Assembly (NCBI GenBank): GCA_002104945.1
Contig: MCFH01000003.1
Span: forward strand, 1-64,000
Source: Piromyces finnis finn
Lineage: Eukaryota > Fungi > Neocallimastigomycota
Reading direction: 5' to 3'
DNA length: 64,000 nt
Shown here: piece after piece, positions 1-64,000 of the stretch
Layout: each line of letters opens with the position of its first letter
Numbering within the stretch: position 1 is the first letter of the stretch
Made by a program: the position numbers and the translations under genes
Notes under the pieces: model-generated
The model's input: the letters and a program-made list of their open reading frames with translations, nothing else
What the model was told of the DNA's origin: nothing
The model's database searches: none

Positions 1-244
1 TTGTTAGAAATTAATTTTAGTTAATTTCGGGGTATTTTATAATTATTTGGTATAGAATATTTTGTTGTTAAAATAGTTTAATAGTTAATAATCAATAAAT
101 AGTAATAATAAAAATATATTAGTTTGGTTAATAACTAGTTGTTAGTTTAGTAGTAGTAAATAATAAAAAGGTTAGTATAGTATAATAATAAGGTTGTTAA
201 ATTATTTATTTAATATAAGAATAAAATAATTAGGAATAGTCAAG

Positions 245-3166
245 TTGAATAGTATAAATAATTGGGATATTAAATATTGGTTGACTATTTGTTGTTTATT
301 AAGTAGTAATATGAGTACTAGATATAGAATGTTAGACAACCGTGACGATGGAATAGCTGGAGTCAGTGACGCAGGCTCTGAGGCGAGTTCCATGATGGAT
401 ATTGAGGATGAGACTGGTAAAAGCGTTAACACCAGGGGAAAACTCATCCCAAAACCTCCAAGATTTTCGGGAAAAAGAAGTGAACTTCTTTACTTCCTGG
501 CAAGATTGGAGAAATACTTTAAATATAACTTGGAAGAAGATGCTACCGACGCCTACAAGCTGGATATCTTGGGATGCTACCTGGAAGGAACCGCCGCCGA
601 ATGGTTTGCCGACTTAGAAAGAGAAGAAAGCCCCCTGTTGAACTCTTACGAAGACTTTATCGAGGCAATGAAGGCTCGCTACAAAACTTGCAACAGTGCC
701 GATGTAGCCAATAGTCGACTTGCAAAATTGAAGTCAAGTCAATTCAAGAACGTCATGGACTACTGCGAGGAATTTGAAAAGATGGCTAGAGACTCGTCCT
801 TTAATGATGAAGCAAAGATCCATTTCTTTATGGAAGGTTTACCAACTTCAGTCAAGGAAAAAGCGAAGCTCCTTTACCCAAGAATTAGAAAGATAACTGA
901 GTTAATTAATGTTGTTGCTGCCAATGTAGAAGTAGAATGGAAAGTCTTCGGAAAGGATCCTATGGATGTCGACGGAAAGAAGAACCGAAGATATAACAGA
1001 GACTTAGGATCAAGGTACCTCTCTTATGGTGTAAAATATAGAAATTATGTAGACCAAGAAAACCCTACCACCTCAGCTAAGCCTAGAAAATGTTTCTTCT
1101 GCAAAAGGACTGGACATATTAAGAAGGATTGTCCTCAACTTAAGGATAAGGTTATAAATAGACCAAAAGCATTCATGGCTACTACCGCTGGAAGAAGAAT
1201 GTTAAATGTTTACGATATTCTGTTACAAGTTAATAATGGTGTTTATCTTAAGGCTCTTGTGGATTCTGGTTCGGACTTGGACTTTTTGGATTGGAAGGCC
1301 GTTGATAAGTACAAGATTCCATTCCAAAGAATGTTTAAGGATAAATATGTTGAAGGTATAGGTGGTAATGGATTTTTGAAGTATGAAACAATTCCTTTGA
1401 TAATGAATATCAAGAATCATAAGGAATCCATTCAATTCTACCTTACTGATCTTCCTTCTGGTATTTCTGTCATTCTGGGTAAGAATTGGTTAAGAAAACA
1501 CGATCCTACAATTAGCTTTAAGGATCAAACTCTTGAATTCAAATCCGAATTCTGTTCTTTGAATTGCTGTGCTACTCCAGAAGACATGAAAAGAAGAAAT
1601 CAAGAAGCACAATTGGCCAAAGAAGAAGAAAGAAGAAAAGAAAAGGAACTCGTACAAGAAATACTTAACAATTATAAGAATAGTTTAAGAATTAGAGAAA
1701 GTGAAATTAAGAACAAAGAAAATATAAAAATTATAGATAAAAATAAGAATTCATGTATTAAAAAGAAATGTAGTAAAAACTTAAAATTAAATAAAAAGAA
1801 TGTTCAAAAGTATATTGTATGTAGTGTTATTTCAAATGAAGGAAATAAAGGTGAAGATGTTGAAGAAAGTGTTGTAGAAATTCCTGATGTATATAAGGAA
1901 TTTGAAAGTGTATTTGATGAAGTTGAGTGTAATGAACTACCTCCACATCGAATATACGATTGTAAAATAAGATTGAAAGATAAAGATAACTTATTTTATG
2001 GTCCTTTATACCCTCTAACAGAAGAAGAAAGGAATACGCTAAAGGAGTATATTTCTGAAAATCTAGAAAAAGGATTTATAAGACCGTCTACTTCACCTGC
2101 TGGAGCACCTGTGCTATTTGTTAGGAAAAAGGATGGAACTTTAAGATTGTGTGTTGACTACCGAAGACTCAATGAAAACACAATCAGGGATTCATATCCA
2201 CTACCTCTCATATCTGAATTATTCGATAGATTAAGAGAAGCCAAAGTTTTTACTAAACTTGATCTCAAGTCTGCTTATAATCTAGTTCGAATAAATGAAG
2301 GTGATGAATATAAGACTGCATTTAGGACAAGATTTGGTCACTTTGAATATCTTGTCATGCCGTTTGGATTAAAAAACGCTCCTGCAACTTTCCAACATTT
2401 TATCAATGATGTTCTCGGGGAATACTTGGATGAATTCGCCTTTTCTTATATTGATGATATTCTTATCTATTCGAAAAACTTGGAAGAACACCGAAAGCAT
2501 GTAAAGAAAGTTCTTCAAAGATTAAAAGAAAATGGTCTTTATGCGAAACTTAGCAAATGTGAATTTGAAACTTCAGAAACTACTTTCTTAGGGCATGTTA
2601 TCTCAGATAAGGGAATCTCTATGGATCCAAAAAAGGTTAAAGCTATTATGGAATGGCCTGTGCCAACATCTGTTAAAGAAGTTCAGTCGTTTATTGGATT
2701 ATGCAATTATTATAGAAGATTTATTCCAAACTTTGCTAGTATTGCTAAACCGTTACATAATCTAACTAAGAAAGATGTCAATTTTCATTGGCCAGAAGAA
2801 TGTAATGAAGCTTTTTGTATATTAAAGAAATTCTTTACCGAGGAACCAATTTTAATTCATGCTGATCCTGAATTACCTTTTGTGGTTGAGACAGATGCAA
2901 GTAATTTCGCAATCGGTGCCGTATTATCTCAAAGATTACCGGATAATAACGAGCTTCATCCAATTTGTTATTATTCAAGAGGATTGACTAAATCGGAAAA
3001 GAACTACCCAATTTATGATAAGGAACTTTTGGCTGTTATTGAAGCTTTGAAACAATGGAGACATTACTTAGAAGGAGCTAAGCATCAATTTATGATCTAC
3101 ACAGATCATAAAAATCTTACTTTTCCAAGGAAGCCCGAATTATTATCGCAAAGACAAATTCGATGA
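245..3166 (+). CDS. A1 Gag-PR-RT-RNase H polyprotein, truncated by a premature TGA
   Basis: CCHC knuckle CFFCKRTGHIKKDC, protease LVDSGS, RT YIDD, RNase H ETDAS. Stop TGA at 3164-3166 is TGG (Trp) in A2. The track start is TTG; the real start may be ATG 311 or 329. Confidence 0.9.
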   Translation: MNSINNWDIKYWLTICCLLSSNMSTRYRMLDNRDDGIAGVSDAGSEASSMMDIEDETGKSVNTRGKLIPKPPRFSGKRSELLYFLARLEKYFKYNLEEDATDAYKLDILGCYLEGTAAEWFADLEREESPLLNSYEDFIEAMKARYKTCNSADVANSRLAKLKSSQFKNVMDYCEEFEKMARDSSFNDEAKIHFFMEGLPTSVKEKAKLLYPRIRKITELINVVAANVEVEWKVFGKDPMDVDGKKNRRYNRDLGSRYLSYGVKYRNYVDQENPTTSAKPRKCFFCKRTGHIKKDCPQLKDKVINRPKAFMATTAGRRMLNVYDILLQVNNGVYLKALVDSGSDLDFLDWKAVDKYKIPFQRMFKDKYVEGIGGNGFLKYETIPLIMNIKNHKESIQFYLTDLPSGISVILGKNWLRKHDPTISFKDQTLEFKSEFCSLNCCATPEDMKRRNQEAQLAKEEERRKEKELVQEILNNYKNSLRIRESEIKNKENIKIIDKNKNSCIKKKCSKNLKLNKKNVQKYIVCSVISNEGNKGEDVEESVVEIPDVYKEFESVFDEVECNELPPHRIYDCKIRLKDKDNLFYGPLYPLTEEERNTLKEYISENLEKGFIRPSTSPAGAPVLFVRKKDGTLRLCVDYRRLNENTIRDSYPLPLISELFDRLREAKVFTKLDLKSAYNLVRINEGDEYKTAFRTRFGHFEYLVMPFGLKNAPATFQHFINDVLGEYLDEFAFSYIDDILIYSKNLEEHRKHVKKVLQRLKENGLYAKLSKCEFETSETTFLGHVISDKGISMDPKKVKAIMEWPVPTSVKEVQSFIGLCNYYRRFIPNFASIAKPLHNLTKKDVNFHWPEECNEAFCILKKFFTEEPILIHADPELPFVVETDASNFAIGAVLSQRLPDNNELHPICYYSRGLTKSEKNYPIYDKELLAVIEALKQWRHYLEGAKHQFMIYTDHKNLTFPRKPELLSQRQIR

Positions 3167-3169
3167 AAT

Positions 3170-4813
3170 TTGTTCTTAACACGTTATGACTTCAAAATAC
3201 AATATAGACCGGGTAAAGAAGGTGGAAAACCTGATGCTTTTTCAAGACGCCCTGATTATGAAAAGGAAAAAATTAATAAAGAAGATGAAGAAGCTTATTC
3301 CTGTTTGACAGTCAAAGAAATTGAAGATACTTTATGTCTTGTGTCTATTCGAGGAAATCTTAAAGAAGATTTAATTAAAGAAATTAAAGAAGATGAAGAA
3401 ATTAAAGAGTTAATAAAAATACTACAAGGAAAATCTACCGCAAATAAGAAGTATAAGAAATTAATGAAAAATTTTAAGTTAAGTGAAGAAGGAATTCTTT
3501 TGTATAAAAGTTTAATTTATGTACCAAAGAAAATGAGAAATACAATAATCTCGATGCATCATGATAATCCAATTCATGGTCATTTTGGTATTATCAAAAC
3601 AAAAGAATTAATTACAAGAAACTTTGTTTGGATAAACATGACTCAAGATATAGTTAAGTTTATTGCTTCTTGTAAAGTTTGTGGAGCTGCTAAGGTTGAT
3701 CGTCATAGACCTTATGGACTTTTACAGCCGTTACCTACTCCTGAAAGACCGTGGTCTTCTGTTTCAATGGATTTTATAACTGATTTGCCAAAGTCAAAGG
3801 AAAAAACAGTTATAATGGTTGTTGTGGATAGATTAACGAAGATGGCTCACTTTATTCCGTTTAGAATGATTCCTACTGCTCAAATTGCTGCTGATGTTTT
3901 CTTTAGAGAAGTTTTTCGTTTACATGGTCTACCTGATGAAATAATATCGGATCGAGGAACCCAGTTTACTTCAGAATTTTGGCAAAGATTATGCACTTTG
4001 TTGAACATAAAGCACAATATCTCGAGTGCTCATCATCCTCAAACAGACGGGCAGACTGAACGTGTAAATAGTATTTTAGAACAATTTCTTAGATGTTATA
4101 TTAACAAAAGAAAAGATAACTGGATGAACCTTTTGCCTTATGCTGAATTTGCGTATAATAATACACTTCAGCAATCCATAAATCAAACACCATTCTTTGC
4201 AAATTATGGGCAAAATCCAAGATTTAGTACCGAAATTCCTGCTGATAGCGACAATAGAAGAGCTAACAGGCACGCCTCTCAGATGCAAGATAATATTAAA
4301 TTTTTAAAGAAGAACTTAGAAAAAGCCAAGGAAAGATATAAGAAGTATGCCGATTGTATTAGACTTATTGGACCTAAGTTAAAGGTTGGTGACTTAGTTT
4401 GGTTAAAGCGTCCTGACTTACTTCCTAAAGGACCTCCAAAATTAACAAATAAGAAACTTGGACCATTTAAGATTATTGAAAAAACAGGACCCGTTTCTTA
4501 TAAATTGGAACTATCAGAAAGTTTAAGATGTCATCCCGTTTTCCATATTTCGAACTTAGAACCTTATGTTGAAAGAGAAGTTGAAGTGAATGAATCAACT
4601 TCTAGAATTCCAAACATTGCTTCCGATTCTGCTGAAGGAAGAATTCCATTGAAGATAGTTAGTGAAAAAGTTATTAATGGAACTAAGTACTACTTTATGG
4701 TTTGGAAAAACTTATTACCTTCAGAAAGTACATGGCTTAAAGAAGATGAAATCGATGACCCTCAATTGATCCAGGAATACCTTAAACATAAGTCGCTCAG
4801 GGGCTCGACTTAA
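3170..4813 (+). CDS. A1 in-frame continuation: end of RNase H, integrase and chromodomain
   Basis: HHCC (HDNPIHGH...CKVC), D,D-35-E core, GPF motif and C-terminal chromodomain (YYFMVWKNLLPSESTW). Same frame as 245..3166. Confidence 0.9.
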   Translation: MFLTRYDFKIQYRPGKEGGKPDAFSRRPDYEKEKINKEDEEAYSCLTVKEIEDTLCLVSIRGNLKEDLIKEIKEDEEIKELIKILQGKSTANKKYKKLMKNFKLSEEGILLYKSLIYVPKKMRNTIISMHHDNPIHGHFGIIKTKELITRNFVWINMTQDIVKFIASCKVCGAAKVDRHRPYGLLQPLPTPERPWSSVSMDFITDLPKSKEKTVIMVVVDRLTKMAHFIPFRMIPTAQIAADVFFREVFRLHGLPDEIISDRGTQFTSEFWQRLCTLLNIKHNISSAHHPQTDGQTERVNSILEQFLRCYINKRKDNWMNLLPYAEFAYNNTLQQSINQTPFFANYGQNPRFSTEIPADSDNRRANRHASQMQDNIKFLKKNLEKAKERYKKYADCIRLIGPKLKVGDLVWLKRPDLLPKGPPKLTNKKLGPFKIIEKTGPVSYKLELSESLRCHPVFHISNLEPYVEREVEVNESTSRIPNIASDSAEGRIPLKIVSEKVINGTKYYFMVWKNLLPSESTWLKEDEIDDPQLIQEYLKHKSLRGST

Positions 4814-4824
4814 GAAGAGGGGCA

Positions 4825-5635
4825 TGTAAAATATTGTATTAATAGAATAATGTATTTTAATACGTATTTAAAATAATGTACAATGTATCGAATTAATGTA
4901 CCGTAAATCTTTACAAAATTTATATCACAATACATTAACATAAATCTATGTGAAATCTAAAGTTACGATAAAATAATGTATTACAATACATTAACATAAA
5001 TTTATGTAAATTTAATTTTATGATAAGATAAAGTTTTTGATGATAAAATAAATTTTTTAAATTAAATAATTTTTAACCAATAAATATTTTAGATAAGAAA
5101 AAATTTTTTTTATAAACTAAGCCTCAAAATTAGAAATAAATAAATTAAATATATGTTTGAAATATAATCAACCATATAGTAAATAAATCAAAACTTTATT
5201 TTAAGTTTAGAAAATTCTTTAGTAAATAAATTGAATTTAAATAGTTTAATACAAATAAATTCTTTTAATAAATGCATAAATGTAAACAATGTAAAATTAT
5301 AATATTAAAACATGTATATTAGAATTTATTCAATTTATTTAAAAAGTATAAATAAAGAAAATTTTTCAACTATTGAAACGATAGTTGGAAAATCGTATAG
5401 TTTAGTTATATAGTTAGTTTAGATTATTAGTTTTAATTTAATTAGTTAATAATTGATTACCTAGTGAGGGCTCTGGTGAAATAACCTTCACGGTAAAGTA
5501 ATCAACGGTTGTTTTAGTTTAGTTTAGTTTAATATAATTTAATAAATAAATAAAGTTTAATAATAAATAAATTTATAACTAGTGTTAGTTTGATTTAGTG
5601 TATACAAACCTGAACTTAGAATAGAATATTTTACA
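4825..5635 (+). repeat. A-family LTR, variant X (811 bp), 3' LTR of A1
   Basis: TGTAAAATATT...AATATTTTACA termini, internal duplication of CAATACATTAACATAAAT, followed by CCTCC. Near-identical to 57735-58545. Confidence 0.95.
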
Positions 5636-5937
5636 CCTCCTCCAGGATTCGGATACCAGACGAATCTAGAATTTTAATATTTAAATATATGTTTTTCTTT
5701 TTTAATAAACTAAACTAAGGAGTGAATTTTCTTAATTATAAAAATACATTTAATATAATAAAATACATTTTTTTTTAATATTACTAAAGTTAAAAATAAA
5801 ATATTGATAAATTTGATATTAATAAATTGTTTAATAATAAAATTGATATTGATAATGATATTAATAAGTTTTGATAATAATAATAATTGTGATTTTAATA
5901 TTAATAATAAATATAATTTGAATTTTTTAACTATTTT

Positions 5938-8900
5938 TTATTTCTTTCTATTAAATTTTTTAAGTAGCCCCTTGCAATTTAGATTTTCTTCAGGCTCCCA
6001 CGAAGCTTCATTGATTGAATACCCTTTCCATTTAATCAGGTATTGTATTTTTCCGTAATGTCTTCTTTTATCCAGAATTTCTTCAACTTTGTATTCTTCT
6101 TCATTGTCAACGGTAATAGGTGGCGGTGGTGGTTGAGATCTTCCAAATTTATCTTCGACATATTTCTCGAGATTGGATACATGAATAACTGGATGAATCT
6201 TAATAGATTTTGGGAGACTTAATTTAAATGTAATATTTGATATTTTTTCCAAGATTTTGTATGGGCCGAGTTTTCTTGGCTTAAATTTTTTATTTCCTTT
6301 GTGGATAATTAAAGAACTATCCAGCCAAACTTTGTCACCAACTTTAAAATTCGGAGCTTCTTTTCTACGTTTGTCAGCATGCTTCTTCTGGGTTTCCATG
6401 GCAGATTTTAAATTTTCTTTTAAGGTATTAATTAAAGTTTTAAAATCTCTTGTAAACTCTTCTGCTCTTGGGACTTTAGATAAGTCTGGAATAACTGGTG
6501 AATATTTTGGATGAAAGCCGTAATTCAAAAAGAATGGAGAAAATTTGGATGATTCTTGAACCACGTTGTTATAACTAAATTCTGCAAGACTAAGAAAACT
6601 TTTCCAATTTGAACCTTTATAATTTGAGAAACATCTTAAATATTGTTCTATAACGGAGTTCACCCTCTCCGTCTGACCGTTTGATTGATGATGAAATGGA
6701 GTAGACAACTTAAGTTCAATGCCAAGGGAGGAACAGATGGATTGGAAGAATTTAGAGGTAAATTGAGAACCTCTATCCGAGACAATAGATTCAGGTAGGC
6801 CATGAAGACGGAAAATATTATCAATAAAGGCTGTGGCTGTTTCGGCGGCGGAAGGAATACTTTTGAACGGAATGAGATGAACCATTTTTGTAAGACGATC
6901 AACAACAACAAGAATGCAAGTGAAACCAGAAGATGAAGGCAAATCTGTAATGAAATCCATTGAAATGGATGACCAAGGACGCTCAGCAATAACAAGAGGA
7001 TTCAGAAGACCATAAGGTTTATGACGAAAGGTTTTTGAACGACAACAAACTTCACAAGAACGAACGTAGTCTTTAACATCAGAAGAAATAGAAGGCCACC
7101 AGAAGTCTCTAGCAATAAGAGAAGATGTTTTCTTTATTCCGAAATGACCAGCTGAAGGAGAGTCGTGACAGAGTTTAAGAATTGAAAGACGACAATTAGG
7201 AGGAACATAGATTCTGTCAGTAAAAAGGAGAAAACTATTGCTTAAGGAAAATTTGTCAATTTGAGGGTGAGGTATTGGAGGTTTCCTACAATCAAGATAT
7301 TCACAGATTTTATTGTAAAAGTCATCAATTATATATTCGGAAAGAAAAGAATCACTAATGGACGAAACAGAAGTCACAATGGCACAAAAATTTTCAGGGC
7401 GAAGAACATTAAAAGGAACATCAGAAGAGGAATTCGAATTGATAGCATAATCAGGACGACGAGATAGAGCATCAGGCTTACCGTTAGAAGAACCAGAACG
7501 ATAAATAATAACAAAGTTAAATTCAGAGAGAAACAAAGCCCAGCGAACAAGACGTTGAGACATTTTTTCAGGTTTCTTTTGATAGAGTAAATTTCGATGA
7601 TCCGAGTAAATCTTAAAAGTAGAAGAAGAGCCTTTAAGTAGATGACGCCATGTTTCAAGAGCAGCAACGATAGCTAAGAGCTCTTTATCATATATTGGAT
7701 AATTACGTTCAGGACCAGTAAGAGAGCGAGAAAAGAAAGCAACTGGATGGGTCATATTATCAATTGGAGAGACTTGCGAGAGAATAGCACCAATGGCAAA
7801 GTTACTTGAATCAGTTTCGACTATGAATGGAAGTTCACGATTAGGAAATATAAGAACAGGAGCAGAAACAAATAAGGACTTGAGTGAATCGAAAGCATCT
7901 TGAGCTTCTTTAGACCATACAAATTTAACATTTTTCTTCAAAAGTTTATGCAAAGGATGAGCGATCTTTGCAAAATTTGGAATAAATCGACGGTAGTAGT
8001 TCGCAAGACCAAGAAAAGATTGAACCTCTTTAACATTAGATGGAGTAGGCCAGTTTAAAATAGAAGAAACTTTATTTGGGTCCATGTGAATACCATCAGT
8101 AGAAATCCTATGACCAAGGAAAACAATAAAAGAAACAAAGAACTCGCATTTTTCCAATTTAGCATAGAGCCCAGCATCCCTCAGGTGTTTCAAAACAGTT
8201 TTGACATGAGATATATGAGATTTATAATCCGAGGAAAAAATAATAATATCATCTATGTAAGAGAAAGCGAATTTACCAAGAACGTCTTCAAGAACATCAT
8301 TAATGAAATGTTGAGAAACAGCAGGTGCATTTTTCAACCCAAAAGGCATCACACAGTATTCAAAATGACCTAACTTGCAAGTAAAAGCGGTTTTATATTC
8401 ATCACCACTTTTAATCCTGACCAAGTTATAGGCAGAACGAAGATCCAATTTTGAGAAAATCTTCCCTTTTCCAAGATGTTCAAGCATATCTTGTATAAGA
8501 GGAAGGGGATAAGAATCACGAATAGTTATGGAGTTTAATTGGCGATAGTCAACACACATACGAAGTTGACCGTTTTTCTTAGGTACAAACAGAATAGGAG
8601 CTCCCGCAGGCGATTTTGATTTTCTAATAAATCCTTTCTTGAGATTTTCTTTTATATATTCTTCTAAAGCAATTGATTCGGTTTCTGTTAGAGGATAAAT
8701 CGGTCCATAAAACAGTTTTGAATTTTCTTTGAGTTTTATTTCACAATCGTATGGACGGTGTGGAGGAAGTTTTTCAGCATTAGATTCATTGAAGACATCA
8801 GCAAAGTCAGAGAGAACATCCGGAAGTATAATAGAATAATTGGGTTCTGATTTAGAGTTTGAATCGGATTTGAGAATAGAATTGGATTGAATATTAGAAT

Positions 8901-10380
8901 CAGAAAAAGAAGTCAAAACAGAAGTTGGTTCTTGATTTGAGAGAGACGAAGTAGAAAAGTTAACAGAAGACTTCTTAGAAACAGAATTGTTAATATTTTT
9001 TGAAGAACCCGAACAGAGAATAGTACAAGTACGATTAGTTTCGTTTTGAGATTGGATGTTTTGTTTATCGACAAATATAGGGTAAGCGAATGAATCATGC
9101 GGAGGTTCGTAGGAAGGATCTTCCATTGCAGGAAAAGCAGATCTTTCTTCAGGAAATTCAGGGACATTATTGGAGAGTGTTATACAACGATTATAACAGT
9201 AATCGGATACAAATGAAATTTTGTTCTTTGTGAAATCGATAGAAGGATTGTGTTCTTTAAGCCAGTCTATTCCAAGAATACAAGGATAATAAGGTAGATC
9301 AGTTACATAGAATTGTGTTCGACAGAGATGATCTTTGTAGCGAAGATTCAAAGGAGATGTAATTCCAAAAAGAGATTGTCGACCACCGATACCAACGATA
9401 TTTGGGAGGTTACCATCATCATGATAAGGAATGTTATTATCGTTACAGTAATCTACATCAATTAAATTAAGTTTGGATCCTGAGTCAATAAGAATATCCG
9501 TATTTAGTTCATAAGAAAGTTTAAATTTAGTTGTCATTTTATTATGAGTTTTGTTTTCTTCTTTAGGAGCGGATATAAGTGTGGGAATAGATATTAGTGA
9601 AGGATTTTCACGATCTTTATTCTTTCTTTTTAGACAATTATTAAGCTTATGACTTGAAGCACCACAATACACACAAAGATTTTCTTTCTTTCTTCTTTCC
9701 TTTTCTTCGTTTGAGATAGGGCCATGGTTATTCCTGTTTGTAATGGACTTTGTTATTTTTGAAGAGTGATGAAAAGATCTTTTCTTTCGGTTTTGGTCAT
9801 TGTTTGAACCAGAAGGGAAAAAGGTATGATGTGTAGATAGTCTTGAATCGATTCTTGAAGCAATAGTCTGTAATGAAAGAAGATCCCTAGGACCCGGAAA
9901 CATTTCCAAAATACGAACGGCAACTTGTTGATTAAGGCCAGCTATAAATGCATCCATTTTGGCTTGTTCATTCCAGTTTGATTCATCAGCATAGCGGTTA
10001 AATTCCAAGATATAGCCTCTAATTCCTCCTAATCGGCGTTGTTTTAAGGTTCTAAGCATTTGATTTGCAACATAGGTAGCATCGTTATATCCATAAAAAG
10101 CCTTAAATCTGTCAACAAAAGCTTGGTAGTTATTAAGACACGGATCATGGTTGTTTATAAGAGTAGCAGCCCAGTTCATAGCGTCCCCATAAAGTCTTGA
10201 TATTATGTAGAGAATTTTGGTTGCGTCGTCTTGATACCGTTCAGGATATAGCATAAACACTAGCTCCACCTTAGCTAAGAAACCCTTCAGATACCTGCGA
10301 TCCCCTGCAAAACCATCCTTAAGAGTTGCGTTTTCGAAAATATTATTATTATCCATATGGTTGTTTTCGTTCTCTTCCAT
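5938..10380 (-). CDS. B Gag-Pol polyprotein (1480 aa, intact) with chromodomain integrase
   Basis: [18 protein letters not shown], protease LIDSGS, RT YIDD, RNase H ETDSS, integrase [15 protein letters not shown] and chromodomain [25 protein letters not shown]. Confidence 0.96.
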
Positions 10381-10487
10381 AGTACTTATGATGTTTTCTT
10401 TAATAAGCTTTAATAAATTTGTAAAAATAATAGAATAAAGTATTTAATTATATTTATTAATTGAGTAAATCTTTTTATTAAATAATA

Positions 10488-11195
10488 ATATAAACCAGAT
10501 TATATAGTGTTAAACCATCAAATATATAACCTGTTTTATTCTTTATAATAAGTCCTTCGTAGCTCTTCACGATAACACGTATAAAGTCGATTGTTAATAT
10601 TAATTAAATTAATAAAAGAAAGGAACGGTGTAAAAATTTTTTTTAGTGTCTAACTTATTGTTAGCAATAAAAATTATTACAGGTTTTCTTTCCCTATATC
10701 AACCTTATCCGAACGTAGAAGTATTATGTATAAGAGTTTAACTTCTCACGCTAAAGGAGTTATAAAGAATATTATTTTATATTATTACAATTTTAATAAA
10801 TTGTCTTAACAATTAATAATTATAATTAAAAATTAGAAATTGTTTTATTAGAAAACTTAATTTTAAAATGTATTAATTAAGAAATATTATTTTATTAAAG
10901 TAAGGCATTTCCGGCTATTTTCCGGTCTATAATCAAACAGCAAAAGATAGTATACAACTATAAATCTCACGCCAGCTTGCTTATTACAGCGTCTTGTACG
11001 TGGTGTACCTCGGATTCTCCTACTTCCTTATTCAAAGTAGAATAGCTCAGAGCCTGCCAACCCAATTATTGTACAGGTTAAACTCGATCCCGTTAATCTT
11101 TTACTTTTTATAGTTTGAATTATATACCGCTTCTAAAGCGTACTAATTCTACTACTTTAAGTAAAAATATTTCTTTAAAGAAAAGCTTCAACAAT
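10488..11195 (-). ncRNA. Candidate conserved structured RNA in the B 5' leader (homologous to 41711-42410)
   Basis: Two conserved blocks shared with the F leader, including 21 identical nt GAATTAGTACGCTTTAGAAGC and several covarying helices. Confidence 0.7.
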
Positions 11196-11271
11196 AAAAC
11201 TTAAAAGTTTTATCTATAACAATTTCTTAAACACTAAGGTATTAAGCTTTTATATTATAAGGAGATTTTAT

Positions 11272-11712
11272 TGTAAAGAAATGTGTCTTTAACAATAAAA
11301 ACAAATTATAATATTTACTAAATAACTTAGTAATATTAACACTTTAAAATATTCTGTAAATTATTAATTTATAAAAATATCATTAAAAACACATAGAATT
11401 TAACTTAATAAGTTAGTGTTTAATAATATAATTATTTATTAATAAAATCTCGATTCTTTAAAATATTTGGGAAAATTCACTCGTATTTATACTAAAAATT
11501 TTTTAAATTAATTTATAAAATTTTTTCAACTTAAAATTCTTAACCAATCAATAATCTTCATATAAAATAAAATTTAAAAATAAAATAAAATAAAATAAAA
11601 TTATAATTTTTTTTAAAATAGTATCTATGAGGTCTCAAACTAGTGTCATTCAGACTCAAAGTCTTAGCTATTAACCACTAAGACAATTTAGTTATTTCTA
11701 GTATTCATTACA
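11272..11712 (-). repeat. B 5' LTR (441 bp)
   Basis: TGTAATGAA...TTCTTTACA termini in element orientation. Matches 58555-58995. Confidence 0.93.
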
Positions 11713-11757
11713 ATTAACAATACTTCAACAATATATATTAATATATTCCAATATATT

Positions 11758-12885
11758 TGTCACGAATACTAGTGAAATTACAATTTCAAGATCACTTGGA
11801 ATTGTGAAATCACTTATGAAAATTCAAAATCAACAAATAGTTTATTTTCAAATAAATTATAAAATTATATTAAGAAATATTTAAAAATTTAGGAAAGGTT
11901 AAAATATGACCTTAACCCTTAATAATTTTTATAATAAATAACTTTAACCCTTATCGTTAAAATGGAATAAGAAAAAACACGCGTATCTCCTCAACGAATG
12001 ACGATTTTTGAATAAAAATGTTTTGGTTATAATTACGTTCGTTAGAAAGCCACGCTCGAGACAAACAACATATCTTAAAATCAGGTCAATATCTCTGCTG
12101 GTTCACGAGATATTCCAATTCAAAGATATTTTGTTAGCAATGATTAATTGTTTATTCAGAGAATGATCACCCCTGATATATCAAACATAAATCATTCACT
12201 CAAAGTATAAAAATTATTGTTTAATTAAATTAAAATTATTTTCCGGAACTAATTAACTTTATTTTATAATAATTATTTCAATAACATAATTTATAATCTT
12301 TGAACTAGAGGATTATAATTATTAATATTATATTCAATGAATTATATTATAATTAAGAAATAATTAATATTATGAATATTATAAACAATAGTTATTTTTT
12401 AATAATTAGGAATAAGTCTTAAGTTTAGTTTAAGTATTATAAAATATATTATGAATATAATCATGTATTGAAAAGTTATTTTATTATTAAATGTAAAATT
12501 ACAAATAGTATAAATAGTTTAGAATAGTTATGAAATTAAAATCTTTGTAAAGATTATTAACCAAAAATTATTAACCATAAATTATTAAATTATTAACTAT
12601 AAATTATTAACTAAAGATTATTAACTAGAAATTATTAACTATTAATAATAATTAATACTTAATGAGTATTACTACTAAATAATCTTATTATTATATTTTA
12701 GCAATATATTATTAAATAAAATAAAAGAAATTATTTTAACCATAATATATAATATAATTATTCATTTATAAATCAATTAAGATTATTTTAATAAAACATT
12801 TTTTTTTTCTAACCTAGTTATCTTTTAACCTTTTATTTAATTTAATATTTTAATATTAAATTATAAGTTTAGTAAAACTTTTACA
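11758..12885 (+). repeat. C 5' LTR (1128 bp)
   Basis: TGTCACG...TTTTACA termini. Repeated at 18490-19617 and, inverted, at 29472-30599. Confidence 0.95.
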
Positions 12886-12951
12886 ATAATCTTTACCGCG
12901 TTTTTTACCATAACTACCTTAGGAAAAAACTTAATTTAAAAATTTAAAAAA

Positions 12952-13863
12952 ATGACTCAACCAACACCTAAACCAGTTCAACAATTCCTAAAGCCTCAAG
13001 ATTTAGAAGAATTTAAGAAAAATCTTTGTGGTGAATTAGACAAGTATATCACTCAACAATTGGATAAAAATACCACCTCCTTGTTAGAACGTATGGATGC
13101 TATGTTAAAGGAACTTAAGAGTCGTGCTAATTATACTGAAACCGAAGAATCTCCTACTGATTATGATGAAGATCATGATGTTATAATGCGTAATAGAACC
13201 TATCCTATCAAACAAGTACCAGATCCAGGATTCTTTACTGGTGATACTACTCAGACTGAGTTATTCTGCGAACTCTGCCAAGCTACCTTTAAAACTCCAC
13301 CTAACAATCAACTATCTGAAGAAGTAAAAATTAACTTTGTTGTTGTTAGATTACGTGATTCTGCCAGAACTTGGTATCATATTAAATATAAAGATGGTAT
13401 TACTCCTATGACTATGAACGAACTATTAAGTGAATTAAACGAAGCTTTTTCAAATGTTACCAGTACCAAATTAGCCATGATTCAATTAATAGAATTAAGA
13501 CAAGCTTATGGAAAAGTGAACGATTATATTAACAAATTTAGAGATTTAAGTCGTTGTTTAGAGATAGATGACATTAGTCTTTCACTAATATTTTTAAATG
13601 GTTTACATCCAAAATATAAGAATGAAATTAAGAAAGCTGATATTTTACCTAACACTTTAAGTGAAATGGTTACAAAGTGTATAATTTTTGAAAATTCTCT
13701 TGCTACTAATAATAAATTAAATATCAATAATAATAATAATAAAAATCAACATTACAATAAGAGAAACAATAGGAAATTCAATAAGAATAAAACCCATTAT
13801 CAAAATTCAAACAATAATAATAATTATGTCAATAAAGTTCAAAAAATGAACTCAAAAAACTAA
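12952..13863 (+). CDS. C Gag
   Basis: Retrotrans_gag-like (RLRDSARTWY...LRQ..GKVNDYINKFRDL...FLNGL) with Asn-rich tail. Ends at slippery A AAA AAC. Confidence 0.88.
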   Translation: MTQPTPKPVQQFLKPQDLEEFKKNLCGELDKYITQQLDKNTTSLLERMDAMLKELKSRANYTETEESPTDYDEDHDVIMRNRTYPIKQVPDPGFFTGDTTQTELFCELCQATFKTPPNNQLSEEVKINFVVVRLRDSARTWYHIKYKDGITPMTMNELLSELNEAFSNVTSTKLAMIQLIELRQAYGKVNDYINKFRDLSRCLEIDDISLSLIFLNGLHPKYKNEIKKADILPNTLSEMVTKCIIFENSLATNNKLNINNNNNKNQHYNKRNNRKFNKNKTHYQNSNNNNNYVNKVQKMNSKN

Positions 13864-13898
13864 GAAATGAACTCTCAAGAGAGTCTAAGAGAGTTCAT
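13854..13898 (+). promoter_or_regulatory. C -1 ribosomal frameshift signal
   Basis: AAAAAAC 13854-13860, 6-nt spacer, perfect 10-bp stem ATGAACTCTC/GAGAGTTCAT. The -1 frame is open into pol. Confidence 0.82.
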
Positions 13899-13955
13899 AA
13901 TACAAAAATAATACATTACAACTTTCCTACATATGACTCTAAAATAAATAAAAAA

Positions 13956-16900
13956 TTGCCTACAACATTTTTCAACTTAAAATTTTTTATCCCAATTAAA
14001 TTAAACAAACTTTATGATTTAAAAAATTTAATTAATAAAAATCAATACAATTTAATTTTAGATAGTGGCTCATATTGCAACTTTATTTCAATCAACTTGG
14101 TCAATAAATTAAAACTAAAACCACACAAATTATTACACTCAATTGAAATAAATGGAATTAGTGGTTCAATATTTATTGATACATACACCTTCTTATATTT
14201 TAAGACTACTATCTATAATAATCATTCAAAATTTTTAATTACTTTTAAAGAAAAATTTCTAATTATTAAAAATCTTCCAACAGATTTGTTATTAGGCAAT
14301 AAATTTTTACACAAATATCAACTACATTTTAATTATAATAAAAATTTTGTATATTCAAGTTTAAATTTTAACAATTTTAAAAAATTAAATTCTAATAAAA
14401 TTATATATAAAATTAATAAAAACCGATTGAATAAATCCAAAAATTTAAAAATTAAAAACATTAATCATAATAAATTAACTTCCAATACATCTTTTAATAA
14501 TTTGAAAAATTACTCTAAACCAAAATATCAAAATTTCAGCTATAATTACTTTATTCACTCATTTTTAGCTAATAGTGAAAAAGATTATAATACTGATGAT
14601 GAAGATGATAATGAAGAAGACTTCAAATTAGAAGAAGTACCAGAACCATATCGTGATTTAGCGGAAGTTTTCAGCAAGGTTAAGGCTGATAAACTACCAC
14701 CACATAGGCTAACGGATTGTAAAATCGTTTTACAAAAAGATGCTTCTTTACATTATGGTCCTATATATCCTCTATCTGAAGATGAATCCCAAGTTCTTAA
14801 AGAATACATAGATGAAAATCTCAAGAAAGGATTCATTAGACCATCTGAATCTCCAGCTGGTTATCCTGTTTTATTTCAGAAAAAGAAGGATGGATCGTTA
14901 CGTCTTTGTATTGATTACAAAAAATTAAATGCAGTTACAATTCGCAATTCTTACCCACTTCCTCTAATTACTGATATTATCGAAAGAGTGAAAGGTGCTA
15001 AATTCTTTTCAAAATTAGATCTTCGTTCTGCTTACAATTTAGTGCGTATTCGTGAAGGAGACGAATATAAGACAGCTTTTAGAACTAAATATGGTCACTA
15101 TGAATATTTAGTAATGCCTTTTGGTTTAAGAAATGCCCCTGCTACATTTCAATCATTTATTAATTCAGTATTACGCCCTTATTTAGAAAAATTTGTTATT
15201 TTATATTTAGATGATATTCTGATTTACTCGGAAACATTAGATGAACATATACAACATGTTCGTACTGTTCTCCAAACATTACTCAAAAATAATTTATTTG
15301 CTAAATTAAAGAAATGTGAATTTCACAAGCCAGAAGTTGAATTTTTAGGACACGTTATATCAGGCAATGGTATATCTACTGATCCAAAGAAAATTAAATC
15401 TGTCCAAGAATGGCCTACACCTAATTGTGTAAAAGATGTTCAACGCTTTGTTGGATTATGATTATGCAACTATTATAGAAGATTTATAAAAGATTTTGCT
15501 ACTATTGCTAAACCGCTTCACAATTTAATAAAGAAAAATACTAGTTTTAATTGGAATGATAAATGTAATAACTCATTTTTAGAATTAAAAAAGAGACTAA
15601 TCTCTTCACCTATTTTATTACATCCAGATCCAACCAAACCATTTATTGTCGAATGCGATGCTAGTAATTTTGCCATTGGTTGTATACTTTCTCAAAAGGA
15701 TGAAGATAACAAATTACATCCTGTGGCATATTATTCAAGATGTTTAAACAATGCTGAATTAAATTATTCAATTACTGAAAAGGAACTTTTAGCTATAAAA
15801 TGTGCATTTTCTACCTGGAGACATTTATTACTAGGTGCTAAATACCAAGTAACCGTTTTTACTGACCATAAAAACCTTCTATACACCTTAGGTGGTAAAG
15901 TCGGAAACCAACGTCAACATCGTTGGCATTTATTTTTCCAAGAATATAATTTTCAATTAATATACCGCCAAGGAAGAAAAAATGGTAAACCTGATAGTTT
16001 GTCAAGAAGACCTGATTACGAGAAAAATAATGTTGAACCTAAACCAGAACATATATTAGATTATAAAAACGTTCCCGATACTCCATGTTTTGTTGGTATT
16101 GTTGGTTCCCTCATTGATCAAATAATCGAAAATTATAAGGATGATGAAAATGCGAATAATATTTATCTTTACTTTAGTCCTAATAATGCTAATCAAGGTT
16201 ACTTTTACAGACCTTTCAGAAAAATGGAAAAATTTAAAATAAAAAATAATTTAATTTTATATAATAATTTAATTTGTACCAGAAAAACTTCATGTAGATA
16301 TTCTAACCAGGTACCATGATAACGCTACTGCTGGTCATTTAGGTATTCGAAGAACTGAAGAACTAATTAACCGTAATTTTTGGTGGCCTAAAATGCATCA
16401 AGATATCGTAAATTTTGTCAATTCTTGCGAACAATGTTCCAGAAATAAAGTTAATAGACATAAAAGATATGATCTTTTAAGACCTTTAGAAATTCCTGAT
16501 CGCCCTTGGAAATCTATTGAAATCGATTTTCTTTGTGGTCTCCCTGAATCAAAAAAGTTTTCCGTTATAATGGTTGTTGTAGATCGCTTTTCAAAAATGA
16601 TTCACCTTATTCCGTTCAAAGAAATACCTACAGCTGAAGAAACTGCCAAAGCTTTCCTAAAAAATATTTTTAAACTCCATGGACTACCTACAGATATTTA
16701 TACGGACAGAGGAACACAATTTACTAGTGCTTTATGGATAGAAATTATGGAAAAATTGCGTGTTAAGCCAAAAATAGCTACCACAGATCACCATGAGACC
16801 GTTGGTCAAGTAGAACGTTGTAACTCTTTCATTGAACAATATTTACGTTGCTATTCAAGAACATTTTTCCACGATGACTGGATTGAATGGTTACATCTAG

Positions 16901-17565
16901 CTGAATTTGTTTATAATAATACAGTTCATGAATCTACAAAACAAACTCCATTTTTCATTAATTATGGATTCCACCCACCTATGGATGATGTCTTTTTGTT
17001 TCAAGGTTCTGATTCAAACTTTAAATACATTAAAGATGTTAGTAAAAATTTCCTTTTAGTTAAAGATGTTTTGCTTAGATCTCAAGATTTATACAAAAGA
17101 GCTGCCGATAAGAAAAGAATTATTGCTCCTGAATTGAATGAAGGACAAAAAGTTTGGATTCATGCACCTCCTGCTTTTGCTACTACTGAAAATGCCAAAC
17201 TAGCGCCTCGTAAGTATGGTCCTTACAAGGTTTTAGAAGTTTTAAACAATGGTAATTATAAAATAGATATTTCAAAATCACCTTTTCCAAAACACCACCC
17301 TGTATTTCACATATCGGAACTTGAACCTTATGTATCTACGCCAGATAAATTTAAAAATAGATTTAAATATAAAGAAACTAATGCAGAAATTATAGAAATT
17401 GGTGACTTTAGGACAAATTATAAAGAAAAACGCTACGAATATAAAATTCGTTATAATCACCGCCTAAGTTGGCACTGGGTTCCTGCTACAGTAATAGAAA
17501 GTAACCCAAGATATCAAGAATTATTAATTCAATTCAATAAAAGTATTAGAAAACACAAAATCTAA
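13956..17565 (+). pseudogene. C pol (PR-RT-RH-IN-chromodomain-like) broken into ORFs 13956-15461, 15723-16319 and 16393-17565
   Basis: LILDSGS and YLDD motifs. A 6-bp duplication (ATTATG) creates an in-frame TGA at 15459-15461. A frameshift near 16275 interrupts the YVPEK motif. Confidence 0.9.
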
Positions 17566-18489
17566 TTCTTTAAATTGCATTTCAACAATTTTATTTTTTA
17601 AAAAATTTATTAATATCTTTCACTAACATTATGTTTTATTATAATTTGTATTACTCATCTAATACATTTCAACACAAATTTCAAAAATTTTTTCTATGAA
17701 TGTTAAATTTCAATTCAATAATTTTTGATCCAACAATTTTATCAATTTATTTAATTTAAAACACAAAATTTTTATAATGAAAATTAAATATTTAAAGAGA
17801 ATAATTTTCAATTTATTTTAGCAGTACAATTACAAATATTTATATGTTGTTAATGCTTATTTTATTCTCTATTCAATAGTATCAATTTCAATATTGTCAC
17901 TATCTCGATCGATCATTAAAATCAATATTCTTTCAGTGACATTTTTTCAAAAAGTTTAGTTCAAAATTTTTTTTGTATTTAATGAAAAAATTTTTTATTA
18001 TTAAAAATTTTTCAAAAATTTCAAAAATTTTTTTTTTTTTTCAAAATCATATTAATTAAAGTTTATTTGATCAATTTTTGAAATTTCAATTATTTTAGCA
18101 AATGTTAACATTTTTCAAAAATAAAAAGTGTTTCAATATCCTAGGAATAATATTTCTTATTCAAATTTTAATTTTTCGTACGAATTTCAATTTTTTCACT
18201 CAATGATCAATTTAAATTTCAACATTTCTTTCAAAAATTTTATGAATTTGACTGAATGTTACACAAGAAAATATTTTTTAATTTTATTTCATATATTGCA
18301 ATATATTCAACATATTATATTAAATATATTCTTTATTTAGTTACCATTTTATTTCATGTTACACATACAACTATATATTGGTTTATATTTAATATATACT
18401 ACTTCAATTTATTTCAATTATACTTTATTATACAACTTTATTTTATATTATTTCAATCGCCTGGTATTCGATTTTTTTTGGCGGAGCGA

Positions 18490-19617
18490 TGTCACGAATA
18501 CTAGTGAAATTACAATTTCAAGATCACTTGGAATTGTGAAATCACTTATGAAAATTCAAAATCAACAAATAGTTTATTTTCAAATAAATTATAAAATTAT
18601 ATTAAGAAATATTTAAAAATTTAGGAAAGGTTAAAATATGACCTTAACCCTTAATAATTTTTATAATAAATAACTTTAACCCTTATCGTTAAAATGGAAT
18701 AAGAAAAAACACGCGTATCTCCTCAACGAATGACGATTTTTGAATAAAAATGTTTTGGTTATAATTACGTTCGTTAGAAAGCCACGCTCGAGACAAACAA
18801 CATATCTTAAAATCAGGTCAATATCTCTGCTGGTTCACGAGATATTCCAATTCAAAGATATTTTGTTAGCAATGATTAATTGTTTATTCAGAGAATGATC
18901 ACCCCTGATATATCAAACATAAATCATTCACTCAAAGTATAAAAATTATTGTTTAATTAAATTAAAATTATTTTCCGGAACTAATTAACTTTATTTTATA
19001 ATAATTATTTCAATAACATAATTTATAATCTTTGAACTAGAGGATTATAATTATTAATATTATATTCAATGAATTATATTATAATTAAGAAATAATTAAT
19101 ATTATGAATATTATAAACAATAGTTATTTTTTAATAATTAGGAATAAGTCTTAAGTTTAGTTTAAGTATTATAAAATATATTATGAATATAATCATGTAT
19201 TGAAAAGTTATTTTATTATTAAATGTAAAATTACAAATAGTATAAATAGTTTAGAATAGTTATGAAATTAAAATCTTTGTAAAGATTATTAACCAAAAAT
19301 TATTAACCATAAATTATTAAATTATTAACTATAAATTATTAACTAAAGATTATTAACTAGAAATTATTAACTATTAATAATAATTAATACTTAATGAGTA
19401 TTACTACTAAATAATCTTATTATTATATTTTAGCAATATATTATTAAATAAAATAAAAGAAATTATTTTAACCATAATATATAATATAATTATTCATTTA
19501 TAAATCAATTAAGATTATTTTAATAAAACATTTTTTTTTTCTAACCTAGTTATCTTTTAACCTTTTATTTAATTTAATATTTTAATATTAAATTATAAGT
19601 TTAGTAAAACTTTTACA
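18490..19617 (+). repeat. C 3' LTR (1128 bp)
   Basis: Matches 11758-12885. Preceded by the PPT. Confidence 0.95.
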
Positions 19618-20064
19618 AACCATATATTCTGGTTAACATTTATTGGCCAGAAATATGCATAACCATATATTAATGGTTATTAAATAAATACAAAGTTTAT
19701 TTACTTCACCCAATCAAGTGGTTTAGTAAATAAACTATTATAGTTAAATAGTATAGTCTAAACTAACGTTAAACACTTTAGCGTTAGTATTAAAGTAAAT
19801 TAATAGCTATAATAATAATTAATGTATATAATTATAACTAATAAATAAAAGATAATAATTATAATAATTATTTAAGTAAATAATATTTCATATTAATATT
19901 TATTTGTTTTATATTTATTTTTGTGTTATAATATTTATTTTAGTTCTTTTATTATTTTTTATAAAACTTTATTTAGTTATTAACTCGTATAGAGAGGTAA
20001 TAACTAACTTAATTAGCTTGTTTTATTTAACCTATTAACTAACATATATAAAAAACCTTTTACA
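19618..20064 (+). repeat. G-family solo LTR, 3' part (5' part at 30600-30653, inverted)
   Basis: Matches the intact G LTR 51094-51588 from AACCATAT onward. Ends CCTTTTACA followed by TSD AATTT. Confidence 0.88.
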
Positions 20065-20123
20065 AATTTTGTTGGTACACCACATTCAGAAAAATGCAAT
20101 AAATCCATATATTTGGTAAATGA

Positions 20124-21263
20124 TGTGAAGATATTAACTGGATTTAAAACAAATTCAGATAATATCTATAATTAATTAAACATAATGATTATAATTAAAT
20201 AATTTCAATAATTATTTTAAAACACTTTTAAAAGTCACCTTTTAAATTTTGATTCAGTGAAAGGGTTATGATTTCAAAAATTTAATATCAATACACTATA
20301 ACCCTTAACCAAAAATAAGCAAGTACGAAATAAGGCGTAACTCGCCAAAAACGATCGCTACGGCTGTAAGTGCTACGGTGATGAAACTAGGTTTATTGGA
20401 AAGCTTAGGAAGAAAGCTACAATTTGGTACAATCGCGGTCCTTCTAACTGATCATTTAAGGAAGTTATGATCATTTAAAGATTTTATTAGGTAAATTAAA
20501 ATCAATATGATATCAAGTATGGATCATAAATATTTCTTATGACTTGATGAAATTAAAAATATATCAATAGGAATTTTAGTTATATTAATTTAATTAATGA
20601 TAACGATTGTTACTAAAAATAGAACTAGACCCATTTAGGTGTAACAGTTAACACCTATAAATTAAATAATCTTAATTATTATAAAATAGGTTAACGGCAA
20701 GTTTTATTAGAAATAATTTTGAAAATAATAATTATTTAATTATAACAAATATGTTATGGTAATATCAATTAATAATGATGAATTATTAATTGAATAGTTT
20801 TTATAATTACTAATTAGGATCAACTGTTTAAATGATTAATCATATGTTTATTTTATTTTATGTCATGACAAACAAACAAACAAACAAACAAACAAACAAT
20901 CTTATTACTTATTTAATTATATTACTAATATATTACATGTAATACTTTATTCTTATTAATATCAATTTAATAATCTGAACAAAGAATATAAAAGAAAATG
21001 AATTGAATTCGATTTTAATTCTTTGTAAAGATTATAGTTATAATCTTAATTATATAGTTACTTATAATATCATTTATATTATTATTATTAAATAAATAAA
21101 AAATTTATAAAAAGTTATTTTAAAGTAAATATAAATTTTTCATTTTTCATTTGGGAGTTTAAGGTGTTATTTTATAATTAAATTTAATTTCTTAAAAAAC
21201 ATTTTTACTATATAATTAATAACATTCTGACCTGGCCGCATAACCAAACCCAAAAACTTAACA
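20124..21263 (+). repeat. D 5' LTR (1140 bp)
   Basis: TGTGAAG...CTTAACA termini with a (CAAA)n tract. Confidence 0.95.
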
Positions 21264-21298
21264 ATAATCTTTACCCGCTTTTTAGTGGCTACTTTAGA

Positions 21299-22321
21299 AT
21301 GTTCACTCCGGTTCCTAATTTCCCAGACGAGGTAAACCAACTAAGAGAGGATGCTACTCAGACTGCCAAGGATATCATTGAGGGTATCAATGAAAATTTG
21401 GTTTTCCGTGAAGATTTTCAAAATTTTTCCAATGATGTGAATAATCGTTTAAATGAAATCATGAGTGTATTAACCAATATGAATAATAATCAAACTGCTC
21501 AGAATGAAGATGAACAACCATTGTTACATACCAATTATGATAGGATAGCTACTCCAAGACCTACTGTCTTTAGAGATGATGAATCTACTTCAACAAGATT
21601 TGATTTGGATCATGATGTTATCATGAGAGGCCGTTTTGCTACTCCAATCACTCAAGTGCCAGATCCAGGTATGTTCTCCGGTAAGACTAGTGATACCGAT
21701 TTGTTTTGTCAATTATGTGAAGATACTTTCAAAACTCTACCAAATCGAACTTTACCAGAAGAAACAAAAATTAATTTTGTACAATCCCGTCTTCGTGATG
21801 CTGCTAGAAATTGGTATCTTGCCAAGTACAAGGATAATATTTATCCATCTACCATGCAAGAATTGTTGGATGGACTAAGAATTGCTTTCTCAAATGTTGC
21901 TAGTTACAAGATAGCTAAAATCAAAATAATGCGTTTAAAACAACAATATGGTAAAATAAATGATTATATCGAGGAATTCCGCTCTCTTTCACAACAATTT
22001 AAATGGAATGAAGAAGCATTATCTTTAATCTTTTATAATGGTTTACATCCCAAATATCAGGAAGAAATTGAAAAGATGGAGGTATTTCCAACCACCATGG
22101 AGTCCATTATAACTAGATGTATTTTGATCGAAAGTTTTCTTTCTACAAAGAATAAGATTAACCAGTCTTCCAACTCTAAATCTAACAAGAAAAGAAATTC
22201 ACATTTCAACCACCACAGATCATACAACAACAACAACAATAACAACAATAACTTCCAAAAATATAATAATAATTACAATAACAACAATTATAAAGCTCAA
22301 AAAATTAGTTCAAAAAACTAA
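21299..22321 (+). CDS. D Gag
   Basis: Homologous to C Gag (DHDVIMR..QVPDPG.F.G....LFC.LC), Asn-rich tail, ends A AAA AAC TAA. Confidence 0.88.
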   Translation: MFTPVPNFPDEVNQLREDATQTAKDIIEGINENLVFREDFQNFSNDVNNRLNEIMSVLTNMNNNQTAQNEDEQPLLHTNYDRIATPRPTVFRDDESTSTRFDLDHDVIMRGRFATPITQVPDPGMFSGKTSDTDLFCQLCEDTFKTLPNRTLPEETKINFVQSRLRDAARNWYLAKYKDNIYPSTMQELLDGLRIAFSNVASYKIAKIKIMRLKQQYGKINDYIEEFRSLSQQFKWNEEALSLIFYNGLHPKYQEEIEKMEVFPTTMESIITRCILIESFLSTKNKINQSSNSKSNKKRNSHFNHHRSYNNNNNNNNNFQKYNNNYNNNNYKAQKISSKN

Positions 22322-22344
22322 ATAAAGGACTTCCATTGAAGTCC
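22312..22344 (+). promoter_or_regulatory. D -1 ribosomal frameshift signal
   Basis: AAAAAAC 22312-22318, 8-nt spacer, stem GGACTTC/GAAGTCC. The -1 frame is open into pol. Confidence 0.8.
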
Positions 22345-25300
22345 CATCACCACTCGAATACAAAAATATTAAACTACACTTTTCCCACTATCAACAAAGA
22401 TAATACATTACCTTCAACATTTTTCACTTTTAATACATATGTATTATCCAATAATGGAGGTACAAATAATGTACATAATAAAATTGCATGTACATCACTA
22501 TTAGATAGTGGATCTTATTGTAATTTTATGTCGTACAAACTATTACGTACATTACAATTACATCCTCATAAAATTAATAATGTTATCACTGTACAAGGTA
22601 TCAGTGGTACCTCAATTGAACTTGATGAATATATCAACCTAAACTTTCAGTTAAAACTATTTATCAACAATAAATTCCATTTCATCAATTTCAAAGAAAA
22701 ATTTTTACTAGCGGATTATATTCCGACAGATTTATTATTTGGAAATATATTCATGTCCAAATATGAAATTCATTATAATTATAATAAAAATTATTTATAT
22801 TCAAATTTAAAATATGATTTTAACAGAAAGAAATTCAATATGAAGCATGCTACTAAATTTTTAAAATTAGAACAATTCATTTCTTATAATAGAAATGACA
22901 TAAATGTTACACCTACCACTTCTACAGGTGTAAATAACACAAAAAATAAAAATAAAAATTATTCCACCAATTTTTATAATTTAAAAAATAAAATTCATAA
23001 TTTTTATTTCAGATCTAAAACCTTTAGTAAGAAGAAAAATGGTCGATTCCACAAATTTAACCCTAAACGTTCCAAATTTTTTAGAAAAGTTATATTAAAT
23101 AAAAATAATTATGATAGATATAATTATAATTATTTAATTCATACTTTTTTGTCCGAAAAACCAGAAGAAGTAAGCAATTTAGAAGAACATACTATTGAAG
23201 ATATTCCAAAACCCTATCGAGATTTGGCAAAAGTTTTCAGCAAACAAGAAGCTGATAAACTACCACCACATAGAATTACAGATTGTAAAATAGTACTAGA
23301 AAAAGATGCTACTCTTCATTATGGTCCCATCTATCCCTTATCAGAAGAAGAATCAAAAGTTTTAGAAGAGTATATCAAGGAAAATTTAGAAAAAGGCTTT
23401 ATTAGACCATCCGAATCACCTGCAGGATATCCAGTGGTGTTCCAGAAAAAGAAAGATGGTACTCTTAGAGTTTGTATTGATTATAAAAAACTCAATTCTG
23501 TAACGATACGTAACTCCTACCCAATACCACTTATTACCGACATTATAGAACGTGTCAAAGGTGCAAAGTATTTCACCAAGCTCGACTTACGCTCTGCTTA
23601 TAATTTAGTTAGAATAAGAAATGGTGATGAATATAAAACTGCTTTTCGCACAAAGTTTGGTCACTATGAATATTTAGTGATGCCATTTGGTTTACGTAAC
23701 GCTCCTGCTACTTTTCAGGCATTTATAAATTCTGTTCTCAGACCTTTCTTGGAAAAATCTGTTATTCTCTATTTGGATGATATTCTTATATTTTCAAAAA
23801 CCTTAGAAGAACACCACCAACATGTACGTGAAGTTCTTTCTAAACTATTAGAAAATAATTTATATGCTAAACTTCCTTAATGTGAATTTGACAAACCACA
23901 AGTTGAATTCTTAGGATATGTTATTTCAGGTTCAGGAATTGCTACCGACCCAAAAAAGATAGAGTCAATCAAAAATTGGCCTATTCCTACTACAGTTAAG
24001 GATGTACAAAGATTTTTAGGTCTTTGTAACTACTATAGACGCTTTGTAATGAATTTTGCAGACTTGGCTAAACCCCTCCACAACCTAACAAAAAAGAATG
24101 CAAAGTTCAAATGGTCCACAGAATGTGAATCCTCATTTAACATTTTAAAAACGCGTTTAACTTCAGCACCTATTTTATCACATCCTGATCCTCAAAAACA
24201 ATATATTTTAGAATGTGATGCAAGTAATGTTGCTATCGGTTCTATACTTTCTCAATATGATTCAGAAAATCGTCTACATCCTGTTGCTTACTACTCCAGA
24301 AGTCTAAGTAGTTCTGAAGTTAATTATTCTATAACAGATAAAGAACTATTAGCCATTAAGGATTCTTTCTCTACTTGGAGGCACCTTCTTCTTGGTGCTA
24401 AATATAAAATAAAAGTTTACACTGATCATAGAAATTTACTTTATACTCTTGGAGGAAAGGTAGGTAATCAAAGACAACATCGTTGGCACCTTTTCTTTCA
24501 AGAATACGACTTTGAACTTATATACAGACAAGGTCGTAAGAATGGTAAACCTGATAGTCTATCTCGCAGACCTGACTACATGGATAGGACTTATGAAGAA
24601 AAGCCAGAATATATTTTAGACTCAAAAAATGTAAAACTAATACCAAGTTTCATTGGTATTATGAGTAACTTCTTGGAACAAGTTATTCAATACTTAAAGG
24701 ACGACGAAACTGCTAAGGATATTATGCTATATTTCAGCCCACATAATGACCAAAAGGCTTATAGACCATTTAGGAAAATGAACAAGTTTGAATTAAAAAA
24801 TAATCTTATTTTATATAATAACTTAGTTTATATCCCTGAGAAACTACGTTTAGATGTTCTTATGAAATATCATGAACAACCCTCTGCTGGACATCTTGGT
24901 ATAAAAAGGACTTTAGAATTGATAACTCGAAATTTTTGGTGGCCTAAAATTAAGGATGATGTCACTAAATTTGTTAATTCTTGTGAAACATGCACAAGAA
25001 ATAAAGTAACTAGACATCGGAAATATGGAAAATTACAACCTTTAGATACTCCAGAACGTCCATGGAAATCTATAGAAATTGACTTTCTTTGTGGCCTTCC
25101 TGAGTCTAAAGGGTACACCGTAATTATGGTAGTGGTTGACCGCTTTTCTAAAATGATTCACTTAGTGCCGTTTAAACAAGTTCCAAACGCAGCACAAACT
25201 GCAAAAGCTTTTTTGAACAATGTATATCGTTTACATGGTCTCCCTTATGACCTATATACTGATAGAGGCTCACAATTTACAAGTGATGTTTGGCTCGAAT

Positions 25301-26133
25301 TTTTGGATTTATTATATATTCATCCAAGAATAGCTACTACTGACCACCATGAAACTGTTGGACAGGTCGAGAGGTCAAATTCTTTTATTGAACAGTATCT
25401 TAGATGTTATTCCAAGTCTTTCTATCATGACGACTGGGTTGATTGGCTTCCACTTGCAGAATTCGCCTATAACAACGCTGTTAATGAATCAACCAAAGAA
25501 ACACCATTCTTCATTAATTATGGTTTCCACCCTCCGATGGATGAAATGACCCTATTACCACAATGTAATATTAATCATAAACTAGTTCAAAACGTTAATG
25601 ATGCATTCAACCACATAAAAGAAGTGTTACTACGCTCCAAAGAGTTGTATAAAAGAAGAGTGGATAAAAGTCGTTTAGAAGCTCCAAAATTTAAAATTGA
25701 TGATTTAGTTTGGATTCAAGCCCCACCTTCTCTAAATATTGAAAATAGTTCCAAATTAGCTCCTTGTAAATATGGTCCATATAAAATAACTCAAGTTTTG
25801 AGAAATAACAATTATGAAATCGATATCAAAAAATCACCTTTTCCCAAACACTATCCAATATTTCATGTATCTGAGTTGGAACCTTATAGATCAACTCCAA
25901 AAGAATTTTTAAATAGAACTGCGGATCCAGAATCAATAAAAGATATAGTGGAAATATCTGGATTCCGTACAAATTATAAACAACAACGATATGAATATAA
26001 AATTCGATACAAATACCGTTCCGCTTATAATTGGGTACCAGCAAGTGAAGTAGAAGACAATCCACGTAATCAATACATTTATCAAAAATATTTAAAAAGT
26101 GGACGACATTATGCTTCTATAGCATATAATTAA
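22336..26133 (+). pseudogene. D pol (PR-RT-RH-IN-chromodomain-like), ORFs 22336-23880 and 24049-26133
   Basis: LLDSGS, YLDD, ECDAS, HEQPSAGH..CETC and GPY motifs. A single in-frame TAA at 23878-23880 replaces the Lys of AKLxKCEF. Confidence 0.92.
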
Positions 26134-26535
26134 TTAAAATAATATTAATAAGTCAATAATTCTCTAAAAATAACTTTTACACCATTTACAAAATATTTTT
26201 ATAACAACTAAATTTCGAAATTTAACTCATCACAAAATTTTGAAATTTCAACATTTCAAAATTTTTACACCAAATATTTTTCAATTATCATATTAAAACT
26301 TTATTATTTTTTTATTTTTATTTTCATATTCAATATCTGCAGTATCAATTTTATTATTAAAATTTTATCTACAAGAAAATTTTTCAAAAAGTGAAATTTC
26401 AAAAATCTCACAATGGCCAAGTGACCTTTTGAAATTATTACTTCCTCTCGAAAAAATTTTTTTAAAATCAAAAATTTTTACTTTTCGCTCCAGTTCATAG
26501 AATTCGTCTGGAATACGAATTCCTAGGGAGGGCGT

Positions 26536-27671
26536 TGTGAAGATATTAACTGGATTTAAAACAAATTCAGATAATATCTATAATTAATTAAACATAATGA
26601 TTATAATTAAATAATTTCAATAATTATTTTAAAACACTTTTAAAAGTCACCTTTTAAATTTTGATTCAGTGAAAGGGTTATGATTTCAAAAATTTAATAT
26701 CAATACACTATAACCCTTAACCAAAAATAAGCAAGTACGAAATAAGGCGTAACTCGCCAAAAACGATCGCTACGGCTGTAAGTGCTACGGTGATGAAACT
26801 AGGTTTATTGGAAAGCTTAGGAAGAAAGCTACAATTTGGTACAATCGCGGTCCTTCTAACTGATCATTTAAGGAAGTTATGATCATTTAAAGATTTTATT
26901 AGGTAAATTAAAATCAATATGATATCAAGTATGGATCATAAATATTTCTTATGACTTGATGAAATTAAAAATATATCAATAGGAATTTTAGTTATATTAA
27001 TTTAATTAATGATAACGATTGTTACTAAAAATAGAACTAGACCCATTTAGGTGTAACAGTTAACACCTATAAATTAAATAATCTTAATTATTATAAAATA
27101 GGTTAACGGCAAGTTTTATTAGAAATAATTTTGAAAATAATAATTATTTAATTATAACAAATATGTTATGGTAATATCAATTAATAATGATGAATTATTA
27201 ATTGAATAGTTTTTATAATTACTAATTAGGATCAACTGTTTAAATGATTAATCATATGTTTATTTTATTTTATGTCATGACAAACAAACAAACAAACAAA
27301 CAAACAATCTTATTACTTATTTAATTATATTACTAATATATTACATGTAATACTTTATTCTTATTAATATCAATTTAATAATCTGAACAAAGAATATAAA
27401 AGAAAATGAATTGAATTCGATTTTAATTCTTTGTAAAGATTATAGTTATAATCTTAATTATATAGTTACTTATAATATCATTTATATTATTATTATTAAA
27501 TAAATAAAAAATTTATAAAAAGTTATTTTAAAGTAAATATAAATTTTTCATTTTTCATTTGGGAGTTTAAGGTGTTATTTTATAATTAAATTTAATTTCT
27601 TAAAAAACATTTTTACTATATAATTAATAACATTCTGACCTGGCCGCATAACCAAACCCAAAAACTTAACA
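26536..27671 (+). repeat. D 3' LTR (1136 bp)
   Basis: Matches 20124-21263. Confidence 0.95.
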
Positions 27672-28274
27672 AATGAAATAACCCTTATAATATATATGGA
27701 TTTAAATATTTTTATTTGAGAAATTTATATAACGATAGTAATAATAAGAATAGTAAATTAAATTAAATTAAAAACTTATAAATAATTTATTAAAGTAAAA
27801 TAAACTTTTTATAATTTAATATAAGGATGATAAAAATATAATTATATAAGGAAGAGAAAGACGCGTATATATATATAAAAAGGGAAGAGTTTTTAGTTTT
27901 AGTTAGTTTTTAGTTAGTTTATATTAATTATATTATAAATAAAATAAAGATAAAGTGATAATAATAGAAGAATAAATAATATTATTGTTAGATTTAGTGA
28001 AGGAATTAATAATAATATTAGTTTATTTTCTAAGATTATACCTATTTTTAAAAACAAATAATAATATAAAATAATAATAAATAATACTTATAAATAATAA
28101 AACTTGTAATAAAAATAATAAAACTTGTAATAAAAATAATAAAATAATAAATAAAATAATAAAATAATATATAATAAAAAATATTCATCTAGAATATAAA
28201 TTTGTTATTTATAACTGTTGTAGTGTCCCAAACAATAAAGAAAAAGGTACTTATAATAAAATTCTGTACCATTG

Positions 28275-28681
28275 TGATACGAAGAAAATATTATCTTAAT
28301 TCTATAAATGAATATAGAAAGTGATAATATTTGTATCTAAAAAAAAATAAAAATAAATAAGAAAATAAAAATAGAATAAATGATTTTTATACTTGTTCAT
28401 TTGCAAGTCTTTGTTAGTTTAAAATATAAAATTATTTTATTTAATTATAAAGTTTTAATATTTAATAACTCTTGTATTATTAAATATATATATGTTATGG
28501 TTTAATACATCTTGAATGTATGTAAATATAATCACAACTATTATTTTAATAAAATTTAATATTATTATCTAATTTTACTGGATTATTAGGAACAATTTTA
28601 AAATAAAATGATTCTATCACTATTTATACAAAATTATTATTTTAAAGTATAATTATAAACAAATATAAGCTATTTAATTTA

Positions 28682-28712
<31 letters not shown>

Positions 28713-28843
28713 TTTACATTTATAATTTTTAATTTAATAATTTTATACAAGTTAATTATTTTAATTTTTAACTATCTGTGTTTTAATATTATTATTATTA
28801 TTATTATTATAAATTCATAATTTATAAATTTAATTATTTATCA
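28275..28843 (-). repeat. H-family LTR (569 bp), 3' LTR of internally deleted element H
   Basis: TGATA...TATCA termini, copies at 48781-49459 and 59134-59701. On the minus strand it is preceded by PPT AAGGGCGAAGATAT and hairpin ATAACTTC-AAGGGAC-GAAGTTAT. Confidence 0.85.
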
Positions 28844-29471
28844 ATATCTTCGCCCTTAAGATATAACTTCGTCCCTTGAAGTTATGAAAAGAAAAATAAT
28901 AGATAAATAATTAAATTTTATAAATAATTAAAGATCTTCATTTTATTACTTCTTCTTCTTCTTAGGATTTTCTTCTTTTCTTTCTTTATATGCATGTTTA
29001 ATTTCTAATGTCCTCCATTAATTTATTTTTAATATATAATTTTCCGGATATTTTTTTTTTATAGTAGCTGCAGTGTCTTTTTCAAATAAATTTATTCTTC
29101 ATTTATATCCACATCAAATAAAGCTTACTTAAGGTTTATTATTATTTAAAGTTTATTTTCTGATACTTTTATTCCATTATCTACATATTATTTTGAAATT
29201 CATATAAGTTTTTAGAAGAGCGGAGCAGTGGGAATATAATGTTTTTCATTCAGGTGAAATATACATTATAATTTTATTATTTTATAATATATAATTGGTA
29301 TATTATAATTGATTATGGATTTATAATTGAATTATATTATAATGTTTTTGTATTATAATATTGATTTTATTTTAAATAACTTGAATATTTAAAATTTTGA
29401 TATTAATGTTGTTTATTTAATTATTGGAATTAAATATTTGTGAAATTTTTTTTAATATATATTAATAATAT
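28844..29471 (-). mobile_element. Degenerate 3' internal region of element H
   Basis: PPT plus decayed coding-like stretch (YPENYILKIN..WRTLEIKHAYKERKEE). Joined to 11713-11757 through the C TSD ATATT. Confidence 0.6.
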
Positions 29472-30599
29472 TGTAAAAGTTTTACTAAACTTATAATTTA
29501 ATATTAAAATATTAAATTAAATAAAAGGTTAAAAGATAACTAGGTTAGAAAAAAAAAATGTTTTATTAAAATAATCTTAATTGATTTATAAATGAATAAT
29601 TATATTATATATTATGGTTAAAATAATTTCTTTTATTTTATTTAATAATATATTGCTAAAATATAATAATAAGATTATTTAGTAGTAATACTCATTAAGT
29701 ATTAATTATTATTAATAGTTAATAATTTCTAGTTAATAATCTTTAGTTAATAATTTATAGTTAATAATTTAATAATTTATGGTTAATAATTTTTGGTTAA
29801 TAATCTTTACAAAGATTTTAATTTCATAACTATTCTAAACTATTTATACTATTTGTAATTTTACATTTAATAATAAAATAACTTTTCAATACATGATTAT
29901 ATTCATAATATATTTTATAATACTTAAACTAAACTTAAGACTTATTCCTAATTATTAAAAAATAACTATTGTTTATAATATTCATAATATTAATTATTTC
30001 TTAATTATAATATAATTCATTGAATATAATATTAATAATTATAATCCTCTAGTTCAAAGATTATAAATTATGTTATTGAAATAATTATTATAAAATAAAG
30101 TTAATTAGTTCCGGAAAATAATTTTAATTTAATTAAACAATAATTTTTATACTTTGAGTGAATGATTTATGTTTGATATATCAGGGGTGATCATTCTCTG
30201 AATAAACAATTAATCATTGCTAACAAAATATCTTTGAATTGGAATATCTCGTGAACCAGCAGAGATATTGACCTGATTTTAAGATATGTTGTTTGTCTCG
30301 AGCGTGGCTTTCTAACGAACGTAATTATAACCAAAACATTTTTATTCAAAAATCGTCATTCGTTGAGGAGATACGCGTGTTTTTTCTTATTCCATTTTAA
30401 CGATAAGGGTTAAAGTTATTTATTATAAAAATTATTAAGGGTTAAGGTCATATTTTAACCTTTTCTAAATTTTTAAATATTTCTTAATAAAATTTTATAA
30501 TTTATTTGAAAATAAAATATTTGTTGATTTTGAATTTTCATAAGTGATTTCACAATTCCAAGTGATCTTGAAATTGTAATTTCACTAGTATTCGTGACA
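29472..30599 (-). repeat. C-family solo LTR (1128 bp), inverted
   Basis: Near-identical to the C LTRs (3 SNPs seen near its 5' end). Flanks are AACCA/ATATT in element orientation. Confidence 0.95.
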
Positions 30600-30653
30600 T
30601 GGTTTCAATTGAAATATTTGTGGGCAAACTTATGGCCACAAATATTTCTTACA
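30600..30653 (-). repeat. G-family solo LTR, first 54 bp
   Basis: Reverse complement equals the start of the G LTR at 51094 (TGTAAGAAATATTTGTGGCC...GAAACCA). Confidence 0.88.
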
Positions 30654-31519
30654 TGTAAGAAATAATAATTATTTGATACATAATTAATATTTCTTAGTTA
30701 AAATCATTAATTATTAATCATTAATTAATGTTAATAATATTAGTCTATTTAAATAATTATTCTCATTTAAATTTATTTTAATTATTTATTTTCACTTAAT
30801 TTTAATATCTTAAATTACATTTAACCATTTAATTATATTATTCATTAATATTTTATTTAATATTTTTATTAATTATATTTATGCATTTAACTAATTAATT
30901 TAATTAATTACTTTTATTTAACTTTATATTTTTATTAATTATATTTATTCATTTAATTAATTAATTTAATTAATTACTTTTATTTAACTTTATATTTTTA
31001 TCAAATATATTTAATTATTTATTTAATTAATTACTTTAAAATAATTATTCATTGTTTAGGAATCGATATTTTAAGGTTTTTTCCAATTTCTAAAATAATT
31101 GGTTTTACTTAAAATATACGATGATCAATATGTATAGAATGTTGATCGAACTTTGTTTAGGTTTTTCTTCTAATCTTTTCCTAAACAAAAAATTATTTTG
31201 TTAAGATTAGATAAAATTTTAATTTAAACTTTAAATTTATTAAATAATATAAATAAAGACTCTTGATTCCCTTCTAAGAAATCAAGAGTTATTATTATAA
31301 GAAACAAATTATAATAATAAAAGCGTTTTTAATTTTATTTTACTTAACTTAGTTATAATAAAACATATTAACTTATTAAAGTGTAAAATTATTTTTACTC
31401 TTATAATAAACTCGAACTTAAAGATAAGTATTAATATTTATTTTCTTTTTATTCTCAATTTATCAATAAATTGTAGTTAATAATTCTATTATATAATAAT
31501 TTATAATGGAATTATTACA
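30654..31519 (+). repeat. E 5' LTR
   Basis: TGTAAGAA...ATTATTACA termini. Confidence 0.95.
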
Positions 31520-31790
31520 ATAATAACTCTTCTTCTCAGAGGAAATAATAAATAATAAATAATAAATAATAAATAATAAATAATAAATAATAAATAATAA
31601 ATAAGAAATAAGAAATAAGAAATAATAAATAATAATTATAATAATTATAATAATAAAGAATAAAATAATCAAGTGACATTTAAGAAATAGATAGAAATAA
31701 AATAAACTAATAATTACATATATAATAGTTAGTTAGCTTAAATATACTAATATATCTTTACTGTAAATATTTTGTAAAAAGATATAAATC

Positions 31791-34700
31791 ATGCAAAACA
31801 ATAATTTAGGCCAAGACGGCACATCTAATGAAGCTGAAGAAAACCATGATGTTTTCCATGATCAAAATGCTGCAAAACTCATTACTGCTATTACTGACTT
31901 CATTCCTGCATTCTTTTCCCCTAATGGCGTACTTCTCAAGGAAAGCGAGGCTAAGAATCCCTTAAATATTTTGGAAACTTTAATACAAAGTGAAGATTTT
32001 TTTAGGGAACATCCAGGGTCGTTTGCTAATGATGAAACTAAGAACTCATTTATTATTAACAAATTGACCGGGACTGCAAGAAGATGGGGTCTCTCTCTCT
32101 TAACCGATGGAACCCTTAAGAAACTTAACTTTGAGGAATTTAAGAATCTACTTTTGGAAAACTTTGATGCAGGCAGTGAAAGAAAACAGAAATATATGAT
32201 CATGGAGAAACTTTGGAAACTTAAACAGCTTGAATTAGGAAATGTTGCCGAATTTACCATTGAGTTCCGTAGGCTAGCTGGACGCCTGGGATGGCCGGAT
32301 GACGTACTGATCGACATAATTGGAAAGGGACTTCTGGATAAAGTTCGTGATGAGTTTGATAAACTTGAAAAGCCAAAGTCCTTGTTCGAAGCCACAAATA
32401 TAATAATTGGAATAGATAAAAAATGCCACTTGGAAAGCCGCTTAAGAGGTAAATCAAGGAACCACCGCTCAAGAAACAATAAATCCTTTCAGAAGAAGAG
32501 AAGAGAACTTACGAAGTTAGAAAACAAGGAAAAATATCTTCATAATAAGAAGAATAATTTTAAAAATGATATCCTTTCTGCTAATTATACTCCGAATAGT
32601 AAGACATCTATTACTACCACTTTTTACTTGGGTGTTAAAGGAAGAAATATTAAAATAAATCTTTTAATTGATTCTGGTTCAGCCAGAAGCTTCATTTGCA
32701 AAAATTTTGCAAATTCAAATAAATTATCTACTTCGGGTCTCTCTTCACCAATTAACATTCAGCTCCCGAATGGTAAAAGTATGGTTATTAAACTCACTAC
32801 AAAACCACTGAAACTAAAGTTCTTAGACCACACAGAAACCTTTGAGTTTTGTATTGCTAATTTATCACTTCAAGGAATCAATGGAATTCTTGGAAGAGAT
32901 TGGTTATCAATACATAATCCGTTCATTGACTTTAAAACTAACAAGATATTCTTCTTAGGAAAGTATTGTGGAACTCATTGCCCTTCTTCTAGAAAGCATA
33001 AAATTTCCGATCAAAGCCTTGACATCACAGCTTCGATGATAAACAAACACAAGTCTAACACTCATTTAGATTCAATAATCCCTGAAATGATGTCAGAAGA
33101 TGATCTCATAGACACCAACATTTGTGCTGCCATGTTAGAAGAAGATTTATCTGAAGATAACCAGGAAAAAGAAGAAATCATTAGGAAGTATTATTCTGAT
33201 CTCAGAATAGTATTTGGGAAAAAGGAATCGGAGAAGTTACCACCCCATCGGGAATATGATATCTCTATTGATACCATTCCTGGCGGTCAATTGTATTTCG
33301 GACCAATCTACTCTTTGACAGTTCCAGAAATGAAAGCATTAAAGGATTACATTCAAGACAATTTAAGGAAGAATTTTATTAGGAAATCAAAATCACCAGC
33401 AGGCGCTCCTGTCCTTTTTGTAAAGAAACATGATGGCTCTCTTAGACTCTGCGTCGACTATCGGCGTTTGAATGCTATTACAATTCGAAATAGTTACCCG
33501 ATACCCAGAATAAGCGACTTAGTTGAATCATTTAAAGGTGCTAAGATATTTACTCGTTTAGATCTTAGATCCGCTTACAATCTTGTACGGATCAAAGAAG
33601 GCCATGAATATCTTACTGCGTTCAGAACTCCATTAGGGCATTTTGAATATTTAGTTATGCCCTTTGGACTTCGAAATGCACCTTCTGTCTTCCAACGATT
33701 CATTCAAGATACACTTAGTGACACTATAGGCATTTTCGTTCAAGTATACCTTGACGATATCATAATTTATTCCAATTCTTTAAGTGAGCATATAGACCAT
33801 GTAAGAATAGTTCTTAAACTGCTCATCAACAATGGGTTATATGCTAAACTTGAAAAGTGTGATTTCCATGTCACGGAAACAACTTTTCTTGGCTTTACAG
33901 TTTCGATAAATGGATTGCTTATGGATAAAGACAAGGTTAAATCTGTTATTGAATGGCCAACCCCTAAAAATAAAAAAGAGCTACAAAGCTTTTTAGGCCT
34001 TTGCAATTTCTATAGGAAATTCATTAAAGATTTTGCAAAAAATATGGAACCTCTTCGAACATTATTAAAAAAGGACAATGATTTTATATGGAATGAAGAT
34101 ACAGAAATTGCATTTAATAAAATGAAAGAGTCTTTTAAAGTTGGGGAAATATTAATATTCCCTGATCCAGAGAAAGAATTTATCGTCGAAGCTGATGCAA
34201 GTGATTTCGCAGTCGGATGTGTTCTTTCTCAAATCAGTAGTTCAGATAATTGTCTTCATCCAGTTGCTTTTCACTCTAGGTCCCTCAATAAAGCCGAAGT
34301 TAATTATACAATTTATGACAAAGAACTTCTGGCAATCATTACTGCTTTTGATACCTGGAGGCATCACTTAGAAGGCTCCAAATATCCTGTACAAATTATT
34401 ACAGATCACAAAAATTTGTTATACTTCAAGAAACCCCAACACTTGAACCAAAGACAAATTCGTTGGAGTCTCTTCCTTTCCAAGTTTGACTTTAGGATCT
34501 CATATAGATCGGGTGCAAGTAGTGGTAAGCCCGATGCCTTATCAAGACGACCCGACTATAAAGATAGTATCAAAACAAAGCCTGATATTGTTATAAAAGA
34601 TAAGCTTTTTTGTTGTTCCATGAATGAAAATATTGACAAATTAATAAATGCTCAAAAAGCTGATAAATATTGTCAGGATATTTTTTCCAAAGTCAAGATC

Positions 34701-35855
34701 AATTCGAAGGATATTAAAAGTTCTTTATTCAGTATCGTCGATGGCGTTTTACACTTTCAAAAACGTATTATTGTGCCATCAACAATCAAGGCAAGGATTC
34801 TTAAATCCTTTCACGATTCACCCATTAGTGGCCACCAGGGGGTAGATAGGACTTTCGAAAAACTTAGAAGGTACTACTGGTGGCCTAATATGAAAAAGGA
34901 TATTACGAATTATGTCCTCTCGTGCGATGTCTGTAGTAGAAGTAAAATTCGCAGACATAAACCCTATGGTAAGTTAATACCGCTTCCTATCCCTACAAAA
35001 CCCTGGGAAGTTATAGGTGTCGATTTTATTGTTGCTCTGCCTCCTTCTCAAGACTGCACTTGCATAATGGTTGTCTCAGACCATTTAACCAAGATGGTCC
35101 ATTTAGTGCCTTGTACCGACGTTCCTTCTGCCGAACTCACTGCTAAGCTCCTTCTTTCTCAAGTCTTCAGGTATCATGGTTTCCCCAAAGTTATAATTTC
35201 GGATCATGGTTCACAATTCTCTTCCCAATTCTGGACCTCATTATGTTTGGCAATTCGTGCAAAACCACATTTAGCTACTGCGCACCACCAGCAATCTAAC
35301 GGTCAAGTTGAACGTGCGAACGCTGTAATTGAACAATATCTTAGATGTTATTGTTCCTCGGCTCAAAACGAATGGTGTTATTATATTCCACTCTGTGAAA
35401 TATCTTATAATAATTCGGTAAACAAGTCTATAGGTCAAACACCCTTTCATGCTAATTTTGGATTCCATCCTAATTGCATTCTAGACTCTCCTCCAACACT
35501 TTTAAAAGATAATGCTTCAGTTCTTACAAGAGACTGGGCATCACATTTTGAAACTCTCCGTCAACATTTGGTAAAAGCCAAAGAGGATTTTAAAAAATAT
35601 AGTGATAGCAGGAAATCAATTGGCCCCTCTTTCCAGGTTAACGATTTAGTGATGTTAAGAAGATATTATTTCACTAATGAACCAGCTAAGAAACTGTCAA
35701 CACAATACTTAGGTCCTTTTAAAGTCATAGAAAAGAGGGAAAGAATGAACTACCGTCTAGAATTACCGGAAACTTTACACCTACATCCGGTATTTCATAT
35801 TTCACAATTGGAACCATATACCAAAAGAAATGAAGACTTAATAGATTCCTCATAA
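31791..35855 (+). CDS. E Gag-Pol polyprotein (1354 aa, intact)
   Basis: LIDSGS, YLDD, EADAS, HDSPISGH..CDVC, DDE and GPF motifs. Ends ~12 aa after HPVFHISQLEPY, so there is no chromodomain. Confidence 0.96.
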   Translation: MQNNNLGQDGTSNEAEENHDVFHDQNAAKLITAITDFIPAFFSPNGVLLKESEAKNPLNILETLIQSEDFFREHPGSFANDETKNSFIINKLTGTARRWGLSLLTDGTLKKLNFEEFKNLLLENFDAGSERKQKYMIMEKLWKLKQLELGNVAEFTIEFRRLAGRLGWPDDVLIDIIGKGLLDKVRDEFDKLEKPKSLFEATNIIIGIDKKCHLESRLRGKSRNHRSRNNKSFQKKRRELTKLENKEKYLHNKKNNFKNDILSANYTPNSKTSITTTFYLGVKGRNIKINLLIDSGSARSFICKNFANSNKLSTSGLSSPINIQLPNGKSMVIKLTTKPLKLKFLDHTETFEFCIANLSLQGINGILGRDWLSIHNPFIDFKTNKIFFLGKYCGTHCPSSRKHKISDQSLDITASMINKHKSNTHLDSIIPEMMSEDDLIDTNICAAMLEEDLSEDNQEKEEIIRKYYSDLRIVFGKKESEKLPPHREYDISIDTIPGGQLYFGPIYSLTVPEMKALKDYIQDNLRKNFIRKSKSPAGAPVLFVKKHDGSLRLCVDYRRLNAITIRNSYPIPRISDLVESFKGAKIFTRLDLRSAYNLVRIKEGHEYLTAFRTPLGHFEYLVMPFGLRNAPSVFQRFIQDTLSDTIGIFVQVYLDDIIIYSNSLSEHIDHVRIVLKLLINNGLYAKLEKCDFHVTETTFLGFTVSINGLLMDKDKVKSVIEWPTPKNKKELQSFLGLCNFYRKFIKDFAKNMEPLRTLLKKDNDFIWNEDTEIAFNKMKESFKVGEILIFPDPEKEFIVEADASDFAVGCVLSQISSSDNCLHPVAFHSRSLNKAEVNYTIYDKELLAIITAFDTWRHHLEGSKYPVQIITDHKNLLYFKKPQHLNQRQIRWSLFLSKFDFRISYRSGASSGKPDALSRRPDYKDSIKTKPDIVIKDKLFCCSMNENIDKLINAQKADKYCQDIFSKVKINSKDIKSSLFSIVDGVLHFQKRIIVPSTIKARILKSFHDSPISGHQGVDRTFEKLRRYYWWPNMKKDITNYVLSCDVCSRSKIRRHKPYGKLIPLPIPTKPWEVIGVDFIVALPPSQDCTCIMVVSDHLTKMVHLVPCTDVPSAELTAKLLLSQVFRYHGFPKVIISDHGSQFSSQFWTSLCLAIRAKPHLATAHHQQSNGQVERANAVIEQYLRCYCSSAQNEWCYYIPLCEISYNNSVNKSIGQTPFHANFGFHPNCILDSPPTLLKDNASVLTRDWASHFETLRQHLVKAKEDFKKYSDSRKSIGPSFQVNDLVMLRRYYFTNEPAKKLSTQYLGPFKVIEKRERMNYRLELPETLHLHPVFHISQLEPYTKRNEDLIDSS

Positions 35856-35867
35856 TAAACGGAGCAA

Positions 35868-36733
35868 TGTAAGAAATAATAATTATTTGATACATAATTA
35901 ATATTTCTTAGTTAAAATCATTAATTATTAATCATTAATTAATGTTAATAATATTAGTCTATTTAAATAATTATTCTCATTTAAATTTATTTTAATTATT
36001 TATTTTCACTTAATTTTAATATCTTAAATTACATTTAACCATTTAATTATATTATTCATTAATATTTTATTTAATATTTTTATTAATTATATTTATGCAT
36101 TTAACTAATTAATTTAATTAATTACTTTTATTTAACTTTATATTTTTATTAATTATATTTATTCATTTAATTAATTAATTTAATTAATTACTTTTATTTA
36201 ACTTTATATTTTTATCAAATATATTTAATTATTTATTTAATTAATTACTTTAAAATAATTATTCATTGTTTAGGAATCGATATTTTAAGGTTTTTTCCAA
36301 TTTCTAAAATAATTGGTTTTACTTAAAATATACGATGATCAATATGTATAGAATGTTGATCGAACTTTGTTTAGGTTTTTCTTCTAATCTTTTCCTAAAC
36401 AAAAAATTATTTTGTTAAGATTAGATAAAATTTTAATTTAAACTTTAAATTTATTAAATAATATAAATAAAGACTCTTGATTCCCTTCTAAGAAATCAAG
36501 AGTTATTATTATAAGAAACAAATTATAATAATAAAAGCGTTTTTAATTTTATTTTACTTAACTTAGTTATAATAAAACATATTAACTTATTAAAGTGTAA
36601 AATTATTTTTACTCTTATAATAAACTCGAACTTAAAGATAAGTATTAATATTTATTTTCTTTTTATTCTCAATTTATCAATAAATTGTAGTTAATAATTC
36701 TATTATATAATAATTTATAATGGAATTATTACA
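35868..36733 (+). repeat. E 3' LTR
   Basis: Matches 30654-31519. Confidence 0.95.
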
Positions 36734-36749
36734 TACAAAATTAAAATTG

Positions 36750-36823
36750 GCTCGCGTAGCCTAATTGGATAGGGCGTCAGACTTCTAATCTGAAGATTGC
36801 GGGTTCGAGTCCCGCCGTGAGTG
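36750..36823 (+). tRNA. tRNA-Arg (anticodon TCT)
   Basis: Cloverleaf: acceptor GCTCGCG/CGTGAGT, anticodon arm TCAGA-CTTCTAA-TCTGA, T-arm GCGGG-TTCGAGT-CCCGC. Oligo-T terminator downstream. Confidence 0.96.
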
Positions 36824-37269
36824 ATGTTGCATTTTTATATTTTACAAAAATGTAAAAATATAATTTATAAATGAAAAGTAGATTTTATCATTAATTTTGT
36901 TAAAAAAATATATATATATAATAAAGAAATTTTATATATTTTATTTACTATTAATTAATTATATAATTATATATTATTTATTTTTTTATATATTAATTAT
37001 ATGAAAATATTAAAAGTATAATTTTATTTAATATTATATAAATATATATATTTTTACTACTAATTAAAATGTTGTATGTCTTTTCATAATATAAGAAAAG
37101 ACACTATTAAATAACTTGTATTGAATAATAATAATAAAATATTAATAATAAATATAAAATAATAAATAAACTTATTGTATATAAATATTTATTTATAAAG
37201 TATTAGTGTTATAAAAGGTATTATAACAATAATATTTAATCATAAAAGATTAAGAGTCTCAATAGTCTC

Positions 37270-37341
37270 AAGAAAATGTCTAATAATAAAAATAAAAATG
37301 TATTTTAATACATTTTTATTTTTATTATTAGACATTTTCTT
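37270..37341. repeat. Perfect 35-bp inverted repeat with 2-nt spacer
   Basis: AAGAAAATGTCTAATAATAAAAATAAAAATGTATT tt AATACATTTTTATTTTTATTATTAGACATTTTCTT. Confidence 0.92.
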
Positions 37342-38651
37342 AAGTTCAAATATGGTCCCTTCTAGTTTTATAGGAAAATTCCAGATAGAACTTAATAAAG
37401 AAAACTTTCAAGCTTAGCAAATTAAGGTTAGAGATATTTTAAGATGTTGCGGCTTGGAAGAATATATTGATGAAAATAAAACTTCAAAGATATATATAAA
37501 AATATATCAGAGGGTGAAAAGTAAATTATAAAGAAGTTCCATAAGCTCAATATGTACTACAAAAAAATGTAACAAATGAAACACTTGCTATTGATAATAA
37601 AGTAAGAATGTTTATTAGAAGTACATTAGCACCGTGGCTATGGAAATTATGATAATTGTAATCATAAAAATAATAAAAATAAAATCGATATAATATGTTG
37701 TTTTTGCAATAAAAGAGGCTACATTGAAAGAAACTGCATATTAAAAGAAAAATTAGCAAAAGAATATAATTCAAATAATAAAAATTATAAAAACAAACAA
37801 AATAAAAAGTATAAAAAAGAAATATGCTGATGTAGTTACAAGACAAAGAAATAACTACAAGGATATAACACCAAATTTATTCAACGTTGATTATAATTCT
37901 ACATATGAAAAGGAATCAAACAGTGTTATAAAAGTAAAAACTTCAAATAAAAAATATAAAAAGGTTGTAAAATCTAAAGGAAGCTTTAATATGTGGATGC
38001 TAGATTCAGGAGCATCAGTACACCTTACAAATAATATTAAATCATTACATAAAATTAAAAGGCATAAAGAACCAATTTACTACGCAGATGATGAAGTTGG
38101 TTATTCCACATATATAGGCAATTTAAAAGGTTATTTTAATAAAGAACAAATAATTTTAAATAATGTCCTATATATTCCAGATATTAAAAGAAATTTGATA
38201 TCTATTGAAAATTTTGTTAAAGAAGGCCTTAACGTAAATTTTAAAAATATAAATAATGCTGCAACAACATTTATTCAAGATAAAAACAAAAATATCATAT
38301 ATGTACCAAGAGAAGATGAATAAGATGAATATTATGTATTTAATGTTTATATATCAAAAACTAAATTATTTAACTACCATATACAAAATCCAATGCATTG
38401 TTATTCTATTAGGAAGTTAAATAATGACGAAAAATTACATCTTTAGCATAGAAGACTAGGTCATTTTCATGCCAAAAGTATTGAAAATAAATTATTAAAT
38501 ATAAACATTAAAGATATTTGTGAAACATGTTCATTATCAAAATTAAAAAATCAACCATATCATAGTTCTACTAATAAAAGTACAGAAATACTTCAATTAG
38601 TACATACTGATATCCATAAACGCGTCATCTATATATAGTAACCATTATTTT

Positions 38652-39370
38652 TGTAAAATACTAATCTTAAAACAGATTATATATTTAACAATAAAACAAC
38701 TAAACACGAAAACAAAAAAATAAAAGAATATTTTTTTCACAAATTATTACTTTTACTAATTATCAAAATTTAAAATAGCAATTACATTGATTTAACAAAC
38801 AAAAATTACATGTATTTATATTTTTTCATAATTATATTCCAATATATTATGCTATTTAAATAAACATATATTTAATATAAAATAAACAAAACTAATCTAA
38901 TTAAATAATAAAATAGCAAAATTAAACTAAAACTAATTCAGTATACTTTTAATTCAATTTGAGTAAACTCAAAATTGAATAAAGCCCATGTATTATCTAT
39001 AAATTAATTTAATATTATCAATACTATTATTAATATATTTCCTATTTAAATATAATCAAATCTATTTTTAAACTAAGTTAAAATTATTAAGCTATTCTAA
39101 ATTTAAATAAAAAAGATCTAAGTATTTAAAAAATATTTTAATTATTTAAAATATTTGAAATATTTAAATTTAATTAAAATTCTTTTATTCCTTAAATTTA
39201 AATATTTATCTTAATTTAAATTTAACGGAATTTATTATAAAATAATTTATTATTAAATTATTCCATAAAATTTATTCAAAAATTTTATAATTAATTTTAC
39301 TAAATATTAATTTATTATTTAATAATTAATAATTAATTATTAAATAATCTAAAGATATATTATATCTACA
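38652..39370. repeat. Solo LTR (719 bp) in copia integrase
   Basis: TGTA...TACA termini with TSD ATTTT. Removing it restores SNHYFIVFLDD. Confidence 0.85.
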
Positions 39371-39410
39371 ATTTTATTGTCTTTTTAGATGATTATTCAA
39401 CATATGGATG

Positions 39411-40025
39411 TGTAAAGATATCAAACGCCACAAATTGATATCTTTAATGTAACTTAAGCCATAAATATTATTGTTAAAGTTACACGAAATATATTACAGA
39501 AAAGGAAAATAAGACATAATTTATTTATTAATAATTAAAGTTTAAAACAAAATAAATTAATTTATTTTTAATGTTTAACAAATAAATTAAATTTTTCAAT
39601 TCAAACTCCTAGTTTTAGTATTGTTTTGTAATAGAAATAGATATATAGTATATAATTATTAAATGATTAATATATCAATAATACATGGGCACATATTCAA
39701 ATTGAATAGTACTTAATTTGAATTGCCAATTGTATTTTACTAAAAATAGTTATAGTTTAAATATTTATTAATAATTAAGATTTTAGTGTAGATTTTAAAT
39801 AATAATACATAAGAAATAAATAGTTATAATATAATATAATATAAATGTATTTAGGAAAAATATAAATAGAAGATATTTTTCATCATTTTATCGATGTAAT
39901 TGTTATTATTAAAAATTCTATTATAATAAAAGACATTTTTTTAAAAACAATTTTATTTATTTTAAATTTAGTGTTATTGTAATAGAATAGATATCCTAAT
40001 CTATTCTTTCTGTGTTTATATTACA
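39411..40025. repeat. Solo LTR (615 bp) in copia integrase
   Basis: TGTAA...TTACA termini with TSD GGATG. Removing it restores DDYSTYGWVF. Confidence 0.87.
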
Positions 40026-40759
40026 GGATGGGTATTTTTATAAAAAATAAAAGTGATGTGTTTAACTCGTTTAAAACATGATATAATAAAGTTACCAATG
40101 AGTTCAAAAGAAATATCACATATTTAAGAAGTGATAATGGTACAGAACATAAATCATTAAATTTTAAAAAATTTTTGTGATACTCATAGTATCATACAAT
40201 AATTTACTGTACCATATAATCCACAACAAAATGAACGCGCTGAAAGGTTTAATGGAGTTTTAATCCATGTAGATACCACTATGTTACAAGATGCCAAATT
40301 ATGTAGAAGGTTCTGGGAAGATGCAGTTAGGACTGCTAATTATATTCACAATAGGCTACCTCATAATGGTAATGATTTAAAAGTACCTTATGAAATGTTA
40401 TATAAAAACTCAGTGGACTACAGCCAACAAATTTCGTGTTTTTTGTTGTAAAGTGTTACATCTTAAAAGTAATACAGAAAAACATAAATATGAAAGTACA
40501 TCTCTACCTGGTATCTTTATTGGCTATGATGACATCTTTACTGGATTTAGAATTTCTGACTTAAATTCATTTAAAATTGTCATCAAAAGAGTTGTAGAAT
40601 TTCTCGAAGACCAATTAGATAATTTTATCTTTGATGATAATGTCAAAAATGTCAATTTCATTAATTATGATTCACTAATCCATGAAATGGAGATTAATGA
40701 TAATTAAATGAAAATAATATTTTAAATAAAAATAATACCATTAAGAAAATTTTATTTTT

Positions 40760-40841
40760 CGTCAGCTGCAGGGTTTGAACCTGCGCGGGCAAAGCCCATC
40801 AGATTTCAAGTCTGACTCCTTAACCACTCGGACAAACTGAC
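40760..40841 (-). tRNA. tRNA-Ser (anticodon TGA)
   Basis: Reverse complement GTCAGTTTGTCCGAGTGGTTAAGGAGTCAGACTTGAAATCTGATGGGCTTTGCCCGCGCAGGTTCAAACCCTGCAGCTGACG. Long variable arm and oligo-T terminator. Confidence 0.96.
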
Positions 40842-40855
40842 ATTTCATTATTTTT

Positions 40856-41565
40856 TGTTAAGGAACCAACAAATAATGTTATTCTTGTCATAATTAATGA
40901 TTATGACCTAATCCATTCATTATTGTTCCTAAATGTATGAAAACTTTACAATATTCTTATTTGTAAATTAATGTATACACTTAAATTATATTTAAAATTA
41001 TTAATAATTATTTTTTATTGAACTTAAATTTTATTTTATTAAACTTAAAAATTAATTTAGTAATAATAATATATTGAAAATTATAGTTTATTGAACTTTT
41101 AGTTTAATTTATCAAGTTAATGAATTTTTATTAATTAAAATTATGAATAATATTTCTGTAAAATAGTAAAATTTTTTAGTTAAATATATTTAAAGTAAAC
41201 TTTTAATGTATGTTAATCAATTTAATAATATGTATAAATATTTATTATAATAGTAATGTAATTTTATTATTCATTTAAAAGTAATTTAAATACTAAAATT
41301 ATGTAAATAATTAAAGACTAATTCTTTTAATTAACACTACTTAATTTTTTACAAAAAGTATAAAAAGGTGTATATTATAAGAATTAGAGAATATACAGAT
41401 ATTTTTATTTTTATTTTTATTTTATTTTATAATTTTATATTAATATCTTAATAAAACAATTTTATTAATAAAACAATTTTTCTTATTTCATTTTAATATT
41501 ATTTTTGAGTATTAATAAATTTATTAATATTTTATAAATAAAAGTAAATTCCTCGAACCGTAACA
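40856..41565 (+). repeat. F 5' LTR
   Basis: TGTTA...TAACA termini. Confidence 0.95.
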
Positions 41566-41572
41566 TAAAAAT

Positions 41573-41590
41573 TGGTGGAGATATCGGGGA
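41573..41590 (+). promoter_or_regulatory. F primer-binding site, complementary to tRNA-Ala
   Basis: TGGTGGAGATATCGGGGA is the complement of ...TCCCCGATATCTCCACCA. U70 fits the G3:U70 alanine identity pair. Confidence 0.75.
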
Positions 41591-41710
41591 ATAATATTAA
41601 TAAAAATTATTAATACATAGGATAAAGTAATATTAAAATATTACTAAAATATTATATAAATTTCTTAAAAATTTATTACCCTTCAAAGTTATAGGTAATA
41701 TTTATATTAC

Positions 41711-42410
41711 TGTTGAAGCTTTAAGGTATAATATTTTAGTAGAACTGAATTAGTACGCTTTAGAAGCAGTACTTATTTAGGAATTAGTGGTTAAGTTTTT
41801 AGGTCTAGTTTATCTTTCACAGTAGGTTACTGGAAAGCGCTGAACCTTTCTATTTTGCTAGAGAAATAGAAGTGCCTCGCATAATTGCTACATGACACTG
41901 GTAATACGGTAAGCTGGGCAATTGTGAACTACTTAAGCACCCTAAATAAGTATTGGAAAATTGCTGTGAAATGCTGTTCTACTATACTTATTATTGTAAT
42001 TCAAATTTTTAATAAATTAAATATTATTTTAGTATTTATAATTTTTTTAAAAAAAAAAAAAAAATATTTTTTTTTTTAATTGAACGATTTTTAAAAATTA
42101 TTCTTTTTAAAATATAAATAAATAATTCGAAAGTGACCCTTAGCGTGGCAAGTTAAACTGCTGTACGTAATACTTTGGTGTTCAATTATATCTGATAATT
42201 GGGGAAGATAATCAATTATTTTCTTTCCGCTAATTAAGTTAGTGATAATAAAGAAATTAATTACGTTACTTCCTTTTATTAAATTATATTTACTATTAAC
42301 CATCGGGTATATTTGTGGCTTATCATCAAAGAGCTACGAGGGATTTTCACTTAGAATTACACAACCTATAATACTTGATGGTTTAACATTATATAGGTTG
42401 GCCTATATTT
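41711..42410 (+). ncRNA. Candidate conserved structured RNA in the F 5' leader (homologous to 10488-11195, minus strand)
   Basis: Shared motifs TGTTGAAGCTTT, GAATTAGTACGCTTTAGAAGC, TACAWGAC..GTAATA..AAGCTGG, AAGTTAAACT, AAGAGCTACGA and TTGATGGTTTAACA, with covarying stems. Confidence 0.7.
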
Positions 42411-42443
42411 TTATAAAAAGAAATAAGTTTTTAAATAATAATT

Positions 42444-42489
<46 letters not shown>

Positions 42490-43119
42490 GATATATATAT
42501 CTATTCTTTTTGTTGATTCTCTTCGAGTAATTTAATATTGCTAATTGAAATATTCTTTTCTTACTGTTTTAAGTTAAACAAGTTATATCAGCATAGACAA
42601 GCCTTATTAACTAATCAACAGAGGTATACTAGGGGTGGTAGAAAGATCCTGAAGCACGTGACGGAACTTAGATCGTGTGAATAAGGTGACGGCAACATTT
42701 ACCATTGGACGAAAGACTCTTAGTTAATAGTCTATTATATATAATTTGGTCGGTAACTTGAATCAGTAATAACAATATTAAATTAAAATTCTTGCTAGTA
42801 AATTGAAAACAAATAATAATTAACTATAAGAAAAACAGAAAACAAAAGTAATAATTTCATCTTTTCTGACTGAACTAAGATAGTAAGGAGTGATACTAAA
42901 AATTTAAATAAAGAATTGGTAGTACGTGCTGTGCTAGATTATTTGTATCTCATTCTGTCAAGTGGTCGATAAAGGAATTTCGAGCTTGGTTACAACTAAT
43001 AAGTGGTCGATAAAGGAATTTCGAACTTATAATTTTTTTTTAGACTATCAAAGGTATTTTTGAGTCTATACTGTGTCATCTTGTACTGCAATAAATTCGG
43101 TCAAGGAAAATACAAGAAA

Positions 43120-44000
43120 ATGAGCAATTCTACTACAAGGATAGATTTCAAGGAGTTGAAGAAGGAACTCAAGGATATAGAAAAACTTTCCAAAGATAAT
43201 TTGGACATAAGATCCTGGGCTTCTGAAAAAGTTTATGGATTGAACTTCAAGATATCACTAGTGCCAAGAAAATTTACATGGCATGTGTGCTTACTTCTAA
43301 GGGTGAACCAAGAAAGGTAATCCAAGAGTTGGAAGATAAAGACAGTGATAGTGAAGATGAATATGAAAGTGAAAATGAAGAAGAGAATCAGAAAAATGAA
43401 TCTAATGAAGAAGATTATCCCTCACTTGGGAAAATTATCAATGCCCTTGAAACATTTTATGGGTTAAAAGAAGATCAAAGTATGTTATTACGGGAACTAA
43501 GAAGACTACGTATAAGAAGAAATGAATCAGTTAAAGATTTCAATAGAAGATATAGATCTTTATATTTAAAGTTGGATAAGAAAAAGAAGAAGCAGATTAG
43601 TGTGTTAGATTATGCAGATTCTTTACAAAATAATAAAGAAGCATGGAGAAAAGTATCTTTAAAAGATGATATCACTCTAGAAAAGGCCTTTAAGATAGCT
43701 GAGAAGGTAGATAGGTTATCTACTAGAATAGATAATGATGGTAATCTACCAATGACTACTGCAATAACCAAAAGTTATAATAATTTTCAACCATACAAGA
43801 GAAAAGTTTCTTTTACTGAAGCCAAAAAGCCTAATAAAGATGATGAAATGAATAACCTAGTCAAGAAAATGAAAAATTTAACTATTAAAGCTTGTTTCTT
43901 CTGTAGTGAACCTGGTCATTATCAACAAAATTGCCCAAAACTTCAAGCCATTATTGAAGGAAACAAGAAGCGTTATTATGATAATCATTTAAATCATTAA
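43120..44000 (+). pseudogene. F gag, frameshifted near 43230 (ORFs 43060-43320 and 43278-44000)
   Basis: ATG 43120 MSNSTTRIDFKELKK...SWASE continues as LWIELQDITSAKKIYMACV in another frame. CCHC CFFCSEPGHYQQNC. Confidence 0.8.
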
Positions 44001-44040
44001 GTGGGAGAAGAAGCACTCCCATCGTCAATAAAATAGCTTC
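43988..44040 (+). promoter_or_regulatory. F -1 frameshift signal with candidate H-type pseudoknot
   Basis: T TTA AAT 43988-43994, 6-nt spacer, stem 44001-44007/44016-44022. Loop GAAGC can pair with GCTTC 44036-44040. Confidence 0.78.
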
Positions 44041-44056
44041 AGCTCAGTATCAGTCA

Positions 44057-47000
44057 ATGCCAAGTGAAGAAACAACAAGCCAGAGTGATTGGTCGAAAGA
44101 AGAATATGATGAAGAAATCGAAAGTGACTTTGAAGATACTGATATTAATGAACAGTTCTTTGTATGTGCTAATAAAAGGAAGTTGGATAAAATAAGCAAA
44201 GAACAAGATGGTAATAAAGAAAAACGACTTCACAAAAACTTGAAAAATGATCCTAGACCTATTCTTACACCTGCTCTTAGGAAACGTAAAGCACAAGAAT
44301 TAGAAAATATACCAATAGATGTTTCTCCTAAGCAACTGCATCCTTCTATTATTGCTCAACCGAATATCAGAGAACAAAAACTAAAAGAAAGAAAACTTCG
44401 GGATAAAGAGCGTGCTAGTAGTAGTGAACAAAAGGAAGAAGAAAAGAATGAATTGGCAAGTTCTAATGAAGATCCTATTATTATCGACTATGATGAAGAA
44501 GAAATGTTGTCTGCAATTACAGATAAGAAAGGTGCTAAGGTGGTAGAGAAAGATAACACAAGTGAATCAACCAAATCTACTTCTAATTCAACTCTAAATA
44601 AATTAATGAAAGAGCAAAAGAAAGAAAAACCTGCAGAATCGAAGGTTAAGAAAACTGCTAGAAATATTCAAATGATAGCAGATACGGAAGAATATAATGT
44701 AGTTAAAGATCTTAACGAAACAAAATGCAATATTACTTTTGGTCAATTACTTAACTCGGCTCCAAAGTTACGAACGCAAGTGTCACAAGGTCTTAAACTG
44801 GAAAAGAACAACACAAAAATTGTGGGAGCTCTGGAGAATTTTAATGCTACTTCGGTATTAGTAAATAATGTAGATCATTTGTATGTAAGCAAAAGTAAAG
44901 AAGTATCAGAAGAAGATATCGCTATGGTAGATGCAACGGTTGATGGGGTACCAGGTAAATTATTAGTTGATTCCTGTAGCAACTTAAGTATTATAACAAA
45001 AAAATATTTAGATAAACTTCCCCATCAATATGAATCTATTGGATTGAGTTGTGGAAGAATACGTTTAGCTACTAAAAATGATGACTATTCGGAAGGTATA
45101 ATTATTAGAGTACCGGTCCAGATAAATGATCTTACAATCACTGCTGATTTTAGAGTGGTGGATAAAGAAGACCCCTTTTATGATATGTTAATTAATTTGA
45201 AAACCCAAATGGATAACAACTTATTTATCCACCCACTTCGCTATAGTCTTTGCAGATTTGATTCAAATGGATTTATTGAAGATATTGCTCCAATTAATAA
45301 CAAATATGATGATGAAGAAAAGATTATGTGTATGATACGTAGAGTCGGTGATGAAGATTTTAAAAGTGATTTGAAAAATATTGAAGGTTTACCACCTTCA
45401 GAATATATTCACAATAAAAATTTTACTGAGACTCTTAATGAAAAGTATCGAGAACAAATTGTTCGGATATTGGAAGAGAATATTGAAATTATTGCTACTT
45501 CTTCTGAAGAACTAACACCTTCGAATTTAACTCCCCATAAGATTAATTTAAAGCCAGGAGCAAAGCCAATTAAACAAAGATCATATAGGTTAGCCAAGTT
45601 CAAATCTGATATACTTAAGGAAGAATTGTCTAAATTGATTAATAAAAAGCTAATTGAGCCATCGTACTCGGAATGGTCTTCTCCGGTGGTTTTGGTCCCG
45701 AAGCATAATGGGAAATGGAGAATGTGCGTGGACTATCGAAGAGTTAATGATTTGTCTGAAAAGGATGCCTATTCAATTCCTTTTATAGATGAGATATTTG
45801 ATAGTTTACATGGTGCAACTATATTCACTACTATGGACTTATATTCCGGCTATCATCAAATCCTTATGGATGAAGAAAGCGTTGAATTGACAAGTTTTAC
45901 AACTAAGTTTGGAAATTACCAATTCAAGGTTATGCCTTTTGGTCTCACTGGAGCACCCGCTACATTTCAGAGGGAGATGAATCGGATTCTGTTTCCGTTA
46001 ATTGGAAAGTGTGTTTATAACTTCATTGATGATATTCTGATCTATTCAAAGAGTATTGAAGAACATATTGAACATATAAATCAAGTTTTAGCAATTTTCC
46101 GGGAAAACAAACTAAAAATCAATATTGAAAAATGTCATTTTATGCAAACTGAAGTTGACGTGTTAGGCCATCGTTTAACTACAGAAGGTCTTAAACCATT
46201 AGATAACAAAATCCAAGCTATAAAAAATTGGAAACCTCCTTCGAATATCCATGAATTAAGATCATTCCTAGGTTCAATTGGATATTATAGAGATTTTATT
46301 CCTAATTATGCTAAACTTACTGCTCCCTTGTGTAAGCTGCTTAGAAAAGGTGTTCCTTTCAAATGGTGTAATGAACAACAAGAGAGTTTTATTATATTGA
46401 AAGAAAAGTTAATTAATGCGCCTATTCTGAAATTCCCTGATTTTGAGAAAGAATTTATAATCCGAACAGATGCATCGTATGAAGGAATCGGAGGAGTATT
46501 ATTACAAAAGGAAGGCACAGATATTGAACATCCAATTCATTATATTAGCCGAAGTCTGACGAAAGCAGAAAAAAATTATGGAATTACTGACTTGGAAGGG
46601 ACTGCCTTATTTTACTGCATTACTAAATTAAAGCCTTATATAATGGGAAGTCCATTCAAGACTATCGTCTATACTGATCATAAACCATTAATTGGATTAT
46701 TTAAAAATAAGGAGCCAAACAATGCAAGACAAACAAGATGGTGTTTAACAGCTAGTATGCTAGGAGTTGATATTCGTTATGAACAAGGTAAAAAGAATGT
46801 TGTAGCAGATGCACTGTCTCGAATGAGAAATGACAAAGATAAGGAAGTGTTAGCTACTAAAATTAATAAAGGTATAGAAGAAACCATGCTATCTAAGGTA
46901 ATTAAAGAATTTGTTGAAGAAAAGTTCACCAAAATAGGTGGGGTGGATTACTTTATTGATGGAAGGAATTATCGAAAACTGATCACGGAAACCAATGAAA

Positions 47001-48043
47001 AGCTGAAATTGATTTTGGAAGCTCATAACATTGGACATGAAGGATATTATAAAACTTATCAACGTCTGAGAAAAAGCTATTATTGGAACGACATGGTTAA
47101 TGATATTCGAAGAGTTGTAGCCAAATGTGAAAAATGCCAACTTAATCGCCCTCAACCATATCCAGAACCTACGGAAAATCTTCCAACTGAGGTTGAAGCT
47201 CCTTTCACTCATCTGGGTTTAGATATCATTGGTCCATTGGTAAAAACTCGTAACAATAACCAATATATTATAGTTGCAGTGGATCATTTCACAAAATGGG
47301 TCGAAGCAGAACCCACCGAAAATATCACTTCAAAGGATGTCATAAAATTTTTAATCAATGTTTTCTCTCGGCATGGAGTACCACAAGTCATTACAACCGA
47401 TAACGGTGTCCAATTTACCTCAGATATGACCAAAGTTTTCCTGGACTTATATGATGTCTATGTCAAGTTTGTCTCAACTTATCATCCTGAAAGTAATGGT
47501 TTGACTGAAAATAGAAACAAAGAAATTGGAAAGCTTCTAAGACTGCTTGGAAAAGAAAACAAGGATTGGGATGAAATTTTGCCTTCTGCTCTTTGGGCGC
47601 TCAGAACTACTAAAAATACTGTCACAAACCATTCTAGTTTTGAATTGGTTTATGGAAGAGAAGATCAGCAACCCTTTGATATTGCCGCCAGACCTACTAA
47701 GGGTATTAATCAGTCTTCGGATGAAATCTTACTTGAGAAGTTTATTAATCATTACAGGTGGACGTTGGAAGCTTGTGAAAATATTAAAAATGCGAATAAA
47801 TACTGGGCTACTAGAAGGGAAGAAAAACAAAGTATGACTAAGGGCAAAAATATCCATATCGGTGATCTAGTATTAGTTAGAAATTTTAATCGAACGAAGT
47901 TAGAGCCTTATTTCGTTGGACCACTCAAAGTTGTCAAGAAACAATTCAATACTGTTACTTTAGCTGATATATCCACTGGAATTCAGATGAACCGAAATGT
48001 TCATCTTAAGAATATTGTAAAGTTTAACTCTGCTTTTGCGTAA
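44057..48043 (+). CDS. F Pol (long charged N-terminus, PR, RT, RNase H, integrase; no chromodomain)
   Basis: LLVDSCS, WRMCVDYR, FIDD, RTDAS, H..GH..CEKC, DDE and GPL motifs. The frame is open from 43985. Confidence 0.94.
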   Translation: MPSEETTSQSDWSKEEYDEEIESDFEDTDINEQFFVCANKRKLDKISKEQDGNKEKRLHKNLKNDPRPILTPALRKRKAQELENIPIDVSPKQLHPSIIAQPNIREQKLKERKLRDKERASSSEQKEEEKNELASSNEDPIIIDYDEEEMLSAITDKKGAKVVEKDNTSESTKSTSNSTLNKLMKEQKKEKPAESKVKKTARNIQMIADTEEYNVVKDLNETKCNITFGQLLNSAPKLRTQVSQGLKLEKNNTKIVGALENFNATSVLVNNVDHLYVSKSKEVSEEDIAMVDATVDGVPGKLLVDSCSNLSIITKKYLDKLPHQYESIGLSCGRIRLATKNDDYSEGIIIRVPVQINDLTITADFRVVDKEDPFYDMLINLKTQMDNNLFIHPLRYSLCRFDSNGFIEDIAPINNKYDDEEKIMCMIRRVGDEDFKSDLKNIEGLPPSEYIHNKNFTETLNEKYREQIVRILEENIEIIATSSEELTPSNLTPHKINLKPGAKPIKQRSYRLAKFKSDILKEELSKLINKKLIEPSYSEWSSPVVLVPKHNGKWRMCVDYRRVNDLSEKDAYSIPFIDEIFDSLHGATIFTTMDLYSGYHQILMDEESVELTSFTTKFGNYQFKVMPFGLTGAPATFQREMNRILFPLIGKCVYNFIDDILIYSKSIEEHIEHINQVLAIFRENKLKINIEKCHFMQTEVDVLGHRLTTEGLKPLDNKIQAIKNWKPPSNIHELRSFLGSIGYYRDFIPNYAKLTAPLCKLLRKGVPFKWCNEQQESFIILKEKLINAPILKFPDFEKEFIIRTDASYEGIGGVLLQKEGTDIEHPIHYISRSLTKAEKNYGITDLEGTALFYCITKLKPYIMGSPFKTIVYTDHKPLIGLFKNKEPNNARQTRWCLTASMLGVDIRYEQGKKNVVADALSRMRNDKDKEVLATKINKGIEETMLSKVIKEFVEEKFTKIGGVDYFIDGRNYRKLITETNEKLKLILEAHNIGHEGYYKTYQRLRKSYYWNDMVNDIRRVVAKCEKCQLNRPQPYPEPTENLPTEVEAPFTHLGLDIIGPLVKTRNNNQYIIVAVDHFTKWVEAEPTENITSKDVIKFLINVFSRHGVPQVITTDNGVQFTSDMTKVFLDLYDVYVKFVSTYHPESNGLTENRNKEIGKLLRLLGKENKDWDEILPSALWALRTTKNTVTNHSSFELVYGREDQQPFDIAARPTKGINQSSDEILLEKFINHYRWTLEACENIKNANKYWATRREEKQSMTKGKNIHIGDLVLVRNFNRTKLEPYFVGPLKVVKKQFNTVTLADISTGIQMNRNVHLKNIVKFNSAFA

Positions 48044-48066
48044 GCAAGAGTCTTCGTGGGGGCACT

Positions 48067-48776
48067 TGTTAAGGAACCAACAAATAATGTTATTCTTGTC
48101 ATAATTAATGATTATGACCTAATCCATTCATTATTGTTCCTAAATGTATGAAAACTTTACAATATTCTTATTTGTAAATTAATGTATACACTTAAATTAT
48201 ATTTAAAATTATTAATAATTATTTTTTATTGAACTTAAATTTTATTTTATTAAACTTAAAAATTAATTTAGTAATAATAATATATTGAAAATTATAGTTT
48301 ATTGAACTTTTAGTTTAATTTATCAAGTTAATGAATTTTTATTAATTAAAATTATGAATAATATTTCTGTAAAATAGTAAAATTTTTTAGTTAAATATAT
48401 TTAAAGTAAACTTTTAATGTATGTTAATCAATTTAATAATATGTATAAATATTTATTATAATAGTAATGTAATTTTATTATTCATTTAAAAGTAATTTAA
48501 ATACTAAAATTATGTAAATAATTAAAGACTAATTCTTTTAATTAACACTACTTAATTTTTTACAAAAAGTATAAAAAGGTGTATATTATAAGAATTAGAG
48601 AATATACAGATATTTTTATTTTTATTTTTATTTTATTTTATAATTTTATATTAATATCTTAATAAAACAATTTTATTAATAAAACAATTTTTCTTATTTC
48701 ATTTTAATATTATTTTTGAGTATTAATAAATTTATTAATATTTTATAAATAAAAGTAAATTCCTCGAACCGTAACA
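48067..48776 (+). repeat. F 3' LTR
   Basis: Matches 40856-41565. Confidence 0.95.
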
Positions 48777-48780
48777 TTTT

Positions 48781-49459
<679 letters not shown>

Positions 49460-49468
49460 TTTTGTTGA

Positions 49469-50299
49469 TGTAATAATTATTATATATTTAATAATAATTA
49501 TTATCTACAATATAATAATACAAATCGTAATATGTATTATTAAATTGAGAAGTTTCTTAATAGTAAATAAAAATGAATACTTATCTTAAAGAGTTTATTA
49601 TAAGTGAATTATAATAACAAACACAAAATATTAAGACTATCTTTAATGTAAATATTTTTTATGAATATAGTTTTTGAAAGGGTTATTTATTATAATTGTC
49701 TTAAAATAATAACTCTGGATTCTTTAGTGGAATTCCAGAGTCCTTATATTTATAATTTTTTGATAATTTAAAGTTTAATAAAGAATTTCTAATCTTAACA
49801 AATAATCTTTTTAGGAAAAGACTAGAAGAAAAACCTAAAAAGATATTCGATTGATAACTAATATATCAATCATCGTAATATTAAGTAAAACCGATTAAAA
49901 TTCGGAAAAACCTTAATATCCGATTGTCCTAATATGTATTTATATTTTCTAATTGTTTCTATAAGTTATTTCAAGATACGATACATAAATATAAAATACA
50001 AACGTAAAATAAAATATATAATGTTTCTTATAAAATGTAATACAAAAATTATTAATTAAAAAATAAATGAATGTTTACTATTATTTTAAATATATTACTA
50101 AATTAAATAAATAAATAATTAATATAGTAATTAAATAAATTTTAAATTAAGTAAATGAATAATTAATATCAATATAGATAAATGTTTATAGTAATTTAAA
50201 TGAATGTATGCTAATAGTTTAAATAAATAATTAATTTAATAATTAAAAAATAATTAAATAAGAATTAATTTATACAAAAAATAATTATTAATTCTTACA
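49469..50299 (-). repeat. E-like diverged solo LTR (831 bp)
   Basis: TGTAAGAA...ATTATTACA in element orientation, TSD GTTGA, collinear with the E LTR. Confidence 0.88.
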
Positions 50300-51093
50300 G
50301 TTGATAAATAATGAAATTAATAAATATAAAATTATTATTAAACCTGATTTTCAAATTAACCCTAAAAGTAACTTTAAATAAGTTATAGTTTAATTAATTA
50401 CTTTACCAAAATTCTAAAATAAAATTAATCCTAAACACTGCATATATTCTAATTATTGAAAGAAAATAATAAACTTTAATTAATCGAGATCAAAATATAT
50501 AACTTTTGTTAAATTAATTATTAAATTAAATATTTAATAACTTCGTTAGTAAATTACACTTTAAAAGTAAACAAATATAATAATCCATGTTATAAAATAA
50601 TATAATTATACACTTTTATTAAAATATTAAAAATAGTTATTACTTTAATTAATTGTAAAATAAACAACTTTTTATATTCTTTAACTTTTAATTATTTCTT
50701 TTATTGTTATTTTTAATTACTTTTATTACTTTTACTGTAAATAGTTATTAATTTTATTATTTTAATGTAAATAGTTTAAAATTAAAAGAAAATATAAATA
50801 CATGTAAATATTCTTATTTTAATCATTATTATTATTATTAATAAAGAAATATTATAATTTTAATAATCACTTTTATAATTAATTAAATAAAATTTTAAAT
50901 ATTTAAATATTAGAAAAACGAGTGTTTCTAATAAAACAATTTAGTGTTTTTAATAAAACAATTTTATTAATCTTTATAAAAACAATTTCAAATTCTAATC
51001 CATATAACTTATATAGTTATAACTCAAGATATAATATAATAATCACTTTTTGAAGTAAAATTCAAAATTAAGATTATTATCAAATTATATCAT

Positions 51094-51939
51094 TGTAAGA
51101 AATATTTGTGGCCATAAGTTTGCCCACAAATATTTCAATTGAAACCATATATTCTGGTCATCATTTATTGGCCAAATATATGTATAACCATATATTAATG
51201 GTTATTAATTAAATAGGAAGTTTATTTGCTTTACCCAATCAAGTGGTAAAGAAAATAAACTCATATAGTTAAATAGTATAGTCAAAACTAACGTTAAATA
51301 CTTTAGCGTTAGTATTAAAGTAAATTAATAGCTATAATAATAATTAATGTAGATAATTATAATAAATAAATAAAAGATATAATTAAAATATAATTATTTA
51401 AGTAAAAGTTATTTCATAAAATATTTATATAAGTGTTTATATTTATTTTAGTGTTATAATATTTATTTTCTTTCTTTTATTATTTTTTATAAAACTTTAT
51501 TTAGTTATTAACTCGTATAGAGAGGTAATAACTAACTTAATTAACTAATTAGTAACTTATTAACTAATAATATAAGAAACCTTTTACAATACTAACGCTT
51601 TATAGTTAGTTCTTACGTTAGCTTAGTTTTAATTAGGTTAGTTTTATTAAAGTTCTTAAAAAACATATTTTATTTTATTTAAATTATTGTTTAATAATAA
51701 TTATTTACAATATTTTATATAATATTCAAATATTATATTTAAAAGAAGTAAATTTATTATTAAAAATAATTATTTTCTAATAGTTTAGTCATAAAAAATT
51801 CATTATTTTAAATTTTAAAATTCATTATAATCATATTTTATATAATAAATTCTTTAATTTATTGAAAGAATTTATTTTCGAGTTAGAAATGAAAAATACA
51901 GGTAAGTCGCCTAACCCTCGAGGTGTCCATAAATTGGAC
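51094..51939 (+). mobile_element. 5' end of G element: LTR 51094-51588, PBS ATACTAACGCT, leader, first 17 codons of probable gag (MKNTGKSPNPRGVHKLD), interrupted by A2
   Basis: The PBS is complementary to AGCGTTAGTAT (51305-51315) in the LTR. ATG at 51889. Confidence 0.8.
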
Positions 51940-52730
51940 TGTAAAATATTCTAAAGTTCAGGTTTGTATACAACACTAAACTAACAATTAAACTAATTAT
52001 TTTTAATAATAATTTTTATTTATTTATTTATTTATTTTTAAAACTATACTAACTAAACAACCGTTGATTACTTTACCGTGAAGGATATTTTACCAGAGCC
52101 CTCACTAGGTAATCAATTTATATTTATTTAAAACTAAAATTATTAATCTAAACTATAAACTAATTATAAACTAATGTTAATTTATCTAAACAAAATTAAC
52201 CTATACGATTTTCCAACTATCGTTTCAATAGTTGAAAAATTTTCTTTATTTATACTTTTTAAATAAATTGAATAAATTCTAATATACATGTTTTAATATT
52301 ATAATTTTACATTGTTTATATTTATACATTTATTAAAAGAAATTATTTGTATTAAACTATTTAAATTCAATTTATTTACTAAAGAATTTTCTAAACTTAA
52401 AATAAAGTTTTGATTTATTTACTATATGGTTGATTATATTTCAAACATATTTTCAATTTATTTATTTCTAATTTTGAGGCTTAGTTTATAAAAAAAATTT
52501 TTATTATCTAAAATATTTATTGGTTAAAATTTATTTAATTTAAAATTTTATTTTATCATCAAAAACTTTATCTTATCATAAAATTATATTTTACATAAAT
52601 TTATGTTAATGTATTGTGATATAAATTTTTGTAATTAAAAAAATAAAATTTACGGTACATTAATTTAATACATTGTACATTATTTTAAATACGTATTAAA
52701 TACATTATTCTATTAATACAATATTTTACA
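51940..52730 (-). repeat. A-family LTR variant Y (791 bp), 3' LTR of A2
   Basis: Lacks the internal duplication of variant X and has many SNPs/indels relative to it. Confidence 0.93.
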
Positions 52731-52741
52731 TGCCCCTCTTC

Positions 52742-55700
52742 TTAAGTCGAGCCCCTGAGCGACTTATATTTAAGGTATTCCTGGATCAATTGAGGGTCAT
52801 CGATTTCATCTTCTTTAAGCCATGTACTTTCTGAAGGTAATAAGTTTTTCCAAACCATAAAGTAGTACTTAATTCCATTAACAACTTTTTCACTAACTAT
52901 CTTCAATGGAATTCTTCCTTCAACAGAATCGGTAGCAATGTTTGGAATTCTAGAAGTTGATTCATTCACTTCAACTTCTCTTTCAACATAAGGTTCTAAG
53001 TTCGAAATATGGAAAACGGGATGACATCTTAAACTTTCTGGTAGTTCCAATTTATAAGAAACAGGTCCTGTTTTCTCAATAATCTTAAATGGTCCAAGTT
53101 TCTTATTTGTTAATTTTGGAGGTCCTTTAGGAAGTAAGTCAGGACGCTTTAACCAAACTAAGTCACCAACCTTTAACTTAGGTCCAATAAGTCTAATACA
53201 ATCGGCATACTTCTTATATCTTTCCTTGGCTTTTTCTAAGTTCTTCTTTAAAAATTTAATATTATCTTGCATCTGAGAGGCGTGCCTGTTAGCTCTTCTA
53301 TTGTCGCTATCAGCAGGAATTTCGGTACTAAATCTTGGATTTTGCCCATAATTTGCAAAGAATGGTGTTTGATTTATGGATTGCTGAAGTGTATTATTAT
53401 ACGCAAATTCAGCATAAGGCAAAAGGTTCATCCAGTTATTTTTTCTTTTGTTAATATAACATCTAAGAAATTGTTCTAAAATACTATTTACACGTTCAGT
53501 CTGCCCGTCTGTTTGAGGATGATGAGCACTCGAGATATTGTGCTTTATGTTCAACAAAGTGCATAATCTTTGCCAAAATTCTGAAGTAAACTGGGTTCCT
53601 CGATCCGATATTATTTCATCAGGTAGACCATGTAAACGAAAAACTTCTCTAAAGAAAACATCAGCAGCAATTTGAGCAGTCGGAATCATTCTAAACGGAA
53701 TAAAGTGAGCCATCTTCGTTAATCTATCCACAACAACCATTATAACTGTTTTTTCCTTTGACTTTGGCAAATCAGTTATAAAATCCATTGAAACAGAAGA
53801 CCACGGTCTTTCAGGAGTAGGTAACGGCTGTAAAAGTCCATAAGGTCTATGACGATCAACCTTAGCAGCTCCACAAACTTTACAAGAAGCAATAAACTTA
53901 ACTATATCTTGAGTCATGTTTATCCAAACAAAGTTTCTTGTAATTAATTCTTTTGTTTTGATAATACCAAAATGACCATGAATTGGATTATCATGATGCA
54001 TCGAGATTATTGTATTTCTCATTTTCTTTGGTACATAAATTAAACTTTTATACAAAAGAATTCCTTCTTCACTTAACTTAAAATTTTTCATTAATTTCTT
54101 ATACTTCTTATTTGCGGTAGATTTTCCTTGTAGTATTTTTATTAACTCTTTAATTTCTTCATCTTCTTTAATTTCTTTAATTAAATCTTCTTTAAGATTT
54201 CCTCGAATAGACACAAGACATAAAGTATCTTCAATTTCTTTGACTGTCAAACAGGAATAAGCTTCTTCGTCTTCTTTATTACTTTTATCTTCTTCATAAT
54301 CAGGACGTCTTGAAAAAGCATCAGGTTTTCCACCTTCTTTACCCGGTCTATATTGTATTTTGAAATCATAACGGGTCAAAAACAAATTCCAGCGAATTTG
54401 TCTTTGCGACAATAGTTCAGGCTTTCTAGGAAAGGTAAGATTTTTATGATCCGTATAGATCATAAATTGATGCTTGGCTCCTTCTAAGTAGTGTCTCCAT
54501 TGTTTCAAAGCTTCAATAACAGCCAAAAGTTCCTTATCATAAATTGGGTAGTTCTTTTCCGATTTAGTCAATCCTCTTGAATAATAACAAATTGGATGAA
54601 GCTCGTTATTATCCGGTAATCTTTGAGATAATACGGCACCGATTGCGAAATTACTTGCATCTGTCTCAACCACAAAAGGTAATTCAGGATCAGCATGAAT
54701 TAAAATTGGTTCCTCGGTAAAGAATTTCTTTAATATACAAAAAGCTTCATTACATTCTTCTGGCCAATGAAAATTGACATCTTTCTTAGTTAGATTATGT
54801 AACGGTTTAGCAATACTAGCAAAGTTTGGAATAAATCTTCTATAATAATTGCATAATCCAATAAACGACTGAACTTCTTTAACAGATGTTGGCACAGGCC
54901 ATTCCATAATAGCTTTAACCTTTTTTGGATCCATAGAGATTCCCTTATCTGAGATAACATGCCCTAAGAAAGTAGTTTCTGAAGTTTCAAATTCACATTT
55001 GCTAAGTTTCGCATAAAGACCATTTTCTTTTAATCTTTGAAGAACTTTCTTTACATGCTTTCGGTGTTCTTCCAAGTTTTTCGAATAGATAAGAATATCA
55101 TCAATATAAGAAAAGGCGAATTCATCCAAGTATTCCCCGAGAACATCATTGATAAAATGTTGGAAAGTTGCAGGAGCGTTTTTTAATCCAAACGGCATGA
55201 CAAGATATTCAAAGTGACCAAATCTTGTCCTAAATGCAGTCTTATATTCATCACCTTCATTTATTCGAACTAGATTATAAGCAGACTTGAGATCAAGTTT
55301 AGTAAAAACTTTGGCTTCTCTTAATCTATCGAATAATTCAGATATGAGAGGTAGTGGATATGAATCCCTGATTGTGTTTTCATTGAGTCTTCGGTAGTCA
55401 ACACACAATCTTAAAGTTCCATCCTTTTTCCTAACAAATAGCACAGGTGCTCCAGCAGGTGAAGTAGACGGTCTTATAAATCCTTTTTCTAGATTTTCAG
55501 AAATATACTCCTTTAGCGTATTCCTTTCTTCTTCTGTTAGAGGGTATAAAGGACCATAAAATAAGTTATCTTTATCTTTCAATCTTATTTTACAATCGTA
55601 TATTCGATGTGGAGGTAGTTCATTACACTCAACTTCATCAAATACACTTTCAAATTCCTTATATACATCAGGAATTTCTACAACACTTTCTTCAACATCT

Positions 55701-57310
55701 TCACCTTTATTTCCTTCATTTGAAATAACACTACATACAATATACTTTTGAACATTCTTTTTATTTAATTTTAAGTTTTTACTACATTTCTTTTTAATAC
55801 ATGAATTTTTATTTTTATCTATAATTTTTCTATTTTCTTTATTCCTAATTTCACTTTCTCTAATTTTTAAACTATTCTTATAATTGTTAAGTATTTCTTG
55901 TACGAGTTCCTTTTCTTTTCTTCTTTCTTCTTCTTTGGCCAATTGCGCTTCTTGATTTCTTCTTTTCATGTCTTCTGGAGTAGCACAGCAATTCAAAGAA
56001 CAGAATTCGGATTTGAATTCAAGAGTTTGATCCTTAAAGCTAATTGTAGGATCGTGTTTTCTTAACCAATTCTTACCCAGAATGACAGAAATACCAGAAG
56101 GAAGATCAGTAAGGTAGAATTGAATGGATTCTTTATGATTCTTGATGTTCATGATTAAAGGAATTGTTTCATACTTCAAGAATCCATTACCACCTATACC
56201 TTCAACAAACTTATCCTTAAACATTCTTTGGAATGGGATCTTGTACTTGTCCACGGCTTTCCAATCCAAAAAGTCTAAGTCCGAACCAGAATCCACAAGA
56301 GCCTTAAGATACACTCCATTATTGACTTGTAATAGAATGTCATAAACATTTAACATTCTTCTTCCAGCGGTAGTAGCCATAAACGCTTTTGGTCTATTTA
56401 TAACCTTATCCTTAAGTTGAGGACAATCCTTCTTAATATGTCCAGTCCTTTTGCAGAAGAAACATTTTCTAGGCTTAGCTGAGGTGGTAGGGTTTTCTTG
56501 GTCTACATAACTTCTATATTTTACACCATAAGAGAGGTACCTTGATCCTAAGTCTCTGTTATATCTTCGGTTCTTCTTTCCGTCGACATCCATAGGATCC
56601 TTTCCGAAGACTTTCCATTCTACTTCTACATTGGCAGCAACAACATTAATTAACTCAGTTATCTTTCTAATTCTTGGGTAAAGGAGCTTCGCTTTTTCCT
56701 TGACTGAAGTTGGTAAACCTTCCATAAAGAAATGGATCTTTGCTTCATCATTAAAGGACGAGTCTCTAGCCATCTTTTCAAATTCCTCGCAGTAGTCCAT
56801 GACGTTCTTGAATTGGCTTGATTTTAACTTTGCAAGTCGACTGTTGGCTACATCGGCACTGTTACAGGTTTTATAGCGAGCCTTCATTGCCTCAATAAAA
56901 TCTTCATAGGAGTTCAACAGGGGGCTTTCTTCTCTTTCCAAGTCGGCAAACCATTCGGCGGCGGTTCCTTCCAGGTAGCATCCCAAGATATCCAGCTTGT
57001 AGGCGTCGGTAGCATCTTCTTCTAAGTTATATTTGAAATATTTCTCCAATCTTGCCAGGAAGTAAAGAAGTTCACTTCTTTTTCCTGAAAATCTTGGAGG
57101 TTTTGGGATGAGTCTTCCCCTGGTGTTAACGCTTTTACCAGTCTCATCCTCAATGTCCATCATGGAACTCGCCTCAGAGCCTGCGTCACTGACTCCAGCT
57201 ATTCCATCGTCACGGTTGTCTAACATTCTATATCTAGTATTCATATTACTACTTAATAAACAACAAATAGTCAACCAATATTTAATATCCCAATTATTTA
57301 TACTATTCAA
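52742..57310 (-). CDS. A2 Gag-Pol polyprotein (intact, ~1500 aa) with chromodomain
   Basis: Same domains as A1 without the nonsense codon. Confidence 0.96.
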   Translation of the reverse strand: MNSINNWDIKYWLTICCLLSSNMNTRYRMLDNRDDGIAGVSDAGSEASSMMDIEDETGKSVNTRGRLIPKPPRFSGKRSELLYFLARLEKYFKYNLEEDATDAYKLDILGCYLEGTAAEWFADLEREESPLLNSYEDFIEAMKARYKTCNSADVANSRLAKLKSSQFKNVMDYCEEFEKMARDSSFNDEAKIHFFMEGLPTSVKEKAKLLYPRIRKITELINVVAANVEVEWKVFGKDPMDVDGKKNRRYNRDLGSRYLSYGVKYRSYVDQENPTTSAKPRKCFFCKRTGHIKKDCPQLKDKVINRPKAFMATTAGRRMLNVYDILLQVNNGVYLKALVDSGSDLDFLDWKAVDKYKIPFQRMFKDKFVEGIGGNGFLKYETIPLIMNIKNHKESIQFYLTDLPSGISVILGKNWLRKHDPTISFKDQTLEFKSEFCSLNCCATPEDMKRRNQEAQLAKEEERRKEKELVQEILNNYKNSLKIRESEIRNKENRKIIDKNKNSCIKKKCSKNLKLNKKNVQKYIVCSVISNEGNKGEDVEESVVEIPDVYKEFESVFDEVECNELPPHRIYDCKIRLKDKDNLFYGPLYPLTEEERNTLKEYISENLEKGFIRPSTSPAGAPVLFVRKKDGTLRLCVDYRRLNENTIRDSYPLPLISELFDRLREAKVFTKLDLKSAYNLVRINEGDEYKTAFRTRFGHFEYLVMPFGLKNAPATFQHFINDVLGEYLDEFAFSYIDDILIYSKNLEEHRKHVKKVLQRLKENGLYAKLSKCEFETSETTFLGHVISDKGISMDPKKVKAIMEWPVPTSVKEVQSFIGLCNYYRRFIPNFASIAKPLHNLTKKDVNFHWPEECNEAFCILKKFFTEEPILIHADPELPFVVETDASNFAIGAVLSQRLPDNNELHPICYYSRGLTKSEKNYPIYDKELLAVIEALKQWRHYLEGAKHQFMIYTDHKNLTFPRKPELLSQRQIRWNLFLTRYDFKIQYRPGKEGGKPDAFSRRPDYEEDKSNKEDEEAYSCLTVKEIEDTLCLVSIRGNLKEDLIKEIKEDEEIKELIKILQGKSTANKKYKKLMKNFKLSEEGILLYKSLIYVPKKMRNTIISMHHDNPIHGHFGIIKTKELITRNFVWINMTQDIVKFIASCKVCGAAKVDRHRPYGLLQPLPTPERPWSSVSMDFITDLPKSKEKTVIMVVVDRLTKMAHFIPFRMIPTAQIAADVFFREVFRLHGLPDEIISDRGTQFTSEFWQRLCTLLNIKHNISSAHHPQTDGQTERVNSILEQFLRCYINKRKNNWMNLLPYAEFAYNNTLQQSINQTPFFANYGQNPRFSTEIPADSDNRRANRHASQMQDNIKFLKKNLEKAKERYKKYADCIRLIGPKLKVGDLVWLKRPDLLPKGPPKLTNKKLGPFKIIEKTGPVSYKLELPESLRCHPVFHISNLEPYVEREVEVNESTSRIPNIATDSVEGRIPLKIVSEKVVNGIKYYFMVWKNLLPSESTWLKEDEIDDPQLIQEYLKYKSLRGST

Positions 57311-57633
57311 CTTGACTATTCCTAATTATTTTATTCTTATATTAAATAAATAATTTAACAACCTTATTATTATACTATACTAACCTTTTTATTATTTACT
57401 ACTACTAAACTAACAACTAGTTATTAACCAAACTAATATATTTTTTATTATTACTATTTATTGATTATTAACTATTAAACTATTTTAACAACAAATTATT
57501 CTATACCAAATAATTATAAAATACCCCGAAATTAACTAAAATTAATTTCTAACAAAAATTTTTTTTTTTTTTTTTTTTTTTAATATTTTTATATAATCCC
57601 CGAATTTAATTCTATTATTAAATTCTCACTATA

Positions 57634-57673
<40 letters not shown>

Positions 57674-57734
57674 ATTATTTTCTATTACTATTCGTATACA
57701 AAGGTGAACTTCCTATTCTAATAAGTTGGAAAAT

Positions 57735-58545
57735 TGTAAAATATTCTATTCTAAGTTCAGGTTTGTATACACTAAATCAAACTAACACTAGTTATAAATT
57801 TATTTATTATTAAACTTTATTTATTTATTAAATTATATTAAACTAAACTAAACTAAAACAACCGTTGATTACTTTACCGTGAAGGTTATTTCACCAGAGC
57901 CCTCACTAGGTAATCAATTATTAACTAATTAAATTAAAACTAATAATCTAAACTAACTATATAACTAAACTATACGATTTTCCAACTATCGTTTCAATAG
58001 TTGAAAAATTTTCTTTATTTATACTTTTTAAATAAATTGAATAAATTCTAATATACATGTTTTAATATTATAATTTTACATTGTTTACATTTATGCATTT
58101 ATTAAAAGAATTTATTTGTATTAAACTATTTAAATTCAATTTATTTACTAAAGAATTTTCTAAACTTAAAATAAAGTTTTGATTTATTTACTATATGGTT
58201 GATTATATTTCAAACATATATTTAATTTATTTATTTCTAATTTTGAGGCTTAGTTTATAAAAAAAATTTTTTCTTATCTAAAATATTTATTGGTTAAAAA
58301 TTATTTAATTTAAAAAATTTATTTTATCATCAAAAACTTTATCTTATCATAAAATTAAATTTACATAAATTTATGTTAATGTATTGTAATACATTATTTT
58401 ATCGTAACTTTAGATTTCACATAGATTTATGTTAATGTATTGTGATATAAATTTTGTAAAGATTTACGGTACATTAATTCGATACATTGTACATTATTTT
58501 AAATACGTATTAAAATATATTATTCTATTAATACAATATTTTACA
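57735..58545 (-). repeat. A-family LTR variant X, 5' LTR of A2
   Basis: Near-identical to 4825-5635. Flanked by GGAGG (CCTCC in element orientation). Confidence 0.95.
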
Positions 58546-58554
58546 GGAGGACCA

Positions 58555-58995
58555 TGTAATGAATACTAGAAATAACTAAATTGTCTTAGTGGTTAGTAGC
58601 TAAGACTTTGAGTCTGAATGACACTAGTTTGAGACCTCATAGATACTATTTTAAAAAAAATTATAATTTTATTTTATTTTATTTTATTTTTAAATTTTAT
58701 TTTATATGAAGATTATTGATTGGTTAAGAATTTTAAGTTGAAAAAATTTTATAAATTAATTTAAAAAATTTTTAGTATAAATACGAGTGAATTTTCCCAA
58801 ATATTTTAAAGAATCGAGATTTTATTAATAAATAATTATATTATTAAACACTAACTTATTAAGTTAAATTCTATGTGTTTTTAATGATATTTTTATAAAT
58901 TAATAATTTACAGAATATTTTAAAGTGTTAATATTACTAAGTTATTTAGTAAATATTATAATTTGTTTTTATTGTTAAAGACACATTTCTTTACA
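58555..58995 (+). repeat. B 3' LTR (441 bp), displaced and inverted relative to the B body
   Basis: Preceded by the PPT remainder GGAGGACCA and followed by TSD TTAAT. Confidence 0.92.
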
Positions 58996-59542
58996 TTAAT
59001 TCCGATTTTAATTAATTTTGAAATTAATTAAATTTGAAGTAGCAGTAGTTTCCTATGGGGAACAGAGAGGTTCGCGTAATTCCCTCCGGCCTTAAGACTA
59101 GCTACGCAGTAGATTTTTGGATTCTCCACCATTTGATACGAAGAAAAATATTATCTTAATTCTATAAATGAATATAGAAAGTGATAATATTTGTATCTAA
59201 AAAAAAAATAAAAATAAATAAGAAAATAAAAATAGAATAAATGATTTTTATACTTGTTCATTTGCAAGTCTTTGTTAGTTTAAAATATAAAATTATTTTA
59301 TTTAATTATAAAGTTTTAATATTTAATAACTCTTGTATTATTAAATATATATATGTTATGGTTTAATACATCTTGAATGTATGTAAATATAATCACAACT
59401 ATTATTTTAATAAAATTTAATATTATTATCTAATTTTACTGGATTATTAGGAACAATTTTAAAATAAAATGATTCTATCACTATTTATACAAAATTATTA
59501 TTTTAAAGTATAATTATAAACAAATATAAGCTATTTAATTTA

Positions 59543-59573
<31 letters not shown>

Positions 59574-59701
59574 TTTACATTTATAATTTTTAATTTAATA
59601 ATTTTATACAAGTTAATTATTTTAATTTTTAACTATCTGTGTTTTAATATTATTATTATTATTATTATAAATTCATAATTTATAAATTTAATTATTTATC
59701 A
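58996..59701 (-). mobile_element. 5' end of element H: LTR 59134-59701, tRNA-Ala-type PBS 59119-59131, short leader
   Basis: Minus strand reads ...CGTATCA aa TGGTGGAGAATCC. Confidence 0.8.
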
Positions 59702-59703
59702 TT

Positions 59704-60325
59704 TGTCAAAAAGCGATTTTTTATTAAAGAAAAGTGTGGTAAGCACACTAGTTATATTAATTAATAAATATAATACGCTTTCCTATTGAAGGCGTAAAGC
59801 TAATAATATTTATATAAAGAAAATTAAATAATATTTTTATTTTAGCAATAACTTAATATCAGCATATATTAAGTTATTAAAAATATTAAAATTTTTAAAG
59901 TTTTAGGTTTTATAGGAGTTTATAAATTTTATTAACTTTAAGTTAAAAAATTACTAACGCTAAAGCTTCGTAATTTTTGTCAATTTTTGTTCTTTTTATA
60001 TATGAACAATTTTAATTATTACATTTTTTAATTTTAATTAATTATTATCTAATTATAAAATATTTAATTTTTATAAATTAATAATTAATATAATTATTGT
60101 AAATAGTTAATAAATAAATTTAAATTAAAATTTTTAATAATAAAATTTTAAAAATTTTAAAAAATTTAATAATTTCAAATATTAGAAATTTTATACTTTG
60201 AAATTTTTTAATAAAAATTTAAAAAATAAATTTTTTCAAATTTTCAAATTTTCAAATTTTGAAAATATTTTTAATTTTTTCCATGTGTCCAAATTTTTTA
60301 AATTTTTATATATGTTATTGTGACA
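59704..60325 (-). repeat. Probable G-related LTR (K, 622 bp)
   Basis: TGTCA...TGACA termini. On the minus strand TATAAAAA lies 31 nt before AGCGTTAGT, the G primer sequence. No TSD confirmed. Confidence 0.55.
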
Positions 60326-60384
60326 AATTTTTTGATAAAGAATGAAATTTATAAATAATGAATTAATAGAATAGCTGATTTTAA

Positions 60385-61604
60385 TGTCAAGAATAGAAGA
60401 CGATTAAAAAATAAATTAAATATTCAAATAAATAATTTAAAAATCAAATTTATATTTCAAAAATTATAAAACACTTTTTAAAATAATTAAAAAGATCACT
60501 TGGAAAAATTTAATATTGAAAAGGGTTAAGGATCACAAAAATTTAATTTTCAATAAATTAACCCTTGAGAAGAAAATGTGCTATACGAAACTAATGATAA
60601 CTTCTGAATCTCGCGTCCTATTTTCCTTTTCTAGAGACTTCAAATTAAATTTATTAGAAAGTACTAGTTGAGATCTATATTCTCACAAATTTTCAGCTAA
60701 TTTAGACCACTAGTTCTTGAGATATAGCTATTTAAAGAATTAATTAGTTCCAATAAATATATAATAATATATATTAAAATGATTAATATTAATTTATATA
60801 ATTAAAGTCATTATTCAAGTCATCCAACTTTCTATAAATAATTCAATTTAAAAATTCTCCATTATTATTAAATAAGGTTAGATAATAAATATTCTTGATT
60901 ATAAACCTAATCAATTATAAAAATTAATTAATAATTTTTCAAATAATTTTGATTAATAACCTCAATCATAATCAAACCAAAAAAGCCTTTGGATCAAAAA
61001 TCATTAGTTATAATTATTAATTAATTGATCATGAGAATATATAATTAGTATCAGTAATTGTTATTCTCAATTTATAATATTAAGTATTTACAATTTAAAA
61101 TGGTTAAAACAATACTTTTATTTTAAAAGTAATTTAAAAGATTAATCTTAAGATCTATCATATGAATTCATATTATTAATATCAATATCAATTATTAATA
61201 TTTTAATTTAAAATTATTTTATTTTTTCTTTATTATTAATATCAATATTAAAATCAATGTAATTTTATTATATGTAAGAAAAAAGTATTTAAACAAAGAA
61301 TTGAAATCAATTTTGAAATTCTTTGTAAGATTATTAATTATTAATTATTAATTATAATATAACTTAATAAATATTATCTTAATAAATAAATAATTAATAA
61401 ACAAATTTCATAATTAAATTATATTAAAATTTTTATTTTAAATATAAAAACCTATTTAATTTTTAAATTAGTATTATTTAAATTCTTTAATAAGTTCTGA
61501 GAAAAGATTTAATAATAAATAAGTTTAATATTTTATTGGTAAATTAAGTTATATTATATGAAACATTCTGACCAAGTTACATACCAATCCTAGCTCACTC
61601 AACA
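60385..61604 (+). repeat. D-like diverged solo LTR (1220 bp)
   Basis: TGTCAAG...TCAACA termini, TSD TTTAA, collinear with the D LTR (AAAGGGTTA, AACCCTT, ACATTCTGACC). Confidence 0.82.
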
Positions 61605-61609
61605 TTTAA

Positions 61610-62645
61610 TGTCACGAATACTAGTGGAATCTACAATTTCAAGATCACTTGAAATTGTGAAATTACTTATAAAATTTCAAAATCAATAATATTTTATTTT
61701 CAAATAAATTATAAAATTATATTAAGAAATATTTAAAAAATTTATAAAAGGTTAAGATATGACCTTAACCCTTAATATTTTATAACAAATAACTTTAACC
61801 CTTATCGTCAAAATTAAATTAGGAAAAACATGTGTATCTCCTCAACGAATGGCGATTTTGGATAATTGTGTTTTTGGGAGATTGTGGGTTCGTTAGAAAG
61901 CCACGCTCGAGATGAACAACATATCTTAAAATCAGGTCGATATCTCTGCTGGTTCACGAGATATTCCAATTTAAAGATATTTTGTTAGTAATAATTAATT
62001 GTTTATTCAGAGAATGATCACCCCTGATGTATTGAACATAAATCATTCACCCAAAAGGATATAAATTATTGTTTTAATTAAATTAAAATTATTTTCCGGA
62101 ATTAATTAACTTTATTTTATAATAATTATTTCAATAACATAACTTATAATCTTTGAATTAAAAGATTATAAATTATTAATATTATATTCAATGAATTATA
62201 TTATAATTAAGAAATAACTAATATTATGAATATATAAATAATAGTTATTTTTAATAATTAGTAATAAGTCTTAAGTTTAACCTTAGTATTATAAAATATA
62301 TTATAAAAAATAATCATGTATTAAAAAGTTATTTTATTATTAAACGTAAAATTACAAATAGTATAAATAGTTTAGAATAGTTTTATGAATTAAATCTTTG
62401 TAAAGATTATTACCTTATTAATACTTAACAAGTATTACTATTAAATAATCTTATTATTATATATACTCTTCAAATAAAATAAAAAGAAATTATTTTAACT
62501 ATAATACATAATTTAATTATTATTATTCATTTATAAAACAATTAAGATTATTTTAATAAAACATTTTTTCTAACCTAGTTATCTTTAATCTTTTATTTAA
62601 TTTAATATTTTAATATTAAATTATAAGTTTAATAAAACTTTTACA
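61610..62645 (+). repeat. C-like diverged LTR (1036 bp)
   Basis: TGTCACGAATACTAG...AAAACTTTTACA, strongly similar to the C LTR with deletions. No PBS or TSD seen. Confidence 0.9.
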
Positions 62646-62649
62646 AAAA

Positions 62650-64000
62650 TGTATACATTTTTCATGTTTTATTTTATTAATATTTTATAAATGTAACAAT
62701 ACTTATTATGTAATATGTGTAATGTAAATTAAATTGTAGTTTTATTTTAAATTATATTAAACATTTTATTTAATTATTTAGTATATTTTATTATCTAAAT
62801 TAAAATTAAAGTAAAATTGATAGGAACCGGATATTAAATATTTTTCCTATCACAAATAGGTTTTGATTTAATTATTCGGTGATTAATAAGAATAGATTAT
62901 TAATCGAAATCCTTCTAGGGTTTTCTTATCTAGTCTTTCCCTAGAAGATTTATTTGTTAGACTAGAAAATTCTTTAATTTAACCCAAAACTTTAAAATTC
63001 TTATAAATAAAACAACTCTTGAATTTAATTAAAAAATTCAAGAGTTATTATTTTTTCTTTGTAAGAAAAAAATAAACTCAAAACTTATTAAGAGAAGTTT
63101 TAATAAAATTTCTTAAAAAAAATTATTATTCAATAATTTAAAATAAGAATAAAACAAAACATTAAAGATACGTATTACTCATTTTGTGAATATAGTTATA
63201 TTATTATATTAATTACAGTGTATTATTACATTGTAGTTAAGAATGTACATATATAATTAAAATTATATATTAAATTCTTACAATAATAACTCTTCAAAAA
63301 AACAAAAAAAAAATTTATTTTTACCAATCAAAAATTAAAAAAAAATTCATATATACTAACAAATTTACCATTAATTTAATTTTTTTTCCTTTTTCTTTTA
63401 GGATATATATCAAAAAATAAATACAAAAAAAAAAAAAAAAATAATGTCAGAAAACACAAACGTTGCGGATGCTAATAAATTAATAACTACTATTAATGAA
63501 TTCATCCCAACATTCTTTTCACCTAATGGTGTTCTTGAGAACAAGTCAAGTACTCAAGAACTTAGATTAAACGAAATTTTCGGACAAGCCGAATTATTCT
63601 TTAAAGAGCACCCAACACCGTCCTCCTCCGACGAATTCAAAAACTCCTTTATCATCAACAAACTTCATGGGCCTTCCAAGAAATGGGCTCTTTCGATAAA
63701 AGGAGATGGAACTTTAGACTCCCTGGACTACTCCTCTTTCAAAAAACTCTTGATCAAGAACTTTGGTGATACAAAAGAATTAAAGTTTGTCCTTATAGAG
63801 CAACTACTAAACACAAAACAGATTACTTTGGGAAAAGCTGCCTTCTTTACTATTGAATTTAGAAGACTCGCAAACCGCATAGATTGGCCGGATAATGTTT
63901 TCGTTGACCTTATTAGAAGAGGCCTTCTACCAGAAGTTAAGAAAGAATTTGATAAAATAGAAAAACCGAAATCACTCTTTGATGATATGAATCTCATCAT
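62650..64000 (+). mobile_element. 5' part of E-related element J (LTR ends 63282, start uncertain at 62650 or 62692; PBS ATAATAACTCT 63283-63293)
   Basis: LTR motifs are collinear with E and the self-priming complement is at 63041-63051. Confidence 0.85.
63444..64000 (+). CDS. J Gag (N-terminal part, runs off the window; absent from the ORF track)
   Basis: MSENTNVADANKLITTINEFIPTFFSPNGV...SFIINKLHG...TIEFRRLANRIDWPD, homologous to E Gag. Confidence 0.88.
   Translation, partial: MSENTNVADANKLITTINEFIPTFFSPNGVLENKSSTQELRLNEIFGQAELFFKEHPTPSSSDEFKNSFIINKLHGPSKKWALSIKGDGTLDSLDYSSFKKLLIKNFGDTKELKFVLIEQLLNTKQITLGKAAFFTIEFRRLANRIDWPDNVFVDLIRRGLLPEVKKEFDKIEKPKSLFDDMNLI

What the first reader, a model, noticed from the sequence alone, without database searches (positions are those of the whole stretch)
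10488..11195. ~700-nt covarying structured RNA in the 5' leader of chromovirus B, shared with the unrelated element F
Seen: in element-sense orientation the B leader aligns with the F leader (41711-42410) as two blocks separated by a variable AT-rich linker, although the LTRs, priming mode, gag and ORF layout of B and F are unrelated. Helices are kept while the sequence changes. (1) Closing stem: B TTAAAGTA/TACTTTAA (11160-11153/10902-10895) vs F TAGTAGAAC/GTTCTACTA (41737-45/41976-84). (2) A 21-nt identical hairpin GAATTAGTACGCTTTAGAAGC. (3) TTCTACTT/AAGTAGGA vs TTCTATTT/AAATAGAA. (4) Conserved TACAWGAC-[stem]-GTAATA-[stem]-AAGCTGG inside different outer stems. (5) CTAAC/GTTAG vs CTAAT/GTTAG. 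(6) Terminal stem CAGGTTATATA/TATATAATCTG vs CAACCTATA/TATAGGTTG around the conserved loop TTGATGGTTTAACA, whose GATGGTT can pair upstream with AACMATC (possible pseudoknot). Inference: a functional RNA module such as an IRES, packaging/dimerisation element or ribozyme. I do not recognise it as a known family. From memory, element (4) resembles the group II intron IC1 lambda-epsilon' motif, but I see no GUGYG start or domain V.
Basis: partly seen in the sequence, partly recalled or inferred. Interest (0 to 1): 0.88.

Follow-up and report, generated by a model that had tools for sequence, protein, structure and literature searches.

The report
Swappable RNA cassettes in retrotransposon leaders
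Two distantly related jumping genes of an anaerobic gut fungus carry the same roughly 300-base folded RNA modules ahead of their first gene; the modules are conserved by shape, match no Rfam family, and have been traded between element families.

Summary
B's leader (11197-10486, minus strand) and F's leader (41707-42410) share conserved, covarying RNA structure on the sense strand.

It is not one 700-nt RNA. It is two independent cassettes of about 290-305 nt, each closed by its own stem and separated by an A/U spacer. F carries a third cassette (42524-42794).

In 10 distinct relatives from gut-fungus (Neocallimastigomycota) assemblies, the cassettes occur as 1, 2, 1+2, 1+3, 2+3 or 1+2+3. Where the context is known they are in that order, in sense, and upstream of gag. 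They occur in two Ty3/gypsy lineages whose Pol proteins are only 29-35% identical.

Cassette similarity does not follow lineage, so cassettes have been exchanged between lineages.

Alignment folding beats column shuffles (z = -7, -28, -14). Cassette 2 has a covarying pseudoknot. Rfam finds nothing.

Upstream ATGs are depleted 2.5- to 5-fold, which argues for ribosome scanning and against an IRES. Group II intron and ribozyme readings have no support.

Best reading (about 0.4): portable genomic-RNA selection (packaging or dimerisation) domains spread by recombination. Host-factor roles in translation, stability or export remain open.

The parts
10892..11197 (-). B cassette 1 (~305 nt). Closing stem at 11160-11153 / 10902-10895; invariant 21-nt hairpin region at 11149-11129.
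   Evidence: nhmmer hit. Structure and covariation. Single-sequence z = -3.2.
10773..10891 (-). A/U-rich spacer between B cassettes 1 and 2. It contains no ATG.
10486..10772 (-). B cassette 2 (~287 nt). A multi-helix core with a long-range helix (10721-10714 / 10572-10565) and a terminal hairpin (10533-10523 / 10506-10496).
   Evidence: Single-sequence z = -4.1.
10735..10742 (-). 5' arm of the cassette-2 pseudoknot in B. It pairs with the terminal-loop arm at 10516-10509.
   Evidence: Duplex and compensatory variants in L024, L051 and L011. Coordinates.
10509..10516 (-). Terminal-loop arm of the cassette-2 pseudoknot in B.
10381..10485 (-). A/U-rich spacer between cassette 2 and B's gag start codon. 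It contains no ATG.
5938..10380 (-). B gag-pol polyprotein ORF, intact at 1480 aa. Domains: Ty3 capsid, one CCHC knuckle, RT, RNase H, integrase, chromodomain.
11268..11712 (-). Putative 5' LTR of B. A 99.6% identical copy lies at 58555-58999. No matching 3' LTR was found.
40855..41566 (+). F 5' LTR, 100% identical to the 3' LTR at 48066-48777. It starts 12 bp from the 5' end of tRNA-Ser.
41573..41589 (+). F primer-binding site of the tRNA 3'-end type. The same motif is seen in the relatives L040 and L061.
41707..41989 (+). F cassette 1.
   Evidence: Single-sequence z = -2.7.
42123..42410 (+). F cassette 2. Pseudoknot arms at 42152-42159 and 42380-42387; terminal stem at 42362-42370 / 42392-42400.
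42524..42794 (+). It is closed by a 12-bp stem. B lacks it; L001, L023 and L061 have it.
   Evidence: Alignment fold z = -13.8.
42960..43067 (+). F-lineage-specific imperfect hairpin repeats just upstream of gag. Variants are seen in all F-like relatives read.
43120..44000 (+). F gag, with one CCHC knuckle. It is interrupted by one frameshift relative to intact relatives.
44057..48043 (+). F pol ORF (RT, RNase H, integrase; no chromodomain).

Best explanation
SHOWN. The leader between the LTR/PBS and gag is a string of independently folding RNA cassettes of 270-305 nt. Each is closed by its own long-range stem and set apart by A/U-rich spacers. The cassettes fold on the sense transcript. Cassette 2 is a multi-helix core locked by a pseudoknot between its 5' strand and the loop of its 3' hairpin.

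The cassettes are portable. They occur in different combinations but the same order in two Ty3/gypsy lineages of anaerobic gut fungi. They have moved between those lineages.

INFERRED. They are cis-acting domains of the full-length genomic RNA that mark it for selection, by dimerisation and/or encapsidation. Recognition would be by the single-CCHC nucleocapsid part of Gag, the only Gag feature the two lineages share, or by RNA-RNA contacts.

Their helices are short, A/U-rich and nearly free of AUG. Scanning ribosomes can therefore still read through to gag, and one RNA can serve as both message and genome.

RNAs of different families that carry the same cassette would be co-packaged. Reverse transcriptase could then switch templates inside the shared cassette. 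That would explain the mosaic distribution.

Confidence in the structural and modular part is about 0.9. Confidence in the packaging/dimerisation function is about 0.4; that is the figure given below.
For: Structure:
- Alignment folds beat column shuffles for all three cassettes, with z = -7.2, -28 and -13.8. Compensatory changes are seen in 24/60, 45/70 and 21/77 pairs.
- The pair-count tool gives 0 of 500 shuffles on all five measures, and slid controls collapse to 37-51% paired.
- Sense folds are more stable than antisense folds (-33.9 against -23.3, and so on), and there are invariant G-U pairs.
- The pseudoknot has three independent compensatory variants. Both partners are lost together in L001 and L018.

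Position:
- The cassettes lie between the PBS and gag. They are in sense and in the order 1<2<3 in all 12 elements.

Exchange between lineages:
- Pol identity is 29-35% between lineages and 58-81% within them.
- Cassette 2 is 55-68% identical between lineages and 56-73% within them.
- Cassette 3 of the B-like L001 is 81% identical to those of F and L023. That equals the F-L023 value.
- A contiguous stretch of about 770 nt covering cassettes 2 and 3 is shared by F and L001 at 72%.

Other:
- Both Gags have one CCHC knuckle and nothing else in common.
- ATG depletion is consistent with scanning.
- Yeast Ty1 has a structured, pseudoknotted 5' domain that serves translation, packaging and reverse-transcription initiation (PMC5454406, PMC4974528).
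Against: - No binding or packaging data exist.
- B-like elements can carry only cassette 1 (L050) or only cassette 2 (L011, L051). One Gag lineage would then have to accept two unrelated folds.
- F-like elements all carry lineage-specific hairpin repeats next to gag (42960-43067 in F). These are an equally good or better candidate for a lineage-specific packaging signal, which would make cassettes 1-3 accessory.
- Some F-like elements (L040 group) lack cassettes 1-3 and carry another module instead.
- No conserved GC-containing palindrome sits in an apical loop. The only conserved palindrome, AAGCUU at the 5' edge of cassette 1, is mostly paired in local folds.
- Sampling is small (4-8 distinct sequences per cassette) and comes mostly from metagenome contigs.
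Confidence: 0.4

Rival explanations
1. Translation-control modules. The cassettes bind ribosomes or initiation factors, as an IRES, a cap-independent enhancer or a shunt structure would. This would let gag be translated despite a 0.9-1.6 kb leader. They are shared because the host translation machinery is the common partner.
For: - The leaders are very long compared with other elements in the window (35-410 nt).
- Cassette 2 has a compact pseudoknotted fold.
- Horizontal exchange of IRES modules between unrelated viruses is well documented (PMC7354566).
Against: - ATG is depleted in the cassettes (25 observed against 62.7 expected) and even more in the spacers (9 against 41.5) across 10 leaders. 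In B it is 2 against 8.9 and in F 5 against 25.5. This is the signature of 5'-end scanning, not internal entry.
- There is no conserved short uORF ahead of a hairpin base, as a shunt would need.
- In F, cassettes 1-3 end 325 to about 1130 nt upstream of gag, with other structures in between.
- No IRES or other Rfam family matches at E <= 10.
- A scanning-dependent enhancer is not excluded.
Confidence: 0.2
2. Host-factor handles for RNA fate other than translation: nuclear export, stability, localisation to assembly sites, or evasion of RNA silencing. They would be accessory modules that work independently of the element's own proteins and are therefore freely exchangeable.
For: - Presence and absence are mosaic within one Gag lineage, and cassettes are shared across lineages with unrelated Gag.
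- Invariant unpaired motifs suggest a common trans-acting partner.
- From general knowledge, LTR retroelements of mammals carry portable structured RNA transport elements.
Against: - No candidate factor and no known motif were found.
- The helices are too short (17 bp or less) to act as Dicer decoys.
- The cassettes are always in the leader and never in the 3' untranslated part. That part is very short in these elements, so this is weak evidence.
Confidence: 0.2
3. Passenger sequence. Either an independent small retroposed element or a captured host non-coding RNA landed in the leaders and is carried along without serving the retrotransposon.
For: - Long poly(A) runs follow cassette 2 in F (42449-42485) and in L001.
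- The L018 contig carries cassette 2 with no ORF nearby.
- The cassettes are self-contained units.
Against: - No termini or target-site duplications can be recognised. The flanks are low-complexity, so this test is weak.
- B has no poly(A) run.
- Order and orientation are the same in all 12 elements.
- All other hits in about 400 kb of fetched sequence lie upstream of gag.
- Structure is maintained by compensatory change within element lineages that have intact ORFs. F has identical LTRs.
- No Rfam family matches.
Confidence: 0.08
4. A catalytic RNA: a self-cleaving ribozyme or a group II intron remnant.
For: The size, the multi-helix junctions, the pseudoknot and the invariant unpaired nucleotides are all compatible with a ribozyme.
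Against: - There are no matches to any ribozyme or intron model of Rfam 15, even at E <= 10 or in relatives.
- Cleavage within the leader would separate the PBS from the coding part of the genomic RNA.
Confidence: 0.03
5. Hidden protein-coding exons separated by AT-rich introns.
For: GC-richer blocks alternate with AT-rich linkers, which resembles exon-intron structure in these fungi.
Against: - No ORF longer than 70 codons exists in the F leader, and the longest AUG-initiated ORF in the B leader is 11 codons.
- Indels between copies are not multiples of three.
- Substitutions are pair-wise compensatory.
- ATG is depleted.
Confidence: 0.01

Closest known systems
Structured 5' domains of LTR-retroelement genomic RNA (Ty1 TIPIRT domain; retroviral leaders with packaging and dimerisation signals)
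   Same: They lie downstream of the PBS and upstream of, or at, the start of gag. They are sense-strand, multi-helix folds with a long-range pseudoknot. The same RNA serves as message and genome (PMC5454406, PMC4974528).
   Different: There is no sequence or model similarity. Here the domains are discrete cassettes of about 300 nt with A/U spacers, present in variable combinations and shared by lineages with unrelated Gag. No binding or packaging data exist. PMC4974528 states that the Ty3 RNA structure was uncharacterised.
Horizontal exchange of IRES and other non-coding RNA modules between unrelated RNA viruses
   Same: A self-contained structured RNA in the 5' untranslated region evolves independently of the coding part and is passed between distant replicons by recombination (PMC7354566).
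   Different: Those modules drive end-independent initiation. Here upstream AUGs are strongly depleted, which indicates scanning. The hosts are retrotransposons of a fungus, not RNA viruses.
Leader sharing between autonomous LTR retrotransposons and the non-autonomous or foreign RNAs they package (general knowledge)
   Same: Unrelated elements share leader sequence. The usual explanation is recognition by the same particle proteins followed by recombination.
   Different: Both B and F are autonomous elements with their own Gag-Pol. Sharing is by cassette, not of the whole leader plus PBS.
Pararetrovirus (caulimovirus) pregenomic RNA leader with ribosome shunt
   Same: A long (about 600 nt) structured leader in a reverse-transcribing element (PMC5902531).
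   Different: That leader is one elongated hairpin with several short uORFs. Here there are several independent domains, almost no AUGs and no conserved uORF.
Group II intron domain I motifs
   Different: There are no Rfam intron hits at E <= 10, no six-domain architecture, and no boundaries.

Membership tests
Retroelement leader cis-acting RNA (packaging/dimerisation-type domain) | Located on the sense genomic RNA between the PBS/LTR and the gag start | tested here: met
   F: PBS 41573-41589, cassettes 41707-42794, gag from 43120. B: LTR end 11268, cassettes 11197-10486, gag ATG 10380. The same holds in the ten relatives with a known gag context.
Retroelement leader cis-acting RNA (packaging/dimerisation-type domain) | Evolutionarily conserved, strand-specific secondary structure | tested here: met
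   Sense folds are more stable than antisense folds, and there are invariant G-U pairs.
Retroelement leader cis-acting RNA (packaging/dimerisation-type domain) | Self-complementary or complementary exposed loop able to start dimerisation | tested here: inconclusive
   The only conserved GC-containing palindrome is AAGCUU at the 5' edge of cassette 1, present in 6 of 6 sequences. In local folds it is mostly paired intramolecularly.
Retroelement leader cis-acting RNA (packaging/dimerisation-type domain) | Bound by the element's Gag/NC and required for selective encapsidation | not testable with these tools
   Only indirect evidence: both Gags have one CCHC knuckle.
IRES / cap-independent translation element | Match to a curated IRES or related covariance model | tested here: not met
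   Rfam 15 gives no relevant match at E <= 10 in either leader (the only hit, mcrA sRNA at E = 9.5, is chance), and no match at E <= 0.1 in eight relatives.
IRES / cap-independent translation element | Internal entry, so that upstream AUGs are not selected against | tested here: not met
   ATG counts: 2 against 8.9 expected (B) and 5 against 25.5 (F). Pooled: 25 against 62.7 in cassettes and 9 against 41.5 in spacers.
IRES / cap-independent translation element | Direct binding of the 40S subunit or initiation factors | not testable with these tools
   No test was possible.
Group II intron | Domain V, six-domain architecture and conserved boundaries | tested here: not met
No hit to any Rfam family, the group II intron models among them, at E <= 10.
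Small self-cleaving ribozymes of retroelements (HDV-like, hammerhead and others) | Match to the family covariance model | tested here: not met
Independent retroposed insertion (SINE-like element or solo LTR) | Own termini with target-site duplication, and copies outside the host element | tested here: inconclusive
   No termini or duplications are recognisable in the low-complexity flanks. Homology extends 5' of the TG-like start. All hits in about 400 kb lie upstream of gag except L018, whose context is unknown. No complete genome was available to survey.
Pararetrovirus-type shunt leader | A short uORF ending just before the base of a single elongated hairpin | tested here: not met
   There is no conserved uORF. 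AUGs are rare and lie inside conserved motifs. The leader has several independent domains rather than one hairpin.

The most novel reading that the evidence does not exclude
The cassettes are a previously undescribed set of large, pseudoknotted RNA folds. At least three families of about 300 nt exist, plus a fourth seen in relatives. They behave as mobile units in their own right: they hop between retrotransposon lineages, and carrying one gives an RNA access to a shared step of the replication cycle, such as cross-family co-packaging. That would make the leader a marketplace of RNA 'handles' rather than a lineage-bound signal.
Probability: 0.3. Interest if true: 0.8.

Novelty: new variant of a known kind. 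Interest (0 to 1): 0.62.

Why it matters
Structured RNA in the leaders of Ty3/gypsy elements is almost uncharted. A 2016 review states that the Ty3 RNA structure was uncharacterised (PMC4974528).

This finding contributes three things:
- Three RNA folds of about 300 nt with strong covariation and no Rfam counterpart.
- A clear case of non-coding cassettes being exchanged between retrotransposon lineages whose proteins are about 30% identical. The closest documented parallel is IRES exchange among RNA viruses.
- A natural presence/absence series (1, 2, 1+2, 1+3, 2+3, 1+2+3). This makes the function testable by observation alone, by comparing natural elements with and without each cassette in transcript, ribosome and RNA-fraction data.

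It also adds candidates for new RNA families from a poorly studied fungal phylum.

Tried and rejected
- Rfam. I ran gathering thresholds on the whole window and E <= 10 on both leaders and on eight relatives. Only two tRNAs were found.
- First pattern scan. The loose cassette-2 pattern in IMG/VR returned six chance phage hits.
- Stricter patterns in IMG/VR and in prokaryote genomes gave nothing real.
- The single metagenome scan gave two true copies, L018 and L023, among six hits.
- Exact-protein look-up of B found nothing. One NCBI contig had no DNA available.
- B's LTR pair. No 3' LTR was found. The 300 nt after B's stop codon abut element A's LTR.
- LTR-terminus idea. I asked whether the conserved TGTTGAAGC at the 5' edge of cassette 1 is a vestigial LTR terminus, since B's LTR starts with a similar octamer. 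I rejected this because homology continues upstream of it and there is no polypurine tract.
- Dimerisation-loop idea. I asked whether the AAGCUU palindrome is an exposed dimerisation loop. This is not supported.
A 175-position core model found the same eight copies and no remote ones.

Full report
CONTEXT

The window is very AT-rich and packed with Ty3/gypsy LTR retrotransposons. The best protein relatives come from anaerobic gut fungi (Orpinomyces sp., Piromyces sp. E2) and from metagenome contigs. The source is therefore most likely a member of the Neocallimastigomycota.

B (ORF 5938-10380, minus strand) is an intact gag-pol polyprotein of 1480 aa ending in a chromodomain. F has identical LTRs (40855-41566 and 48066-48777). 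It has a tRNA-type PBS (41573-41589), a separate gag and pol, and no chromodomain. It sits 12 bp from a tRNA-Ser gene.

B and F are both Ty3/gypsy elements but are distant. Pol is 31% identical. The Gag proteins share only a CCHC knuckle. The LTRs show no similarity.

THE OBSERVATION

The 21-mer is unique to the two leaders. The leaders align in two blocks around an AT-rich linker. Neither Rfam thresholds nor permissive E-values give any relevant match (the sole hit, mcrA at E = 9.5, is chance).

RELATIVES

I fetched contigs that encode relatives of B's polyprotein and of F's gag. One metagenome pattern scan added more. Profile searches over about 400 kb then showed that the '700-nt RNA' is not one unit.

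- Block 1 (B 11197-10892; F 41707-41989) occurs alone in L050 and, with module X but not blocks 2 or 3, in L052/L053.
- Block 2 (B 10772-10486; F 42123-42410) occurs alone in L011, L051 and L024-L031.
It is shared with L001, L023 and L061.

The observed combinations are 1, 2, 1+2, 1+3, 2+3 and 1+2+3. Wherever the context is known they are in that order, in sense, and upstream of gag. L023's contig ends just upstream of block 2, so whether it has block 1 is unknown. The context of the 1.3-kb contig L018 is also unknown.

The other five elements in the window have leaders of 35-410 nt and carry no cassette.

STRUCTURE

Each block is a self-contained domain closed by a long-range stem.

- Block 2 (8 distinct sequences): RNAalifold gives 70 pairs, 45 with compensatory double changes. 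The energy is -33.9 against -0.8 +/- 1.2 for column-shuffled alignments, z = -28.
- Block 2 core, fitted to a covariance model: 92.6% of cells pair, against 77.5% in shuffles (0 of 500 reach the observed value) and 37-51% when partners are slid. 29 of 49 pairs change on both sides.
- Block 1 (5 sequences): z = -7.2.
- Block 3 (4 sequences): z = -13.8.
- Sense alignments fold better than antisense, and there are invariant G-U pairs. The folded molecule is therefore the sense RNA.
- Single-sequence folds of the window's own blocks give z = -2.7 to -4.1.

Helix 5 is invariant or wobbles.

A pseudoknot exists in block 2. The 5' strand GUUAAACU pairs with GGUUUAAC in the terminal loop. Compensatory versions occur in L024, L051 and L011. 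Both partners are lost together in L001 and L018.

EXCHANGE BETWEEN LINEAGES

Proteins split cleanly into a B-like lineage (58-69% identity within it) and an F-like lineage (71-81%). Identity between the two is 29-35%. The cassettes do not follow this split.

- Block 2 identities between lineages (55-68%) equal or exceed those within lineages. For example, B-L023 is 68% but B-L001 is 58%.
- Block 3 of the B-like L001 is 81% identical to those of F and L023, the same as F against L023.
- F and L001 share a contiguous stretch of about 770 nt covering blocks 2 and 3 at 72%.

Cassettes have therefore moved between lineages long after the lineages separated.

CLUES TO FUNCTION

ATG triplets are strongly depleted relative to dinucleotide-preserving shuffles.
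- B: 2 observed against 8.9 +/- 2.3 expected.
- F: 5 observed against 25.5 +/- 3.9 expected.
- Pooled over ten leaders: 25 against 62.7 inside cassettes and 9 against 41.5 in spacers.

In B and F, the few remaining ATGs upstream of gag lie in conserved motifs. This is the signature of 5'-end scanning. It argues against an IRES and, with no conserved uORF, against a caulimovirus-type shunt.

There is no continuous ORF, and indels are not in threes. Coding is therefore excluded.

No termini or target duplications could be recognised. The constant order and orientation also argue against independent insertions. The low-complexity flanks and the lack of a complete genome make this test weak.

All F-like elements also carry lineage-specific hairpin repeats next to gag (42960-43067 in F). 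These compete with the cassettes for the role of lineage-specific packaging signal.

INTERPRETATION

Shown:
- The leader contains portable, independently folding, sense-strand RNA cassettes.
- The cassettes are exchanged among co-resident Ty3/gypsy lineages.

Inferred, at about 0.4:
- They act in selection of the genomic RNA (dimerisation or encapsidation).
- Shared cassettes lead to co-packaging, and template switching then explains the mosaic.
- Ty1's pseudoknotted 5' domain is the nearest functional precedent (PMC5454406, PMC4974528).

Host-factor roles are each about half as likely. One is a scanning-dependent translation enhancer. The other is stability, export or localisation. The documented horizontal spread of IRES modules among RNA viruses (PMC7354566) shows that host-directed RNA modules can also be traded in this way.

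Ribozyme and group II intron readings have no support.

NOVELTY AND LIMITS

I found no description of these RNAs in Rfam or in the literature searched.

- Sample sizes are small, at 4-8 distinct sequences per cassette.
- Most relatives are metagenome contigs cut in the leader.
- No complete genome could be scanned, and nothing about function was measured.

F's gag is interrupted by one frameshift relative to intact relatives. B's ORF is intact.

SLIP

Noticed in passing
window 42960-43067; also L023, L024:1110-1285, L040:775-840, L061:9690-9715: Imperfect hairpin repeats (2 to 4 or more copies) lie just upstream of gag in every F-like element read. B-like elements lack them. They are a candidate lineage-specific signal.
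   Followed up: partly
L040:335-655 and L052:3335-3640 (also L053): This is a fourth stem-closed module (X) of about 300 nt in F-like leaders. It replaces or accompanies cassettes 1-3 and shares an 83% identical 70-nt core. The cassette repertoire is larger than three.
   Followed up: partly
window 36733-36750 and 40842-40855: Element E's 3' LTR ends 16 bp upstream of tRNA-Arg(TCT). F's 5' LTR starts 12 bp upstream of tRNA-Ser(TGA). Both look like integration targeted to Pol III genes, as known for Ty3.
   Followed up: no
window 11268-11712 and 58555-58999; 5636-5937: B's putative 5' LTR has a 99.6% identical copy beside element G. No 3' LTR of B was found. The 300 nt after B's stop codon abut element A's LTR, which suggests that A inserted into or next to B's 3' end.
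   Followed up: partly
window 43120-44000: F's gag carries one frameshift relative to intact relatives although its two LTRs are 100% identical.
   Followed up: partly
window 1-5635 and 51929-58545: A and G are two copies of one chromovirus family, 95.7% identical. G's polyprotein ORF is intact (1522 aa). A's ORF is interrupted once.
   Followed up: no
window 29469-30599, 61610-62513: There are extra copies of element C's 1.13-kb LTR. One is an inverted 99.7% copy just before element E, and one is an 88% copy near the window end. They are likely solo LTRs or further nested elements.
   Followed up: no
window 28261-28843, 48779-49321, 59121-59701: A repeat of about 540-585 nt is present three times at about 98% identity. 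One copy lies directly after F's 3' LTR. It was not identified.
   Followed up: no
window 42449-42485; L001:880-925 and 1360-1423; L024:1-137: Very long poly(A) runs lie between or beside cassettes in several leaders, but not in B. They could be functional unstructured spacers, retroposition scars, or simply a habit of this genome.
   Followed up: no
window 11193-11185 and 41711-41719; relatives L050, L052, L053, L061: A conserved AAGCUU palindrome sits at the 5' edge of cassette 1 in 6 of 6 sequences, and is an 8-nt perfect palindrome in L061. B's LTR starts with a similar octamer (11730-11722).
   Followed up: partly
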